From: Bacteroidales bacterium
GTDB lineage: Bacteria; Bacteroidota; Bacteroidia; Bacteroidales; VadinHA17
Assembly (NCBI GenBank): GCA_049975425.1
Contig: JBNGDI010000006.1
Span: 47,263 to 111,262, forward strand
Direction of reading: 5' to 3'
Length of the DNA: 64,000 nt
The notes below the pieces were generated by a model that worked only from the letters and a program-made list of their open reading frames with translations, was not told the DNA's origin and made no database searches. Shown piece by piece: positions 1-64,000 of this stretch. Position 1 is the stretch's first letter; the number at the start of each line of letters is the position of its first letter. Position numbers and translations under genes: made by a program.

Positions 1-1
1 G

Positions 2-121
2 GATCCGGCGACCATCATGTCCTGTTCCGACAGGGAAGAATGGCGGGCCGTTCTCAGGAAGATGAAGGATAAGAAATACCGTCTCTGGGCTGATTTTCCC
101 GAAAATCCAACCAATAATTAA
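2..121 (+). CDS. 3-prime end of an unidentified CDS entering from upstream of the window (last ~39 codons)
   Basis: Frame 2 is open from the window edge (...ATIMSCSDREEWRAVLRKMKDKKYRLWADFPENPTNN) and ends with TAA at 119-121. The fragment is too short to assign a family. Its stop overlaps the stop of the convergent gmhB-like gene. Confidence 0.3.
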   Translation, partial: DPATIMSCSDREEWRAVLRKMKDKKYRLWADFPENPTNN

Positions 122-630
122 TCAGTTCGGCTGTTCTGAAAGCCAGACAGTATTTGTCCCACGATTTCAGTCAGGGGCTGATTGGGTTGTATTGTAATCG
201 GTTTAATCCCGGCTTTTATCGCTGCTTCTGCGTCCCTTTTATGATCACCGATGAAGTAAGAACGAACGGGATCTATATTGAAACGCGCCATGGCTTTTTC
301 CAGCATGAGGGTTCCCGGTTTCCTGCACAGGCATTTTTCCAGATCGGAATGGTGCGGGCAGTAATATATTTCGGTCAGCCGGATGTTTTTTGCCAAAAGT
401 TCCTTTTCCATAAACCGGTGTAGCCGGTCGACATCTGTCCGGCTGTACCTGCCTCTGGCAATACCTCCCTGATTGGAAATCACGATCAGCAGGTACCCGG
501 CTTCCTGAAACATTTGCAGGGCAGTAAACACTCCGTCATTGAAGCGGAAATCTTCTATCAGATAGGTATATTCCCCTCTTTCTTCATTGATTACCCCGTC
601 ACGGTCGAGAAATATGGCTTGCTGTTTCAT
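118..630 (-). CDS. gmhB: D,D-heptose 1,7-bisphosphate phosphatase (HAD-IIIA, GmhB-like)
   Basis: HAD motif I FLDRDGVIN. Also ISNQGG, the Zn-finger-like CPHH...C.CRKP and the motif IV GD..RD. The 170 aa size is typical. Confidence 0.8.
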   Translation of the reverse strand: MKQQAIFLDRDGVINEERGEYTYLIEDFRFNDGVFTALQMFQEAGYLLIVISNQGGIARGRYSRTDVDRLHRFMEKELLAKNIRLTEIYYCPHHSDLEKCLCRKPGTLMLEKAMARFNIDPVRSYFIGDHKRDAEAAIKAGIKPITIQPNQPLTEIVGQILSGFQNSRTD

Positions 631-1241
631 GGATGGAACAGGTGCTGAAAAAAGAAACTGATAAGCGAAGGTGCAATGATGGCCGGATATATAAATCCGG
701 TGAGGGCTCCCAGAAAATGTGCATCGTGGTTGATATGGTCGGAAGCACGACGGCTCATGATGTGCGAGTATACCAGATAGGCTATCCCGAAGACAATGCC
801 GGGAATGGGAATGAAATATAACAGCAGAGTTTGCCAGGGATCGAAGAAGATGCTGGTGAAAATAAATGCGGAAACGGCTCCCGATGCCCCCACTGAGTTG
901 TATGTTGGTTCATTCCGGTATTTTTTCAATGTGGTGACGGTAGCAATGGCCATCGACCCCACAAAGAGGATCAGATAGTGTATTTCAGGCCAGCGGATCA
1001 TTCCGGCTTCGGCCATTTGTTGAAAATAACTTTCTACAGCCGTGCCGAAGAAGAATAATACCATCATGTTGATTATTAAATGCATCCAGTCGGCATGGAT
1101 GAGCCCGTGTGTTAGAAAACGGTGGAATTCGCGGTAATGGATGACCCGGTAGGGATTAAACTGCATACGGTCAAACAGCTTTGGATTATAAAAAGCCAGA
1201 ATGGATATCACCGATATGATGGCAACCAGCAGAATGGTCAT
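627..1241 (-). CDS. rhomboid family intramembrane serine protease
   Basis: Multi-TM protein with a WMHLIINM (H..xN) motif, the catalytic GASGAVSA motif and a downstream HFLGALTG histidine motif. Overlaps gmhB by 4 nt. Confidence 0.85.
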   Translation of the reverse strand: MTILLVAIISVISILAFYNPKLFDRMQFNPYRVIHYREFHRFLTHGLIHADWMHLIINMMVLFFFGTAVESYFQQMAEAGMIRWPEIHYLILFVGSMAIATVTTLKKYRNEPTYNSVGASGAVSAFIFTSIFFDPWQTLLLYFIPIPGIVFGIAYLVYSHIMSRRASDHINHDAHFLGALTGFIYPAIIAPSLISFFFQHLFHP

Positions 1242-1248
1242 AATGAAT

Positions 1249-2265
1249 TTAATGTAATATTTTATAGATCAACTCTTTTAGCAGGTCTCCCTCTTCGGTG
1301 GACACCGGAATAAATCCCTTTGATTTCACATCGTATTCGCGCAGTAAGCTGATAATCTGCTTCAATTTTTCCGCACTGTAGTTTCTGGCGGCCGTTTCGT
1401 ATTGTTTAAGGAAAAAAGGATGAACCCCCAGCACCCGGGCAGCCTGATCTCTTGATTTATTGGGAAGATAATGGTAGACAAGGGCTTTGCTGAAAAAGTA
1501 GTAAATGGCCGACAGGGTAACGGTGAAGGGATTGTTATTCGGATCGTTCCCGAAATGCTTTACAATCCGGTTCGATTTCAGGATATCTTTTCTGGCCAGT
1601 GCATTGGCCAGTTCAAAGTTATTGTATTCCTTGCTGATGCCTATATACTCTTCAATATGTGATGTCGTAACGGTATTTTCAGTTTCCGGAAGAACGATCA
1701 TCAGTTTGTCCAGTTCACCTGCAATCCGGTTCAGGTCGCTTCCCAGGTGTTCGGTCAGGAGCATTCCCACCCCGGGATTCATGGAATACCCTTTGCTTTT
1801 TAAATAATTTTCGATCCACAGGGGGATTTTGTTTTCATACAATTTATTTGATTCAAAATATATTCCGGTATTATTCAGAGCCTGACGGACATTATGCTCT
1901 TTTTTGAGGATTTTGTATTTATAATTGATTACCAGAATGGTTGATTTCATGGGGGCATTGAAATAATGTTCAAAAGCCTCAAGTGACGGCAGATCCTGTG
2001 CCTCCTTGACAATGACCACCATGTGACTGGACATCATGGGGAATCTGCGGGAAAGGTCAACAATTTGATGGGCGGTGGTATCCTTTCCATACAAAATTAT
2101 CTGGTTAAACGACCGGGCTTCTTCAGGAAGCGCATGAGATGCAATGTATTCTGTAATCCTGTCAATAAAATAAGGTTCTTCACCAGCCAGAAAATAAACG
2201 GGCCTGTAGACCTTGTTTTTCAGATCTTTGATGATCTGTTTATAGTGTTCATAGGACGTTCCCAT
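1249..2265 (-). CDS. holA: DNA polymerase III subunit delta
   Basis: 338 aa with an N-terminal YFLAGEEPYFID-type clamp-loader delta signature and overall delta-like helical C-terminal domains. Confidence 0.8.
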   Translation of the reverse strand: MGTSYEHYKQIIKDLKNKVYRPVYFLAGEEPYFIDRITEYIASHALPEEARSFNQIILYGKDTTAHQIVDLSRRFPMMSSHMVVIVKEAQDLPSLEAFEHYFNAPMKSTILVINYKYKILKKEHNVRQALNNTGIYFESNKLYENKIPLWIENYLKSKGYSMNPGVGMLLTEHLGSDLNRIAGELDKLMIVLPETENTVTTSHIEEYIGISKEYNNFELANALARKDILKSNRIVKHFGNDPNNNPFTVTLSAIYYFFSKALVYHYLPNKSRDQAARVLGVHPFFLKQYETAARNYSAEKLKQIISLLREYDVKSKGFIPVSTEEGDLLKELIYKILH

Positions 2266-2269
2266 AAGT

Positions 2270-3040
2270 TCAGAATCTGAGGTGTTTTACCGACATGCCT
2301 TCGTTTTTAATTTCAAGCAGGGCATCAATGCCGATTTTCAGGTGTATCTCGGTAAATTTCCCGGTAACCAGTTTGTCGCTTTGCTGGGTTTTTATGCCGG
2401 CGCTGATCATGGGCTGATCGGAAACGAGCAGCAGGGCGCCTGAAGGAATTTCATTGGCAAATCCCACCGTAAAAATGGTGGCGGTTTCCATATCGATGGC
2501 CATGCACCGGGTTTTTCGGAGGTATTTTTTGAATTTCTGGTCATATTCCCATACCCGGCGGTTTGTGGTGTATACTGTTCCTGTCCAGTAATCACGCTGG
2601 TGGTTTCGGATGCTGGTTGAGACGGCTCTTTGCAGGCTAAATGCGGGAAGAGCCGGGACTTCCGGTGGCAGATAATCGTTTGAGGTTCCTTCCCCACGAA
2701 TGGCTGCGATGGGCAGTATAAAATCCCCCAGCTGATTTTTCTTCTTCAACCCCCCGCATTTGCCAAGAAACAGAACTGCCTGTGGTTGCACCGCTCCCAG
2801 CAGGTCCATAATGGTAGCGGCGTTGGCACTTCCCATTCCGAAATGGATCATGGTAATTCCATTTCCGGTTAGGGCTGGCATGTTCACGGTTTTGTCGGGA
2901 ATGGACAAATTGTGGATATCTGCAAATATTTCTATATAATTCATGAAATTGGTCAGCAGGATGTATTTCCCGAAATTTTCAACAGGAATACCTGTATATC
3001 GCGGAAGCCAGTCCCTGACGATTTCGGCTTTTGTTTTCAT
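2270..3040 (-). CDS. amn: AMP nucleosidase (short form, PNP/UDP phosphorylase fold)
   Basis: Colinear with the catalytic domain of Amn: HFGMGSANAATIMDLL, GKCGGL, RGEGTS, AIDMETATI, LLLVSDQP. Confidence 0.8.
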   Translation of the reverse strand: MKTKAEIVRDWLPRYTGIPVENFGKYILLTNFMNYIEIFADIHNLSIPDKTVNMPALTGNGITMIHFGMGSANAATIMDLLGAVQPQAVLFLGKCGGLKKKNQLGDFILPIAAIRGEGTSNDYLPPEVPALPAFSLQRAVSTSIRNHQRDYWTGTVYTTNRRVWEYDQKFKKYLRKTRCMAIDMETATIFTVGFANEIPSGALLLVSDQPMISAGIKTQQSDKLVTGKFTEIHLKIGIDALLEIKNEGMSVKHLRF

Positions 3041-3094
3041 AGTTTATTCTTCAATCTTCTTTTTACCTTTGTTCCTGTATAATCAACTCACTTT

Positions 3095-3556
3095 GTGGAG
3101 CGGCTAAATTTACCAACTTATTCCTTCAATATAAAATCAAAAGAAGGGAGGGATTACATCTTTGACCCCATAAGGAAGAAGTATGTGGTGCTGACTCCCG
3201 AGGAATGGGTGCGGCAGCATTTTGTCAGTTACATGATCAGGGAGAAAAATTATCCTGCCGCGCTCACCCGGGTAGAGATGTATCTGGAAGTTAACCGAAT
3301 GGGCAAACGGTGTGATGTTGTTTTTTTCGACAGAAAAGGTACTCCCCGGATGATTGTGGAATGCAAGGCCCCGGAAGTCAGGATCAGCCAGAAAACCTTT
3401 GACCAGGTAGCTGCTTATAATCTGAAATTAAAGGTAGATTACCTGGTGGTTACCAACGGATTGAAGCATTATGCCTGTGCCATGGATTACCGGACGAACA
3501 GCTATCATTTTCTGAAAGAAATACCCGATTATCATTCTCTTAAGACGAGGGATTGA
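3095..3556 (+). CDS. type I restriction enzyme HsdR N-terminal domain-like protein (stand-alone PD-(D/E)xK fold)
   Basis: 153 aa with a GTG start. Contains D(VVFF)...IVECK, a PD-(D/E)xK-like motif, and WVRQHF. No HsdM, HsdS or helicase gene is nearby. Confidence 0.6.
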   Translation: MERLNLPTYSFNIKSKEGRDYIFDPIRKKYVVLTPEEWVRQHFVSYMIREKNYPAALTRVEMYLEVNRMGKRCDVVFFDRKGTPRMIVECKAPEVRISQKTFDQVAAYNLKLKVDYLVVTNGLKHYACAMDYRTNSYHFLKEIPDYHSLKTRD

Positions 3557-4076
3557 TGCATTGCAGCATCCACTCGCCGGAAAAACCATTCCCATTGAAC
3601 AACCATTCTTTTTTTTCGCCGATAACGGTGAATCCGTTTCCGGTGAACAAACGCAGGCTGGCCTGGTTGTCAGTGGCGATATGGCAGTAAAGCTGATGGA
3701 GTTTCAGGTGCCCGAAACAGTATTCCTTGAACAATTGGAGAGCTTCGGAAGCATATCCCTTGTTCCGGTGGTTTTCGTTATGTATCAGAATGCCCACCCC
3801 GCCCCGCTTGTGGTAGGGGTCGAAATCGAACAGATCGATCGCTCCCAGCGGATGATTGTCATTCTTTCGAATGATCATCAGTCTGAATTGCCTGGTGGTA
3901 TACAGGTCGTTGGTGGATTGTTTGATGAACTGTTTCAGGGTAAATTTTGAAAAGGGGATGAGGGTCTGGCTTACCTTCCAGTGACGGGGATCATTTTCCC
4001 ACAGGTACAGTACTTCCAGGTCTTCGGGCTCCATGGCCCTGAGCCTGATTCGTTTATTTTCCAGAAGAGTATTCAT
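3540..4076 (-). CDS. GNAT family N-acetyltransferase (RimJ/RimL-like)
   Basis: 178 aa with an acetyl-CoA binding region (RNKGYASEAL) and a typical RimJ-like N-terminus (LRAMEPEDLE). Confidence 0.8.
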   Translation of the reverse strand: MNTLLENKRIRLRAMEPEDLEVLYLWENDPRHWKVSQTLIPFSKFTLKQFIKQSTNDLYTTRQFRLMIIRKNDNHPLGAIDLFDFDPYHKRGGVGILIHNENHRNKGYASEALQLFKEYCFGHLKLHQLYCHIATDNQASLRLFTGNGFTVIGEKKEWLFNGNGFSGEWMLQCINPSS

Positions 4077-4122
4077 GAAATGCAGCGATCGTTTTACTGA
4101 CGCACCCCTGCCGGGGATTGGG

Positions 4123-6045
4123 TTATTCCGTATCCCGGTAAACCTTTTTCACCCATAGATCTTCATGATAGCCTTCATCAACCAGTTGCTGTCTTACTTT
4201 TTCCGCTTCTTCTATGGTGTCAAATTCGCCGTAGGTATACCGGTAAAAGCCGTCTTTTCCCAGAATGACCCGTACATTTTCAAGAGGGGCGAAATAGGAA
4301 ACATCCACCGGCCTGACTTTCAATGCCATTAACTGAATGGTATAATACAACACGTCCCTTTCCTGATCGATGGTTTCCAGGTCCTGGATGTCAAGGTCTG
4401 TAATGACCATTGCCGAATCGAGCGGCCTGGCCTGGCTGATATCGATGCTGTCTTTCAGCCACATTTGCCTGACGGGTTTTACGGAAGGTTCTGCAGGGGT
4501 CAGTTCCACATCAATAACAAATTCCGATTTTCTGGCATATTCATCGATCCGTATTTCTTCCTGGTGGGGAAGGTATCCGTTTCCGGTATAAATCAGGTAA
4601 TAATTGCCCGATTTGGTGATGAAAGAGTATTGTCCCGATTGCCGGTTCGGGAATCCCACATCAACCGTATCTGTCAATTCCCTGTCGATCATGATGATCT
4701 GAAAATCCCTGCCGAACTCCCGGGTGGTGTCTGCCAGTGACAATTGTCCCCTGATTGTGAAGTCACGGGTAGTTCCTGCAGGAAGTATCTCAATTCGGTA
4801 CAGGTTCATTTCCTTGTAACCGTCAAGCATGGAAATATAGGCGGCTTTGCCATTTTGCACCGGATTGAAAAACAGGTCATCGTCGGTTGTATTCAGGGGA
4901 TATCCTATATTCACGGGTTTGCTCCATGATCCATCAGGCATTCGCTGAGAGTAGAAAAAGTCGTATCCACCCATATTGTAATGGCCTTCCGAGGAAAAAT
5001 ACAGCAGTGAATCATTTTCTGTAATAAAGGGATAATTCTCATTGAAGGGGGTATTGATATTATTTCCTATATTTTCCGCAGGGCCCCAGTTACCGCGTTT
5101 GTCCTTTTTCGAGAAATATATGTCCAGTTCTCCCGTTCCCCCTGCCCGGTTGCTGGTAAAATACAGAGTATTCCCGTCGCTTGAGACACAGGCATGCGAT
5201 TCGTAATAACGGGTGTTGATGTTCCGGTTCAGCTTCCGGGCCCGGGTCCATTCTCCATCGTTTTTAAAGCTGACATAAATATTCCCGTCTTCCATATCGG
5301 ATTTATACAGATACAGTTCAGCTCCGTCAAATGACAAGGAGGAGGACGTTCCGTCCCGGTCTGAATGGACCTGCCGGGTGATATCTTCTGCCGAACTCCA
5401 TACCCCGCCGGTGGCACGGGTGGTTTGATAAAGGACATCCTCTTCCCCGTACTTGGCAGTAAATATCAGGGTATTTTCATTACCCGATATGGCCGGATGA
5501 ATATTCAGGGACACCACATTGACCTGGCTCCCCAGATTTTGGGGAATATAACTGACAGGATTCTTTTTCAGCTCTTTTGCTATTTCACATGCCCTGATCT
5601 GTTGGTTAATAAATTCATCATTTTCCATGGGATTGTTCTGCCTGATCAGTTCCCTGAAGTGCTGGTACGTGGCGATGGCTTTGTCGAGTTGATTGCTGAT
5701 CCTGTAGGCATTGCCCAGATAGAAATAAGCATCGAGCGGGGCACGGGTTTCGGCAGGAAGATGATCCCGGGCATCGTAAGAGGCATTTTTCACTGCTTTT
5801 TCGAGGTATGGAATGGCCTTTTCTTTTTCGTTGGGAATATGCAGGTAACATACCCCGATTTTGTACAGGATATTGGCGTTATCATCATCTTCCAGCAGAA
5901 GATAAAGCAATATGGCATCTTCATATTCCCGGTAAAGGTAATGTGATTCGGCTTCGACGAAAATCTCACGCATTTCAGACCTTGTCTGGCCTGTGATGTT
6001 ACCCGACAGAAATAAGCAGCACAGAATTATCAGGCTTTTATGCAT
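4123..6045 (-). CDS. envelope protein: signal peptide, TPR, PD40/TolB-like beta-propeller, CRD-like beta-sandwich, C-terminal SPOR domain (array member 5 of 5)
   Basis: Shares the array motifs YKIGVCYLHIPNEKEKAIPYLEKA, APLDAYFYLGNAYRISNQLDKA, IRACEIAK, LYFTSNRAGGTGELDIY, INTPFNENYPF...LYFSSEGHYNMGGYDFF and GYPLNTTDDD. The last 74 aa (YYTIQLMALK...FYRYTYGEFDTIEEAEKVRQQL) look like a SPOR domain. Confidence 0.75.
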   Translation of the reverse strand: MHKSLIILCCLFLSGNITGQTRSEMREIFVEAESHYLYREYEDAILLYLLLEDDDNANILYKIGVCYLHIPNEKEKAIPYLEKAVKNASYDARDHLPAETRAPLDAYFYLGNAYRISNQLDKAIATYQHFRELIRQNNPMENDEFINQQIRACEIAKELKKNPVSYIPQNLGSQVNVVSLNIHPAISGNENTLIFTAKYGEEDVLYQTTRATGGVWSSAEDITRQVHSDRDGTSSSLSFDGAELYLYKSDMEDGNIYVSFKNDGEWTRARKLNRNINTRYYESHACVSSDGNTLYFTSNRAGGTGELDIYFSKKDKRGNWGPAENIGNNINTPFNENYPFITENDSLLYFSSEGHYNMGGYDFFYSQRMPDGSWSKPVNIGYPLNTTDDDLFFNPVQNGKAAYISMLDGYKEMNLYRIEILPAGTTRDFTIRGQLSLADTTREFGRDFQIIMIDRELTDTVDVGFPNRQSGQYSFITKSGNYYLIYTGNGYLPHQEEIRIDEYARKSEFVIDVELTPAEPSVKPVRQMWLKDSIDISQARPLDSAMVITDLDIQDLETIDQERDVLYYTIQLMALKVRPVDVSYFAPLENVRVILGKDGFYRYTYGEFDTIEEAEKVRQQLVDEGYHEDLWVKKVYRDTE

Positions 6046-6083
6046 GAGGCAGGGGCTATTAACATACTGACAAATCTAAAAAT

Positions 6084-7553
6084 TCAATTGTGTTTTTCAA
6101 TAAGTACTTTCAGATTTTTGCTATTTGATTTGTAGTTAATTTTCTTTGAATCAGGATCAAAAAGAAATTCAGTCAGTATTTCTTCCGTATTTCGGTCGAT
6201 CAGTTTGATAATGAAGGGTGTTTCACAATTCCAGTCTGCATCCAGTTCTCCTGAAACAGGCATTGTGCCGGAGGTTTCTTCCGGGATAATTTCTATGCGG
6301 TAAATATCCTGTTGTCCGAACCCTTCCGGCATATTTCTGGAAAGATACACGAACTTCCCATTCCTTACGGGATAGAAAAAGGTTTCATCGGAAGTGGTAT
6401 TAACAGGGTATCCGATATTTATCGGATCTTGCCATTGCCCTGACGGGCCTCTGGTGGAATAAAAAATATCGTATCCCCCCATGTTGTAATGTCCCTCCGA
6501 TGAAAAATACAGTGTGTTCCCGTCTTCTGACAGATGTGGACTGGCCTCGTTGAAGGGGGTATTTATCACATCTCCCAGATTTTCCGGTTCCGACCATTGT
6601 CCGGACTGGTCAAGTACTGAGCGGTAAATGTCGAATTCGCCCATTCCTCCCCTCCGGTTACTTGAAAAATAAAGGGTTTTTTCATCGTCTGACAGGGAAG
6701 CAAAGGATTCAGCCCGGTTCGAATTAACCGGACCCGGAAAAGGTTCCATTCTGGACCAGGATCCGGCGCTATAAGTGCTGATGTAGATATCACGTTTATT
6801 CCCTGTGCCTTTTATGAGCAGCAATTTTTCCCCATTCGGTGAAATCCATACCGGGATGGCATCCCCGTCCGATTCCACCTGGGGGGTAATATTAACGGGT
6901 TCAGTCCAGATGCCGGCCAGTTTTTTACTCATGAAGAGGGCATTATAGAACTTTAAATCAGTCATGTATACCAGCGTCTGTTCATTGGAAGATATAACTG
7001 GTTGGTAATTGTCAGAGGCATCATTGACAGGCGACCCCAGGTTTACGATGTTCACATTCAGGGGAATATCCTTTATGATTTTTGCTATTTCGCAGGCACG
7101 GATTTCGTTCTCCACGATACGGATATTGTAATTCCTGTCAAAGCCCGGAACTTCCCTGAAAGCATAAAAAGCTTCCAGGGCTTTTTCCAGTTCGTTGTTG
7201 ATCCTGTATGCCCTGCCCAGGTAAAACCAGGTATGGTAGGGGGCTTTTGTTTCTTTTGTGGATCTTGCCGAGTATTTTCCTGTAAGATTCTCGATTGCTT
7301 TCTCAAAATAGGGGATGGCTTTGTGTTCTTCTCCGGGAATGTGCAGATAACACATTCCGATCCTGAAATGCACATTGGCATTGAAATAGGGTGTATCTTC
7401 TAGCCGCAGCAGATAATAGATAGCTTCTTCATAATCTTCTTCCTGGAAAAAGAAGAACCCGTTATCAAGCAATTCTTCCGGGCTCTGATCAACCTGTGCC
7501 ATGGCAGGAGTGCAGAATAACAGTAAACTAAAAAGAAAAAAGACGTTTCTCAT
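6084..7553 (-). CDS. envelope protein: signal peptide, TPR, PD40/TolB-like beta-propeller, short beta-rich tail with no recognisable anchor domain (array member 4 of 5)
   Basis: Start moved to the internal Met (MRNVFFLFSLLLFCTPAMAQ signal peptide; cat at 7551-7553). Motifs FRIGMCYLHIPGEEHKAIPYFEKA, APYHTWFYLGRAYRINNELEKA, IRACEIAK, LYFSSNRRGGMGEFDIY, INTPFNEASPH...LYFSSEGHYNMGGYDIF and GYPVNTTSDE. Confidence 0.75.
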   Translation of the reverse strand: MRNVFFLFSLLLFCTPAMAQVDQSPEELLDNGFFFFQEEDYEEAIYYLLRLEDTPYFNANVHFRIGMCYLHIPGEEHKAIPYFEKAIENLTGKYSARSTKETKAPYHTWFYLGRAYRINNELEKALEAFYAFREVPGFDRNYNIRIVENEIRACEIAKIIKDIPLNVNIVNLGSPVNDASDNYQPVISSNEQTLVYMTDLKFYNALFMSKKLAGIWTEPVNITPQVESDGDAIPVWISPNGEKLLLIKGTGNKRDIYISTYSAGSWSRMEPFPGPVNSNRAESFASLSDDEKTLYFSSNRRGGMGEFDIYRSVLDQSGQWSEPENLGDVINTPFNEASPHLSEDGNTLYFSSEGHYNMGGYDIFYSTRGPSGQWQDPINIGYPVNTTSDETFFYPVRNGKFVYLSRNMPEGFGQQDIYRIEIIPEETSGTMPVSGELDADWNCETPFIIKLIDRNTEEILTEFLFDPDSKKINYKSNSKNLKVLIEKHN

Positions 7554-7673
7554 TTGAAGTAATTTTAGCCAGCCACTTGAACAGAAAAGAAAGATAATAA
7601 AAAAAACTTGTATTACGAACCCTGATAAACACAGATTGGGGTGCACTGATCAGCCCGGCGGGAATATTGTTAC

Positions 7674-9638
7674 CTAAACGACAGGTTTTTCCGTTTGAAT
7701 AAAGGGGTATTTATTTTCCGGAACGGCAAAATCCACTCTTCGGTTGAATTTCCTTCCTTCCGGGTTGTCCGATCCGTCGGGCAGGTGGTTTGGAGCAATG
7801 GGGCAGCTTTCTCCGAGCGCCCTGATTACCAGTCTGTTTTGCGGAACACCCTGCTTTACCAGGTAGTTTTTAACCGACTGTGCCCGGCGTTCCGACAGGC
7901 GTAAATTGTAACCTTCCGTACCAATGGCATCGGTATGGCCCCGGATTTCAATTTTTAAATCTGGAAATTGTTCCAGTATTGTGGCCAGCTCTCTGAGGGC
8001 GCTTTCCGATGAAGGGAGCGGATCAGATCTGTCGAAACCGAAATAAATATTTCTGAGTGTAACGATTTCGCTGATTTTTTTCCTGGCGGAAATACTGAGG
8101 GAATGGCTGTCTTCCCTGTCGGTGATATGAAACCGTTGAGTTAATGTTTCTAAACTGCTGTCCTGCAGGGTCACTTCATATATGCCCGGGGGGAGGGGGA
8201 ATTTAAAATGGCCTGTACTATCCGTTGTTACCAGAAGGGTGTCACCTTTTTCCACGCTGGTCAGTGTCAGGGTGGTTTCAAGCGGGGAAACCCTGCCGGT
8301 GTGGCCGGTAACATTTACATTCCCTGAAACCATAACCTGAGCAGGTTGAATTGCCCGGGGCGGCATGAACCATGCTAACTGGCTCGTTCCGGGTTCTTTG
8401 TGCCTTGTCAGAATAAAATCAGCATCACCGGGGGCAGGAGAGAAGGCCCGGTCGTTCAGGGTTGAATTGACAGGATACCCGGGGTTTTGCGGAACCGTCC
8501 ATGTATTTCCGGATCTGACGGAACGGACAATATCAAGCCCGCCCATGGTTACATGCCCATCGGAAGCAAAAAAAAGAGTATCGGGATGCTTCACGTAAGG
8601 CGAGGTTTCGTCGTAGGGTGTGTTGATCTGATTATCCAGCAATTGCAGGCCGGTAACCGCAAATTCTTCATTCAGCTGCGCTGCGTACAGATCCAATCCT
8701 CCGTATCCCCCCGGTCTGTCGCTGGAGAAATACAGGGTGTTTTCGTCATCTGTCAGGAATGCGGCAGTTTCATTCCACCGTGTATTCACCCCCTCGAGAG
8801 GTCTGGCAGGTCTCCAGCGCCCCTCTTTATACCTGGAATAATACAGGTCGTACTGCTCATCCTGTTTTCTGGACAGGAAAAGCACCTTTCCGTTTCCTGA
8901 AAGGGATACACATTCAAAATAACCGTCAGATTCAATGGAAGCAGTGATGTTCCGGGGTTCATACCAGCGGCCGTTGTATTTTTCCGAAAGCATCACAGCC
9001 CGGTAATAATCCTTCCGTTGCATAAATGCCAGTGCCGAACCATCGGGCGCCAGACAGGGATTATAAACATAGATGCCGGTATTGATTACGGGGACTTCAA
9101 CAGGAGGTTCAGAAACCGGAGCAGAAAAAAATCTTTTTGCGGTTTCACACATTATTATCTGTCGTTCGGCTTCCTTTGATTCTGGATCACCCTGTCCGAA
9201 CCATTTCCGGTATCTGGCAAAATGTTCCAGGGCGGCATCGAGATCTCCGTTAATCCTGCAGGCTATCCCCAGATACAGAAATGTCTCGCGCGGTGCTGAC
9301 ATTTCTCTGTGGGAGTCATCCCTGTAACGTTTTTTTACACGGTTTGTAGCCTTTTCAAGATAAGGAACGGCCAGGGATTCGTAACCCGGAATGTGTAGGA
9401 GGCACATCCCGGTTTTATAATTCAGGTTGGAATTATCGGGATACTTCTCAACCAGCCCGGTAAAATAGGGTAAGGCCATTTCATATTCTTCGTAGAGGTA
9501 ATGAAAATTCCCATCATAGAAGGTTTTCTGGTAATCCTTACCTGACTGTGCTGTTGCAAATGACCAGGCAAGGAGGAGGATGACTCCGGTCATTTTCAAC
9601 CCGGGTGCTTTTTTAAACATTTCTTTGCAACAGTTCAT
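7674..9638 (-). CDS. PorE-like envelope protein: signal peptide, TPR, PD40 beta-propeller, CRD-like domain, OmpA_C peptidoglycan-binding domain (array member 3 of 5)
   Basis: Motifs YKTGMCLLHIPGYESLAVPYLEKA, APRETFLYLGIACRINGDLDAA, LYFSSDRPGGYGGLDLY and GYPVNS. CRD-like segment GHFKFPLPPGIYEV. C-terminal OmpA_C: IYFGFDRSD...IRGHTDAIGTEGYNLRLSERRAQSV. The start may be the Met at 9620. Confidence 0.8.
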   Translation of the reverse strand: MNCCKEMFKKAPGLKMTGVILLLAWSFATAQSGKDYQKTFYDGNFHYLYEEYEMALPYFTGLVEKYPDNSNLNYKTGMCLLHIPGYESLAVPYLEKATNRVKKRYRDDSHREMSAPRETFLYLGIACRINGDLDAALEHFARYRKWFGQGDPESKEAERQIIMCETAKRFFSAPVSEPPVEVPVINTGIYVYNPCLAPDGSALAFMQRKDYYRAVMLSEKYNGRWYEPRNITASIESDGYFECVSLSGNGKVLFLSRKQDEQYDLYYSRYKEGRWRPARPLEGVNTRWNETAAFLTDDENTLYFSSDRPGGYGGLDLYAAQLNEEFAVTGLQLLDNQINTPYDETSPYVKHPDTLFFASDGHVTMGGLDIVRSVRSGNTWTVPQNPGYPVNSTLNDRAFSPAPGDADFILTRHKEPGTSQLAWFMPPRAIQPAQVMVSGNVNVTGHTGRVSPLETTLTLTSVEKGDTLLVTTDSTGHFKFPLPPGIYEVTLQDSSLETLTQRFHITDREDSHSLSISARKKISEIVTLRNIYFGFDRSDPLPSSESALRELATILEQFPDLKIEIRGHTDAIGTEGYNLRLSERRAQSVKNYLVKQGVPQNRLVIRALGESCPIAPNHLPDGSDNPEGRKFNRRVDFAVPENKYPFIQTEKPVV

Positions 9639-9645
9639 GGATATG

Positions 9646-11628
9646 TTACCGGATTTTGATATCGTCCGGCATTTCGAACCGTTCGTATTCCACGATCAGA
9701 TCACCTGATTCAGGAACATGAATTTCTGCCCTTCTGTTCAGGGCCCGTCCCTCGGGACAATCGGCACCGTTTTCGTACCGGTTTCGGGCTATCGGGTTGT
9801 TTTCACCTTTTCCCGATACGCTGATCCTTGTTTTCCCAATTCCTTTTGATATGAGGTAATCACGTACGGCACCTGCACGGCGTTCGGAAAGTTTCTGATT
9901 GTATTCAGCCGGACCAATGGCATCGGTATGGCCGATAATTTCAATATTCAATCCGTTGTGTTCCTCCAGGATTTTTACCAGTTTGTCAAGTTTAGCCTTT
10001 TCTTCTGCGGTGATGGTTGCCCTGTCAAAAGCGAAATAGACATGTTTCAGGGTAATGATTTCGGGGGGAACCGCAACCAGTGTGGCGTTTACCATTACTT
10101 CCGAAAGAGAATAATCGGATGGAAGATGAGCTTCCCTGACAAGGGGTTCGTAACCTTCACACGTGAATGTGAGTGCATAGGTGCCAGGCACCTTGCTGGT
10201 GTAGTGATATTCGCCGGTTGAAGGATCGACCGGCAGGGTTGAGGGCTGAGTACCTGAGGGGCCGGATATATTAACCTTTATGTCTGTTACTTCCGGTACA
10301 GTTTTATCCTCAAGGGTTACTTTTCCGGTAATCAGTACGGGTCTTGGGTTTTTATCAGAATAAATCTCATATCGGTAAATGTCTTCCTGCCCGTAACCAT
10401 CTTCGGTATATCTGGCAAAGTAGGCGTTTATACCGTCATTCACAGGCATGAAGAAAAGGTCCTCGTCGGAGGTATTAATGGGATAACCCAGGTTGACCGG
10501 TGTGCTCCAGTTCCCGTCATCGTCAAGGGAGGAAGTAAAAACATCGTAACCTCCCATGGTTTCGTGCCCCTGGGAACTGAAATAAATGGTTTTTCCGTTA
10601 TTCACCATGAAAGGGGTTTCTTCATTGAAAGGGGTATTGATTGCCGGCCCCATATTTTCAGCGGGGCCCCAGTCGCCGATGGTTTCATCCCAGCGGGAAA
10701 GATAAAGGTCAAAACCGCCGTATCCTCCGGGTTTGTTGCTGGTAAAAATCAGAACGGACCCGTCCTCGGAAACGCAGGCATGGTTTTCCCAGTATTTGGT
10801 GTTGACATTCTTCCCGATTTTTTCTGCGGGTTGCCATTCTCCGTCTATTTTCCGGCTGAGGTAAATGTCGCTGTTGAAATCATCGTCTTTGGAAAGAAAC
10901 AATTGGTTCCCGTCTGATGAAAGGCATGTAGGATACATGTCTCCGTCTGAAAGGATTTCCGGGCTGAGATTGACCGGATCGCTCCACCGGGTGCCAGATT
11001 TTTCGGTATAAAATATCGCATCATAGAATTTCAGGCCGGTAACGAATATCAGTGTTTCTTCATCGGGTGTGGTAACCGGTTTGAAATTTGGAAACTGATC
11101 ATTTATGGGTGGACCCAGATTAGCTGCATCGAAAGGGACGGGATTTTTCATATATTCTCTGGCGTTCTCGCATGCATTGATCTGCTGGAGGATAAAATTG
11201 CGATTAATGGTATCTCCGTTTTCTATTAATGCCAGATACTGGTCAAAAATCTGACAGGCTTCATCAAAGCGTTCCTGTATTCGGTAGGCGGCTCCCAGAT
11301 AATAATAGGCTTCCAGGGGTGCTCTGTCTTCCCTGTGATTCCCTTCCCTGTAAGTGGTTGTGGTATTTTTTACCGCTTTTTCTAGATAGGGAATGGCTTT
11401 CTCTTTTTGTCCCGGCAGATTGATATAACACATGCCGATGCGGTAACAGATATTGGCATTATCGGGATCTATTTCATAAAGTTCAAGAAAAAAGGGGAGG
11501 GCATCGGCATATTCTTCGTATAGCAAGAAATAATCCCCGTCAAGGAAGGTTTCCTTGAAATTGACTTCCTGTGCGAATGTGGTGGAAAATAATAGACAGG
11601 AAAACAGAAATACCAGAGCTTTTTTCAT
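9646..11628 (-). CDS. PorE-like envelope protein: signal peptide, TPR, PD40 beta-propeller, CRD-like domain, OmpA_C peptidoglycan-binding domain (array member 2 of 5)
   Basis: Motifs YRIGMCYINLPGQKEKAIPYLEKA, APLEAYYYLGAAYRIQERFDEA, INACENAR, LIFTSNKPGGYGGFDLY, INTPFNEETPF...IYFSSQGHETMGGYDVF and GYPINTSDED. OmpA_C: VYFAFDRATI...IIGHTDAIGPAEYNQKLSERRAGAV. Only 7 nt separate it from the next gene. Confidence 0.8.
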   Translation of the reverse strand: MKKALVFLFSCLLFSTTFAQEVNFKETFLDGDYFLLYEEYADALPFFLELYEIDPDNANICYRIGMCYINLPGQKEKAIPYLEKAVKNTTTTYREGNHREDRAPLEAYYYLGAAYRIQERFDEACQIFDQYLALIENGDTINRNFILQQINACENAREYMKNPVPFDAANLGPPINDQFPNFKPVTTPDEETLIFVTGLKFYDAIFYTEKSGTRWSDPVNLSPEILSDGDMYPTCLSSDGNQLFLSKDDDFNSDIYLSRKIDGEWQPAEKIGKNVNTKYWENHACVSEDGSVLIFTSNKPGGYGGFDLYLSRWDETIGDWGPAENMGPAINTPFNEETPFMVNNGKTIYFSSQGHETMGGYDVFTSSLDDDGNWSTPVNLGYPINTSDEDLFFMPVNDGINAYFARYTEDGYGQEDIYRYEIYSDKNPRPVLITGKVTLEDKTVPEVTDIKVNISGPSGTQPSTLPVDPSTGEYHYTSKVPGTYALTFTCEGYEPLVREAHLPSDYSLSEVMVNATLVAVPPEIITLKHVYFAFDRATITAEEKAKLDKLVKILEEHNGLNIEIIGHTDAIGPAEYNQKLSERRAGAVRDYLISKGIGKTRISVSGKGENNPIARNRYENGADCPEGRALNRRAEIHVPESGDLIVEYERFEMPDDIKIR

Positions 11629-11676
11629 GGGCCTTGGGATTTGAAACCAAACAAATTTAATAATTTAATTCACATG

Positions 11677-11719
11677 AGGAAAGAAATGAAGGGATTGTTC
11701 ATTTGACCAATCCCTTCAT
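11677..11719 (-). terminator. putative rho-independent terminator after the 944-aa array gene
   Basis: 12-bp perfect stem ATGAAGGGATTG / CAATCCCTTCAT (11686-11697 and 11708-11719), followed on the minus strand by TTCTTTCC. Confidence 0.55.
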
Positions 11720-11745
11720 GAAGTCATTCAGTCCGGCAGACCTTT

Positions 11746-14580
11746 TTATCCCCGGAGGTCATGGTTTTCTCTGTTTTTTTTCTTTCTTCTGGTCAGAATA
11801 AGGAACAGAACAAGCAGGAACAATATACTGCCGCCAGTAAGCCATACGATCCATGATCGGCCCGGCACCTTTTCTTCTGAGAGTATTTCAATTACCTCAT
11901 CGGCCAGCTCGCTGTGTTTATCCATCAGTTTGAAGAGGAGGTCCCAAACCTGGTTGGCAGTATACGGATAATTAACCGACTGCTGCAATACATATTCCAG
12001 TAATTGCTCCGGTGTCATTTTCCGGACCATTTCATAGTCAAGGCCTGAGAGGAAATCTTTCAAAGCTCCTTCCGATGAATTTGTCAGGCTTTCAAGGAAT
12101 GCCAGTACATCTATTTTTCCCCCTGAAGCCAGGGCGGACACCAGCCTGAAGACTTCTTCCTTCTCGTATCCGAAGAATTCGGCTTTTCCTATGAGGTATT
12201 CCACGAGTTCCTGGTTGTTTGTAATCCCTTCGCGGTCAGGTTCAAGCTGTTCAATGGATGATTTCAGTGTACCTTCGGCCATCTCCTCCATTTTGCCCAT
12301 CAGTTCCCTGACTTTTTGTTCCTCTGCGGCTGGTGAGATCATCAGGATCCTGCGTATATCTTTGTCGCTGAATGCATAGTTTTCCGAGAGGGCATTCAGG
12401 TGTTCGATGAGTCGGAATGAGGTGCTGTCAGTCCATATGACACTGTCGATACGGCTGACTACCTCTTTCATTTCACCAAGGGCATGCCGGTTCAGTTTTT
12501 CCAATATGCCGGTGGTAGTCAGGGAAGCCACCTGGTCGCGGTACCTGAAAAGAGTATCGACCTCAGCCGGCTGGTTGCTTTCATTTACCAGGTACTTCCG
12601 CAGATCATTGATAGAATATAATTTCGATTGCTGAGGATCAGTATTTTCAATCATACTTCTCCATTCCTTCCCGGAAATGTCTTTCAGTTCTTCCATAGCG
12701 CTCAACACTTCGGCGGGAACCGGTTTGACTTTAGTGCGCGGAGGTTCGTAAGTAACCTCCGTTTCTTTTATGGTACGGTTACCGGCCTGATCTGTCAATG
12801 TAAAACGCAAAATGGTCTCACCTTGCAGGGGGTCGAATGTATACCGGGTTTCCGTTTTTCTGATATTGAACTCTTCACGGTTCACTACCACACTGTCCCT
12901 GATGGTTTCCACAAGCAGTGTGGCATTCTTTTCAGTGGCCAGATCAATTCTGACTTTCCCTTTTGTAATGTAAACGGTCGTATCAGAGACTTCAAGTTCG
13001 GCAATCAGATCGGCTTCTTCAAGGGTTTTGTTCAGGGTAAAGGAATCCCTGCGTTCAAAAGGCTCAATCATCAGCCGGTCTGTGGCAGGAATGAAACGGT
13101 CTGCCTCAAAAACTACATGATAATTGCCCTGAACCAGGTTGGTTTGATAACGCCCCGATGTATCGGTTTTAACCACAGAAGCCGTATCGCCGGTTTCCGT
13201 GTTGATGAAACAAACCTTAACGGCTTCTGGCCGATAGCCCTGTGTGGTTCTCAGTCCAACCATTCCGCTGATAAGGTATTTCTTCGGATGTTCATCGGAA
13301 TATATTTCGAGTTCAAAAATATCCTGTTCACCGAAACCCTCTTCGCTGTACATGGCGTAATAGACAAGGTATCCCTCACCAATGGGATAGTAGAAAAGAT
13401 TGTCGTCAGGGGTGTTTACCGGGTATCCCATGTTCATTGGAGCCGACCAGGTGCTGTCGCTCAACAGGTTGGAATAAAAAATATCATACCCTCCGATATT
13501 GAAATGGCCGTAGGAGCTGAAATAGAGAGTTTTGCCGTCATGGGATATAAACGGGGCATCTTCATTATACGGAGTATTGATTTTGTTTCCCAGGTTAACG
13601 GGAGGCCCCCATTCACCGCCCACACTGTCGCGTGTGGAAACATAGATATCCAGGTCCCCGTAACCCCCTTTCCGGTTGCTGGTAAAATACAGGGTTTTTC
13701 TGTCGGCTGATATGGAGGCATGTGATTCCCAGTATTTTGTGTTGATATGGTCGTTCAGTCTCTTAATGCGTGACCATTCCTTACCGTCATAATAACTAAC
13801 GTAAATATTCCCGTCGTAACCATCAACTTTGTACAGGTACAGTTCTTTTCCGTCAGCAGAAAGAGAACTGGTATAGAGGTCATCGTCTTCTCCCAGCTGG
13901 AATGTGAGGTTTTCCGGTTCGGTCCATTTTCCGTCCACTTTTTTTGAGAAGAAAACGGCATCATAGAACTGAAGTTTCCGCATGAAAACCATCATGGTCC
14001 TGTCCGCCGACACAACGGGATTGTAGTCGGAAAACCTGGAATTGATCACTTCGCCCATGTTTCTCATATCCAGAAACATAGGATTTTGCATGATCTTTTT
14101 GGCATTTTCACAGGCACGGATCTGTTCATCCACAAGATCCAGGTCATACTTTTTTTCGTCCACAGAATTTTTGAATTGCCGGTATGCTTCCAGTGCTTCG
14201 TCAAGATTGTTGTTTACACGGTAGGCATCGCCCAGGCGGAACAGGGCCTCGGGCGGCGCATTATTTTCCCTGATATTTTCTCCCCTGTATTTATCCGAAG
14301 TGTGCCGGGAAGCTCTTTCCAGGTAGTCAATTGCTTTGTCTTTCTGCCCGGGGGTATTCAGATAACATACTCCGATACGGTACCTGATATTATGGTTGTT
14401 GGGGAATTCCCGCAACATCTGAAGGTAAATGGGGAGTGCCTCGTTGTATTCTTCGTACAGAAAATAAGCATTGGCTTCTTTAAACCGTTCTCTCCAGTCA
14501 ATGCCTTCCTGAGAAGAACCGTTATACGTGAAAAGCAGTGATACAAGAATGATCAGGAGTGTATACCGCTTCATGGGCAA
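11746..14580 (-). CDS. envelope protein: signal peptide, TPR, PD40 beta-propeller, CRD-like and extra beta-rich domain, ~285-aa helical-repeat module, C-terminal TM anchor (array member 1 of 5)
   Basis: Motifs YRIGVCYLNTPGQKDKAIDYLERA, APPEALFRLGDAYRVNNNLDEA, IRACENAK, LYFTSNRKGGYGDLDIY, INTPYNEDAPF...LYFSSYGHFNIGGYDIF and GYPVNTPDDN. CRD-like GRYQTNLVQGNYHVVF. The C-terminus is WIVWLTGGSILFLLVLFLILT followed by RRKKKNREN. Confidence 0.75.
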   Translation of the reverse strand: MPMKRYTLLIILVSLLFTYNGSSQEGIDWRERFKEANAYFLYEEYNEALPIYLQMLREFPNNHNIRYRIGVCYLNTPGQKDKAIDYLERASRHTSDKYRGENIRENNAPPEALFRLGDAYRVNNNLDEALEAYRQFKNSVDEKKYDLDLVDEQIRACENAKKIMQNPMFLDMRNMGEVINSRFSDYNPVVSADRTMMVFMRKLQFYDAVFFSKKVDGKWTEPENLTFQLGEDDDLYTSSLSADGKELYLYKVDGYDGNIYVSYYDGKEWSRIKRLNDHINTKYWESHASISADRKTLYFTSNRKGGYGDLDIYVSTRDSVGGEWGPPVNLGNKINTPYNEDAPFISHDGKTLYFSSYGHFNIGGYDIFYSNLLSDSTWSAPMNMGYPVNTPDDNLFYYPIGEGYLVYYAMYSEEGFGEQDIFELEIYSDEHPKKYLISGMVGLRTTQGYRPEAVKVCFINTETGDTASVVKTDTSGRYQTNLVQGNYHVVFEADRFIPATDRLMIEPFERRDSFTLNKTLEEADLIAELEVSDTTVYITKGKVRIDLATEKNATLLVETIRDSVVVNREEFNIRKTETRYTFDPLQGETILRFTLTDQAGNRTIKETEVTYEPPRTKVKPVPAEVLSAMEELKDISGKEWRSMIENTDPQQSKLYSINDLRKYLVNESNQPAEVDTLFRYRDQVASLTTTGILEKLNRHALGEMKEVVSRIDSVIWTDSTSFRLIEHLNALSENYAFSDKDIRRILMISPAAEEQKVRELMGKMEEMAEGTLKSSIEQLEPDREGITNNQELVEYLIGKAEFFGYEKEEVFRLVSALASGGKIDVLAFLESLTNSSEGALKDFLSGLDYEMVRKMTPEQLLEYVLQQSVNYPYTANQVWDLLFKLMDKHSELADEVIEILSEEKVPGRSWIVWLTGGSILFLLVLFLILTRRKKKNRENHDLRG

Positions 14581-14706
14581 TTGGTTTATACGAAAATAGT
14601 AATTTTAAGTGAAACTCTTTATTAAATTTTCGATTTCCGCTAAAATAAGTGGAAGGCTGCAAATAAAAATGGGAAGGCAATATCTCCTTTATGCGCACAG
14701 CAAAAG

Positions 14707-14737
14707 CAGGACGTAAGGGTTGGATATTTCCGTCCTG
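14707..14737 (-). terminator. possible terminator hairpin downstream of the E2 gene
   Basis: Stem CAGGACG / CGTCCTG with a 17-nt loop, followed on the minus strand by CTTTTGCTG. The large loop makes this weak. Confidence 0.35.
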
Positions 14738-14780
14738 TTATGGAATATAATCATGGCAGGTAAATGTTTGAAGGGAATTT

Positions 14781-16172
14781 TCACACTACCCTGTCGGTGT
14801 CGAAATTTTCAAGATATTCCGCCACTTTTTTGAGGTACATGCCGCCCAGTGCTCCGTCAACCACCCGGTGATCATAGGAAAGAGAAAGGATCATGATGTG
14901 TCTGATCCCGATGGCATCGCCTGCCGGGGTTTCAATAACGGCGGGTTTCTTCCTGATGGCTCCGATTCCCAGAATGGCGGCCTGCGGCTGATTGATGATA
15001 GGAGTTCCTGTGAGGCTGTCAAAAGTGCCGAAATTGGTGATGGTAAAAGTACCTCCGGTGATCTCATCAGGTTTCAGCTGGTTGCTGCGGGCCCTTCTGG
15101 CCAGATCATTTACCGTTTTTGCCAGCCCTATGAGATTTTTTTCATCAGCATTTTTGATCACCGGCACAATCAGGTTCCCATTGGGCAGGGCCGTGGCCAT
15201 TCCGATATGGATGTTTTTCTTTTTTATGATACGGTCGCTGTCCACCGAAACGTTAACCATGGGATAATCACGCAGGGCAAGAGCTGCTGCCTCAATGAAC
15301 ACGGGCATGAATGTGAATTTTTGGCCTTCGCGCTGCAGGAAAGTATCCTTTACCCGGTTCCTCCATTCAACCACTGCTGTCATATTTACTTCTATAAAGG
15401 ACGTAACATGAGGAGAAATCTGCTTGGAACGAACCATATGTTCAGCAATAAGCTTTCTCATACGGTCCATCTGAATGATTTCATCCTCACCTGAAGATGC
15501 CGTTACGGCACCGGCTGCGGCCTGCTGCTTCAGGTCCGGTTTCCGGGCAGTTGTTTCATTTGCAGCCTGTTCTGGCTGTTTCACCTTTCTGGTTTTTCTC
15601 TGTTCCAGATACTGCAATATGTCGTTTTTCGTAAGCCGGTTATTTAATCCTGTGCCCTGAATGCTGTCCAGTTCATCGGCGCTGAGGTTCTCTTTTTCCG
15701 CAATACGACGGATAAGAGGTGAGAGAAATCTTCCCGATGGGGTATGACTTGTTTGTTCCGGGGGAAGAGGGACCTCCTCAGCTTCAGCAGCCTTTTCCAA
15801 CGGCTTTTCCTGTACCGGAGATTCTTTTTCCTCTGATTCAGGCTCTGGTTCTGTTTTCTTTCCGGAAGGAGTGCTTTTGATCCTTTCCACCTCTTTCCTG
15901 ACTTCTTCCGTAGCGGAACTTTCCATTTCCTTTTCGGTTTCCAGTCGCGCAATGGCCTGCCCTACCTGAGGGGTTTCACCTTCTTTGACCAGAATCTCCT
16001 TTACTATGCCGGAGTATGGGGAAGGGACCTCCGAGTCAACTTTGTCTGTGGCAATTTCAACCAGCGAATCGTCTTCATTCACATGGTCACCTTCCTTAAC
16101 CAGCCATTTGGTTATGGTTGCTTCAATTACTCCTTCTCCCATGGCAGGGAGCATTATTTCTACTTGAGCCAT
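14781..16172 (-). CDS. 2-oxoacid dehydrogenase complex E2 component (dihydrolipoamide acyltransferase)
   Basis: N-terminal lipoyl domain with the EIATDKV lysine motif. Then an Ala/Pro/Glu-rich linker, a peripheral subunit-binding domain (LSPLIRRIAEKENL) and a catalytic domain with DHRVVDG. Confidence 0.9.
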   Translation of the reverse strand: MAQVEIMLPAMGEGVIEATITKWLVKEGDHVNEDDSLVEIATDKVDSEVPSPYSGIVKEILVKEGETPQVGQAIARLETEKEMESSATEEVRKEVERIKSTPSGKKTEPEPESEEKESPVQEKPLEKAAEAEEVPLPPEQTSHTPSGRFLSPLIRRIAEKENLSADELDSIQGTGLNNRLTKNDILQYLEQRKTRKVKQPEQAANETTARKPDLKQQAAAGAVTASSGEDEIIQMDRMRKLIAEHMVRSKQISPHVTSFIEVNMTAVVEWRNRVKDTFLQREGQKFTFMPVFIEAAALALRDYPMVNVSVDSDRIIKKKNIHIGMATALPNGNLIVPVIKNADEKNLIGLAKTVNDLARRARSNQLKPDEITGGTFTITNFGTFDSLTGTPIINQPQAAILGIGAIRKKPAVIETPAGDAIGIRHIMILSLSYDHRVVDGALGGMYLKKVAEYLENFDTDRVV

Positions 16173-16267
16173 GAATAGTAATGATTGAAATGTATGTAAA
16201 ATTTATCCTGCTAATGATCAACAAAATCAGAACATTTAAATATAAAAATACTAAAATAATAACAGAA

Positions 16268-18220
16268 TTACCTGTCCAAATGTTTACGGGCCTTCCAAAT
16301 AATTTTCATATCCGTGACCGGGCTGTAGTCTCTGGCGTAAACAAGATTCCCTCTATTGATCACTTCTTTATGTTCCGTACCGGGGGGCAGGGTATACAAT
16401 ATCCCCGGCCGGATATCAGGAAGTGACTGATCCTCTGTGTTGTGAAGAGGATAAAATCCTACCCAGCTGCATTTTCCCAATAGAACAAGGAAAATATTCC
16501 TGAGCAGTCGGAGCGGTTTGGGGAAAAGGAAAAATGTAATCGGGAAACAAACCAGTAGCAGGACGGAAAGTGTCATATCCAGCAACCGTTTGTTCCTTCT
16601 GGAAGAGGCCTGTGTAATGGTATTGAAATGGAGCAGGAAGAGTTCCCCCGGGGTATGGATGGAGTGATTGCCAATGACCGACGCACTTTCGGGAGGGGCT
16701 ATTTTATATTCCACCGGAAACCGGTTCAGCCGGTTCATGCAATGAATGATTGTACCGGCAGGGATATCCCGGGCACAGAAAATTACTTCGCAGGCCTGGT
16801 GGACCCTGATCATCTCTTCCAGGTCGGCTGCCAGATATGATGCATCAGAAGAACCGTTAGGGGGTGAAGCTATACCGGCCAGTTCACAGGATGTTCCGGA
16901 AAGATTCATCAGCTCGTAAACCCTCCGGGCTTCTTCTTCGCTTCCGGCAATAAGTATTCTTTTCTTTCTGTCACCGGCCAGCCTGAACTGTGTCCATGGC
17001 ATCCAGTGCATTCCCAGCCTGAAAATCAGAAGAGTTCCCAGGGTCCAACCACTTCCGGCCAGGATCAGCATGCGGGAAAACCTGAAATGTTCCGGGAGAA
17101 GGGCATAGATTATCAGGATTGTGACGGTTCCGGCCAACCAGCCTGCTGTTATACGCGAAAGGCGTACGGGCGGGTCGTATCCTCCGGCCAGGAGAAGGCT
17201 GATCAGCCAGATCATGATCATGCCCGGGATCAGAAACAGGTAAAAACCATCAGGATAACTGCCTCCTTCAGGGAATCGGATCTTTTCCCACAGCGGGGTC
17301 AGTATCAGGAAACCGGACAGAATCAGCAGGGCATCTACTGCCGGGAACAGGATCCTCTTAACAAAACGCCTTAGGATTGAAAACCCTGCACGGCAATATA
17401 TGGCTCCTTTGATCAGAAAGGAAAGCAGTCGGGCATGAGTGGATGTCAGGTGCTTTTCTGCGAAGGTCAACATGGCCCGGTAGAACAGAATCACATACTG
17501 AATGCTTGATTTTTTTGTGCTTTCGCCCTTGTAATGTATGATAGAGGTCTCGGGAAAGTATATTACCTGGTGACCTGCCTGCAGTATCCGGTACGAAAAA
17601 TCAATATCTTCCCCGTACATAAAATAGTCCTCATCCAGCAATCCTACTTTGTCCAGCACCGTTTTTCTGATCATCATAAAGGCGCCGGTAAGGACTTCAA
17701 TATCAGCTGTTTCAAATTCGTTGAGGTGTCCCAGATAATATTTGCCCAGGGTTTTAGATCTCGGAAACAGCCGGGTAAGTCCGGATAATTTGAAGAATGC
17801 CACCGAAGGTGTGGGCAGGGCTCTTTTTGATTCGGGTAAATATCTTCCTTTTCCGTCTACCATTCTAACGCCGAGTGCCCCTGCATCAGGATGTTGATCA
17901 AGGTATCCTATGCATTTTTCCAGCGTATGTTCCCCAACCACGGTATCAGGATTCAGGAGAAGCACATATTCGCCTGATGAATGCCGGATGCCCTGATTAC
18001 AGGCATGAGAATACCCTGTGTTGACCTTGTTTTCAATGAGAATGACCCGGGGGAATTTTTCCCTGACCATCCGGCAGGAACCGTCCACCGAATGATTGTC
18101 AACTACAATGATTTCTGTTTGTATTTTCCCGGCTGCTTTCTGAACAGAATGCAGACATTGTTCCAGGAAGAACCTGACGTTGTAATTGACAATGACAACG
18201 GATAGCTTCATCGGGATCAA
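16268..18220 (-). CDS. GT2 glycosyltransferase fused to a polytopic membrane region, a Rossmann-like segment and a degenerate sugar-transferase-like C-terminus
   Basis: N-terminus LSVVIVNYN...VVDNHSVDGS...LLLNPDT...YGEDIDFSYR is GT2. About 6 hydrophobic segments follow. KKRILIAGSEEEARRV is a Rossmann-like segment. The C-terminus KRLLDMTLSVLLLVCFPITFF...LLGKCSWVGFYP resembles the ends of a Bac_transf domain without the middle. Confidence 0.65.
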   Translation of the reverse strand: MIPMKLSVVIVNYNVRFFLEQCLHSVQKAAGKIQTEIIVVDNHSVDGSCRMVREKFPRVILIENKVNTGYSHACNQGIRHSSGEYVLLLNPDTVVGEHTLEKCIGYLDQHPDAGALGVRMVDGKGRYLPESKRALPTPSVAFFKLSGLTRLFPRSKTLGKYYLGHLNEFETADIEVLTGAFMMIRKTVLDKVGLLDEDYFMYGEDIDFSYRILQAGHQVIYFPETSIIHYKGESTKKSSIQYVILFYRAMLTFAEKHLTSTHARLLSFLIKGAIYCRAGFSILRRFVKRILFPAVDALLILSGFLILTPLWEKIRFPEGGSYPDGFYLFLIPGMIMIWLISLLLAGGYDPPVRLSRITAGWLAGTVTILIIYALLPEHFRFSRMLILAGSGWTLGTLLIFRLGMHWMPWTQFRLAGDRKKRILIAGSEEEARRVYELMNLSGTSCELAGIASPPNGSSDASYLAADLEEMIRVHQACEVIFCARDIPAGTIIHCMNRLNRFPVEYKIAPPESASVIGNHSIHTPGELFLLHFNTITQASSRRNKRLLDMTLSVLLLVCFPITFFLFPKPLRLLRNIFLVLLGKCSWVGFYPLHNTEDQSLPDIRPGILYTLPPGTEHKEVINRGNLVYARDYSPVTDMKIIWKARKHLDR

Positions 18221-18278
18221 AAATAAGTACTACCCCTGTCATTTCAAACGGAGCAACCGAATGGAACGGGTATTTTTT

Positions 18279-19496
18279 TCAGGCGTTCTCTCCCAGGGCT
18301 TCCCTGATCACGCCGGCCAGACGTTTTACCCCTTCCACATTTTGTTCCTTCGAAACATACGAGAAATTGATGCGCATGGTATTTTTCCCTGTTTCGTTGC
18401 AGTGGAAAACCGAACCGATAACGAATGCCACATTTTTTTCCACCGCTTTCAGGAATAACTTTTGCGCATCCAGGTGGGGAGGGAGGGTCAGGAACAGGAA
18501 CAGCCCCCCTTCGGGTTCTGTCCAGGAGACTCCCTCCGGCATATATTTCCGGAAGCTTTCCAGCATCAGGTCCCGTTTTTCCCGGTATGAGGCGATGATC
18601 TTCTTCAGGTTCTTTTCAAACAGGCCTTTTTCCAGGTACCTTGCAGCAATTTTCTGCACAAAGGTAGGGGTGCACAGATCGGCCGATTGCTTGGCCATAA
18701 CAAACTTATCAATGATGTCCGCATGGGCAATGACCCAGCCGATACGGAAACCGGGCACAAACGTTTTTGAGAAAGTGCCCAGGGTGATCACCTGTCCCTT
18801 CCCGTCAAGCCCGTAAATCATCGGCTGGTGCTCCCCTTCGAAACGGATTTCGCGATAGGGACTGTCCTCGATAATGAGCACATCATATTCATGAGCAAGG
18901 CTGATGATTTCTTTTCTCCGGAATTCGGGCATGGTAATGCCGGCCGGGTTCTGGAAATCGGGAATGATATAAATGAATTTGGGCTTTTTCTCCTCATTCT
19001 TCATTTCCGACAATACCCGCCTGAGTTCATCACTGCGCATTCCATGCTCATCAAACGGGATACCTATCATTCTGGCTCCGTAGGCGGCAAAAGCGCTTAT
19101 CCCTCCCAGGTAGCTCGGTAATCCGCAGATGATGGGATCGCCCGGATCAATGAAAATTTTACCCAGTAAATCCAGGCCCTGCTGGGAGGCCGTTGTGATG
19201 ACCAGGTTTTCCAGACCAATATCCAGTCCGTAGCTTCGGTACCTTTTTATCAACTGTTCCCTCAGCAGAGTATCCCCTTCGGTGGTACTGTATTGAAGTG
19301 CGGCGGCACCATCTTTTTCGAGAATCTCGTTACATATTTCTTTTAGTTCTTCAATGGGAAAGGAATCGGGAGAAGGCAAACCGCCCGCAAATGAAATTAA
19401 ACCGGGTTTCTGGGTTAATTTCAACAGTTCCCTGATTTCCGATTTTTTCATGTTTCGGGCAACCATTGAAAATGTCCCTTCAAGATCTGAAATCAT
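18279..19496 (-). CDS. PLP-dependent aminotransferase (class I/II fold)
   Basis: 405 aa with ISFAGGLP, a YS...G motif, IIPDFQNPAG and the FSKTFVPGFRIGW PLP-lysine region. Confidence 0.8.
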   Translation of the reverse strand: MISDLEGTFSMVARNMKKSEIRELLKLTQKPGLISFAGGLPSPDSFPIEELKEICNEILEKDGAAALQYSTTEGDTLLREQLIKRYRSYGLDIGLENLVITTASQQGLDLLGKIFIDPGDPIICGLPSYLGGISAFAAYGARMIGIPFDEHGMRSDELRRVLSEMKNEEKKPKFIYIIPDFQNPAGITMPEFRRKEIISLAHEYDVLIIEDSPYREIRFEGEHQPMIYGLDGKGQVITLGTFSKTFVPGFRIGWVIAHADIIDKFVMAKQSADLCTPTFVQKIAARYLEKGLFEKNLKKIIASYREKRDLMLESFRKYMPEGVSWTEPEGGLFLFLTLPPHLDAQKLFLKAVEKNVAFVIGSVFHCNETGKNTMRINFSYVSKEQNVEGVKRLAGVIREALGENA

Positions 19497-19645
19497 GGCA
19501 GGTAGATTTTAATGTGGGTTGGTTAATCTATTGGATTGGTGCATGCCAAAATTCCGAATTGTTTTCATGAAGACAAAAAAAACCGACCTGTTATAGACCA
19601 TATCAGGACGGAGGAATGGGTAAAACAGGAGAATATCAGAATATA

Positions 19646-20269
19646 TCAGCGGGAAATATCTCCCCGGAAAGGCTGCCGGTTAATGATGGATCTTCCCAGT
19701 GTGATCTCATCGGCATATTCCAGTTCATCTCCGAAGGATACTCCTCGGGCCAGTATGCTGATTTCAACATCGTAGTTATGGAATTTACGGTAGAGGTAAA
19801 AATTGGTGGTATCTCCTTCCATGGTAGTGCTCAGGGCCAGTATAATCTCTTTCACTTCTCCCTGTTTGATTTTTTCTTCCAGCTTGCCGGTTTCAAGGTC
19901 TCCGGGGCCTACACCGTCCATGGGAGAAATGATCCCGCCCAGCACGTGGTACAATCCGTTATATTGCTGAGTGTTCTCAATCGATATTACATCCCTGATA
20001 CTTTCCACCACGCACACTATATGGCGGTCGCGACGCGGATTGGTGCATATTTCACAGATATCGGTATCGGAAATGTTGTTACACTCCCTGCAATGTTTGA
20101 TCTCTTTCCTGAGCCGGATCATGCTTTCGCCGAAACGGGTCACTTCTTCCTCGTCCTGTCTGAGCAGGTATAATACCAGCCTGAGGGCGGTTTTTTTACC
20201 TATTCCGGGAAGCTTCGAGAATTCCCTCACAGCTTCATCCAGCAGTTTTGACGAATATTGGTGCAACAC
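19646..20269 (-). CDS. recR: recombination protein RecR
   Basis: HhH motif [13 protein letters not shown]4 zinc finger [16 protein letters not shown], and a Toprim region ([11 protein letters not shown]...DGD). Confidence 0.92.
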
Positions 20270-20397
20270 CTGAACCTGTTTTTCACGATCTCCAAAAATA
20301 ATGAATTAATGAGTGATCCGGCAATTTTTTCTTTCGCATGTTTTTAGTATTCTTGCAGCGTCCAGTGAATATTCGTGCATAACATCGCTGTCGGCCT

Positions 20398-21852
20398 ATG
20401 AAACCCATTGGTGTCATTCTAATAATACTTCTGTATTTCCTGGTCCTTCTCATTATTTCTTATTTTACGGGCAGAAAAACCGACTCCGCAGGATTTTTCA
20501 TCGGGAACAGGCAATCGCCCTGGTATGTGGTGGCTTTCGGTATGGTGGGGGCCTCTCTTTCGGGAGTGACTTTTATTTCTGTCCCGGGTTGGGTAGGCGA
20601 CAGCCAGATGTCGTACATGCAAATGGTGCTGGGTTACCTGGCAGGATATGCCGTTATAGCGGAAGTACTTATGCCCCTGTATTACCGGTTGAAACTGACG
20701 TCTATTTATACCTATCTGCAGGGAAGATTCGGATTCTGGTCATACAAAACCGGTGCTTCTTTTTTTCTGTTATCCCGTATTATAGGGGCGTCGTTTCGTT
20801 TATTTCTGGTTGCCAATGTATTGCATATCAGCGTTTTCGGTCAATGGGGGATTCCTTTTTCCGTCACGGTAACGGTCACCATCCTGTTTATCTGGCTGTA
20901 TACTTTCCGTGGAGGAATCAGGACCATTATCTGGACCGATACCCTGCAAACCCTGTTGATGCTGACTGCGGTGGGCTTCAGCGTTTACTATATCAGCCGT
21001 GCCCTGAACCTTGATGTGGAGGGTATTTTCAGAACAGTGAAACAGAATGAATTGTCGCAGGTATTCTTTTTTGGCGACTGGAATGATGAAAGGCATTTTC
21101 TGAAGCAGTTTTTCAGCGGGGCTTTTATTACCATTGTCATGACCGGGCTTGACCAGGATATGATGCAGAAGAATCTCAGTTGCCGGAATATCCGGGAAGC
21201 AAAAAAAAATATGTACTGGTTCAGCATTATTCTGGTGCCGGTGAACCTGTTATTCCTTACGCTGGGTGTTTTGATTTATTCCTATGCTGCGCAGACGGGT
21301 ATGGACCTTCCGGCGCATCCCGACGATCTGTTTCCCCTGGTGGCCCTGCAACAGGGACTGGGGCCAGCCCTGGCGGTGCTTTTCATCCTTGGACTGATTG
21401 CTGCTGCCTATTCCAGTGCCGACAGTGCCCTGACAGCCCTCACCACTTCCTTCACAGTGGATATTCTGAATCCGGGGGATATACCCGAAAACAGGATGCG
21501 CCGGCTGAGAACCCGTGTACATATCGGAATTTCTTTCGTACTATTTTTCGTGATCATGATTTTCAGGCTTGTCAACGACCAGAGCGTAATAAGCGCCCTG
21601 TTTACGGCAGCCGGTTATACCTACGGTCCAATCCTGGGTCTTTATGCATTCGGATTATTAACCAGGCGCAAGGTGCGCGATAATTGGGTCCCGGCGGTAG
21701 CCCTTTTATCGCCGGTTTTGTGCGGAGTCCTTTCCGCATTTTCTGAAGAATGGTTCCGGGGTTACCGTTTCGGTTTCGAAATACTTATTGTGAACGGGTT
21801 CATTTCTTTTCTTGGATTGTGGCTCATCAGTATGAAATCCCGTAAACAATGA
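20398..21852 (+). CDS. sodium:solute symporter family transporter
   Basis: 484 aa, about 13 hydrophobic segments, SSF-like layout (GGIRTIIWTD, GLDQDMMQK). The substrate cannot be determined. Confidence 0.75.
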   Translation: MKPIGVILIILLYFLVLLIISYFTGRKTDSAGFFIGNRQSPWYVVAFGMVGASLSGVTFISVPGWVGDSQMSYMQMVLGYLAGYAVIAEVLMPLYYRLKLTSIYTYLQGRFGFWSYKTGASFFLLSRIIGASFRLFLVANVLHISVFGQWGIPFSVTVTVTILFIWLYTFRGGIRTIIWTDTLQTLLMLTAVGFSVYYISRALNLDVEGIFRTVKQNELSQVFFFGDWNDERHFLKQFFSGAFITIVMTGLDQDMMQKNLSCRNIREAKKNMYWFSIILVPVNLLFLTLGVLIYSYAAQTGMDLPAHPDDLFPLVALQQGLGPALAVLFILGLIAAAYSSADSALTALTTSFTVDILNPGDIPENRMRRLRTRVHIGISFVLFFVIMIFRLVNDQSVISALFTAAGYTYGPILGLYAFGLLTRRKVRDNWVPAVALLSPVLCGVLSAFSEEWFRGYRFGFEILIVNGFISFLGLWLISMKSRKQ

Positions 21853-21897
21853 GAATCCTTGTCCCTGCCTGAAGGGGAGATAAACGGGATGCACCGG

Positions 21898-23706
21898 CTA
21901 GTTATTTTTTTCCGCCCGATTCTTCTCTCCGTTGGTATAGGAATAAATTTCCCGAAGAAGGGATTCGTATTTCCGGTAAATATTTTTACGTTTCAGTTTC
22001 AATACATTGGATAATTCACCGGTGGCAATGGACCATTCTTCATGCACCAGCCTGAACCGCTTGATCTGTTCGTGAAAGGCCAGTTTCTGATTGATCTGGT
22101 TAACTTCTTTCTGGTAGCGGGCCACTACTTCGGGGATTTCGATCAGTTCTTTATTGTCGCGGAACTTGATCTTATGCAGAAAACACCAGTTGTGCAGGAA
22201 TTCAAAATTCGGCACGATCAGCGCACTGGCAAACTTTTCGTTTTCGCCAACCACCATGATCTGTTCAATGAAAAAAGACTCCTTGAATTTGTTCTCGATC
22301 ACCTGCGGTGCCACGTATTTGCCGCTGGAAAGCTTGAATATTTCCTTTTTCCGGTCGGTAATTTTCAGGTATTTGCCCTCAATGATCTGGCCCACATCTC
22401 CCGTATGAAACCAGCCATCACTGTCAATGGCCTCGTCGGTCATTTTCGCATCTTTGTAATAACCCAGCATAACATTGGGTCCCTTGCAAAGGATTTCCCC
22501 GTCTTCGGCTATTTTGACATCCACACCTTCAATGACCGGTCCCACGGTGCCGATCATGATTTCATTGGTGTTGTAATTGTTTACCGCAATGACAGGTGAA
22601 GTTTCGGTCAGGCCGTAACCTTCCAGCACCTTGATGCCTGCTGCCCAGAAAATGGTGGCAATGCGGGGTTGAAGGGCGGCACTGCCCGACACGATAATTT
22701 TGATGTTTCCGCCCAGTGCTTCTCTCCACTTGCTGAAAATCAGCTTGTCGGCTATTCTCAGTTTAAGCCTGTAAAACCAGGAGTTCTGGTTGTGCAGTTT
22801 GTATCGCAGTCCCAGGTTCACTGCCCAGAAGAAAATGCGCTTTTTCAGGCCGGGAAGATCCTTGCCTTTTCCGATGATCTTGTTGTATACGGTTTCCAGC
22901 AAACGGGGCACACTGGTAAAGAGATCGGGTTTGATATCTTTCAGGTCATCCACTATGGTTCCCAGGCTTTCCGCGTAGTAAATGCTGATACCCTTGTACT
23001 GGTAATGGTAATTCAGCATTCTTTCGTAGATGTGGCAGAGGGGCAGAAAACTCAGGCTTTTCGATTCCGGCCCGAAAGGATGAACCTTGATGGTTCCCAT
23101 CACATTACTCACCAGATTCCGGTGACTCAGCGCCACTCCTTTGGGAAGCCCGGTAGTGCCCGATGTATATATCAGGGTAACCATATCGCTTTCCCCAATG
23201 CTGTTTTTGATCTTCTTCAGTTCATCCCTGAATTTCTCTTCATTTTTTCTCCCCAGTTCAATCAGTTCCTCCCAGTTTCTGGCTCCTTCCACCTCGTTGA
23301 ACGTATAAATGTCTTTCAGGCTGGGAGCCTTTTCCATCAGCGGCCGGATCTTTTTATACAGAGCCTGGTCGGATACGATAATCAGTTTGGGTTCGGCATG
23401 ATTGAAAATATATTCATACTCTTCATTACTCAGGGTAGGGTAAACCGGTACATGAACAATACCCGCCTGGCTCATGCCCATATCTGCAAAATTCCATTCC
23501 GGCCGGTTATTGGATATCATGGCCACCTTATCTCCGGGCTGCAGTCCCATGGCCAGCAATCCGTAGCTGAACAGGGTGGCTTTCTCAAGATATTCACTCG
23601 AGCTGTATGTTACCCAGTGCTTGTTGACTTTCCCCGCCAGGGCAACTTCTTTGTTATAGCTTTCCAGGGCATGATCCAGGATGTCGAAGGTGCGTGTAAC
23701 TTTCAT
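21898..23706 (-). CDS. long-chain-fatty-acid--CoA ligase (AMP-dependent synthetase), paralog 1
   Basis: AMP-binding motif LIYTSGTTGLPKGV, plus GYGLTETS, WFHTGD and the linker motif ITDRKKEIFKLSSGKYVAPQ. Start set at MKVTRTFDILD by analogy with the paralog (cat at 23704-23706). Confidence 0.85.
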   Translation of the reverse strand: MKVTRTFDILDHALESYNKEVALAGKVNKHWVTYSSSEYLEKATLFSYGLLAMGLQPGDKVAMISNNRPEWNFADMGMSQAGIVHVPVYPTLSNEEYEYIFNHAEPKLIIVSDQALYKKIRPLMEKAPSLKDIYTFNEVEGARNWEELIELGRKNEEKFRDELKKIKNSIGESDMVTLIYTSGTTGLPKGVALSHRNLVSNVMGTIKVHPFGPESKSLSFLPLCHIYERMLNYHYQYKGISIYYAESLGTIVDDLKDIKPDLFTSVPRLLETVYNKIIGKGKDLPGLKKRIFFWAVNLGLRYKLHNQNSWFYRLKLRIADKLIFSKWREALGGNIKIIVSGSAALQPRIATIFWAAGIKVLEGYGLTETSPVIAVNNYNTNEIMIGTVGPVIEGVDVKIAEDGEILCKGPNVMLGYYKDAKMTDEAIDSDGWFHTGDVGQIIEGKYLKITDRKKEIFKLSSGKYVAPQVIENKFKESFFIEQIMVVGENEKFASALIVPNFEFLHNWCFLHKIKFRDNKELIEIPEVVARYQKEVNQINQKLAFHEQIKRFRLVHEEWSIATGELSNVLKLKRKNIYRKYESLLREIYSYTNGEKNRAEKNN

Positions 23707-23864
23707 ATCGGGTGGTTTTATGCCCAAATATAGAAAATATTTTTACCGGAATTCGACCGCCTGTGATTTGTTTGGGATAAATATAAAATGAGGCGCTATA
23801 ACTGATAGAATAACAATATATTGGATGATTTATGAAAAATATAAAATTTCGACTGTTTTTCGAA

Positions 23865-25634
23865 TCAGAAAAGACTGTCTATCTCCCTTCGGTATTTCTC
23901 ATGAAGAATATCGCGTTTTAACTTCATGCTCAGGGTGATTTCCCCAGTTTTGATCCCCCAGCTGTCGGAAAGAAGCACATACTTTTTGATCCTTTCGGTC
24001 TCTCCCAGCTGTCGGTTTTGTTTTTCCACTTCCCGGTCCATCATGTTTATGACTGAAGGATGTGTGATCAGCCCGGCAAGGCTGCCAGGGACCTGCAGAT
24101 GGTTTTCTTTAAGCCAGTTTTTCAGCCGGCCGGGATTCAAGCAGATGAGGGCTGCCACATATTTTTTCCCTTCGCCCACTACCAGGATATGATCGATGAA
24201 AGGGGATTCCCTGAATACATCCTCAATGTGCTGCGGATTGATGTATTTTCCATAGGAGGTTTTGAAAATTTCCTTTTTTCTTCCGGAGATGATCAGAAAA
24301 CCCTCTTCCGTCAGCATGCCCATATCCCCCGTATGGAACCATCCGCCGGAATCAATGGCTTTGCGGGTGGCGGCTTCATTGTGCAGGTAGCCCTTCATCA
24401 CATTGGGCCCCTGGCACAGGATTTCCCCGTCGGGAGCAATCCTTACCTTTACCCCGGGAATGGGAGGCCCTACCGTTCCCAGGCGGTGTTGCCGGGGAGG
24501 ATGCCGGTTCAGACTGACCAGGGGGGAGGTTTCGGTCAGGCCGTAACCCTGACAGGCTCTCAGTCCTGCTGTCCACATGAACCGTTCGATTTTCAGGGAG
24601 CAGGAAGCACCGCCCACTCCAATGAAGCGTATCCTGCCCCCCAGAAAATTCCTGATATGCCTGTAAACAAGCAGATCATAAAATTTCCTCCTGATCCTGA
24701 ATCCCAGGGACTTTCGGTGATCGGGCGGGTATTCCCCTGTCAGGGCCATGGCCCTGCGGTAGATAAGACCGCTCAATCCTTTTTCCCGGCTGGCTTTCGT
24801 GACAAAGCCCTCCTGTATCTTTTCCAGGACACGCGGTACAGCCACAAAACCGTCTGCCCGTAATTCTCTCAGATTGTCGACAATTGTGCCAAATCCTTCA
24901 GCGTAGCAAATGGTGGTGCGGCAAACCTGAAACTGATAATTGGAAGTACGCTCGTAGATATGGCAAAGGGGCAGGAAACTCAGCACCCTGTCAGCCGGCC
25001 CTAGGGGATGCAGGGTGGAGGAGGTGAGGATATTGCTTACCAGATTCCTGTGGGTGAGAAGTACTCCTTTCGGATTCCCCGTGGTGCCTGAAGTATAGAT
25101 CAGGGTAACCACGTCTTGCTCTGTTATTTCTTCCCTGATTCGTTGCAGTTCTGCTTCCTGTTTCTCTCTTGTTTTCATTCCCAGTCTGGTAATTTCCTGC
25201 AAAGAATGCGGGATATCCGTTTGCGGGGAGAAAGAGTACAACCCGGCGCCCGGGTGTGTCTTCTGAAGAACGGGCTGAACACGGACCATGATGGTCTCAT
25301 CTTCAACAAAAACCAGAGAGGGAACAGACTGGGATAAAATATATTCCAAATCCTCTTTTCCAAGGTATGGATATACCGGCACATGAATTACTCCGATCTG
25401 CCCCAGCCCCATATCCAGAAAATTCCATTCGGGGAAATTGTGCGTCGTTATGCTGACTACCGTATTGCCTTTCCGCAGACCCATGGCCAGCAGTCCCATA
25501 CTGACCAGATCAGACTGTTCCACATATTCCCGGCTGCTTACGTATTTCCAGCATCCGTGCTTTTTTTCTCCGAATACATCGGGTTTGTGCCCTTTCTCAT
25601 CGTATTGTTTCAGAATGTCGAATACTCTTTTCAT
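23865..25634 (-). CDS. long-chain-fatty-acid--CoA ligase (AMP-dependent synthetase), paralog 2
   Basis: LIYTSGTTGNPKGV, GYGLTETS, WFHTGD and ISGRKKEIFKTSYGKYINPQ. Start moved to MKRVFDILKQ (cat at 25632-25634). The 65-codon upstream extension has no family-like sequence. Confidence 0.85.
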   Translation of the reverse strand: MKRVFDILKQYDEKGHKPDVFGEKKHGCWKYVSSREYVEQSDLVSMGLLAMGLRKGNTVVSITTHNFPEWNFLDMGLGQIGVIHVPVYPYLGKEDLEYILSQSVPSLVFVEDETIMVRVQPVLQKTHPGAGLYSFSPQTDIPHSLQEITRLGMKTREKQEAELQRIREEITEQDVVTLIYTSGTTGNPKGVLLTHRNLVSNILTSSTLHPLGPADRVLSFLPLCHIYERTSNYQFQVCRTTICYAEGFGTIVDNLRELRADGFVAVPRVLEKIQEGFVTKASREKGLSGLIYRRAMALTGEYPPDHRKSLGFRIRRKFYDLLVYRHIRNFLGGRIRFIGVGGASCSLKIERFMWTAGLRACQGYGLTETSPLVSLNRHPPRQHRLGTVGPPIPGVKVRIAPDGEILCQGPNVMKGYLHNEAATRKAIDSGGWFHTGDMGMLTEEGFLIISGRKKEIFKTSYGKYINPQHIEDVFRESPFIDHILVVGEGKKYVAALICLNPGRLKNWLKENHLQVPGSLAGLITHPSVINMMDREVEKQNRQLGETERIKKYVLLSDSWGIKTGEITLSMKLKRDILHEKYRREIDSLF

Positions 25635-25736
25635 CAAGCGAGCCCTGATGCTTAAATATACGAAAATTTGCACATCGGGCGAACGGTTCGGGAGAATATT
25701 GTGTAGTTTTGAATTGACAATCAATCTGTGGTGAAC

Positions 25737-26603
25737 ATGAAAACTATATGCTTGACAGGGATCCTTCTGGCCGGCAGTATCCTGGTACATGCCTCCGGGA
25801 AACCGGCCTGCCGCCTGTTTACCGCTCATGGAGTGGAGGTGGAGTATTCGCTTATGTTACAGGAAATGACCGGGGCAGATATGGTCTTTTTCGGGGAATT
25901 GCACAACAATCCTATTGCCCACTGGATGGAAATTGAAATGGTAACTGACCTTTACCGCGAAGTGGGAAACCGGCTGATGCTGGCTGCAGAAATGTTCGAA
26001 GCCGATAACCAGGTACTGCTCGATGAATATCTCAGCGGTTGGATCAGCACCGGCCGGTTTGAAGAGGATGCCAGACTATGGAAAAATTATTCAACCGATT
26101 ACAAACCGCTGGTTGAATTTGCCCGGGAACACAGGCTCAGGTTTATTGCATCGAACGTTCCCAGGCGATATGCTGCCATGGTGGCGGCCGGAGGCTTTGG
26201 AGAACTGGAAAAACTTACCAGCGAAGCGCTTGCCTGGATTGCCCCCCTGCCGGTTCCTTATGATCCGCAGGTGGGTTCGTACAGAAAAATGCTCAAAATG
26301 GATCACGGGGGAGGTATGACCAGTGATCATCTGCCGAAAGCTCAGGCACTGAAAGATGCTACCATGGCACATTTTATTCTGGCAGCCTGGGAACCCGGAC
26401 AACTGGTTTTTCATGTAAATGGCTCCTATCATTCCGAAAACCATGAAGGAATTCTCTGGTACATCGAACACTATCGCCCGGGAACAGAAATGGTGACCGT
26501 GGCTACCGTATTGCAGGAAAATACGGAAGAACTGGATGAAGAACACAGGGGGAAGGCAGATTACCTGATTGTGGTGCCGGCAAACATGACTACAACCTAC
26601 TGA
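25737..26603 (+). CDS. ChaN-family (haem-binding uptake / Tiki superfamily) exported protein
   Basis: Signal peptide MKTICLTGILLAGSILVHASG. Also FFGELHNNPIAHWMEIEM, EMFEADNQ and ASNVPRRY, which are typical of the ChaN / Cofac_haem_bdg family. Confidence 0.6.
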   Translation: MKTICLTGILLAGSILVHASGKPACRLFTAHGVEVEYSLMLQEMTGADMVFFGELHNNPIAHWMEIEMVTDLYREVGNRLMLAAEMFEADNQVLLDEYLSGWISTGRFEEDARLWKNYSTDYKPLVEFAREHRLRFIASNVPRRYAAMVAAGGFGELEKLTSEALAWIAPLPVPYDPQVGSYRKMLKMDHGGGMTSDHLPKAQALKDATMAHFILAAWEPGQLVFHVNGSYHSENHEGILWYIEHYRPGTEMVTVATVLQENTEELDEEHRGKADYLIVVPANMTTTY

Positions 26604-26625
26604 CAGGAAGCTGACCGTAAATTTG

Positions 26626-29253
26626 TTACGTTGACGTAACCATCGAAACGGCTCTTTCCAGTGCACGGTCCAGCCCGGCCGGATATTTTCCTCCTGCCGT
26701 GGCGAAGAAAGGCTGTCCGCCGCCGCCACCCTGTATTTCACGTGCCATTTCCCTGATCATGGTTCCGGCATTAAATCCACGGTCTTTTACCAGATCGTCG
26801 GAGATCATGACCGAGAGAAGGGCTTTTCCCTCCGATTCGGCGCCAAGCACCAGGAAAAGAGGGGAAATTTCCTGTCTCAGCTGAAACGAAAGGTCGCGGA
26901 GTTGTCCGGCATCCTCCACATCAATGCGTTCGGCAATGAGGTAAATACCGTTTATTTCACGTGCCGAGCTCCTTAGCCTTTTTTTGATCTCCTGCAGGCT
27001 TTCCCGGTGCAGGCTGGCTGTTTTCTTCCTCAGTTCCTGTAATTCTTCCTGAAGTTTTTTAACTGACTGTACCAGTTGACCGGATTTTACCCGGAGCAGG
27101 TGCTGGAGTTCTTTCTGTGTATTTTCCAGTTCGCGGAAATACTCTTCGGCTTTTTCCCCTGTTACGGCTTCAATCCTCCGGATGCCTGCAGCCACAGCCG
27201 ATTCGGAAACAATCTTGAAAATACCGATCTGGCCTGAGGATTGCACATGGGTCCCTCCGCAAAGCTCGATCGAATCGCCGAATTTTACCACGCGCACCTC
27301 ATCTGCGTATTTCTCACCGAAAAGGGCCAGTGCACCCATGTTTTTTGCTTTTTCCATTTTTATTCCGGCATTCACTTCCGAACGGATATCCTGCCTGATC
27401 ATCCGGTTTACCCGTTTTTCGATCTCTGACAGTTCCTCTTCCGTTACCTTTCTGAAATGGGAGAAATCGAACCGGAGGTAATCGGGATGCACCAGCGAAC
27501 CCTTCTGTTCCACATGCTTACCCAGCACTTCCCGCAGGGCATGATGCAGCAGGTGGGTGGCCGAATGGTTCCTTGCGGTATTTTCCCTGAGTTTCCGGTC
27601 GACGGTGGCATGGAATGTGCCGGCAGGTTCCGGGGGCAGGGTATCGGTGATATGCACCACCAGCTCGTTTTCTTTCTGGGTGTCGATAATCCGGATCTTT
27701 TCCCCTCCGGAGGAAATGTATCCCGTATCGCCCACCTGTCCCCCCGATTCGGCATAAAAGGGTGTACGGTTGAATACCAGTTGGTAAAGTGTTTGCCCCT
27801 TTTTCCGGATTTTCCGGTACCGCGTGATCAATACATCGGAAGCCAGATCGTCATACCCGGTGAATTCCGCTTCTTTCTCATCATGTACCCTGACCCAGTC
27901 TCCCGTTTCCACCGAAGCAGCACTCCGGGAACGTTCTTTCTGGGCTTTCATTTCACTGTCAAACTCCTCTCTGCGTACTGAAAGTTGATGTTCCCTCAGA
28001 ATGAGCTCTGTGAGATCCAGGGGGAAACCGTAAGTGTCGTATAATTCGAAAGCCGCTTTTCCGCTGATCGTACTTTCTCCGGCAGCCAGGGTTTCCCGCA
28101 CCTGCTCGTCCAGTTTGCGTATGCCTGTTTCCAGTGTGCGTAAAAAGGATGATTCTTCTTCTTTGATCACTTTCATAATGAGTTCCTGCTGCTTTACCAG
28201 CTCAGGGTAATCGTTTCCCATGGTTTCCACCAGCGTGGGAACCAGACTGTAAATAACCGGATGTTCCTGTTTCAGGAAGGAAAAGCAGTACCGCACGGCC
28301 CGGCGTAAGATCCTTCTGATCACGTATCCTGCGCCGGTGTTTGAAGGGATCTGTCCGTCGGCAACGGAAAAGGCAATAGCCCTGAGATGGTCGGCCACCA
28401 CCCGCATGGCTGTGTCGGTTTTCAGATCCTCTCCGTAGGAATGCCCGGTACGGAATCCGATCTCACGGATAATGGGCTGGAAAAGATCGGTATCATAGTT
28501 TGATGCTTTATTCTGCACAATCCGGCAGAGTCTCTCAAAGCCCATGCCGGTATCCACATGCCTGGCGGGTAGCTGCTCCAGCTTTCCATCCGTTTTTCTG
28601 TTGAATTGTATGAATACCAGGTTCCATATTTCAATTACCCTCGGGTCGCCTGCATTCACCAGTTCACGTCCCGGTTTTTCCGCCTTCTCGCGGTCGGTTC
28701 TGAGGTCTGCATGAATTTCCGAACAGGGCCCGCAGGGCCCGGTTTCCCCCATTTCCCAGAAATTGTCCTTTTTTGATCCCGTAAGAATATGATCGCCGGG
28801 AAGATGATCATGCCAGAATTTCAGGGCTTCCTCATCCATGGGGATACCTTCAGCGTGGTCTCCTTCAAATACCGTGGCATACAGGTTGCCGGCCGGGATT
28901 TTCAATACCCCGGTAAGGAATTCCATTGCCCAGGCAATGGCTTCCTTCTTGAAATAATCGCCGAACGACCAGTTCCCTAGCATCTCGAACATGGTATGGT
29001 GATAAGTATCATGTCCAACCTCCTCCAGATCGTTGTGTTTTCCCGAAACGCGAAGGCATTTCTGGGAGTTGGCCACACGGCCCGATGGGTGAGAACGGTT
29101 CCCCAGAAAAATGTCCTTGAACTGGTTCATACCGGCATTGGTAAACATCAGCGTGGGATCATTCTTTACAACCATGGGTGCCGAAGGAACGATCTCATGG
29201 CCCTTTCCGGCAAAAAAATCAAAAAAAGCCTTTCTTATCTCACTTGCTGTCAT
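26626..29253 (-). CDS. alaS: alanine--tRNA ligase
   Basis: 875 aa with [28 protein letters not shown], the editing-domain HSATHLLH...CGGTHV and a C-terminal DHHA1-like GGGGG. Confidence 0.97.
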
Positions 29254-29403
29254 ATCAAACTGTGTGTAAGGCGAATGGAATATATTATTTAATAAAGGAA
29301 TTTATGTATTTTCCGGTCAAGGTTGTAAAATTAATTTATTTAAATTAGTTTTGCTCTTTTTGAAATAGTTTTTTATTAATTTTAAAAGCAAATAAGCAAT
29401 TGT

Positions 29404-30375
29404 ATGCCGAAGCAAAGGTACAGGTATAATCCTGAATTGCTCACCTATGAAAAGGTATCTCCTTCGGTGAGGCAAAAATTTTTCCGGTTTATTACCTACT
29501 TCATTGGCAGCATCCTGATAGCTATAGTGTACGGCCTGCTTTTCACCACTTTTTTTGATTCACCAGAGGAACGACTCCTGAAGAAGGAGAATGAACAGCT
29601 GGTGTTGCAGTACGAGATCATGAATGAAAAGCTTATCCAGATGGAAAAGGTCCTGGCCGATATTCAACAGCGGGATGATAATATTTACCGGACGATCTTC
29701 GGGGCCGATCCCATTCCGACTTCCATCAGGGAAGCCGGATTTGGCGGGACGAACCGGTATGCCAGTCTGGAAGGGTATCAGAATTCCGAGATTGTTATTG
29801 AAACTGCCGCCCGGCTTGATAAAATCACCAAAAAGCTATACGTACAATCGAAATCCTATGATGAGGTGATTGACCTGGCGCGGAACAAAGAATTAATGCT
29901 ATCCCATGTCCCGGCCATTCAACCTGTTTCGAACAAAGACCTGACACGTACCGCTTCGGGCTGGGGATACCGGATACATCCCATTTACAAGATCAAAAAA
30001 TTCCATTACGGTATCGATTTCACCGCCCCCACAGGTACCGAAATCTATGCCACAGGCGACGGCGTGGTGAAGGAAGTTATCTCTTCCCGGCGGGGGTATG
30101 GAAACCATGTTGTCATTGACCATGGTTTCGGGTTTGCTACCCTGTATGCCCACATGAGCAGGTTCAATGTGAAAAAGGGACAGGAAGTGAAACGGGGCGA
30201 CGTGATCGGTTTTGTGGGTAGCACCGGAACCAGTACCGCTCCCCATCTGCATTATGAAGTGCACCAGAACGGAAAGAAAGTGAATCCCATCAATTATTTC
30301 TTCAACGACCTGTCTCCTGATGAATATGACAGAATGATCGAAATATCCATGAATTCAGGACAAACGTTTGATTGA
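29404..30375 (+). CDS. M23 family metallopeptidase (peptidoglycan DD-endopeptidase-like)
   Basis: N-terminal TM segment and coiled coil, then HYGIDFTAPTGTEIYATGDG, NHVVIDHGFGFATLYAHM and GSTGTSTAPHLHYEV. Confidence 0.9.
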   Translation: MPKQRYRYNPELLTYEKVSPSVRQKFFRFITYFIGSILIAIVYGLLFTTFFDSPEERLLKKENEQLVLQYEIMNEKLIQMEKVLADIQQRDDNIYRTIFGADPIPTSIREAGFGGTNRYASLEGYQNSEIVIETAARLDKITKKLYVQSKSYDEVIDLARNKELMLSHVPAIQPVSNKDLTRTASGWGYRIHPIYKIKKFHYGIDFTAPTGTEIYATGDGVVKEVISSRRGYGNHVVIDHGFGFATLYAHMSRFNVKKGQEVKRGDVIGFVGSTGTSTAPHLHYEVHQNGKKVNPINYFFNDLSPDEYDRMIEISMNSGQTFD

Positions 30376-30445
30376 TCTGAATACCATGGAACAAAGATAT
30401 ACGGCAGGAAGAGAATCCGTCTTTTCCTGCCTTTTTTCTTGCACG

Positions 30446-31648
30446 ATGAAACTATTTCGCTCCGATTGGCTGTTTTGCCTGCTCCTGTGGCCTGCCGGCC
30501 TGTCAGCAGGTGTGCCCGATACGCTCCGCATCGGAGTGGCCGATACCCTGCGCCTGTACTCAGCCGACACCATTACCCTTATCGGGATGGATGATACCCT
30601 CCATGTGGCGCCAGGCGATACCCTGGTAATCACCGGGCCGGGGGATAAAACGGTGTCCCCGCTTCCCGACACACTAATCATCGCCGGGGTGGGAGACATC
30701 ATGCTGGGAACCGATTATCCCTCTGAACGGTATCTTCCTCCCGGAAAAGATTGTTTTCCACTGATGCAGGAAGTAAAATCATGGCTTGGAGAAGCCGATG
30801 TGGCCGTGGGAAATCTGGAAGGGACTTTTGCCGGCGAATGCGGTAAACCGAAATACTGCCGCGATACCCTGAATTGCTATGTGTTCAGAATGCCCGAAGA
30901 ATTTGTACACTGTCTGGTGGATGCAGGATTTGACCTCATCAGTGTGGCCAATAATCATTCCAATGATTTTGGCCTTGCCGGAAGGGAAAATACGGGAAAC
31001 GTGTTAACGGAAGCCGGCCTTGCCTGGGCAGGTTTCGATCATGTTCCCTGTACCCTCTGGGAAAAGGACAGCGTAAGGTACGGGTTCTGTGCCTTTTCAA
31101 CTTCTGGTGGCACTCCTCTCATTCAGGATCTGGAAACGGCTGCCCGCCTGGTGTCACGTATGGACAGTCTGAGCGATATAGTGATCGTATCTTTTCACGG
31201 AGGAGCCGAAGGGAAAGATCATGAGCATGTTCCCCGTACCACAGAAGAATTTCTGGGTACAGACCGGGGCGATGTATATGCTTTCGCCCACGCGGTGGTG
31301 GACGCTGGAGCAGATGTGGTGTTCGGCCACGGCCCGCATGTGACCCGAAGCGTGGACCTGTACCGCGACCGTTTTATTATTTACAGTCTGGGGAATTTCT
31401 GTACCTGGGGACGGTTCAACCTCAGCGGACCCAACGGGATTGCCCCCATTGTCAGGGTGAAAGTCAACCGCCGGGGAGAATTTCTGGAAGCTCAGGTGAT
31501 ACCCGTATTCCAGCCGGGTTGGGGGGGCACATTTCCCGATCCGGAAAAAAGAGTGATCAGGAAACTGCAGGAGCTGCTCGAGCATGATTTTCCTGAAGTT
31601 CCCCTGATGATCAATGAGGAAGGGATGATCCGCAAAACGGGAGGGTGA
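30446..31648 (+). CDS. CapA family (PGA_cap metallophosphatase-like) exported protein
   Basis: Start set at MKLFRSDWLFCLLLWPAG (ATG 30446). Contains GDIMLG, GNLEG, SVANNHSNDFG, SFHGGAEG, GHGPHV and YSLGNF. Confidence 0.8.
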   Translation: MKLFRSDWLFCLLLWPAGLSAGVPDTLRIGVADTLRLYSADTITLIGMDDTLHVAPGDTLVITGPGDKTVSPLPDTLIIAGVGDIMLGTDYPSERYLPPGKDCFPLMQEVKSWLGEADVAVGNLEGTFAGECGKPKYCRDTLNCYVFRMPEEFVHCLVDAGFDLISVANNHSNDFGLAGRENTGNVLTEAGLAWAGFDHVPCTLWEKDSVRYGFCAFSTSGGTPLIQDLETAARLVSRMDSLSDIVIVSFHGGAEGKDHEHVPRTTEEFLGTDRGDVYAFAHAVVDAGADVVFGHGPHVTRSVDLYRDRFIIYSLGNFCTWGRFNLSGPNGIAPIVRVKVNRRGEFLEAQVIPVFQPGWGGTFPDPEKRVIRKLQELLEHDFPEVPLMINEEGMIRKTGG

Positions 31649-31730
31649 CCGGATTTTTTCTTTTGGTTTTTTCTGCGTTGAATTGTCAGAGAATTTTTGT
31701 TACATTTATATCCCTTTTCTGAACAGCGGT

Positions 31731-32066
31731 ATGCCCTATAAGGAACCCAAGGTTGAAAAAGTATTTTACACCATCGGAGAGGTGGCCGAAATGTTTCATG
31801 TAAACACCTCGCTTGTCAGGTACTGGGAGAAGGAATTCGATATTATCAAACCCAAAAAGAATAAAAAGGGAAACCGACTGTTCACTCCCCAGGATGTGGA
31901 GAATTTTCATCTTATTTACCACCTGGTAAAGGAGAAAGGGATGACCCTGAAAGGTGCCAGAAAGAAACTGCGTGAGAACCGTGAGGATACTGTAAACAAT
32001 TTTCAGGTGATCGAAAGCCTCCAGAATATCCGGAAAATGCTGATCGATATCCGCGATTCCCTCTGA
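31731..32066 (+). CDS. MerR family transcriptional regulator
   Basis: HTH YTIGEVAEMFHVNTSLVRYWEKEF, followed by a short coiled-coil tail. Start set at ATG 31731. Confidence 0.8.
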   Translation: MPYKEPKVEKVFYTIGEVAEMFHVNTSLVRYWEKEFDIIKPKKNKKGNRLFTPQDVENFHLIYHLVKEKGMTLKGARKKLRENREDTVNNFQVIESLQNIRKMLIDIRDSL

Positions 32067-32106
32067 GTGACTGCTGATAACATGCAATAAAACAACATCA
32101 ATATCC

Positions 32107-33201
32107 ATGAAGGTAATTGAGCTGGTGGAATTCCTGGATGCATTCGCCCCTCCGGGTTTACAGGAATCCTATGATAACGCCGGACTGCTTCTGGGCGATC
32201 CCGAAGCAACCCTGTCGGGGGCCCTGATATCGGTGGATGTGACCGAAGAGGTGATCATGGAAGCGGTAAAGAAAAAAATGAACCTGGTAGTGGCACATCA
32301 CCCCCTGATCTTTCAACCGCTGAAGAAGATCACGGGATCCGGCCCGGTGGAAAGGACCGTGATGATGGCCCTTCGGGAAGGTGTGGCAGTATATGCCGCC
32401 CATACCAATCTCGACGCGGTGCAGGAAGGCGTGAACGGCCGTATTTGCCGGAAAATCGGGCTGCAAAATTGTTCGGTTTTAAAACCTGAACGAGGCAGAC
32501 TGAAAAAACTGGTGTGCTTTATTCCGTCCGACCATCTGGAGTCAGTGAGCCGGGCGGTATTTGATGCCGGCGCCGGCCATATAGGAAATTACGACCGGTG
32601 CGGATACCGCACAAAAGGAGAGGGGACCTTCCGGGCTCTTGATGGAGCTGACCCTTACGTAGGTATAACAGGAGAGGTACACACTGAACCCGAGGTCAGA
32701 TGGGAAACCGTTTTCCCTTTTTTCCTTCAGAACCGGGTGGTGAAGGCCATGATCGACGCCCATCCCTATGAAGAAGTGGCATACGATATCTATCCCCTGG
32801 AAAACGAATGGCCGGGAGCAGGGCAGGGAATGACCGGTTCACTGGAAAAGGAAATGACGGAAAAAGATTTTCTGAAGTTCCTGAAGGATGTTTTCCATAT
32901 CCCCTGTATCCGGCATTCCCCGCTCAGGGGGAAAAAGGTGAAAAAAGTGGCCGTATGCGGCGGCAGCGGAAGCCACCTCACAGAACATGCCCTTGGTACC
33001 GGTGCCGACGCCTTTCTGACGGCAGATATAAGCTATCACCGGTTTTTTGATGCCGACGGGAAAATTCTTCTGGCCGATATCGGCCATTATGAAAGCGAAC
33101 AGTTCACAAAAGAGATATTTTATGAATTAATAAGTAAAAAATTCCCTAATTTTGCAGTTCAATTTTCTGAAACCAATACGAATCCGGTAAATTATCTCTA
33201 A
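32107..33201 (+). CDS. Nif3-like dinuclear metal centre protein (YbgI/YqfO family)
   Basis: NAGLLLGD, VVAHHPLIF, YAAHTNLD, an inserted PII-like domain and the C-terminal LTADISYH...GHYESE. Confidence 0.85.
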   Translation: MKVIELVEFLDAFAPPGLQESYDNAGLLLGDPEATLSGALISVDVTEEVIMEAVKKKMNLVVAHHPLIFQPLKKITGSGPVERTVMMALREGVAVYAAHTNLDAVQEGVNGRICRKIGLQNCSVLKPERGRLKKLVCFIPSDHLESVSRAVFDAGAGHIGNYDRCGYRTKGEGTFRALDGADPYVGITGEVHTEPEVRWETVFPFFLQNRVVKAMIDAHPYEEVAYDIYPLENEWPGAGQGMTGSLEKEMTEKDFLKFLKDVFHIPCIRHSPLRGKKVKKVAVCGGSGSHLTEHALGTGADAFLTADISYHRFFDADGKILLADIGHYESEQFTKEIFYELISKKFPNFAVQFSETNTNPVNYL

Positions 33202-33204
33202 ACC

Positions 33205-33987
33205 ATGGCGAAAGAGAAAAATCCAACCTCCACAAAGGAAATGACAGTTGAAGAAAAACTGAAAGCCATTTATGAATTGCAGCAGATAGATTCGGCCATC
33301 GACCGAATAAAAACCCTCCGCGGGGAGCTTCCCCTGGAAGTACAGGACCTGGAAGATGAGATTGCTGGCCTGGAAACCAGGATCAGAAATTACGAAGATG
33401 AAATCAAACAACTGGAAGCTGCCATTGCAGGGAAAAAGAATGAGATCGAAGAGGCCAGGACCCTGATCAAAAAATACGAAGAACAGCAGATGAACGTGAG
33501 GAATAACCGCGAGTTCGATTCCATTTCCAAAGAGATTGAATACCAGACCCTTGAAATTGAGTTGTGTGAAAAACGGATCAGGGAATTCACCGTCCAGGTA
33601 AAAGAAAAAACTGAAATCATCGAAGAATCAACGCAGATTCTTAATGAGCGGAAAGTCGACCTGGAGAATAAAAAGAAAGACCTGGACGATATTACCAACG
33701 ATACCAGAAAGGAAGAAGAAGAGCTGATCAGGCGTTCGGAAGAGTACCAGAAGATCATCGAACCCCGTTTGCTTTCCGCCTATAAGCGTATCAGGGCAAA
33801 TGCCCGGAACGGCCTGGCTGTGGTAACCATCGAAAGGGATGCCTGCGGGGGATGTTTCAACAAGATCCCGCCCCAGCGCCAGCTGGATATCCAGTCGGGA
33901 AAGAAGATCATCGTATGTGAATACTGCGGACGAATTCTTGTGGATATCAAAAAACCGGAACCTGCCGAAAAGACCGGGAAGAAATAA
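33205..33987 (+). CDS. coiled-coil protein with C-terminal C4 zinc ribbon (COG1579-type, usual partner of Nif3)
   Basis: Long heptad-rich region followed by CGGCFNKIPPQ...VCEYCGRIL. Lies 3 nt downstream of the Nif3 gene. Confidence 0.8.
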   Translation: MAKEKNPTSTKEMTVEEKLKAIYELQQIDSAIDRIKTLRGELPLEVQDLEDEIAGLETRIRNYEDEIKQLEAAIAGKKNEIEEARTLIKKYEEQQMNVRNNREFDSISKEIEYQTLEIELCEKRIREFTVQVKEKTEIIEESTQILNERKVDLENKKKDLDDITNDTRKEEEELIRRSEEYQKIIEPRLLSAYKRIRANARNGLAVVTIERDACGGCFNKIPPQRQLDIQSGKKIIVCEYCGRILVDIKKPEPAEKTGKK

Positions 33988-34081
33988 TAACCCTTTCCTG
34001 CCTGCACTTTTTTTTAACTGGAAGAATCCTTGCCCTTCCGGTAGAAAACGCAGGCTGCCGTTGTCTGCCGGCTCACCATTT

Positions 34082-35563
34082 ATGAGGCTCCCTGCCGGGA
34101 CGCTGTCGCATGCGGTTCTTTCGGTAATGCTCATTTTCAACTGCACAATGCTGCCATGGAAGGCCTCCTGTCAGATCAGCTTTTTTTCTGAAGAGGAAAT
34201 GCTCCGCGCAGTGCTTCATCCGGGCAGGGAAAGGAGGGTGTTTGATCGTTCTCTTCATGATCCCTCACTTTCTCCGGTTTATTACACACATTATTCTCTG
34301 GCCGTGCAAACGGTGCTATTTCAGGACCCTGTGGATTATGATTTTTTTCTGAAAGGAGAGGGAGAAAGGCTGGAACTCTTTGTGCGTAGTGCTACCCGTA
34401 CAACCGGTCCTTCTCTCCAGCTCAGTGCCATGTACCTGCAGTCGGCTATGGTGTATCTTTGTTTCGGGGAAGAAATAAAGGCTGGCCGGCGTATTTTACA
34501 GGCTTTCAGAACCTTCACGGATATTCCCGCTGCGCCTGCTGATCCGCAGTATCTGAAGATAAAAGGGCTTTTCATTTTTATTGCCGGCAATTTTCCCCGT
34601 CCGCTGCTATCTTTTCTTCCCGGCATGTCTTTTTCCCCGGAAGGGTACTCCCCCCATCTGGAAAAAGCTGCGTCCATGTATCCTGAAAACAGTATCTTCC
34701 GCCGGGAGATACAGATGCTCCATGCCCTTTGCCTCCTGGCGGATGACCAGCCGTTGATGGCCGGTTCCCTGCTGGGTTCTGCCCGTGGTACAGAAGGCTT
34801 ACCTGCCCTGATCAGGCTGGTTTCTTTGAAAAAAGCCGGAAAAAATGAAGAGGTGATCAGGGAAAGCGGTTACTGGACCGTCCGGTCGGATATTCCCTGG
34901 TTTGAATATCTGCTGGGAGAAGCCTGGCTCAGAAAAGGCGGTGAAGAAGCGGACGCCTGCCTGGACAGGTTTCTGGAGAGGTACCGGGGAGGTCACTACA
35001 GGAAGTCGGCCCTGCTGAAACGGGCATGGGCTGCTTTGCTGCATGGAAGGGACGATGAGTACATGCATTTCATCGACCGGGTGAAAACCGAAGGATATCA
35101 GGTGACGGAAGCTGACCGGCATGCTATGGCAGAGGCAGGTTATTCCACGGGTGTTCATCGCGGGTTGCTTCAGGCCAGGCTGTTGTTTGACGGGGGTTAT
35201 TATTACGAGGCTCTCCAGGTGATGCAACAGGTCAGACCGGAAGAGATGTTCCAATCGGGACGTCTTGCCCTGGAATATACCTACCGTATGGGCCGTATTC
35301 TTCAGAAACTGGGAAGGGATGAAGCCGCATTGAAAAGTTTTGACCAGACCATCGGGATGGGGATGGAAGCTCCCTGGTATTATCCGGCCTATGCTGCCTG
35401 GCAGGCCGGACATATCTGCGAAAAAAACGGATACACCCGGAGGGCCGGAGAATATTACCGCCTGTGCTTACAGATGAAAACCATGGAATACCGTTCGTTC
35501 ATCCGCAGAAAGGCCCGCCGGTCGCTTCGGTCTCTGGCAGGGCAGGAGACCGGAAACAGCTGA
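34082..35563 (+). CDS. hypothetical TPR-like helical repeat protein
   Basis: The start was trimmed to ATG 34082 because the longer ORF overlaps the zinc-ribbon gene. The C-terminal half has TPR-like helices (YYEALQVMQQV, YTYRMGRILQKLGRDEAALKSFDQTI, YTRRAGEYYRLCL). No family was recognised. Confidence 0.45.
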   Translation: MRLPAGTLSHAVLSVMLIFNCTMLPWKASCQISFFSEEEMLRAVLHPGRERRVFDRSLHDPSLSPVYYTHYSLAVQTVLFQDPVDYDFFLKGEGERLELFVRSATRTTGPSLQLSAMYLQSAMVYLCFGEEIKAGRRILQAFRTFTDIPAAPADPQYLKIKGLFIFIAGNFPRPLLSFLPGMSFSPEGYSPHLEKAASMYPENSIFRREIQMLHALCLLADDQPLMAGSLLGSARGTEGLPALIRLVSLKKAGKNEEVIRESGYWTVRSDIPWFEYLLGEAWLRKGGEEADACLDRFLERYRGGHYRKSALLKRAWAALLHGRDDEYMHFIDRVKTEGYQVTEADRHAMAEAGYSTGVHRGLLQARLLFDGGYYYEALQVMQQVRPEEMFQSGRLALEYTYRMGRILQKLGRDEAALKSFDQTIGMGMEAPWYYPAYAAWQAGHICEKNGYTRRAGEYYRLCLQMKTMEYRSFIRRKARRSLRSLAGQETGNS

Positions 35564-36355
35564 TTACCAGCTTCCCCCGGCGCCACCTCCGCCGAAGCTT
35601 CCTCCACCGAAACCACCAAAACCGCCACCTCCGCCGAATCCGCCCGAACCCGAGCTGAAGTTGCCGAAATGTCCACTGTGCGATCGTCCGGAGCTTCCCA
35701 GAAGGAAAAGGGCGGCCCAGAAGGGCAGGTCGCTTCCAATGGTATGGTAGCGGCTTTTTCGGCTCCTCAGGATGAATACGATAAAAAAGATGAGGAACAC
35801 GAGAAGGCCCCAGCCGGCGCCGCTGCCTTCCGTCTGTTCCATGTATTCTCCGGCGGTAAATTTCCCTTCGGTAAGGGAAATCAGAATGTCCACCCCCCGT
35901 TTGATGCCTTCAAAATATTGGTTCTGCTCAAAAAGAGGGATCATTTCGGTTTCCACGATCCGTTTGGCCACGGCATCGGGCACGTATTCCTCAACCCCGT
36001 AGCCGGTGGCAATGAACACTCTCCCCCGGCTGCCTGCTGATTTTGGCCGGACCAACACCACAAACCCGTTGTCGAATCCTTCCTGTCCCACTCCCCATGC
36101 TTCTCCCAGCCGGAAGGCATAGTCGGAAATGTCATACCCTCCGAGGTCGGGAATGGTCACAACGGCAATCTGGGTTGAGCTGGCACGGTCGAACTGTACC
36201 AGCATGGATTCCAGCCGGGCGGCTTCCGGTTCTTTCAGAATCCCGGCCATGTCGTTGACCAGCCTGGGTGGCTGGGGTCGCGGAGGGATGTCCTGTGATA
36301 GGCCGGGGGTCAGTAACGCGATGAGCATCAATCCGGCCAGAACCCATCTTTGCAT
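35564..36355 (-). CDS. TPM domain-containing membrane protein (YgcG-like) with Gly-rich tail
   Basis: Signal peptide MQRWVLAGLMLIALL. TPM-type core (VNDMAGIL...STQIAVVTIPDL), one TM segment and a C-terminal GSGGFGGGGGFGGFGGGSFGGGGAGG tail. Start set at 36355 (cat at 36353-36355), 4 nt after the upstream stop. Confidence 0.75.
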   Translation of the reverse strand: MQRWVLAGLMLIALLTPGLSQDIPPRPQPPRLVNDMAGILKEPEAARLESMLVQFDRASSTQIAVVTIPDLGGYDISDYAFRLGEAWGVGQEGFDNGFVVLVRPKSAGSRGRVFIATGYGVEEYVPDAVAKRIVETEMIPLFEQNQYFEGIKRGVDILISLTEGKFTAGEYMEQTEGSGAGWGLLVFLIFFIVFILRSRKSRYHTIGSDLPFWAALFLLGSSGRSHSGHFGNFSSGSGGFGGGGGFGGFGGGSFGGGGAGGSW

Positions 36356-36359
36356 TTTC

Positions 36360-36809
36360 TTAAATTTTTCCACTTGATATTTCATTCGATAATTCATTGA
36401 TGTCGCCTTCCTTGTATGGAAAATATTCTTTCAGGGCTTCTCCTGCCATTCTGATCCCTTCTTCCAGTCCCTCGGCAAACCTTCCTTCAGCAAAATATTC
36501 CCGCATATGGTCCCTGGCCCGGTCCCAGAAATCATCGGGGGTTACGGCATTGATACCGGCATCGCCCAATATGGCAAATTTTTTGTCTTCCACAGCCAGG
36601 TAGAACAGAACCCCGTTCCGGAGCTCGGTTTTATGCATGCCCAGTTTTTCGAAAACATAGGCTGCCCTGTCCAGTACATTTTCGTCGGGGCAGTGCTTTT
36701 CCAGGTGTACCCTGATCTCGCCCGAACTGGTGGTTTCCGCTTCCCTGATAGCCGCCAGAATCTTTTCCTGTTCCTGTTTTGTAATAAAATCGGATGGTTT
36801 CATAGGCAA
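36360..36809 (-). CDS. TPM domain-containing protein (TLP18.3/Psb32/MOLO-1-type phosphatase fold)
   Basis: 149 aa with SGEIRVHLE and GVLFYLAVEDKKFAILGDAGI. Sits between the LemA gene and the YgcG-like gene. Confidence 0.7.
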   Translation of the reverse strand: MPMKPSDFITKQEQEKILAAIREAETTSSGEIRVHLEKHCPDENVLDRAAYVFEKLGMHKTELRNGVLFYLAVEDKKFAILGDAGINAVTPDDFWDRARDHMREYFAEGRFAEGLEEGIRMAGEALKEYFPYKEGDINELSNEISSGKI

Positions 36810-36811
36810 TG

Positions 36812-37405
36812 TTAAAATTCAACGGTTGGAACTTCCTCTGCACCCGGAGCTGCTTCGAAATAGGCTTTTTTCTCAAATCCGAAAACAGCCGCTGTGATCA
36901 GCTGCGGAAAACGCCTGATGTAGGAGTTGTACTGCCGGGTTACTTCATTGAACCTTCGGCGCTCCACCGCAATCCGGTTCTCCGTTCCTTCCAGCTGCGC
37001 CTGCAACTCCAGGAAATTCTGGTTGGCTTTCAGCTCGGGATAACGTTCAACCGTTACCAGCAGCCGGGAAAGAGCCGAGGACAAACCCTCCTGGGCCTGT
37101 TCGAACTGCTGCAGGGCCTCGGGATTCAGATTGTCGGGCTGAATGTTCACCGATGTGGCCTGCGCCCTGGCTTCAATCACCCGGGTAAGGGTTTCCTGCT
37201 CAAAATCGGCATATCCTTTCACGGTGTTCACCAGGTTAGGGATCAGATCGGCCCGGCGCTGATAGGCATTTTCCACCTGGGCCCACTGACTGGCTACCTG
37301 CTCGTCCATGGTAACCATGCTGTTGTATCCGCATCCCGTAAACAACGGGGCCAGCATAATGACCGAAAGAATGGTCAGTAATGAACGTTTTTGCGTCTTT
37401 TTCAT
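36812..37405 (-). CDS. lemA: LemA family protein
   Basis: N-terminal lipoprotein/TM segment, then QWAQVENAYQRRADLIPNLVNTVKGYADFE, ERYPELKANQNF and ENRIAVERRRFNEVTRQYNSYIRRFP. Confidence 0.88.
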   Translation of the reverse strand: MKKTQKRSLLTILSVIMLAPLFTGCGYNSMVTMDEQVASQWAQVENAYQRRADLIPNLVNTVKGYADFEQETLTRVIEARAQATSVNIQPDNLNPEALQQFEQAQEGLSSALSRLLVTVERYPELKANQNFLELQAQLEGTENRIAVERRRFNEVTRQYNSYIRRFPQLITAAVFGFEKKAYFEAAPGAEEVPTVEF

Positions 37406-37478
37406 CGATTTATTGTTAAATAATAAATTAATAATACTAAAAATAATATGAAATAAAATAAAATAATATTAAATATAT

Positions 37479-38027
37479 TTAATAATTATGTAAATATAAT
37501 TCAATATTAGATAAATAAATATTGTTTTCCTGAAAATCGGGCATACTGGGTATGGAAAAAAGGGATGAGTAGAAATTATTGGGAAATTCTTTCATAAAAT
37601 GGTTGCTTTCCCTCACCAGATCATTATAACGAAATACGGCCGCCTGGATTTCATGGCTGTATCGGATGTATTCTTTAAGAACCGGGGGGTTGGGTGGGTT
37701 GTGTTCATCCCTGGTCAGTTGCCAGGCCAGGGAATCACAATGTTCCAGAAATTGTGCCAGTGGTCCCGTAGCGGGAACTTCATGGATCAGTTCTTCTGGC
37801 ACGACAGGCAGGTTAGGTTCCTGTAGCTTTTCGAGCAAACGATGTTTTGCGGCAGAAAGGTTGTGGATGGTGTCCCATTGCTCCCTGCACAACCGCTGCC
37901 GGTCCAGAATGGCATTCTTTCCGGTTTGTACTGATAAATAGGCCAGAAACAGTAGAAAAACCGTTCCCGCTAAGGTTAACAGCATGTTTTTCAGGTAAAC
38001 ACGGACGTATGAATTTCCCTTATTCAT
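37479..38027 (-). CDS. divergent LemA-like membrane protein
   Basis: N-terminal TM segment. REQWDTIHNLSAAKHRLLEKL and EIQAAVFRYNDLVRESNHFMKEFPNNFYSSLF align by eye to the QWAQVENAYQRRADLIP and ENRIAVERRRFNEVTRQYNSYIRRFPQLITAAVF blocks of the neighbouring LemA. Confidence 0.5.
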   Translation of the reverse strand: MNKGNSYVRVYLKNMLLTLAGTVFLLFLAYLSVQTGKNAILDRQRLCREQWDTIHNLSAAKHRLLEKLQEPNLPVVPEELIHEVPATGPLAQFLEHCDSLAWQLTRDEHNPPNPPVLKEYIRYSHEIQAAVFRYNDLVRESNHFMKEFPNNFYSSLFSIPSMPDFQENNIYLSNIELYLHNY

Positions 38028-38060
38028 GGGTTGTTTTAGAAAAACCTGCTGATAAAAATG

Positions 38061-38091
38061 CTTGTGATGTGCTCCGCATCATGTAACTTTG
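38061..38091 (+). promoter_or_regulatory. candidate Bacteroidetes-type promoter for hutU
   Basis: Exact -7 element TAACTTTG (38084-38091), 30 nt before the ATG. A partial -33 element cTTG at 38061-38064 lies 19 nt upstream. Confidence 0.35.
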
Positions 38092-38120
38092 ATGCAAAGA
38101 ACTGTTCAAAAACCATTCCA

Positions 38121-40136
38121 ATGATGTCGATTTCCGATTTCCAGAAAGCTATTTTGCAGGGGATTCCGGAAGAAATTCCGCCTGCCAAACCGTATGATCC
38201 TTCGGTGAATCATGCACCACCGAGAAAAGATATTCTCACGGAAGATGAAAAAGTTCTGGCCCTGAAAAATGCGCTGCGGTATTTTCCTCCCCGTCATCAT
38301 GCCATTTTGGCAAAGGAATTTGCCGACGAACTGAGGAAATACGGACGGATTTACATGTACCGTTACAGGCCCGGTTATCCCATTAAAGCCAGAAAAATAG
38401 ATAAATTTCCTCACCGTTCGGTACAGGCGGGTGCCATTATGCTGATGCTGAGCAACAATCTTGATGAGGCTGTGGCACAGCATCCTCACGAGCTGATAAC
38501 CTATGGGGGGAACGGAGCGGTATTTCAGAACTGGGCACAATACCTGCTTACCATGAAATATCTGGCTGAAATGACCGATGAGCAAACCCTGGTATTGTAT
38601 TCGGGACATCCCCTGGGTCTGTTTCCTTCTCACCGGGAGGCGCCGCGGGTGGTGGTGACCAACGGCATGGTGGTGCCCAACTATTCTTCAAGGGACCATT
38701 ATGAACGTTTCAATGCTCTGGGGGTTTCCCAGTACGGCCAGATGACCGCAGGTTCCTTTATGTATATCGGCCCTCAGGGCATTGTACACGGAACCACCAT
38801 AACCGTGCTGAATGCTGCGCGGAAACATGGCGGGGGAAGTATGGCCGGGAAGGTTTTCGTTACTTCGGGGCTCGGAGGCATGTCGGGTGCACAGGCCAAA
38901 GCCAGTGTGATTGCAGGATGTGTGGGAGTAATGGCAGAGATTAATCCGAAACCTTTGCAGCTGAGGTATAAGCAGGGCTGGCTCGATGAGGTGCATACCG
39001 ATCTGGACGGCCTGGTGAAACGGATCAGGGAGGCTTCGTCGAACCGCGAGGCGGTTTCTCTGGGATACCTTGGGAATGTGGTCGATCTTTGGGAGAAACT
39101 GGTGGAAGAAAAGGTTCGGGTCGATCTGGGTTCAGACCAGACATCCCTGCATAATCCCTTTTCCGGGGGTTACTATCCGGTGGGGCTCAGCCTGGAGGAA
39201 TCAAACCGTATGATGAGGGATGACCCCGATCGTTTCAGGGAATTTGTGCATGAATCGCTGAAGCGCCAGGTGGAGGCCATTAACGAAATGTCTTCCAGAG
39301 GAATGTATTTCTGGGATTATGGAAATGCTTTCCTGCTGGAAGCCGGACGGGCCGGTGCCGATGTGTTTGCTGAAGAAGGGAAATACCGCTATCCTTCATA
39401 CGTGGAGGATATCATGGGCCCGTTGTTTTTCGATTACGGGTTCGGGCCTTTCCGCTGGGTCTGTACCTCTGGCGAGGCATCGGACCTGGACCTGACCGAC
39501 CGGATTGCCCTGGAGGTGCTGGAGAAGCAGGCTGCTACGGCTCCCGAGGGAATCAGGCAGCAGATGGAGGACAATATCCATTGGATCAGGGAAGCCGGAA
39601 AGAACAGACTGGTGGTGGGATCACAGGCCCGTATCCTCTATGCCGACTGCGAGGGAAGAATTTCCATTGCGGCCGCTTTCAACCGGGCTATTCGTGAAGG
39701 CAGAATCAGCCGGCCTGTTGTGCTGGGCCGTGACCACCATGATGTTTCGGGCACCGATTCTCCCTTCCGGGAAACAGCCAATATAACCGACGGATCGAAA
39801 TTTACAGCCGATATGTCTGTGCAGAATGTGATCGGCGATGCATTCCGGGGAGCCACCTGGGTTTCCCTGCATAACGGAGGGGGTGTAGGTTGGGGAGAAG
39901 TAATAAATGGTGGATTTGGCATGGTGCTTGACGGCTCTCCCGAGGCTGACAGAAGGCTGGAAAGCATGCTGCACTGGGATGTGAATAACGGGATAGCCAG
40001 GAGGAGCTGGGCCAGAAACCCTGGAGCCATCGATGCTATCCGAAGGGAAATGGAAAGAACTCCCCTGCTGAAGGTAACCCTTCCCTATATGGCCAACGAT
40101 GATGTAGTGCAAAATGTATTAAAGAAACAGAAATGA
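38121..40136 (+). CDS. hutU: urocanate hydratase (long Bacteroidetes-type form)
   Basis: NAD-binding GLGGMSGAQ, plus YGGNGAVFQNW, GSFMYIGPQGIVHGT and GRDHHDVSGTDSPFRET. Start set at MMSISDFQ (ATG 38121). Confidence 0.9.
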   Translation: MMSISDFQKAILQGIPEEIPPAKPYDPSVNHAPPRKDILTEDEKVLALKNALRYFPPRHHAILAKEFADELRKYGRIYMYRYRPGYPIKARKIDKFPHRSVQAGAIMLMLSNNLDEAVAQHPHELITYGGNGAVFQNWAQYLLTMKYLAEMTDEQTLVLYSGHPLGLFPSHREAPRVVVTNGMVVPNYSSRDHYERFNALGVSQYGQMTAGSFMYIGPQGIVHGTTITVLNAARKHGGGSMAGKVFVTSGLGGMSGAQAKASVIAGCVGVMAEINPKPLQLRYKQGWLDEVHTDLDGLVKRIREASSNREAVSLGYLGNVVDLWEKLVEEKVRVDLGSDQTSLHNPFSGGYYPVGLSLEESNRMMRDDPDRFREFVHESLKRQVEAINEMSSRGMYFWDYGNAFLLEAGRAGADVFAEEGKYRYPSYVEDIMGPLFFDYGFGPFRWVCTSGEASDLDLTDRIALEVLEKQAATAPEGIRQQMEDNIHWIREAGKNRLVVGSQARILYADCEGRISIAAAFNRAIREGRISRPVVLGRDHHDVSGTDSPFRETANITDGSKFTADMSVQNVIGDAFRGATWVSLHNGGGVGWGEVINGGFGMVLDGSPEADRRLESMLHWDVNNGIARRSWARNPGAIDAIRREMERTPLLKVTLPYMANDDVVQNVLKKQK

Positions 40137-40528
40137 TGAAAGAAACGAAATACGGATTATTACTGCTCATGCTGGTGGGTTTCCTGTCCGCCTCCTGCGA
40201 GCCGGAACCCGGTGAGGGAACCATATATGGGGTGTGGACCTGTTATGAGGAAGGGCCGTTCGGGCCCTCCACCTTCATAATCGATATAGAGGAATCGCCG
40301 GGTTCCCCGGGTGAAGTGGTTGTTCACAATTTCAGTCAGCTTGGGGTTGACGTTTCCGTTTACGGAACCGTTGACGGTCCGGACCTTACCATCCCGCAGC
40401 AGGTGGTGAATGACGGATCGGCCGATTTCAGGATATCGGGTTCGGGATTTACTTCCGATGAATACCGGACCATGAGCTGGACCTATACGATAGACGGGGA
40501 AAATTATACGGCCACCCTGACACGCTGA
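40133..40528 (+). CDS. small hypothetical lipoprotein
   Basis: Lipobox LVGFLSASC. The 131 aa are beta-rich. ATGA overlap with the hutU stop. Confidence 0.55.
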   Translation: MMKETKYGLLLLMLVGFLSASCEPEPGEGTIYGVWTCYEEGPFGPSTFIIDIEESPGSPGEVVVHNFSQLGVDVSVYGTVDGPDLTIPQQVVNDGSADFRISGSGFTSDEYRTMSWTYTIDGENYTATLTR

Positions 40529-40570
40529 GTGGAAAACTACCGGCTGCCGGCGCCCGGCAAACGCAGAACA

Positions 40571-40930
40571 TCAGTAGTTCCCGGTGTTCAGCATGATCAG
40601 GGCGCAGCCGGTGACCGTTTCAATGCCCTGCGAACGGGCTTTTTCCATCAGCTCATCATTTTCCGTACCCGGATTGAAGATGATCCTTCTTGGATTTAAA
40701 TCCAGAATATAATCATACATGTCTTTCTGTCTTTCTGGTCCCAGGTACAGGGCAATGGTGTGAATATTTTTTAGAGGAGGCCTGCCGGTAAGAATTTCAA
40801 TATTGCCAATCATGCCCGGTCTGAACCCTACGGCCACTACCGGGTAATTGTGTCTTACCAGGCTTTTTACCGCCTTGTATGAGAAGCGGCGGGGGTTGGG
40901 ACTGGCACCCAGCACGAGCGTGTATTCCAT
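40571..40930 (-). CDS. CoA-binding domain protein (YccU-like)
   Basis: 119 aa with LVLGASPNPRRFSYKA...GFRPG, typical of the small CoA_binding_2 family. Confidence 0.7.
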   Translation of the reverse strand: MEYTLVLGASPNPRRFSYKAVKSLVRHNYPVVAVGFRPGMIGNIEILTGRPPLKNIHTIALYLGPERQKDMYDYILDLNPRRIIFNPGTENDELMEKARSQGIETVTGCALIMLNTGNY

Positions 40931-40983
40931 GACGGTTGGCTTTGATGCAAAAGTAGAAAAAAAGTTGCATTTGCCGGCAAATT

Positions 40984-41472
40984 TCAGGATGCCTCTTTCC
41001 TGATCAGAACCGTAGCATAGGCGGCAATACCTTCTTCCCGGCCTATAAATCCAAGTCTTTCCGTGGTGGTGGCCTTGATGGAAATGCGGTCTTCTTCCAG
41101 ACCTATCACTGAAGCCAGAACCTTTTTCATCTGGGGGATGAATTCCATGATCTTGGGGGCCTGCAGGCAGATAACGGTATCGATGTTCCCTACTTCGAAC
41201 CCTTTTTTCCTGATAAGCCGCAGGGTTTCACGTAGCAGGATCTTGCTGTCAATCCCGCTGTATTTTGGCGATTTGTCGGGGAAATGCACCCCGATATCCC
41301 GCAGGTTGGCTGCTCCCAGCAGGGCATCGCAAATGGCATGAATGAGGGCATCCCCGTCGGAATGCCCCACCGTTCCTTTATGATGGGGTATGATCAACCC
41401 ACCGATACACAGGTTGGCATGTTCCCCCAGGGGATGTACATCGTGACCGAACCCAACGCGTATATCTGTCAT
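40984..41472 (-). CDS. ispF: 2-C-methyl-D-erythritol 2,4-cyclodiphosphate synthase
   Basis: GFGHDVH, GHSDGDALIHAICDALLGA and KATTTERLGF. Overlaps the porV stop by 4 nt. Confidence 0.93.
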   Translation of the reverse strand: MTDIRVGFGHDVHPLGEHANLCIGGLIIPHHKGTVGHSDGDALIHAICDALLGAANLRDIGVHFPDKSPKYSGIDSKILLRETLRLIRKKGFEVGNIDTVICLQAPKIMEFIPQMKKVLASVIGLEEDRISIKATTTERLGFIGREEGIAAYATVLIRKEAS

Positions 41473-42674
41473 GATCCGTTGTTTGTTCTCCGGATGGTGT
41501 CGAAATCGAACCCCAGGCTGAAACGCAGTGTTCCGGCCAGGGGATGGTTCTGTTTTACCGGAATGAGATAGGAGAAATCCAGGGAGAACACATTCAGCTG
41601 CAGTCCCATCCCCATGCTGAAAAATTTCCGGTTCCCTTTGGTTTCATGTTCATGAAAATAGCCGGCGCGTACGGCGAACTGCCGTGCATACCAGTATTCC
41701 ATGCCCACAGAGAACATCAGTTCCCTGAGCTCTTCCTGGAAAGGGCTGACCAGGGTGGTCCCGTCTTCAGCATACCGTCCGGGGGCGTCATAAAACGACT
41801 GGATCATACCCACCGGCACCGAAACGTTGGGGTCTTTTCCGTACAGTATGCTGTCGTTGCCATTGTAAATGGGGGGAGTGGGTACCAGCAGTTTGTTGAT
41901 ATCGGCGGCCAGGGTCAGGCTGTTGTAGGCATCCATGTCGAGGGTGAGCGCCCCGCCTATTCTCAGGTTGATGGGAATGAAATCGGCTTCCTGTTCTTCG
42001 GTGTACGACATTTTGGTACCGATATTGGATATGTTGGCGCCCAGGGCCCAGTGGGCGTTCTTGCCCGAGATCTCCGCGTCGCGCCGGTAATACAGGGATA
42101 TATCTCCGGCAAAAGAGGTGCCCGGTTTGGTATTGCTGTATCCGCCGGTAAGGTTGGAATAAATGAAACGGAAAGCCATGCCTCCCGACAGATAATCGGT
42201 AAATTTTCTGGAATAGCCCAGATCAAAGGCAAATTCATTGGGAGTGAAATCTCTTATCGGGGTGGCCCATTCATCGGTAAAGGTGATATCTCCCAGGGAG
42301 AAATACAGAAGGGAATAGCTTATGACCTGCAACCTGTCAATGCGTGTATATCCGCTGAGGTAGGCCAGGCTGATATCGGGCACCAGCTTTCTGAGCCAGG
42401 GGGAGTAAGATATGGCCAGTCCGGAACTTCCTTCGATGAAGGCATATTTTGCCGGATTCCAGTGCATGGAATACACATCGGGAGAGGTGGCGGCTCCCAC
42501 ATCGCCCATCCCTCCCGATCTGGAATCCGGTGCAATGGTCAGGAAAGGAACCACCGACTGGATGGTGTTGATGTTGCTTCCCCCGGTTTCCCTGGGGGTT
42601 ATCTGAGCATTCAGAGGAACAGCGGCCCATGCCCACACATAGAACACAAACAGCCGATGCCAATTTTTCGACAT
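41469..42674 (-). CDS. porV: type IX secretion system outer-membrane protein PorV (LptO)
   Basis: Signal peptide, then VVPFLTIAPDSRSGGMGDVGAATSPDVYSMHWNPAKYAF, the characteristic PorV N-terminal block. The rest is beta-barrel-like with alternating residues. Lies immediately downstream of porU. Start set at MSKNWHRLF (cat at 42672-42674). Confidence 0.8.
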   Translation of the reverse strand: MSKNWHRLFVFYVWAWAAVPLNAQITPRETGGSNINTIQSVVPFLTIAPDSRSGGMGDVGAATSPDVYSMHWNPAKYAFIEGSSGLAISYSPWLRKLVPDISLAYLSGYTRIDRLQVISYSLLYFSLGDITFTDEWATPIRDFTPNEFAFDLGYSRKFTDYLSGGMAFRFIYSNLTGGYSNTKPGTSFAGDISLYYRRDAEISGKNAHWALGANISNIGTKMSYTEEQEADFIPINLRIGGALTLDMDAYNSLTLAADINKLLVPTPPIYNGNDSILYGKDPNVSVPVGMIQSFYDAPGRYAEDGTTLVSPFQEELRELMFSVGMEYWYARQFAVRAGYFHEHETKGNRKFFSMGMGLQLNVFSLDFSYLIPVKQNHPLAGTLRFSLGFDFDTIRRTNNGS

Positions 42675-42722
42675 ATTATATTTCTCTAGAATTGAAGTGA
42701 ACAAATATATAAATAATATAAC

Positions 42723-45700
42723 TTATCTCAGGATAACCAGTTTGGAAGACATTTGGGCTGTTTCCCCTTCGGGTGTGCTTACCCTGATGGTGTAAACGTA
42801 AATGCCTCTTCCGATAGTATACCCGTTTTCATCCAATCCGTTCCATTCAAAAGGTTCCTCCCGGTAGCCCTGTGGAAAGACTCTGGTTTGCAGGGTTTTC
42901 ACGAGTTGCCCGGAAAGTGAAAAAATCCGGATCAGCACTTCCATTTCCGTTCCCGGGCGGTTGTGTTCGAAAGAAAAGGTGGTATGGTCTGTCAAAGGAT
43001 TCGGGTAATTGAATATTTTTTCCAGGGCAAGCCTGGCGCTGGAAGCCACCACGAATTCAAGGTTCGCGGTGGATGAATTATTGTACACGTCCCAGACTTT
43101 CAGGCTGATGCGGTGCTTTCCCTCTTCCAGTTCGGACAGCCGGTAGCGGATTCGCCCCGAACGGTAACTGTCGGTGTCGGCTTCATAATAGTCGTTCAGC
43201 ACCATGATATTCTGATCATTATCCAGCTGAGCGATGATATCGTGACCTATGCCGGTTCCGGTGGTGTTGATCCCGCTGGAATCGGATACCAGGGCCAGCA
43301 GCAGGGGATTTTCATCGGTGATCCCTCCAGGAAAGAAATTTACGTCGTTCATGTACAGTTGGATTTCCGGACCTTCTGTATCCGGCTGTTCAACATGGGC
43401 GAATCCTCCGATGATCACCTCATGGCACGCTCCCTTGGCATCTTCTTCCCGTCCCACTGCATAGTAACTGATCCGGCCGGGTCCCGGCTCGTATGCAATA
43501 TCCCTGGGAACGATAAAGGAGAAGGAGAATCTTCCGTTCTCAATGGTGGCCTTGCCTTTGTACAGGACATTGTTCCTGACGTGGAATGACATTGGTCCGA
43601 ATCCGTCATTATCCAGGGTTTCCACCTCCCTTTCCTTGTCATACACAGTAGTATGCAGTATTCCCTCAAAACCGGTCAGTTCGTTGCCCGCCGCATCGGC
43701 CAGGTAACCGCTGACAGTAACCAGTTCCAGGGCATTCAGTGTGTCGGGAGGAAAAGCAAGGGGTTGTTCGTTGATTTCTTCGGTGATTACCTGCAATTCA
43801 GGAACAGCCAGACGCATGGACGGATCCCCCAGCAGGATGAAATTACGGTTGTTGATGCTCGATCCGGATGCATTTTTGGTATGTTTCAGTACATCCCCCA
43901 GCCGGGGGTATGAACCCCCTGCTTCCCGTTCAAACACGTACCGGTAGAAATTCCGGTTCAGCACAAAATTCGGGCTCGAGTAAACCAGGCGTGTGGTGGT
44001 GAGCAGGGCGATTCCACCTCCCAGCGGATTGAGCAATACCATTTCTCCCGCCGAGGTCCTTTTTGAAAATTCTCCGGCCAGGGTCTTTTCCACATCGTCG
44101 AACCGGCCGAATTCACAGGTGGCGGTGATGAAAAGCGGGAGCCGGTCCTCGTTGGACCACGATCCGATATCATTTTTTCCCAGGATGGCTTCATGAGCTA
44201 GTCCCCGGTCATTCCCGTGTCCCGTGTAGTTCATTATAAGGGCCCCTTTTTCCATCTGCCGGTTGATGGCTTCGTTCACTTCGGGATACCGCTGTCCGTT
44301 GGGTGTGGAAACCTGAGGATAGGCATCAAGATATATTTTATTTATATTGAATACACGGTAGGTGGTGTCGATGTAGGTGGCCAGGATGTCGGCATCGCGC
44401 ATGTGGATATTGTAGTCCTCATCGTCGCCTATAAAACAGAGGATATTTCTCCAGTTACCTGCCCGGGACATGCTGTCGTATCCGATGATTTTTTCAACCA
44501 CAGCGCGGGCCTCCTCGGGAGTGGATACCGGCAACCGGCCAATCCCTATGTCAAGCAGTCCCGACGACCCTCCTTCGTCATCATCGAGCATACCGAAAAA
44601 ATCATCGGTAGCAAACGACTGTGTGGGGCTGAATGAGTTGGAAGATTGATAGGTGAGGATGAAACTGGGGTTTCCGGGATCTGAGCTTCTGTTGTCGTAG
44701 GAGCCGTCGCCGAACAGAAGCAGGTACCGGGGCAGTTCGTCCGGTCCCGCAGCCCGGTCATACAGCATTTTCATAAAATTCCGGATGGCTGAAACATCGG
44801 GCATGCCCGATGAGAATTCATGATAGATCTGTTCGGGGGTGACGACCAGCACCCTGAGTCCGTCGTGTGTTCTGCGGTGATCGGCCAGGTCCTGTGCATA
44901 AGCAAGAAATCCGGGGTGGGAAACAATGACCAGGTCAGCGGGAGGGCTTCCGTGAAGATTCTGGTTGGGCAGGGGAGTGGTTTCTATTACCGGTTCATGG
45001 AAGTTTTCCTGCCGGAAGGCTATGTATTCTTTTATTTCGGGTGTTTCTGCTGTGAAAAGGAATTGATTATCCGAAAAAGTACCTTCCATTCGGACAGGGA
45101 GGGTAGGTTGCGTGATGTCCCATACCGAAAGACCGGAGGCAGCTTCCGACAGGATGAACCTGGACACCTCGTCAGGCCCGGCTGTTCTGGTGTTCCGGAA
45201 ATGCATCTGATCTCCGGTCATGATGAGTTCTCTTACGGCATTTACCCTTATCCAATCGATCCAGCATGCAGAGGATGTGATACCCTGGTGATGATACCGG
45301 AGGGTAACGGTTACTTCATCCTGTGATACGGTGAGAGAGGCCGATCCCTCGTTTTCCTTTGCGTAGTCGCTGGTATAGCTACCCATATTTACCGCTCCAA
45401 TGGGGACGGAGAATAATTCCGTGTCGTTTACACTTACGGTAAAACCCGTACTGGCGGATGAACGGGCGGCGAGCTGTGCCGAAACCCTGACAGGAATGGC
45501 TGTATGAAGGTTGGGGAACGAGAATGAAAGGTGCTTTGGGTTGATGATTGACATGGGTTCTAACCATTGCCTGCCCGAATGGATCAGGTTTTGCACATCC
45601 GATTCATGTATCCTGTAATCGTCGAAGGTAGTGACGGTATGGGTCGGAGGCAGGGAGGAAGAAGGGACTGAAGGAACCTCCAGTCCTTCTCCGGCCTGGT

Positions 45701-46556
45701 CGGTAATAAAATACACCGCTTCCGTGGCATACAGGTGAGGGTGGTGGATGAATTCCTTTCTCAGGGTGTCGTAATGCCAGTCGCCGGGGCCCTTCCCGTA
45801 AAACAGCAGGTAATCGCCCTGATTGAAAATGCCGTCGCTTCCTTTCTCAAACCAGATGGCATTTTCTTCCAGGTCGTCGGTTTTCGGGGCATCGTTTTCT
45901 TCCGGAAGCATGGCGCCTCCCTTTCCGAATATCCTCACCTGCGAGGGGTCGGAGAATCCCAGTTCCGTTAACTGATTGTATGTGATCCGGTAAATTCCGT
46001 CCCGATCTACTTTCATACGGTACCAGAGTCCGCTTGCCAGTAAGGAATTTGAAGCATAGGAATGGCTTTTCTTCTTTTTTGTGGCAGGCAACAAACTGGT
46101 TGATTCCCTGATTACCAGGCTGTAGCTGACCATTTTTTCCGGTTGGCCGGTGGAAGGATTCATCCTGTAGGGATAGACCCTGACGACAAGAACACGTTCT
46201 TTTCCTGAAGTAAGCAGCCGGTGGGTTATTGACGGTTTTTCTGGTAACCAGGCAGGAAATGCCACCCCGTATTTTTCCTCAGGGCCAAAGGGTTTGTATT
46301 CCGCACCGGCCAGCCTGACATCTGCAGATGAACCATTGCTCCACTTTACCTGTTCAATGCAATAAGGCAGGAGACCCTTCGTTTCATCGTAAACAGCGTT
46401 TTCAAAGAATAGCAGTCGCTGACCGGAGAATGAAGTGTCGCCCGGTGCCGGCACTGAGGTACCCCAGCGGATGCATTGGTGGATGATCCTTACCTGTGAC
46501 CGGCCCGCTATGGACATTAACAGGAGCAAAAACATGCATGCCAGGCGGATTTTCAT
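42723..46556 (-). CDS. porU: type IX secretion system sortase PorU (C25 gingipain-like peptidase)
   Basis: 1277 aa. The central region has a C25-like layout (LLLFGDGSYD, NYTGHGN, ATCEFGRFD with a His/Cys dyad context). The C-terminal T9SS-type CTD is FNYPNPLTDHTTFSFEH...IRIFSLSGQLV...GIYVYTIRV. Confidence 0.85.
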   Translation of the reverse strand: MKIRLACMFLLLLMSIAGRSQVRIIHQCIRWGTSVPAPGDTSFSGQRLLFFENAVYDETKGLLPYCIEQVKWSNGSSADVRLAGAEYKPFGPEEKYGVAFPAWLPEKPSITHRLLTSGKERVLVVRVYPYRMNPSTGQPEKMVSYSLVIRESTSLLPATKKKKSHSYASNSLLASGLWYRMKVDRDGIYRITYNQLTELGFSDPSQVRIFGKGGAMLPEENDAPKTDDLEENAIWFEKGSDGIFNQGDYLLFYGKGPGDWHYDTLRKEFIHHPHLYATEAVYFITDQAGEGLEVPSVPSSSLPPTHTVTTFDDYRIHESDVQNLIHSGRQWLEPMSIINPKHLSFSFPNLHTAIPVRVSAQLAARSSASTGFTVSVNDTELFSVPIGAVNMGSYTSDYAKENEGSASLTVSQDEVTVTLRYHHQGITSSACWIDWIRVNAVRELIMTGDQMHFRNTRTAGPDEVSRFILSEAASGLSVWDITQPTLPVRMEGTFSDNQFLFTAETPEIKEYIAFRQENFHEPVIETTPLPNQNLHGSPPADLVIVSHPGFLAYAQDLADHRRTHDGLRVLVVTPEQIYHEFSSGMPDVSAIRNFMKMLYDRAAGPDELPRYLLLFGDGSYDNRSSDPGNPSFILTYQSSNSFSPTQSFATDDFFGMLDDDEGGSSGLLDIGIGRLPVSTPEEARAVVEKIIGYDSMSRAGNWRNILCFIGDDEDYNIHMRDADILATYIDTTYRVFNINKIYLDAYPQVSTPNGQRYPEVNEAINRQMEKGALIMNYTGHGNDRGLAHEAILGKNDIGSWSNEDRLPLFITATCEFGRFDDVEKTLAGEFSKRTSAGEMVLLNPLGGGIALLTTTRLVYSSPNFVLNRNFYRYVFEREAGGSYPRLGDVLKHTKNASGSSINNRNFILLGDPSMRLAVPELQVITEEINEQPLAFPPDTLNALELVTVSGYLADAAGNELTGFEGILHTTVYDKEREVETLDNDGFGPMSFHVRNNVLYKGKATIENGRFSFSFIVPRDIAYEPGPGRISYYAVGREEDAKGACHEVIIGGFAHVEQPDTEGPEIQLYMNDVNFFPGGITDENPLLLALVSDSSGINTTGTGIGHDIIAQLDNDQNIMVLNDYYEADTDSYRSGRIRYRLSELEEGKHRISLKVWDVYNNSSTANLEFVVASSARLALEKIFNYPNPLTDHTTFSFEHNRPGTEMEVLIRIFSLSGQLVKTLQTRVFPQGYREEPFEWNGLDENGYTIGRGIYVYTIRVSTPEGETAQMSSKLVILR

Positions 46557-46671
46557 TATTCCAGCAATTACCCGATCAGCGGCAGAATTGAACAGTTCGT
46601 TTCAGGATATAAAAATATACATTTTCTAACGAGGAGAAATTTAAATATATTGTAGTCCTTATTAACGATAT

Positions 46672-47691
46672 GTGATCGCTTTCCGGAATTATAAATATAC
46701 GAAACCTGCGATAGGGTGGATATGCCTGGTCATATGCCTTACCCTGTTGGCCGGTGAAACGAGTGGCCAGGATCCCGGTTTTTCACAATTGTATGCCAGC
46801 CCCATTTTTCTGAATCCTGCTTTTGCAGGAAACAGGGACAAGCCAAGGGCTGCTCTGTTTTACCGTCAGCAGGGTCCCGGGTTTCAGATGAAATACCTGA
46901 GTTTCGGGGTGGCTTATGATCAGCCGGTGGAATGGGCTCACGGCGGAGCAGGGCTTATGATATGGAGCGATCACCAGGGTTCGGGCACCATACGGCGTAC
47001 CAGTGCCGATGCTATGTATTCATATCATCTGCAGGTATCGGAAGAATGGTTCATTGATGCAGGCTTTCAGGTTTCCTGGATCCAGAAAAAAGTGGTTTCA
47101 GAAGGACTGGTGCTTCCCGATATGATCGATCCCGGAAGCGGAAATCTGCTGCCTACCGGGGAGAGTATGCTGGATTACAGCCTGGGATTTGTTGATTTTT
47201 CCACAGGTTTTATGGCTTATTATCGAGACTTTTTCGGGGGGGTGTCTGTGCATCATCTGACAGAGCCCAACGAGTCGTTTTCAGAAAACATGCGTGTGCC
47301 ACTTTACAGGAAATATTCGGTGCAGGCCGGGATGGCCTTTTATGCAGGGGGCAGAAGGGATTTCCCCACCACCTGGGTGTTCACCCCACATTTATTGCTG
47401 CAGAAACAATATCAGGCCTGGCTGATTACCTGGGGCCTGAACCTGAGCAGGGAACATTGGGTAGCCGGATTGCGTGTGCGGCAGGATAGGTTAAAGAGTC
47501 CTGATGCATTGATTATCCTGGCAGGTATTTCCCTGCATGACTGGGATATTGCCTACAGTATTGATCTGGAAATGCCACGGGAAGGAATGGTCAGACCGTT
47601 TACTGGTGGGCACGAGGTGTCGCTGATATGGAATTTTTTCCTTCCGGAAAAAAGAAGACGCATCAGGGCAATAAAATGTCCCCGTATTTAG
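46672..47691 (+). CDS. PorP/SprF family type IX secretion system membrane protein
   Basis: GTG start and a signal peptide, then the family signature QDPGFSQLYASPIFLNPAFAG. About 300 aa of beta-barrel-like sequence follow. Confidence 0.8.
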   Translation: MIAFRNYKYTKPAIGWICLVICLTLLAGETSGQDPGFSQLYASPIFLNPAFAGNRDKPRAALFYRQQGPGFQMKYLSFGVAYDQPVEWAHGGAGLMIWSDHQGSGTIRRTSADAMYSYHLQVSEEWFIDAGFQVSWIQKKVVSEGLVLPDMIDPGSGNLLPTGESMLDYSLGFVDFSTGFMAYYRDFFGGVSVHHLTEPNESFSENMRVPLYRKYSVQAGMAFYAGGRRDFPTTWVFTPHLLLQKQYQAWLITWGLNLSREHWVAGLRVRQDRLKSPDALIILAGISLHDWDIAYSIDLEMPREGMVRPFTGGHEVSLIWNFFLPEKRRRIRAIKCPRI

Positions 47692-47705
47692 TTATTTATG
47701 ATAAA

Positions 47706-47738
47706 TTTGTTCAGGAAAATAAAAAATCATTATATTTG
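47706..47738 (+). promoter_or_regulatory. candidate Bacteroidetes-type promoter for gldJ
   Basis: TTTG (47706-47709), a 21-nt spacer, then TATATTTG (47731-47738). This exactly matches the TTTG / TAnnTTTG consensus and lies 29 nt before the ATG. Confidence 0.5.
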
Positions 47739-47766
47739 ATCAGGAATGCCGTAAAGTATACCAATT

Positions 47767-49257
47767 ATGAGACTGAAAATGAAATTTTTACCTGTCCTGG
47801 TTGTCGTGTCCGTGGCTTTTACTTCCTGCGGGATTTTCGGAGGTGGCGACAGGGACACTTCACCTACCACAGGATGGAACTACAATGATCCTGAAAACGG
47901 CGGATTTGAAGTGGTGACCGGATATGAACAGGCCACCGGACCCGGCCTGGTATTCATTGAAGGAGGAACTTTTACGATGGGACGGGTGGAACAGGATCTG
48001 ACATACGACTGGAACAATGTTCCGAGACGGGTAACCGTATCGTCCTATTACATGGATGAAACCGAGATCAGGAATGTGGATTACCGGGAGTATCTTTACT
48101 GGATAAGCCGGGTATATGTGGATTATCCGCAGGTTTACCGGAATGCTTTGCCTGATACACTGGTGTGGAGAAGTCCTATGGCCTATAACGAACCTTATGT
48201 CCAGTATTATTTCCGGCATCCCTCCTACAATGATTATCCCGTTGTGGGGGTAACCTGGGTGCAGGCCAATGACTACTGCCAGTGGAGAACCGACAGGGTT
48301 AATGAAATGCTTCTGATAGAACAGGGAATACTGAATCCCAATCCGAATCAGATCAATGAAGATAATTTCAATACGGAAGCATATCTGGCCGGTCAGTATG
48401 AAGGTCTTGTCAACCAGAACCTTCCAAGCCTGGATCCCAACCAGGAAGAACGCCGGGTGAGGCTGGAAGACGGAATTCTGCTACCGAGATACAGACTTCC
48501 CACGGAAGCTGAATGGGAATATGCGGCATTTGCACTGATTGGCAATACCTATGAAGAAAGATTGTATGAACGCAGGATTTATCCCTGGGACGGACACAAT
48601 GTCAGAAATCCGAGAAAGAAAGTGCGAGGTCAGTTTATGGCCAATTTTGTAAGAGGCAAGGGCGACTTTATGGGACTGGCCGGAAACCTGAACGACAACG
48701 CTTCCATAACCGCACCCGTTACCAGCTACTGGCCCAATGATTACGGTCTTTATTGTATGGCAGGAAACGTCAATGAATGGGTGGAAGATGTTTACCGGCC
48801 TGCCTCATTTCAGGATTTTGACGCTCTGAATCCGTTCAGGGGTAATGTGTTCCAGACACTGGTTCGTGACGAGGAAGGGAATTTGGCAGAGAAAGACAGC
48901 CTGGGTCGTTTGCGTTACCGTGAAGTTACACCCGAAGAAGTGGCTGACAGGTATAATTACCAGAAAGCCGATTACCGGAATTACAATGACGGAGACCTCC
49001 AATCACGGCTGGTGGAAGGGAATGAATGGATCGGGGTAGAAGCTGCACCCAGAACCGATGAGATGTATGTTCAGGAAGAAGACGATTTTAACTCGCTGAT
49101 CAGCGACAGGGCACGTGTATACAAAGGAGGATCGTGGAGAGACCGTGCTTACTGGCTGAGTCCTGGAACACGCCGTTTTCTTGATCAGGAAAGTGCAAGG
49201 GCCGATATTGGTTTCCGATGTGCCATGACACGTGTGGGCAGCCCCGGTGGTTTCTGA
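47767..49257 (+). CDS. gldJ: gliding motility lipoprotein GldJ (FGE-sulfatase/SUMF1 fold)
   Basis: Lipobox VAFTSCG, then TGWNYNDPENGGFE and FGE-sulfatase-like blocks (YPVVGVTWVQANDYC, RLPTEAEWEYAA, GNVNEWVEDVY, KGGSW, IGFRCA). The neighbourhood porV-porU...gldJ-murF matches the arrangement known in Flavobacterium johnsoniae. Confidence 0.75.
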   Translation: MRLKMKFLPVLVVVSVAFTSCGIFGGGDRDTSPTTGWNYNDPENGGFEVVTGYEQATGPGLVFIEGGTFTMGRVEQDLTYDWNNVPRRVTVSSYYMDETEIRNVDYREYLYWISRVYVDYPQVYRNALPDTLVWRSPMAYNEPYVQYYFRHPSYNDYPVVGVTWVQANDYCQWRTDRVNEMLLIEQGILNPNPNQINEDNFNTEAYLAGQYEGLVNQNLPSLDPNQEERRVRLEDGILLPRYRLPTEAEWEYAAFALIGNTYEERLYERRIYPWDGHNVRNPRKKVRGQFMANFVRGKGDFMGLAGNLNDNASITAPVTSYWPNDYGLYCMAGNVNEWVEDVYRPASFQDFDALNPFRGNVFQTLVRDEEGNLAEKDSLGRLRYREVTPEEVADRYNYQKADYRNYNDGDLQSRLVEGNEWIGVEAAPRTDEMYVQEEDDFNSLISDRARVYKGGSWRDRAYWLSPGTRRFLDQESARADIGFRCAMTRVGSPGGF

Positions 49258-49280
49258 AAACATGCCTTTTGAAAATACAT

Positions 49281-49313
49281 AAAAAAACCTCATTCTGCGG
49301 ATGGGGTTTTTTT
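49281..49313 (+). terminator. bidirectional-looking rho-independent terminator after gldJ
   Basis: AAAAAAACCTCAT-tctgcgg-ATGGGGTTTTTTT: 13-nt arms with one mismatch, an A-run on the left and a T-run on the right. Confidence 0.6.
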
Positions 49314-49326
49314 GTTTCTTTGCATT

Positions 49327-50658
49327 ATGAACCGCCCTGTCAGCATTTCTGAAATATTCGAAATATTTCTCAGCCATCGTGACATTACCACCGATTCGCG
49401 TAACGTCAGGAAAGGATCCATATATTTTGCCCTGAAAGGGGAACGTTTAGACGGAAACCGTTTTGCAGAGGAAGCACTGGAGAAAGGGGCTTCTTATGCT
49501 GTGGTCGATGATCCTGCCCTGAGCTACCGTAGGGGATGTCTTCTTGTATCCAATGCATTGCTGGCTCTTCATGAACTGGCCCGGATGTACAGGAAGCGGT
49601 TCAATATTCCGGTAATAGGGCTGACCGGATCGAACGGAAAGACCACAACCAAGGAACTGATCCGGGCCGTGCTGGGCATCAAATATCGTGTGACCGCCAC
49701 GCAGGGAAATCTCAATAACCACATCGGAGTGCCTTTGACTGTTTTGCGGTGGGGAGAAGATACAGAAATGGCGGTGGTGGAAATGGGAGCCAATCATCCC
49801 GGCGAAATCAGGCAGTTATGTGGGCTGACAGAACCTACCCATGGCATAATAACCAATATCGGCAAGGCACATCTGGAAGGTTTCGGCGGTATGGAAAATG
49901 TACGCAGGGCGAAAAAGGAGATGTACGACTGGCTGGAGGATCATGGAGGAATGGTTTTCAGAAACTCGCTGGAAACTTCTCTGGTAACCCTTCCCTTTCC
50001 CTCCGGCAGATTGATTACATATGGAGGGGCTGCCGACCAGGTGACGGGAGAGCTGGTTTCTGCCGATCCGTTTCTTGCAATCAGGATCCATATCCGGGAT
50101 AAAGAAGGAAAGGTCAAAACGCTGAGCCTCCATACCCGTCTGGCGGGATCGTATAATTTTCATAATGTGCTTACGGCGGTTCAGGTAGGATTGTTTTTCG
50201 GGGTGGCCCCGGAAGAGATTGGCCGGGCATTAGAATCGGTTGAGCCGGCGAATCACCGTTCACAGATTATTCAACTGGGAAAGTACCGGCTTTTTTTCGA
50301 TGCCTACAACGCCAATCCAACCAGTATGATGCTGGCACTGAAGGATTTTTCCGGCATCAGAGCTGAGGCAAAGACCGTGATCCTGGGCGATATGCTGGAA
50401 CTTGGAGAAACGGAGGATGATGAGCATATGAAAATCATAGAATTCCTTCAGGCACAGCAGATTCGCAGGGTGTTGCTGGCAGGTCCCGTATTCAGCCGTG
50501 TAAATCCTGTGGCGGAATACAGCACTTTCCCCGATACGGAAAGTATGATCGCCTGGCTGCGGAATAACCCCCTGCCTCCTACTTTTATTTTTGTCAAGGG
50601 GTCAAGGGGAATGCATCTGGAAAAAGTAAAAGCATATTTTGAAAGCATAACGCGATAA
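49327..50658 (+). CDS. murF: UDP-N-acetylmuramoyl-tripeptide--D-alanyl-D-alanine ligase
   Basis: P-loop GLTGSNGKTTTKE, plus EMGANHPGEI, NIGKAHLEGFG and DAYNANPTSM. Start set at MNRPVSISEIF (ATG 49327), downstream of the terminator hairpin. Confidence 0.92.
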   Translation: MNRPVSISEIFEIFLSHRDITTDSRNVRKGSIYFALKGERLDGNRFAEEALEKGASYAVVDDPALSYRRGCLLVSNALLALHELARMYRKRFNIPVIGLTGSNGKTTTKELIRAVLGIKYRVTATQGNLNNHIGVPLTVLRWGEDTEMAVVEMGANHPGEIRQLCGLTEPTHGIITNIGKAHLEGFGGMENVRRAKKEMYDWLEDHGGMVFRNSLETSLVTLPFPSGRLITYGGAADQVTGELVSADPFLAIRIHIRDKEGKVKTLSLHTRLAGSYNFHNVLTAVQVGLFFGVAPEEIGRALESVEPANHRSQIIQLGKYRLFFDAYNANPTSMMLALKDFSGIRAEAKTVILGDMLELGETEDDEHMKIIEFLQAQQIRRVLLAGPVFSRVNPVAEYSTFPDTESMIAWLRNNPLPPTFIFVKGSRGMHLEKVKAYFESITR

Positions 50659-50686
50659 CGATCCTGTACCTGTTATTTCCCGGTTC

Positions 50687-52009
50687 ATGGAGAGAGAGAC
50701 CAAACGTAAGCTCGTTCATATTGGTATGGTGGGATGGGCCTTTCTGATAGGAAGGATTCCTCCCGTTTTCATTTCAGGCCTGGCCCTTGCGGCATTGTTT
50801 TTCAATCTTTTTATACTGCCCCGCATTACAGGAAGGGCTCTCGAACGGAAAGAGGAGCGGGCCCTTGGCTTCTCCCCCGGAATGATCGCTTACCCTGCCG
50901 TTGTTTTCTTACTCAGCCTGATCTTTTTTCACAGTCAGGTTTTTCTGGCTGTTGCATGGGGAGCCATGGCTTTTGGTGATGGTTTTGCCACAGTGGTGGG
51001 GAAAAAATACGGACGGCATCAGGTGGTCAGTTTGTCTGGTAAAACATGGGAGGGAACCCTGGCTTTTGTTGTGGCCGGAATCGCCGGGACGGTTGTTCTG
51101 GTCTTTTCCCTGCCGTCAGAAGTGCAGCTGGGTTTGCCGGCAGGGGTTTGGATGGTAGTGATTGTACTGGCCATCCTTCTTTCTGCTGTATCGGAAATCC
51201 TGCGCGGTACCGTGAACGACAATATTATGGTTCCTCTAACGGCTGCATTTACGGCTTTTTTTGCAGTAAAAATATTTTTGTCGGGACAGTTTATTGTTCC
51301 CGGAAACTGGTGGGTGGGACTGGTATTTGTTGTTCTTCTTGTTGCCCTCAGTTACCTGTCGGGCCGGTTTGACCTGAAGGGTGCGATAACAGGAGGCGGA
51401 ATTACCGCCCTGGTTTTTCTGGGTGGGGGTATGGCCGGATTGTTGTTCCTGTTTATTTTCGTTGTGGGAGGGGTTGCCGGATCGGGCTGGAGAATCAGGG
51501 ACAAGATAAATCTGGGGTTGGCTCAGGAAAACAGGAACAGGCGCAGTGCCATTCATGTGGTGGCCAACGGGGGTGTACCGGCCGTGCTGGGCATCCTGGC
51601 ATGGGTTTTTCCACTACAGCGTGATCTTTACATGGGTATGACAGCTGCTGCCCTGGCCTCGGCACTGGCCGATACCTGGTCGTCGGAACTGGGAAATATT
51701 TATGGGAAAGGATTTGTCAATATAGTAAGCCTGCAGCCGGATATCCGGGGGCGTGACGGGGTAATCAGCCTGCAGGGAAGCCTGGCCGGTGTGGCGGGAT
51801 CATGCGTTTTGGCCACTGCCTACTGGCTGTATGCCGGATCGGTGTATGAATCATTTATTATCCTGTTGGCCGGAGTAATGGGGAATTTTCTTGATTCTGT
51901 GCTGGGGGCAACCCTGCAGCGGAGAGGATACATGACGAATCATTCTGTTAATCTGGTAAATACCCTGTTTGCCGCCCTGCTTTTCATGTACCTTTATACA
52001 ATAAAGTAA
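50687..52009 (+). CDS. fusion membrane protein: polyprenol (phytol/dolichol) kinase-like CTP_transf_1 domain plus DUF92/TMEM19 (COG1836) domain
   Basis: N-terminal half: KLVHIG...FGDGFATVVGKKYGRH...GKTWEGTLAF, the cytidylyltransferase/polyprenol kinase signature. C-terminal half is a Gly-rich polytopic region (VANGGVPAV, ADTWSSELG, ISLQGSLAG, DSVLGATLQ) typical of DUF92. Confidence 0.6.
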   Translation: MERETKRKLVHIGMVGWAFLIGRIPPVFISGLALAALFFNLFILPRITGRALERKEERALGFSPGMIAYPAVVFLLSLIFFHSQVFLAVAWGAMAFGDGFATVVGKKYGRHQVVSLSGKTWEGTLAFVVAGIAGTVVLVFSLPSEVQLGLPAGVWMVVIVLAILLSAVSEILRGTVNDNIMVPLTAAFTAFFAVKIFLSGQFIVPGNWWVGLVFVVLLVALSYLSGRFDLKGAITGGGITALVFLGGGMAGLLFLFIFVVGGVAGSGWRIRDKINLGLAQENRNRRSAIHVVANGGVPAVLGILAWVFPLQRDLYMGMTAAALASALADTWSSELGNIYGKGFVNIVSLQPDIRGRDGVISLQGSLAGVAGSCVLATAYWLYAGSVYESFIILLAGVMGNFLDSVLGATLQRRGYMTNHSVNLVNTLFAALLFMYLYTIK

Positions 52010-52422
52010 GCCTGGTATTTTTCATTCAGTTCTTCGGGAATTCTAGCGGGCCGCTGATTGTTCATATTATAGAAAATTCCCTCCTGACGGGCACTGGCAG
52101 CCACTTCTTCTCCGATCATGATCTCTGCCTCGATGGTGAATTTGATATTCCCCAAATCGGTCATCCAGATTCTTCCCACGGGTTCATCAAATAATACAAG
52201 GGCTTTGCGGTAGTCGATTTCAGTGCGGGTAATAACGGGTGTAATGCCCTGATCGAACAGGGGACGCAAAGGAAAATGTTCGTTCAGCATCTGTAAACGA
52301 AGGTCTTCCAGCCAGCGGATATAGACAATGTTACTGACATGACGTGCCGAATCGATATCATACGTTCTGATCGGACAGGGTAACTGGGTCAGAAATGGCT
52401 TGATGGGAATTTCCATGGTCAA
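51994..52422 (-). CDS. acyl-CoA thioesterase (hotdog fold, 4HBT/YbgC-like)
   Basis: 142 aa with a YDIDSARHVSNIVYIRWLEDLR catalytic-Asp context. Confidence 0.7.
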   Translation of the reverse strand: MTMEIPIKPFLTQLPCPIRTYDIDSARHVSNIVYIRWLEDLRLQMLNEHFPLRPLFDQGITPVITRTEIDYRKALVLFDEPVGRIWMTDLGNIKFTIEAEIMIGEEVAASARQEGIFYNMNNQRPARIPEELNEKYQAYFIV

Positions 52423-52480
52423 CCGGTTTAAAATACCAAAGGTAAATCAGAACGGGAAAAAACCAAAGGGCAGTGTGTAA

Positions 52481-53530
52481 TTAGCTGGTTTCCCCCGGGA
52501 ATTTCAATTCAGAAAATGTTTTCTTTTTTCTCAGGAAAAATTGTATCAGGATGCTACCCCGGTATATTTCAGCATGATCGTTGAGCCGATACCGGGCCAG
52601 CCACCGCTTTCTTTCGTTCCTGCAGTGTTTCAGTCGCCGCATGAACCCGCCGTACGCCCGGAACACGGCCAGGGCGTTTGCCGGCTGCCGCGTGAAAAGA
52701 TATTTCAGGGCTGCCAGGGTATCCAGGCAGGTGCGAATGAATATGGTTAAGCCTCTTTTCCCCCGGGGCAGGTTTTTGCACAGGGTGAGCAGGTTATTCC
52801 TGAAGTTCAGGTATAACTTGTGCGGATGCTCGTTGGGAAGGGACCCTCCCCCTACATGGTATACGGTGGATAAGGGCTGGTAAATAATGCGGTATCCCAT
52901 GTTTTTTATTCTCCAGCACAGGTCGATTTCCTCCATGTGAGCGAAAAACCGTTCGTCCAGTCCGCCGGCTTCCAGGTAAATGCTCCTTCTGACTGCCATG
53001 CAGGCACCGGTTGCCCAGAAAATGTCCCGTTCTTCATCATACTGTCCGGCATCGGACTCGATATGGTTTAAAATACGCCCGCGGCAGAAAGGATATCCCC
53101 ACCGGTCGATAAAACCGCCTGCCGCTCCGGCATATTCAAAATGATCGCGCCGGTGCCAGGAACGGATACGCGGCATGCAGGCTGCCACGTCAGGATCATG
53201 CTCCAGCAGCCCGATCAGGGGGTCGAGCCATCCCGGAGTGACTTCCACATCGGAATTCAGAAGAACAATGTATTCGGCCTCGGTGGCTTCAATGGCCCGG
53301 TTATATCCGGCGGCAAAACCGTAGTTTCTGGGGAAGGGGATGAGCCGGATACCGGGGAATGCCTTTTTCAGGAATTGAACAGATCCGTCGGATGAACCGT
53401 TGTCTGCCACTACCAGCTCTGTACCGGGCCTTGTAGTATATTTTATCAGCAGGGGAAGGAACTGATCGAGGTATTTTTTTCCGTTCCAGTTCAGGATGAT
53501 GACGGCAGTATGGGGGTGGATATCTGTCAT
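52481..53530 (-). CDS. glycosyltransferase family 2 protein
   Basis: AVIILNWNG...VVADNGSSDGS...VLLNSDVEV...EEIDLCWR, a classic GT2 (COG1216-like). 4-nt overlap with the upstream acyltransferase gene. Confidence 0.85.
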   Translation of the reverse strand: MTDIHPHTAVIILNWNGKKYLDQFLPLLIKYTTRPGTELVVADNGSSDGSVQFLKKAFPGIRLIPFPRNYGFAAGYNRAIEATEAEYIVLLNSDVEVTPGWLDPLIGLLEHDPDVAACMPRIRSWHRRDHFEYAGAAGGFIDRWGYPFCRGRILNHIESDAGQYDEERDIFWATGACMAVRRSIYLEAGGLDERFFAHMEEIDLCWRIKNMGYRIIYQPLSTVYHVGGGSLPNEHPHKLYLNFRNNLLTLCKNLPRGKRGLTIFIRTCLDTLAALKYLFTRQPANALAVFRAYGGFMRRLKHCRNERKRWLARYRLNDHAEIYRGSILIQFFLRKKKTFSELKFPGETS

Positions 53531-54477
53531 AGATTGTATTCGATTCCGCTTACTTTATTTTTTTCCGCCCATTCACGGTATCTTTCAAGCCGGTGCCTCC
53601 AGCGACGATGGGTCCACAACCAGTATTCAGGATTTTCTCTGATTGTTTTTTCAAGTATCCGGGTATGCTGTTCCGTAATCCAGAAATTGGGTGTCTTTCC
53701 CGGATCTTCCGTAATGGGAATGAATTCAACCTCGTAATGCCCCCGTTTTCTTTTCATGATATGAAAAAATACTACAGCCTGTCCGGTTTTTTTTGCGATT
53801 CGTTCGGCTCCCGTTAATACGGGAGTGGGTTGGCCCAGAAAACGGGTCCAGTATCGGATGTTTCTCCTGATCGGGCGCTGATCGGTGAGGAAAAGGGTGA
53901 TGGTGGGGACACCTCTGTTTTTGTATTCAATCATCTTCTTCAGGGTCAGGGACATGGGAACGGTTTTAATTCCGAATTTTTCCCTCAGCCTGATATAGAG
54001 CCTGTCAAAGTATTTGTTGTTCAATGGTTTATATATAGCACAACACAGGTATTCAAACCGCAGAGGCAGGGATGCCAGCCATTCCCAGTTTCCGAAGTGC
54101 CCGAATACGGCAACAATGCTTTTGTTCTGCCTGTATAAACGGTCAATGACTTCCGGATTTTTATAGCGGAAACGCCGGATCATTTCATCTTCTTCCATGT
54201 GCATCAGGTTCATGGTTTCTACAAATTGATCACAGAAATGCCGGTAAAAACGGCGGGCAATCCGGCGGATTTCTGCCGGTGATTTATCCGGGAAAGCCAT
54301 ACGCAGGTTCCCCAGAGCGATCTTTCTCCGGTAGCCTGCCATGTAATAGATCAGTATAAAACACAGATCGCTGATGATATATTGAACCCTCAGCGGAAGC
54401 CAGGTAAACAGCCACACTGCAGGATAAATTATGTAGTACCATAATGCCGGCATATGCTGGGCCTTTGGGAAAGGCAA
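53527..54477 (-). CDS. LpxL/HtrB/PatA-family lipid acyltransferase, paralog B (316 aa)
   Basis: N-terminal TM segment, then NLRMAFPDKSPAEIRRIARRFYRHFCD, the HFGNWEW catalytic His motif, LTDQRP and ENPEYWLWTHRRW. Confidence 0.8.
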   Translation of the reverse strand: MPFPKAQHMPALWYYIIYPAVWLFTWLPLRVQYIISDLCFILIYYMAGYRRKIALGNLRMAFPDKSPAEIRRIARRFYRHFCDQFVETMNLMHMEEDEMIRRFRYKNPEVIDRLYRQNKSIVAVFGHFGNWEWLASLPLRFEYLCCAIYKPLNNKYFDRLYIRLREKFGIKTVPMSLTLKKMIEYKNRGVPTITLFLTDQRPIRRNIRYWTRFLGQPTPVLTGAERIAKKTGQAVVFFHIMKRKRGHYEVEFIPITEDPGKTPNFWITEQHTRILEKTIRENPEYWLWTHRRWRHRLERYREWAEKNKVSGIEYNL

Positions 54478-54485
54478 ATTTAGTA

Positions 54486-55433
54486 TTAATCCTTAAAAAC
54501 CGGTGTTCTGATGCCTTCCTGTTCAAGGTACAGGCTTTTTTTTCTTGGTATATCGGCCCGGCTGTGCTTCCAGCGCCGGTGCGACCACATCCAGTACTGT
54601 GGATTTTCCAGTATGAGGGATTCGAGCATGCGGACATGTGTTTCTGTAATGTGAAGGGGAGGGGTTTGCTCGGCGGGCCCGGTTATTTTGCTGAATCCCA
54701 CTTCATAATGTCCCCTTTTTATTTTCCGGATGGCCATGAATACCACCGGCAGACCGAAACGCCTGGACAACTTTTCGATCCCCAGATATACGGCAGTATC
54801 CTGGTTCAGGAATTGTGTCCAGTACTCGGTTTCATGTTGAAGCGGGCACTGGTCGGCCAGGAAACAGAAAATTCCCGGTTTGCCCTTTTCCAGGTATTCT
54901 TTTACCACACGAAAAGTTTTTTTCATGGGTACTGGCTGTGCCCCCAGCCTGCTGCGCGACCTGTACAGCAAACGGTCGAATACGGGGTCGGCAAAATATT
55001 TGTAAACAGGATGAATGGGAACAGATCCCAGGTGGTTGTATGCGTTCATCCATTCCCAGTTACCCACATGTCCGCTGGCTACCAGTACCGGTTGGCCGTT
55101 TTCAACCAGTTCATGCAGCAACTCTTCGTTCCTGAACGACATGCGACGCATGATCTTCCGGCTGTCCCAGTGCAGGGCTTTGACGGTTTCTATCATCAGG
55201 TCGGTAAAATGGCGGTAGAATTTTTTTCTCATCTGTCTTCGTTCCGACAGGGATTTATCGGGAAATGCATTGCGCAGGTTCCTGTCCACCGTTTTTCTTC
55301 TGTACCTGATCACGTGTTCCATGAGAGGGGACAGAAGGGAGGAGATCAGGTACAGAACGGGCATTGGCAAATACGATATTCCCCTGAGGAGGAGAATGAT
55401 ACCATACGATCCGGTATGCTCGGGGCGGGGCAT
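54486..55433 (-). CDS. LpxL/HtrB/PatA-family lipid acyltransferase, paralog A (316 aa)
   Basis: NLRNAFPDKSLSERRQMRKKFYRHFTD, HVGNWEW, LADQCP and ENPQYWMWSHRRW. Start trimmed to the Met at 55433 (cat at 55431-55433), 4 nt after the upstream stop codon. Confidence 0.8.
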   Translation of the reverse strand: MPRPEHTGSYGIILLLRGISYLPMPVLYLISSLLSPLMEHVIRYRRKTVDRNLRNAFPDKSLSERRQMRKKFYRHFTDLMIETVKALHWDSRKIMRRMSFRNEELLHELVENGQPVLVASGHVGNWEWMNAYNHLGSVPIHPVYKYFADPVFDRLLYRSRSRLGAQPVPMKKTFRVVKEYLEKGKPGIFCFLADQCPLQHETEYWTQFLNQDTAVYLGIEKLSRRFGLPVVFMAIRKIKRGHYEVGFSKITGPAEQTPPLHITETHVRMLESLILENPQYWMWSHRRWKHSRADIPRKKSLYLEQEGIRTPVFKD

Positions 55434-55437
55434 TCTA

Positions 55438-56238
55438 TCAGGGCTTCTTTGGGAAAAATCCGGTAACAACACGCAGCAGTTCATCAAACACCTGGGCATT
55501 GGAGGCCAGCATTTCGCTGTTGTGCATATAACCGTCCTCTCCCGCAAAGTCGGAAACCCTGCCTCCGGCATTTTTTACCAGCAAAGAGCCCGCAGCCACA
55601 TCCCATGCTTTCAGATGGTATTCCCAGAATGCATCGTACCTGCCGCATGCCACATAACACAGATCAACCGCTGCCGAACCGGGACGCCTGACTCCCTGGG
55701 TGTTTTTCATGAAATATTCCAGGCTTTTCATGTAATCGGTATACCTGGAAAAATCGGTATAGGGGAATCCCGTTCCCACCAGTGAATCGGCCAGGGTGGG
55801 TGTTTCCGAGACCCTGATCTCCTGCCCGTTGAGGTAGGAAGGAGCGTTATGCCAGGTATAAAAGCATTCCCCTGAAACGATCTCGTAAACCACTCCCAGC
55901 ACCAGGCCATCGATTTTATGTTGCAGTGCAATACTGACCGAGAAGGGAGGCATACCGTGAATAAAATTGGTGGTTCCGTCCAGCGGATCGATGATCCAGG
56001 TATATTCTTTTCCCGTGACCCTTTTTTCCTCTTCAGCCAGAAAGCCGCTCCCTGGAAGGATGGTGCTCAGGCTTTCGGTGATTTTCTTTTCTGATGCCAC
56101 ATCCACGTGTGTTACAAAGTCGTTCGTATCTTTCCGGTTGATACTATCTTTTTCCAGTTGCCCTCGCTGTGAGAGAATATAATTTCCGGTTTCCCGCGCA
56201 AGGTCCGCTACCTGCATGCATAATTTCTGATAATCCAT
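55438..56238 (-). CDS. suhB: inositol monophosphatase family protein (SuhB-like)
   Basis: LAEEE metal site, WIIDPLDGTTNF, and a WDVAAG C-terminal motif. Confidence 0.85.
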   Translation of the reverse strand: MDYQKLCMQVADLARETGNYILSQRGQLEKDSINRKDTNDFVTHVDVASEKKITESLSTILPGSGFLAEEEKRVTGKEYTWIIDPLDGTTNFIHGMPPFSVSIALQHKIDGLVLGVVYEIVSGECFYTWHNAPSYLNGQEIRVSETPTLADSLVGTGFPYTDFSRYTDYMKSLEYFMKNTQGVRRPGSAAVDLCYVACGRYDAFWEYHLKAWDVAAGSLLVKNAGGRVSDFAGEDGYMHNSEMLASNAQVFDELLRVVTGFFPKKP

Positions 56239-56319
56239 ACAAAATCATTTTTACATTTCATAAATTCAGAAAAACCTATCGTATTCATTTGACATTTCCC
56301 ATACTCTGCTGTACGGATA

Positions 56320-58395
56320 TCATGATTCATTTGAGAGGCTGCCGTCTCTGATCATCTCATACAGTTTTATCTGGGCGCGGATTTTATTCTCCCCGGGCCG
56401 TCGGACGACATAGGGATTGCTCTGGCTATCGTTAATGATACGGTTCTTCACATTATCACTCCATTGTATATCGATATAATTCCTGATTTGCTGCTGGAGA
56501 AGAGGATCATAAACCGGGGTTGCCACTTCCACCCGGTGATCAAGGTTCCGGGGCATCCAGTCGGCCGAGGAAATATAGAATTTTTCTTTTCCCAGGTTGG
56601 AAAAGATAAAAATTCTGGAATGTTCCAGGAATTTGTCAATGATGGCCCTGGCTTCAATATTTTCACTGATTCCTGGCAGACCCGGTACCAGGCAGCAGAT
56701 CCCCCTGATCAGCAGTTTGATTTTGACCCCGGCCTGGCTGGCTTTGTAAAGTTTTTTAATCATTTCTGCATCAACCAGGTTGTTTATTTTTAAAATAATG
56801 TATGCAGGTTTACCGGCATGTGTGTGCTGTATTTCCTTATCAATCAGGGTAATCAGCCTGCGTCTCATGTTCATGGGGGAGACAAGCAGGTGTTTGTAAG
56901 TATAGGTTTTGAATGTGTTCTCAAAAAAATCAAACACCTTTTTTACTTCCTGGCTGATCCGTAGATCGGAAGTCAGCAGGGTGAGGTCTGAATATACGCC
57001 GGCATTCTGTTCGTGGAAATTGCCCGTGCTAACCAGGGCATAATGTCGTATAGATTTGCCTTCCCTGCGGGATATCTGCAGGATCTTGCTGTGTACCTTC
57101 AGGCCGGGGACCCCGAAAATGACCCTTACTCCGGCTTCTTCCAGTTTTCGGGCCCAGTAGATATTTGATTTTTCATCGAAACGGGCGCGTAGCTCAATAA
57201 TGACCGTCACTTCTTTACCGTTGCGGGCTGCATTGATCAGGGCATTGGTCACTTTCGAAACCCGTGCAACCCGGTATACGCAGATCTTGATGGTTTTTAC
57301 GGCCGGATCCATGGATGCTTCGCGCAACAGATCGATGAAATGGGAAAATTTCTGATAAGGGTAATACAGCAGTATATCCTTTTGCGCCATGACCTCCAGA
57401 ATACTCTGTCCGGGGAAAAGTTCAGGATGGATAAGGGGCGGAGTGGGGCTGTATTCCAGGGCGGTTCTTCCTGTATTGGGGAACTCCATGTAATCCTTGA
57501 AATTATGGTATCTTCCTCCGGGGATCAGGTTGTCTTCTTCATCCAGATCCATTTCACGGATGAGGTAATCCAACAGATTGCGGGGTATGTTTTTGTCATA
57601 GACAAAACGAACCGGCTGCCCTTTCTTTCTGTCGGACACGCTGGAAGAGATCAGTTCCAGGAAACTTTTGGATATGTCGTTGTCAATGTCCAGCTCGGCA
57701 TCCCTGGTTAGTTTGATGGTGTATGCTTCAAAGTGATCGAAATTGAAGATGGAAAAGATTCTCGGGAGTCCTGTCCGGATCACATCATCCAGGATCATGA
57801 TGAATTTTCTGTTCTTTTCGGGGGGTAGCACCAGGAACCGGGATGCCATGTCAGTGGGCAATTCAATCAGTGCATACTCTGTTTGCGCGGCGTGTTTTTT
57901 TTGCCTTTTCAGGATAACCACCAGGTATATGGATTTGTCGGTCAGGGGAGGAAATTCCTGAACGTTCCGAAGCATGATGGGTGAGATATTGGGAAGAATG
58001 ACAGATTCAAAGTATTCCTCCACAAAGTTCCTATGCTTATCTGACAACTGGGTTTCATTGATCAGGAAGATGTTTTCCTTTTCAAGCTGCCCGACAATTT
58101 CAAGATAGGTTTTGTCAAACACTTTTTGCAGCCCGATCACCGTTTGCTGGATCCTGTTCATCAGATTGCGGGGTTTTTCACCGATGATCCTCCTGGCTTC
58201 CTTTTCATGTCCTATCATGCGTTTCACCGAAGCCACCCTTACCTTAAAAAATTCATCCATATTGTTTGAAAAGATCCCAAGGAACCTGAGCCGTTCAATA
58301 AGGGGCACGCCGGGGTCGGCAGCCTCCTGCAGGACCCGGTGGTTGAAGGCCAGCCAGCTCAGTTCGCGGTTAATGATCTTTTTGGTTTTGCTCAT
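56320..58395 (-). CDS. ppk1: polyphosphate kinase 1
   Basis: 691 aa. N-terminus INRELSWLAFNHRVLQEA, autophosphorylation region, and two PLD-like HxK modules (VHSKILQI; DWMPRNLDHRVE). Confidence 0.95.
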   Translation of the reverse strand: MSKTKKIINRELSWLAFNHRVLQEAADPGVPLIERLRFLGIFSNNMDEFFKVRVASVKRMIGHEKEARRIIGEKPRNLMNRIQQTVIGLQKVFDKTYLEIVGQLEKENIFLINETQLSDKHRNFVEEYFESVILPNISPIMLRNVQEFPPLTDKSIYLVVILKRQKKHAAQTEYALIELPTDMASRFLVLPPEKNRKFIMILDDVIRTGLPRIFSIFNFDHFEAYTIKLTRDAELDIDNDISKSFLELISSSVSDRKKGQPVRFVYDKNIPRNLLDYLIREMDLDEEDNLIPGGRYHNFKDYMEFPNTGRTALEYSPTPPLIHPELFPGQSILEVMAQKDILLYYPYQKFSHFIDLLREASMDPAVKTIKICVYRVARVSKVTNALINAARNGKEVTVIIELRARFDEKSNIYWARKLEEAGVRVIFGVPGLKVHSKILQISRREGKSIRHYALVSTGNFHEQNAGVYSDLTLLTSDLRISQEVKKVFDFFENTFKTYTYKHLLVSPMNMRRRLITLIDKEIQHTHAGKPAYIILKINNLVDAEMIKKLYKASQAGVKIKLLIRGICCLVPGLPGISENIEARAIIDKFLEHSRIFIFSNLGKEKFYISSADWMPRNLDHRVEVATPVYDPLLQQQIRNYIDIQWSDNVKNRIINDSQSNPYVVRRPGENKIRAQIKLYEMIRDGSLSNES

Positions 58396-58541
58396 GAATC
58401 GATTGCGGATAAAGGGATGAGGGGCCCCGGTCCGGTTGCTCAGTCAAATGTAGTGAATTTTATGTTCACCTGAAGGATGAGCTGTGAGGTTTTCCCTTTC
58501 GGAGGACCGGCTTCCAGGTTGGGCTAATGGTATAAGGAGTA

Positions 58542-59039
58542 TTACACCCTGTGTTTTTTGGGGTAATCAAAGGCGTCAGCCACCAGTGAACCCTGGCTTA
58601 CTTCTTTCCATGAGGTGGCCTGAAAATCGAGGACAACAAGGCCCGATGTGGGAACATTTTCCACGGGTTCGGGAATAAAATGATTGGCCAGGTCGGTGAA
58701 AGCGGGATTATGCCCCACAATCATGACCGAATGAACTTCTTCCGGGAGCGATTCAACCATCTGCAGCAGATTGTGTGCAGAAGCACGGTATATGCTCCCA
58801 TTCAGCCTCAGGAACGACAGGTCAAATTCCAGTTCCCTGGCGTAGATCAGGGCGGTGTGAATGGCTCTGATAGCCGGACTGGAAAGGATCAGATCGGGGA
58901 TGACATTTGTTTTTTTCATGCGTTTGCCCATGATACAGGCATCGGAAATTCCCCGATCCTTCAGTGGTCTGTCTAAATCATCCCTTTCGGGGAAAGACCA
59001 GTCAGATTTGGCATGACGGGCAATGATCAGTCGTTTCAT
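58542..59039 (-). CDS. histidine phosphatase family protein (SixA-like)
   Basis: LIIARHAKS (RHG-type motif) and VGHNP. The 165 aa size is typical of SixA-type phosphatases. Confidence 0.75.
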   Translation of the reverse strand: MKRLIIARHAKSDWSFPERDDLDRPLKDRGISDACIMGKRMKKTNVIPDLILSSPAIRAIHTALIYARELEFDLSFLRLNGSIYRASAHNLLQMVESLPEEVHSVMIVGHNPAFTDLANHFIPEPVENVPTSGLVVLDFQATSWKEVSQGSLVADAFDYPKKHRV

Positions 59040-59055
59040 GATAACCGTTTTGGTG

Positions 59056-60393
59056 TTACAACAATTTGCTGGCCAATTCCGCCAGGTAGCTACGTTCTCC
59101 CTTTACCAGATTCACATGTGCAAAAATGGATTGCCCCCGCATTTTGTCAGAAAGATAGGTCAGGCCGTTTGACTGACTGTCAAGGTACGGGGAGTCAATC
59201 TGTTCAATATCCCCGGTAAACACCATCTTGGTACCTTCGCCGGCCCGGGTGATAATGGTCTTGACTTCATGGGGTGTGAGATTCTGGGCTTCATCAACAA
59301 TGAAGAAAATGTTGGAAAGGCTGCGCCCGCGAATGTATGCCAGCGGCGTGATCACCAGCTTTTCCTCCTTCAGCATTTCTTCAATTTTCTGGTATTCCTT
59401 GCTTTGCTGGTTGAATTTGTGTTTGATAACCGACAGGTTGTCGAACAGGGGCTGCATGTAGGGTTCGATCTTTTCGTTCACATCACCCGGGAGATAACCC
59501 AGGTCACGGTTGGCCAGGGGAACGATGGGTCTTGCCAGAAAAATCTGTTTGAAGCTTCTCCTCTGGTGCAGGGCGGCGGCCAGAGCCAGAAGGGTTTTGC
59601 CCGTTCCTGCTTTTCCTGTAAGACTCACCAGCTGGATGTCATCGCGGGTCAGCGCGTCGATGGAAAAGGTTTGTTCTGCATTCCTTGGCTCAATACCGTA
59701 AGCGGGTTGTTTTTCCACCCGGTTGATCATTTTTGTTGCCGGATCGTAATGTCCCAGGGCGGAGGATTTGGCGCTCTTCAGAATGAAATACTGGTGCGCG
59801 AAAGGTTCCGCCTCTATGGGAAAGGAATTGAAAGGCATTCCGTCAGGAGAATGATACAGGCTGGATATCAATTCATTGTCAAGGTTTTCCAGTGTCATGA
59901 TATCCCGGTACAGGTCGTCGATATTGACAACCTTGTCGGTTTCATAATCTTCTGCCCTGATGCCCAGCGATTTGGCCTTCATGCGCAGGTTGATGTCCTT
60001 CGTGATCAGGCTGACCTGTTTGCCTGGATTTTTCTGCTTTACATGATCGGCAATTGCCAGGATCCGGTGGTCGGGAGTTTTTTCGGGGAACGATTCGCTG
60101 ACCAGGTCAGAAAAGGGCTTTCCGGTTTCGATGAACAGCTTGCCCAGATCTTTCCCCAGTTCAATGCCTTCACTGAACAGTTTGTCACCGGCCAGTTTAT
60201 CCAGTTCGCGGGTAAATTCCCGGGCATGGAAATTGATAATATCGTTTCCTTTCTTGAACCGGTCAAGTTCCTCGAGCACGACGATGGGGATTACAATGTC
60301 GTTATCCTGAAAGTTGTAGATGCACTGGTAATCGTGCAGCAAAACGTTGGTATCCAGCACGAAGATCTTACTCTTTTTTTGCTTCCTGACCAT
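59056..60393 (-). CDS. PhoH-family ATPase with N-terminal PIN domain (YlaK-like)
   Basis: PIN-like FVLDTNVLLHD...ITKDINLRMKA. Walker A GKAGTGKT, Walker B FFIVDEAQN, and GDIEQID. Confidence 0.88.
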   Translation of the reverse strand: MVRKQKKSKIFVLDTNVLLHDYQCIYNFQDNDIVIPIVVLEELDRFKKGNDIINFHAREFTRELDKLAGDKLFSEGIELGKDLGKLFIETGKPFSDLVSESFPEKTPDHRILAIADHVKQKNPGKQVSLITKDINLRMKAKSLGIRAEDYETDKVVNIDDLYRDIMTLENLDNELISSLYHSPDGMPFNSFPIEAEPFAHQYFILKSAKSSALGHYDPATKMINRVEKQPAYGIEPRNAEQTFSIDALTRDDIQLVSLTGKAGTGKTLLALAAALHQRRSFKQIFLARPIVPLANRDLGYLPGDVNEKIEPYMQPLFDNLSVIKHKFNQQSKEYQKIEEMLKEEKLVITPLAYIRGRSLSNIFFIVDEAQNLTPHEVKTIITRAGEGTKMVFTGDIEQIDSPYLDSQSNGLTYLSDKMRGQSIFAHVNLVKGERSYLAELASKLL

Positions 60394-60471
60394 AAATTTT
60401 GTATTTAATAATTGACTAAAGTAGTAAAAATTTTATCTTCGGCTCATGGAAACAGGAAATCATGATCTTAA

Positions 60472-60993
60472 ATGCAGAAAATGATGGATGTGCTGGAAGC
60501 TATTTATACCCGGCGAAGCATCAGGAAATTCAAGAACAGGAAGATCGGACAGGAAACCATCCGGGAAATTCTGAAAGCCGCTATGTATGCTCCATCGGCA
60601 AGGGATTGCCGGCCGTGGCATTTCGTTGTGGTGGATGACCGTTCGGTGCTGAATGCATTCATGAAAGTACACCCTTATTCTTCCATGCTGAAAGAGGCAA
60701 GTCACGGGATTTTGGTGTGTGGCGACCTGAAGCTGCAGAACGGGCCCGGATACTGGGTGGTGGATTGCGGAGCCGCTACGCAGAATATGCTGCTTGCTGC
60801 ACACGGGATGGGACTGGGGGCTGTATGGCTGGGTATTCATCCCCGGCAGGAAAGACAGCAGGCCGTGCATAATCTGTTCAGGCTGTCCGACCATGTGCAG
60901 CCATTCTGCATGGTGGCGCTGGGCTATCCTGATGAGAAAAAGGAAATGCCTGACCGGTTCATGCCCGAACGGATTCACTATAATTCCTGGTAA
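60472..60993 (+). CDS. nitroreductase family protein
   Basis: RRSIRKF and AAMYAPSARDCRPWHF. The size and layout fit the NADH oxidase/flavin reductase fold. Confidence 0.8.
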   Translation: MQKMMDVLEAIYTRRSIRKFKNRKIGQETIREILKAAMYAPSARDCRPWHFVVVDDRSVLNAFMKVHPYSSMLKEASHGILVCGDLKLQNGPGYWVVDCGAATQNMLLAAHGMGLGAVWLGIHPRQERQQAVHNLFRLSDHVQPFCMVALGYPDEKKEMPDRFMPERIHYNSW

Positions 60994-62328
60994 TTGGAAA
61001 CACAGGATGATTACGGGAAAATCCTGGAGTACCTGTATTCCAGGCTGCCCATGTATCAGCGTATTGGGGGGGCAGCCTACAAAGCCGACCTGAAGACAAC
61101 CCTTGCACTGGACCGGGTAACAGGTCACCCGCATACTGCGTTCCGGTCAGTTCACATTGCCGGGACCAACGGAAAGGGATCGGTATCGCACATGCTGGCT
61201 TCGGTGCTCCAGGAATGCGGCCTGAAGACAGGTCTGTACACTTCTCCCCACCTGAAGGATTTCCGCGAACGGATCCGGGTAAACGGGGCACCCATTTCCC
61301 GCAGTGATGTCATCGGTTTTGTCAATCGTTACAGGGACCTTTTCGAAAAACTGCAACCTTCGTTTTTTGAAATGACCGTGGCTCTGGCTTTCTGGTATTT
61401 CAAAAAATGCGGGGTGGAGATAGCGGTGGTGGAGACTGGTATGGGAGGAAGGCTTGATTCGACCAATATCATTGAACCTCTTTGCTCGGTCATTACCAAT
61501 ATCGGCATGGACCATACCCGGTTTCTGGGCGATACTCCTGAGAAAATTGCTACAGAAAAAGCAGGTGTCATTAAAAAGGGGACTCCTGTAGTGATAGGGG
61601 AATACCACGAAGATACAGCCCGGATTTTTGAACGCGTTGCGTCAGTAAAGCAGTCTCCGCTGCATTTCGCCGACAGTTATTACGAGCCGGAGGGAATATC
61701 CGGCATGGAAGGATCTTCCAGGGTGTTTTCTTTCAGGAAGAAACCGGCTGCCCAGACCATACGGGTGAAATGCGGACTGACAGCCACCTACCAGGCAAAG
61801 AACCTGATCACCGTGCTGAAAACCCTGGATGTGCTGCAGGAGAAAGGGATACCCCTCAGGCAGGGGGCTATTCTGAAAGGCCTGCGTAATGTGGTGGAAA
61901 ATACGGGGATTAGGGGCCGATGGCAGGTGGTGGGAAGGCGGCCGTTGATGGTAGCCGATATGGCTCATAATGAGGAAGGGATCAGGGAGGTGATCGGTCA
62001 GTTGAGCAACTATGCTTATCACCGCTTACATGTGGTGCTGGGAATGGTCCAGGATAAAGATCACGAAAAAATACTGGGGCTGCTGCCCGGGCAGGCGACC
62101 TATTATTTTACACAGGCTTCTGTTCCCAGATCGTTGGATGCAGGAGATCTGGCAGTTGTGGCAGGGAAAAAGGGGCTGGAAGGAAAGGTTTACCGCCGGG
62201 TTGCGGGAGCCATGGATGCGGCCCTGAGTGCTGCTTCGGAGAATGACATGGTTTTGGTTACCGGCAGCACTTTTGTTGTGGCCGATTTGTTGGAGTGGAT
62301 GGAAGGCAACATGTTTTCCATTCATTAA
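60994..62328 (+). CDS. folC: bifunctional folylpolyglutamate synthase / dihydrofolate synthase
   Basis: P-loop IAGTNGKGS, plus YTSPHL, ETGMGGRLDSTN, NIGMDH and DMAHNEEG. Confidence 0.9.
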   Translation: METQDDYGKILEYLYSRLPMYQRIGGAAYKADLKTTLALDRVTGHPHTAFRSVHIAGTNGKGSVSHMLASVLQECGLKTGLYTSPHLKDFRERIRVNGAPISRSDVIGFVNRYRDLFEKLQPSFFEMTVALAFWYFKKCGVEIAVVETGMGGRLDSTNIIEPLCSVITNIGMDHTRFLGDTPEKIATEKAGVIKKGTPVVIGEYHEDTARIFERVASVKQSPLHFADSYYEPEGISGMEGSSRVFSFRKKPAAQTIRVKCGLTATYQAKNLITVLKTLDVLQEKGIPLRQGAILKGLRNVVENTGIRGRWQVVGRRPLMVADMAHNEEGIREVIGQLSNYAYHRLHVVLGMVQDKDHEKILGLLPGQATYYFTQASVPRSLDAGDLAVVAGKKGLEGKVYRRVAGAMDAALSAASENDMVLVTGSTFVVADLLEWMEGNMFSIH

Positions 62329-62398
62329 CCTGTAAAAAAGATAAAAAAACAGGTATTTCATTTAGGGATGGGATGATGAATGTCGGAAGAACTGAAAT

Positions 62399-62650
62399 TT
62401 GCACTTCGTGACCCGGATTGAAAAACTGCTGATCGATTTTGGAAATATAACCTGGGGAACACCCCTCCTGGTTCTTTTGCTCGGCGGAGGGGTGTTTTTT
62501 CTTGTCTGCTCCAGGTTGATTCCTTTTTGCTTTTCCTTACAATGGGACAAAATGTTTCGGGTTTATTTTCGGAGCCAGGTACCAGAATTTTCACACCTTT
62601 GCCTATACCTGTACCCTGATTATTCATCAAGGACTTCTTTGCCGGTATGA
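62399..62650 (+). pseudogene. truncated remnant of an alanine/glycine:cation symporter (AGCS family) N-terminus
   Basis: IEKLLIDFGNITWGTPLLVLLLGGGVFFLVCSRLIPF matches the conserved AGCS N-terminal pattern (..F.N...WG.P.L.LLLG.G..F....R.....F). EFSHLCLYL is reminiscent of the S/PFQALCTAL block. There is no ATG start (TTG/GTG only), the ORF stops after 83 codons against about 450 or more expected, and it runs into the tRNA promoter. Confidence 0.4.
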
Positions 62651-62668
62651 CAAAAAAGCAGGGATGAT

Positions 62669-62699
62669 TTTGCAATATCGGGATTGTCGTTTATATTTG
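62669..62699 (+). promoter_or_regulatory. candidate Bacteroidetes-type promoter for tRNA-Val
   Basis: TTTG (62669-62672), a 19-nt spacer, then TATATTTG (62692-62699). The -7 element ends 12 nt before the mature tRNA 5-prime end. Confidence 0.55.
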
Positions 62700-62711
62700 C
62701 AGTCCTTTTCA

Positions 62712-62786
62712 GGGAGCTTAGCTCAGTTGGTTCAGAGCACCTGCCTTACAAGCAGGGGGTCACTGGTTCGAATCCAGTAGCTCCCA
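62712..62786 (+). tRNA. tRNA-Val (anticodon UAC)
   Basis: Cloverleaf read by eye. Acceptor stem GGGAGCT/AGCTCCC, D-arm GCTC-AGTTGGTTC-AGAGC, anticodon stem CCTGC/GCAGG with loop CTTACAA (anticodon TAC), T-arm CTGGTTCGAATCCAG, discriminator A. CCA is encoded at 62787-62789. Confidence 0.9.
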
Positions 62787-62792
62787 CCACGC

Positions 62793-62822
62793 AAAAAGCC
62801 CGGCCGAAGGCCGGGTTTTTTT
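62793..62822 (+). terminator. rho-independent terminator of tRNA-Val
   Basis: AAAAAG-CCCGGCC-GAA-GGCCGGG-TTTTTTT: a 7-bp GC stem followed by seven T. Confidence 0.8.
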
Positions 62823-62835
62823 ATTCACTGCAGTC

Positions 62836-62923
62836 TGCGCAAGCTTGCTTGCGTGCAGCTGCGGTGAATAAAAAAAATGCCAGCGGCATTGCCGCTGCTT
62901 TTTGCGTGGTGAAGGGGCCGTTA
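62836..62923. repeat. 88-bp hairpin-rich direct repeat, copy 1
   Basis: TGCGCAAGCTTGCTTGCGTGCAGCTGCGGTGAATAAAAAAAATGCCAGCGGCATTGCCGCTGCTTTTTGCGTGGTGAAGGGGCCGTTA. It contains a terminator-like stem CAGCGGC-ATT-GCCGCTG flanked by an A-run and a T-run. Confidence 0.9.
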
Positions 62924-62964
62924 TAATGGATCAGCCGCCTGTGGCGGCTAATCCGTTAGCTGGA

Positions 62965-63051
62965 TGCGCAAGCTTGCTTGCGTGCAGCTGCGGTGAATAA
63001 AAAAATGCCAGCGGCATTGCCGCTGCTTTTTGCGTGGTGAAGGGGCCGTTA
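62965..63051. repeat. 88-bp hairpin-rich direct repeat, copy 2 (87 bp)
   Basis: Identical to copy 1 except for one fewer A in the A-run. A 41-bp spacer separates the copies, and the spacer is itself an imperfect 16-bp hairpin. Confidence 0.9.
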
Positions 63052-63055
63052 AATA

Positions 63056-63091
63056 CTGACAGGTTCCGGATTAAATTCCGGAGCCTGTCAG
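63056..63091 (-). terminator. putative terminator hairpin downstream of the glycoside hydrolase gene
   Basis: CTGACAGGTTCCGG-attaaatt-CCGGAGCCTGTCAG: a 14-bp stem with one mismatch, 22 nt after the stop. It is followed on the minus strand by TATTTAA, so the T-tract is weak. Confidence 0.45.
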
Positions 63092-63113
63092 ATCAGGGTA
63101 TGAAAAAGATATG

Positions 63114-64000
63114 TTAAGGCACATTTATTGCCACCCTGATCTGTGTAAATGAATGGGGTGGGAAGGTGTAGTTGAACGTATCCCCTCTGGTCCTGAAGGT
63201 GGACGTTACGGGGAGGTACCGGTCCTTTTCATCATAGCTGTAACGTGTGGTAACATCCTTGCTGTTGATCTCGCTGACCGTGGCATTCCCTTTGAAATTT
63301 CCCGTATCACTGATGATCTGTGTAGTGATGGATTCTTCCATGTGGCGGTTGATCACGTTGATAAACAGTGTATTTTCATTTTCATCGTATGATGAGGAAA
63401 CATCCAGATAGGGGATGTCTTTGTATTCTTCCCCGTCGAATGTTTCACAATCGAGGTATACGTCCAGCGATTTGCCATGACAGTTGGTCGAGAAGAGTTG
63501 ATACATATAAAAGAAAGGGGTTTTATAGCTCTGTCCTTCCCGGTTATGGGCCAGCATGCCGGTAAACATGGTGTAATTGCTTCTTTTTACTGCATCGGCA
63601 TGGCGAAGAAAGAGATTGAGGTGCAGGGCTGATGCCAGGGTTCCCAGGTGGGTGCCGCCGCCCCGGGGTGACCATTCGGTAAAAGCGATGTAGAAAGGTT
63701 TTTCACGCACATGGTTTTTCTCTTTGGCTATCTGAATCTGGTTTTTCGTGGTGGTAATGTAATCATCGAAATGCTCGGCCCAGTCGCCCAGAAAAACTTC
63801 CGGGCCTTCATTGAAACCTCCCCAGTACCGGTGAATGGCTATATATTCCACATTTGGTTCATCTACCATCTCATCCAGCACGTGCCAGTTCCATGTTTCC
63901 CATTCTCCGGGCACGCCGTTGTGAACCACCCAGGATGATCCCATGGCGATAAAGACAGGCTGGGTACACGCTCTGCATCCCCGGTTGACATATAGCATGA
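63114..64000 (-). CDS. glycoside hydrolase, GH51 alpha-L-arabinofuranosidase-like (C-terminal part; the gene continues past the window end)
   Basis: IAFTEWSP (candidate nucleophile Glu context), LNLFLRHADAVKRSNY (resembling the GH51 F.RHAD.VK block), TPFFYMYQLFS and a C-terminal beta-sandwich ending in HSFTQIRV. The frame is open to the window edge. Confidence 0.5.
   Translation of the reverse strand, partial: MLYVNRGCRACTQPVFIAMGSSWVVHNGVPGEWETWNWHVLDEMVDEPNVEYIAIHRYWGGFNEGPEVFLGDWAEHFDDYITTTKNQIQIAKEKNHVREKPFYIAFTEWSPRGGGTHLGTLASALHLNLFLRHADAVKRSNYTMFTGMLAHNREGQSYKTPFFYMYQLFSTNCHGKSLDVYLDCETFDGEEYKDIPYLDVSSSYDENENTLFINVINRHMEESITTQIISDTGNFKGNATVSEINSKDVTTRYSYDEKDRYLPVTSTFRTRGDTFNYTFPPHSFTQIRVAINVP

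Follow-up and report, generated by a model that had tools for sequence, protein, structure and literature searches.

Examination of the open reading frames (ORFs) of the window, that is, the whole 64,000-nucleotide stretch of DNA analysed, confirmed an array of five adjacent paralogous genes on the minus strand, whose ORFs lie at 11746-14580, 9646-11628, 7674-9638, 6084-7646 and 4123-6045, exactly where the preliminary description had placed them. Numbered in this order, genes 1 to 5 encode proteins of 942 or 944, 660, 654, 489 and 640 aa (Table 1). The two lengths of gene 1 correspond to an ATG at 14574, where a 100%-identical NCBI MAG protein also starts, and to a TTG at 14580, to which the ORF extends. 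Gene 4 starts at an ATG (7553) within its ORF, and this start is supported because the orthologs measure 485-498 aa. Across the scaffold of signal peptide, TPR block and PD40 propeller, the paralogs are 30-39% identical to gene 1; the five-protein alignment contains more than 70 invariant columns, and the motifs from which a common scaffold had originally been read are among them. Pfam searches detected TPR and PD40 in all five proteins, the latter with E values from 1e-11 to 9e-23, and the two cysteines of the TPR block (C70 and C155 in gene 1 numbering) are invariant in all paralogs. As for the carboxypeptidase-regulatory-like sandwich that had been proposed for the scaffold, the AF2 model of gene 1 shows a beta-sandwich; with Pfam CarboxypepD_reg, genes 1-3 gave sub-threshold matches and genes 4 and 5 gave none. 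As had been read earlier, the C-termini diverge, carrying helical repeats plus a transmembrane (TM) helix, OmpA_C, OmpA_C, no recognisable domain and SPOR in genes 1 to 5, respectively; the anchor is an inner-membrane helix in gene 1, OmpA_C in genes 2 and 3 and SPOR in gene 5, and gene 4 has none. The modules of the array are absent from every other gene of the window, Pfam and NCBIfam detected no catalytic domain in any of the five proteins, and Rfam and tRNA scans gave no match inside the array.

The signal peptides of the array end in xAQ or xSQ with an invariant Gln at +1, and they are cleavable and of the Sec type. No lipobox occurs in the five proteins of the window, and a lipobox-like N-terminus is found in just 6 of 268 array proteins across loci. 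The proteins are therefore predicted to be periplasmic and non-lipoprotein.

Table 1. Coordinates of the paralog array, its modules and adjacent elements in the window
Feature	Position	Strand	Residues	Description or basis
Gene 1, long form	11746..14574	-		942 aa from ATG
Gene 1 TPR block	14089..14496	-	27-162	Pfam TPR families; AF2 helices 27-162
Gene 1 PD40 beta-propeller	13300..14076	-	167-425	PD40 E 9e-23
Gene 1 beta-sandwich 1, CarboxypepD_reg-like	13015..13281	-	432-520	AF2 strands
Gene 1 beta-sandwich 2	12748..12996	-	527-609	AF2 strands 527-609; ortholog alignment block
Gene 1 helical-repeat stalk	11875..12714	-		Repeat HMM; AF2 C-terminal model, pLDDT 85.3
Gene 1 C-terminal TM helix and RRKKK tail	11749..11856	-	907-942	AF2 helix 907-941
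Terminator-like hairpin 3' of gene 1	11686..11719	-		12-bp stem, then UUUCUUUCC
Gene 2, OmpA-1 orthogroup	9646..11628	-		660 aa: signal peptide, TPR, propeller, CRD, OmpA_C
Gene 2 OmpA_C	9769..10038	-		Pfam OmpA E 9.6e-25, 87.2 bits
Gene 3, OmpA-2 orthogroup	7674..9638	-		654 aa; architecture as gene 2
Gene 3 OmpA_C	7773-8045	-	532-622	Pfam OmpA E 5e-22, 78.5 bits
Gene 4	6084..7553	-		489 aa: signal peptide, TPR, propeller, truncated CRD-like half-sandwich; no anchor
Gene 5	4123..6045	-		640 aa: signal peptide, TPR, propeller, beta-sandwich region, linker, SPOR
Gene 5 SPOR (marginal but consistent)	4144..4347	-	~567-634	Pfam, ortholog matches, hhalign
GNAT (Acetyltransf_3) gene	3540..4076	-		Starts 46 nt after gene 5; downstream neighbour in 54/80 loci

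The long form encoded by gene 1 is composed, in order, of a signal peptide, the TPR block, a TolB-like PD40 propeller, two beta-sandwiches, four helical repeats, a C-terminal transmembrane helix and a basic tail, and its AF2 model has a pLDDT of 83.6. TolB gave the top Foldseek matches of the propeller (best 2w8b_B, E 2e-9, approximately 258 columns), in agreement with the TolB-like propeller that had been proposed; prolyl oligopeptidase-type propellers were among the weaker matches. Sandwich 1 scored 26.4 bits against CarboxypepD_reg in Pfam, below the cutoff of 32.3, and sandwich 2, which is absent from the preliminary description, is peculiar to the long form, whose orthologs retain it. The stalk of gene 1 consists of four units of approximately 56-66 aa (residues 630-676, 693-745, 761-816 and 830-883). 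A repeat HMM counted between 1 and 12 such repeats across long forms, and among 1.84e9 representative proteins only long forms carry it. The best Foldseek match of the stalk repeats in the PDB had an E value of 1.5, Pfam returned nothing above threshold for them, and PDB sequence searches yielded only TPR and OmpA_C matches and left the long C-terminus unmatched. The EAD8 and CARD matches of the repeat in Pfam were sub-threshold and were not taken as evidence of a death-like fold. The C-terminal hydrophobic helix with its basic RRKKK tail is kept in 20 of 20 long-form homologs, and by the positive-inside rule the N-terminus of gene 1 is predicted to be periplasmic and the C-terminus cytoplasmic.

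In TolA, a transmembrane helix at the N-terminus couples to TolQR and is followed by the long domain II and, at the C-terminus, by domain III. The helical anchor of gene 1 had been likened to TolA, but this likeness did not hold and the identity of gene 1 as TolA was rejected: homology to TolA is undetectable in sequence, no fold match was found in the PDB, the transmembrane helix is C-terminal, and the locus holds no TolQR-like motor genes.

In genes 2 and 3, the OmpA_C domains that had been read from the translations were confirmed by Pfam (E 1e-24 and 5e-22), both passing the PF00691 gathering score of 27.2 bits. Both also contain the Asp and Asn of peptidoglycan binding, in GHTDAIGPAEYN of gene 2 and GHTDAIGTEGYN of gene 3, and in the gene 2 motif GHTDAIGPAEYNQKLSERRA the D and N are spaced eight residues, as in D576/N584 of PorE. 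The C-terminal domain of PorE (6TOP) was also among the PDB matches of the gene 2 OmpA_C domain (E 6e-15). At the C-terminus of gene 4, where nothing recognisable had been reported, there is just a truncated beta-sandwich, whose half-sandwich end is seen in the ortholog tail alignment.

The SPOR domain claimed for gene 5 was retained as a divergent domain. Its Pfam match is borderline (21.8 bits against the PF05036 gathering score of 21) and covers residues 592-622 only, and Pfam matched SPOR in 6 of 16 gene 5 orthologs. Because a SPOR profile search of PDB sequences returned no SPOR entry, the C-terminus of gene 5 was compared by hhalign with five SPOR reference sequences that Pfam had verified beforehand; this gave 85% probability with an E value of 6e-6 over 66 columns. 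As a likeness to FtsN, DamX, DedD and RlpA, the whole of the approximately 70-aa domain can be aligned with reference SPOR domains, the first-strand Gln included, and Q571 of gene 5 is invariant among orthologs. In contrast to those proteins, the SPOR domain of gene 5 is highly divergent and is carried on a TPR-propeller head instead of a transmembrane or lytic transglycosylase module. Judged from sequence, the assignment is marginal but consistent. In other bacteria, the SPOR fold binds denuded glycan at division sites.

By comparing the array with known systems, its relationship to characterised envelope proteins may be delimited. The preliminary description had recognised the domain order of PorE (PG1058 of Porphyromonas gingivalis), namely TPR, PD40/WD40 propeller, CRD and OmpA_C; this order holds for genes 2 and 3, whereas genes 1, 4 and 5 lack OmpA_C. 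All five proteins are detectable PorE homologs in NCBIfam (E 1e-38 to 3e-75), and genes 2 and 3 retain the Asp/Asn pair used in peptidoglycan binding. However, genes 1 to 5 score 131.9, 253.6, 196.4, 135.1 and 156.2 bits against the PorE model (NF052230), whose cutoff is 600, and lack the lipobox; they were not accepted as PorE proper, a lipoprotein of the outer membrane (PMC12773672, PMC7192894). The array also differs from PorE in being a kept multi-paralog operon with an inner-membrane-anchored form in front. A PorE protein would further be expected to bind PorP and to be needed for the secretion of T9SS cargo. PorE needs its peptidoglycan-binding residues (D576/N584), its WD40 domain is implicated in PorP binding, and gliding bacteria possess multiple PorE and PorP copies (PMC12773672). 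One proposal sees PorE as a compact analogue of Tol-Pal (PMC12204202), and a reading of PorE in Tol-Pal parts (CpoB-TolB-Pal), together with multiple non-lipoprotein homologs, was already given in papers of 2025 (PMC12204202, PMC12773672).

Similarity of the array to the family of CHU_0125, an OmpA-like outer membrane integrity protein of Cytophaga hutchinsonii, is about equal to that to PorE. The two share TPR, PD40 and OmpA_C, but membership of this family (NF053607) was likewise rejected, with scores of 171.6, 223.4, 207.1, 159.6 and 147.0 bits for genes 1 to 5 against a cutoff of 620. Deletion of CHU_0125 impairs outer-membrane integrity, renders the envelope leaky and raises the output of outer-membrane vesicles 6-fold (PMC5891637), a phenotype of the type of function proposed below for the array. 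CHU_0125 differs in having been examined as a single gene, for which inner-membrane-anchored or SPOR variants are not described.

None of the Tol-Pal proteins themselves could be assigned. TolB (TIGR02800) gave 15-20 bits against a cutoff of 343, matching the propeller only, and the TPR block replaces the N-terminal alpha/beta domain of TolB. Against Pal (TIGR02802, cutoff 125), gene 2 scored 72.0 bits and gene 3 68.5 bits, and the lipobox is absent, although their OmpA_C domains are Pal-like (E 4e-20). The TPR block resembles CpoB, as had been suggested, but it is a generic TPR: CpoB/YbgF (TIGR02795, cutoff 90) matched gene 5 alone, at 14.4 bits and E 0.042, and was rejected. In general, the array is like the Tol-Pal system of Proteobacteria in having one extended inner-membrane-anchored component and a septal connection, predicted through SPOR; it differs in fusing the parts in single polypeptides without lipid anchors.

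At least 587 species-level genomes contain the long form. Of 62 complete loci, 61 have it at the head of a same-strand paralog array, where the median gap is 57 nt. Identical five-gene order was observed in six loci, and array composition differs between lineages. In an NJ tree each paralog type forms one clade, that is, a separate ancient orthogroup, with identities of 35-44% between types and 43-57% within them. The orthogroups share a conserved core of 42 universal positions, and under a strict criterion no sharp clade-specific (specificity-determining) positions were found between them. All five genes show dN/dS values of 0.12-0.24, near those of flanking genes, which indicates purifying selection. 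In one relative (L084), the SPOR gene appears to be split by a 26-nt deletion. Module swapping, as had been supposed, is a real process: gene 4 of locus L004 is a natural anchor-swap chimera, whose residues 1-540 are 83-88% identical to an OmpA paralog and whose SPOR domain is that of another member (67.5%). OmpA+SPOR double-anchor paralogs occur at other loci. The double anchors, the varying repeat number and this chimera suggest that the anchors are the evolving part of the family. No such array had been known to the preliminary description as characterised; a literature search on PD40, SPOR and OmpA in Bacteroidetes found it described nowhere and no functional assignment was found, but the array is widespread and not a local oddity. 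Among the top 80 loci there was no cultured host.

With regard to the surroundings of the array, the predicted terminator after gene 1 was found as a hairpin with a centroid energy of -18.9 kcal/mol (z -2.2), which may split gene 1 transcriptionally from genes 2-5. A consensus terminator and promoter scan gave counts at shuffle level and missed this hairpin, consistent with the 3-8 nt loop limit of the scan. PorU, PorV, a PorP/SprF-family gene and GldJ do lie in the window, at 41.4-49.3 kb. Their proximity was nevertheless rejected as evidence of function, because the neighbours kept across loci are housekeeping genes, and the T9SS genes are 27-33 kb away.

Taken together, the domain reading and the module swapping of the preliminary description stand, while the interchangeability is not favoured, and neither a T9SS linkage nor the TolA likeness is supported. 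The explanation that we somewhat favour as a whole is that the operon belongs to the core genome of a Bacteroidales lineage and that its products, five ancient paralogs of the PorE/CHU_0125 superfamily, serve as non-redundant envelope tethers, a function that we infer. All five carry one head design, the TPR block plus the TolB-like PD40 propeller. Gene 1 is predicted to be fixed to the inner membrane by its C-terminal helix, with the two Ig-like sandwiches and the stalk spacing the head off the membrane; genes 2 and 3 carry OmpA_C with intact residues for binding peptidoglycan; gene 5 carries SPOR, by which it may be placed at division-site wall; and gene 4 carries no anchor. The borderline Pfam match of SPOR, the hairpin after gene 1 and the split SPOR gene of L084 count against this explanation. 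Because a lipid anchor is absent, no attachment to the outer membrane itself is evident. By analogy with PorE WD40-PorP and TolB-Pal, however, the heads may have binding partners that lie at the outer membrane or under it, and the link of the array to that membrane would be of this kind. The set might then tether the outer membrane, the wall and the inner membrane to one another or organise them, the septum included, and add to envelope integrity. The five presumably act as non-redundant components, and probably together rather than as interchangeable alternatives.

A different account, which is rather unlikely, would make the five proteins T9SS/gliding accessory factors, namely PorE-like adaptors, each of which joins a different PorP/SprF-family outer-membrane protein, or the PorK/N ring, either to peptidoglycan or to the inner membrane, with gene 2 or 3 as the PorE of the lineage. 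The PorE family HMM matches all five, gene 2 best at 253.6 bits, the organism possesses PorU, PorV, a PorP/SprF-family gene and GldJ, and PorP binding by the PorE WD40 domain and the multiple PorE and PorP copies of gliding bacteria (PMC12773672) would fit. These scores, however, are far under the PorE cutoff and about equal to those for the CHU_0125 family, none of the five is a lipoprotein, the array keeps synteny with housekeeping genes at a distance from the T9SS genes, and neither a SPOR anchor nor an inner-membrane stalk has a counterpart in described T9SS parts. The original proposal of interchangeable, largely redundant tethers, which would put the same ligand-binding propeller into one or another layer of the envelope, appears improbable. 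The ancient separate orthogroups in fixed order, together with purifying selection, point to non-redundant roles; types are less alike than members of one type, and one would expect redundant copies to disappear or to become homogenised. Still, the common scaffold with its universal core, the exchange of anchors between members in the L004 chimera and the lineage-dependent make-up of the array are what that proposal would lead one to expect. In S9 peptidases and tricorn-type proteases, too, PD40 propellers serve as gates, and the five could be periplasmic substrate-handling or hydrolase-associated proteins with a function unrelated to tethering. Apart from the prolyl oligopeptidase-type propellers among the weaker Foldseek matches, the evidence opposes this: a catalytic domain is lacking in all five, the C-terminal modules are anchoring domains, and the best structural match is TolB. 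Such a function is very improbable.

A further reading, which is tentative and unlikely as it stands, is that the array forms a Bacteroidales-specific trans-envelope system replacing Tol-Pal without a lipoprotein or known motor. The stalked inner-membrane paralog would reach through the wall, with its number of repeats tuned to periplasm geometry, and would meet the OmpA_C- and SPOR-anchored paralogs by the TolB-like heads; jointly, they might determine the spacing of the envelope and, at division, drive the constriction of the outer membrane or follow it.

Compared to earlier work, what is new here is the inner-membrane-anchored form with its unmatched helical stalk, the SPOR and OmpA+SPOR variants, and the natural anchor-swap chimera. 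The operon defines a widespread uncharacterised family with a helical repeat outside Pfam families and PDB folds, and its variants bear on how Bacteroidota hold the outer membrane to the wall and constrict it at division. Nature supplies several of them: a wall anchor replaced by SPOR, an inner-membrane stalk of variable length, double anchors and a recent chimera. In addition, the GNAT gene downstream of gene 5, whose membership in the system is uncertain, may be co-transcribed with the array.

The five paralogs lie as adjacent minus-strand ORFs in the window, as the preliminary description had stated. Gene 1 encodes 944 aa from a TTG start and 942 aa from the next ATG, the latter also being where an NCBI entry of 100% identity starts ('MAG: tetratricopeptide repeat protein [Bacteroidales bacterium]'). 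In gene 4, the internal ATG gives a normal signal peptide and a length in agreement with its orthologs (485-498 aa). When the five proteins are aligned, identity to gene 1 is 30-39% over a core of ~430 aa, and more than 70 columns are invariant, including the motifs previously quoted for the scaffold. Pfam PD40 (E 1e-11 to 9e-23) and TPR matches are present in all five. Among the remaining ORFs of the 64-kb window, none has the array's modules. Two cysteines of the TPR block, Cys70 and Cys155 of gene 1 (motifs IG.CY and I..CE.A), are conserved throughout the five paralogs and in almost every one of 54 long-form homologs, and may form a periplasmic disulfide.

Coordinates of the array, its neighbours and related features in other genomes
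Feature	Position	Strand	Remark
Gene 1 (long form)	11746-14580	-	ORF listing
Gene 1 repeat span	11875-12714		
Gene 1 Cys70	14365-14367		
Gene 1 Cys155	14110-14112		
Gene 2 (OmpA-1)	9646-11628	-	ORF listing
Gene 3 (OmpA-2)	7674-9638	-	ORF listing
Gene 4 (short)	6084-7646	-	ORF; ATG at 7553, 489 aa from it
Gene 5 (SPOR type)	4123-6045	-	ORF listing
GNAT (Acetyltransf_3)	3540-4076	-	starts 46 nt after gene 5
2-oxoacid dehydrogenase E2	14781-16172	-	between GT2 gene and array
Urocanate-hydratase-like ORF	38058-40136	+	692 aa
T9SS cluster	41469-49257		
porV	41469-42704	-	ispF directly downstream
porU	42723-46556	-	1372 bits
PorP/SprF-family gene	46672-47691	+	
gldJ	47767-49257	+	450.8 vs 458.2 for long model; short model passed
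tRNA-Val (TAC)	62712-62789	+	only RNA family match in window
Chimera, locus L004	16281-18167		JAUXED010000012.1, MAG Bacteroidota CSMAG_2868
OmpA+SPOR paralog, locus L023	16239-19025		example
Split SPOR gene, locus L084	18525-20421		JGI 3300033141

Differing anchors follow the common head. The OmpA_C domains claimed for two members lie far above the Pfam cutoff of 27 bits (87 for gene 2, 78 for gene 3) and retain the peptidoglycan-binding motif GHTD...N..LS..RA, in which eight residues separate the Asp from the Asn; D576 and N584 of PorE, essential to its function (PMC12773672), have the same spacing, and the domains also match 6TOP, the structure of the PorE C-terminal domain. The SPOR identity of the gene 5 domain is probable rather than certain. 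A Pfam match is found in 6 of 16 gene 5 orthologs, whose best-conserved part is the C-terminal ~70 aa with an invariant Gln, and an hhalign comparison of the domain profile with five reference SPOR domains, 5/5 confirmed as SPOR by Pfam, gives a 66-column alignment (probability 85%, E 6e-6). The Pfam margin in gene 5 is narrow (21.8 bits, cutoff 21), and a profile search of PDB sequences recovered no SPOR entries. Gene 4, whose C-terminus had shown nothing recognisable, indeed carries no anchor; its last module is a truncated half-sandwich, also kept in its orthologs.

In the AF2 model of gene 1 (54 homologs as input, mean pLDDT 83.6), the signal peptide is followed by TPR helices (residues 27-162), the propeller (167-425), two beta-sandwiches (432-520 and 527-609), a linker modelled at low confidence, a helical region (621-900) and a final long helix (907-941). 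The model shows the sandwich said to close the scaffold and a second one after it; CarboxypepD_reg is sub-threshold in genes 1-3 and without a Pfam match in genes 4-5. TolB is the top PDB match of the propeller (Foldseek, E 2e-9, ~258 columns), which justifies the term TolB-like. The helical-repeat module and membrane anchor proposed for gene 1 agree with this model, and a hydrophobic stretch followed by RRKKK ends 20 of 20 full-length long-form homologs. Because of this C-terminus and the N-terminal signal peptide, the long form is predicted to be bitopic, with a periplasmic body and, by the positive-inside rule, a short cytoplasmic tail. The stretch from the sandwiches to the membrane helix contains repeats of ~56-66 aa (consensus KLKELAEGNLKKFLESLDLEKEGIKTPEDLIDYLLENAEKGGYTEEDVDNLLLKLA), and in the window and the long forms of loci L001-L082 protein length tracks their number, from 1 to 12: ~700 aa with one repeat, ~950 aa with four (gene 1 included) and 1360-1545 aa with 10-12. 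The repeat region has no Pfam match above threshold and no PDB fold match (best E 1.5, C-terminus-only AF2 model, pLDDT 85.3); by phmmer, it occurs in only 117 clusters among 1.84 billion representative proteins, with lengths and match positions consistent with long forms or their C-terminal fragments. These searches suggest that the helical repeat is undescribed. Where the long form has a single repeat (~705 aa), the SPOR paralog is in most lineages shortened as well (~548 aa), having no sandwich region; one locus, L052, is an exception, with a SPOR paralog of 645 aa.

By scanning one genome per GTDB species, long-form relatives were found in at least 587 genomes, and the best 80 of these, all uncultured Bacteroidales or Bacteroidota MAGs (~35-50% identity), were annotated. 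The array recurs: the long form leads and same-strand paralogs come next in 61 of 62 complete loci, with a median gap of 57 nt. The recurrent orders are Long, short, SPOR, OmpA+SPOR (16 loci); Long, short, SPOR (15); Long, OmpA, short (8); Long, OmpA, OmpA, short, SPOR, as in the window (6); and Long, OmpA, OmpA, short (5). Some 'short' calls are fragments, since the annotation HMMs were derived from the window's own domains and ORFs were called from the first ATG. In a simple NJ tree of 134 core sequences, without support values, each type (Long, SPOR, OmpA+SPOR, OmpA-1, OmpA-2 and short) forms its own clade, so the duplications are older than these lineages, and members at equivalent positions are orthologs. 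Identity is 43-57% within and 35-44% between types; 42 core positions are universally conserved between orthogroups, and this comparison revealed no sharp specificity positions. The flanking housekeeping genes (alaS, acyl-CoA ligases, recR, GT2, E2 acyltransferase, GNAT, PNP, holA and rhomboid) are syntenic between genomes, and the array is core genome, not an island. As for decay, which the preliminary description had raised, none of the five genes is affected in a ~90%-identical relative (L083): all lengths are the same, and dN/dS is 0.12-0.24 (0.05-0.18 for flanking genes). Another assembly of that relative (L084) has a 26-nt deletion that breaks the SPOR gene, intact in L083, into parts of 309 and 283 aa; either a misassembly or gene loss at the strain level could account for it.

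The likeness to PorE is partial. All five proteins are detectable homologs, matching the NCBIfam families of PorE (132-254 bits, cutoff 600) and CHU_0125 (147-223 bits, cutoff 620) below both cutoffs, and are not PorE proper. PorE itself belongs to the lipoproteins of the outer membrane (PMC7192894, PMC12773672). Signal peptides of the array terminate in xAQ/xSQ, the Gln being invariant, and a lipobox-like N-terminus occurs in just 6 of the 268 array proteins from all loci. Multiple PorE homologs, mostly non-lipoprotein, exist in gliding Bacteroidota (PMC12773672). Of the Tol-Pal-type parts invoked earlier, the TolB-like fold stands, but membership in TolB, Pal, CpoB or TolA fails on the defining features in each case; moreover, PorE had been proposed in 2025 to be a fused CpoB-TolB-Pal analogue, possibly trafficking to the septum (PMC12204202). 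The PorE domain architecture is already published; in the searchable literature, no description was found of the conserved operon, of the long form with its inner-membrane anchor and a helical-repeat stalk of variable length, of paralogs ending in SPOR or OmpA+SPOR, or of an anchor-swap chimera.

The secure part of the reading is that five exported, non-lipidated proteins carry one head type and differing anchors: inner membrane (gene 1), two peptidoglycan stem-peptide binders, a probable denuded-glycan binder and none. We infer an outer-membrane partner, the gene 1 topology and septal targeting: the heads would bind partners under the outer membrane, and the set would then tether and organise envelope layers, septum included. 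Pal is bound by TolB. In PorE, the WD40 domain has been implicated in an interaction with PorP, a barrel protein (PMC12773672). This tether proposal fits the envelope leak and hypervesiculation of a CHU_0125 mutant (PMC5891637) and the 2025 proposal for PorE. The main value of the finding is that the hypothesis that PorE-like proteins replace Tol-Pal becomes testable.

Anchor swapping, as previously claimed, is real. In the six-member array of L004, the fourth gene shares 83-88% identity with the neighbouring OmpA-1 paralog (gene 2 of that array) over residues 1-540, and its final 90 residues form a SPOR domain with 67.5% identity to the one in gene 6. It is a recent duplicate whose anchor was exchanged by recombination. 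Paralogs of 835-930 aa bearing both OmpA_C and SPOR (L019-L054 and others) point the same way. The tethers had also been called interchangeable; instead, the members keep a fixed order, form ancient orthogroups and are under purifying selection, which argues for non-redundant and probably cooperating proteins.

After gene 1, where a terminator had been predicted, lies a 12-bp hairpin whose tail is U-rich; only short gaps separate genes 2-5 and the downstream GNAT gene, and gene 5 has no evident hairpin behind it. This suggests that regulation of gene 1 could be partly independent of the other genes. The GNAT gene, with homologs 3' of the array in 54 of 80 loci, may be co-transcribed with it. 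The E2 gene holds this position in the window and in 43 loci; in L001 it is missing there and GT2 directly precedes the long form. The T9SS genes reported nearby are genuine, but their proximity adds little because they lie 27-33 kb away, outside the conserved neighbourhood. The urocanate-hydratase-like ORF matches HutU only from residue 111, and its apparent N-terminal extension may reflect an upstream start-codon choice.
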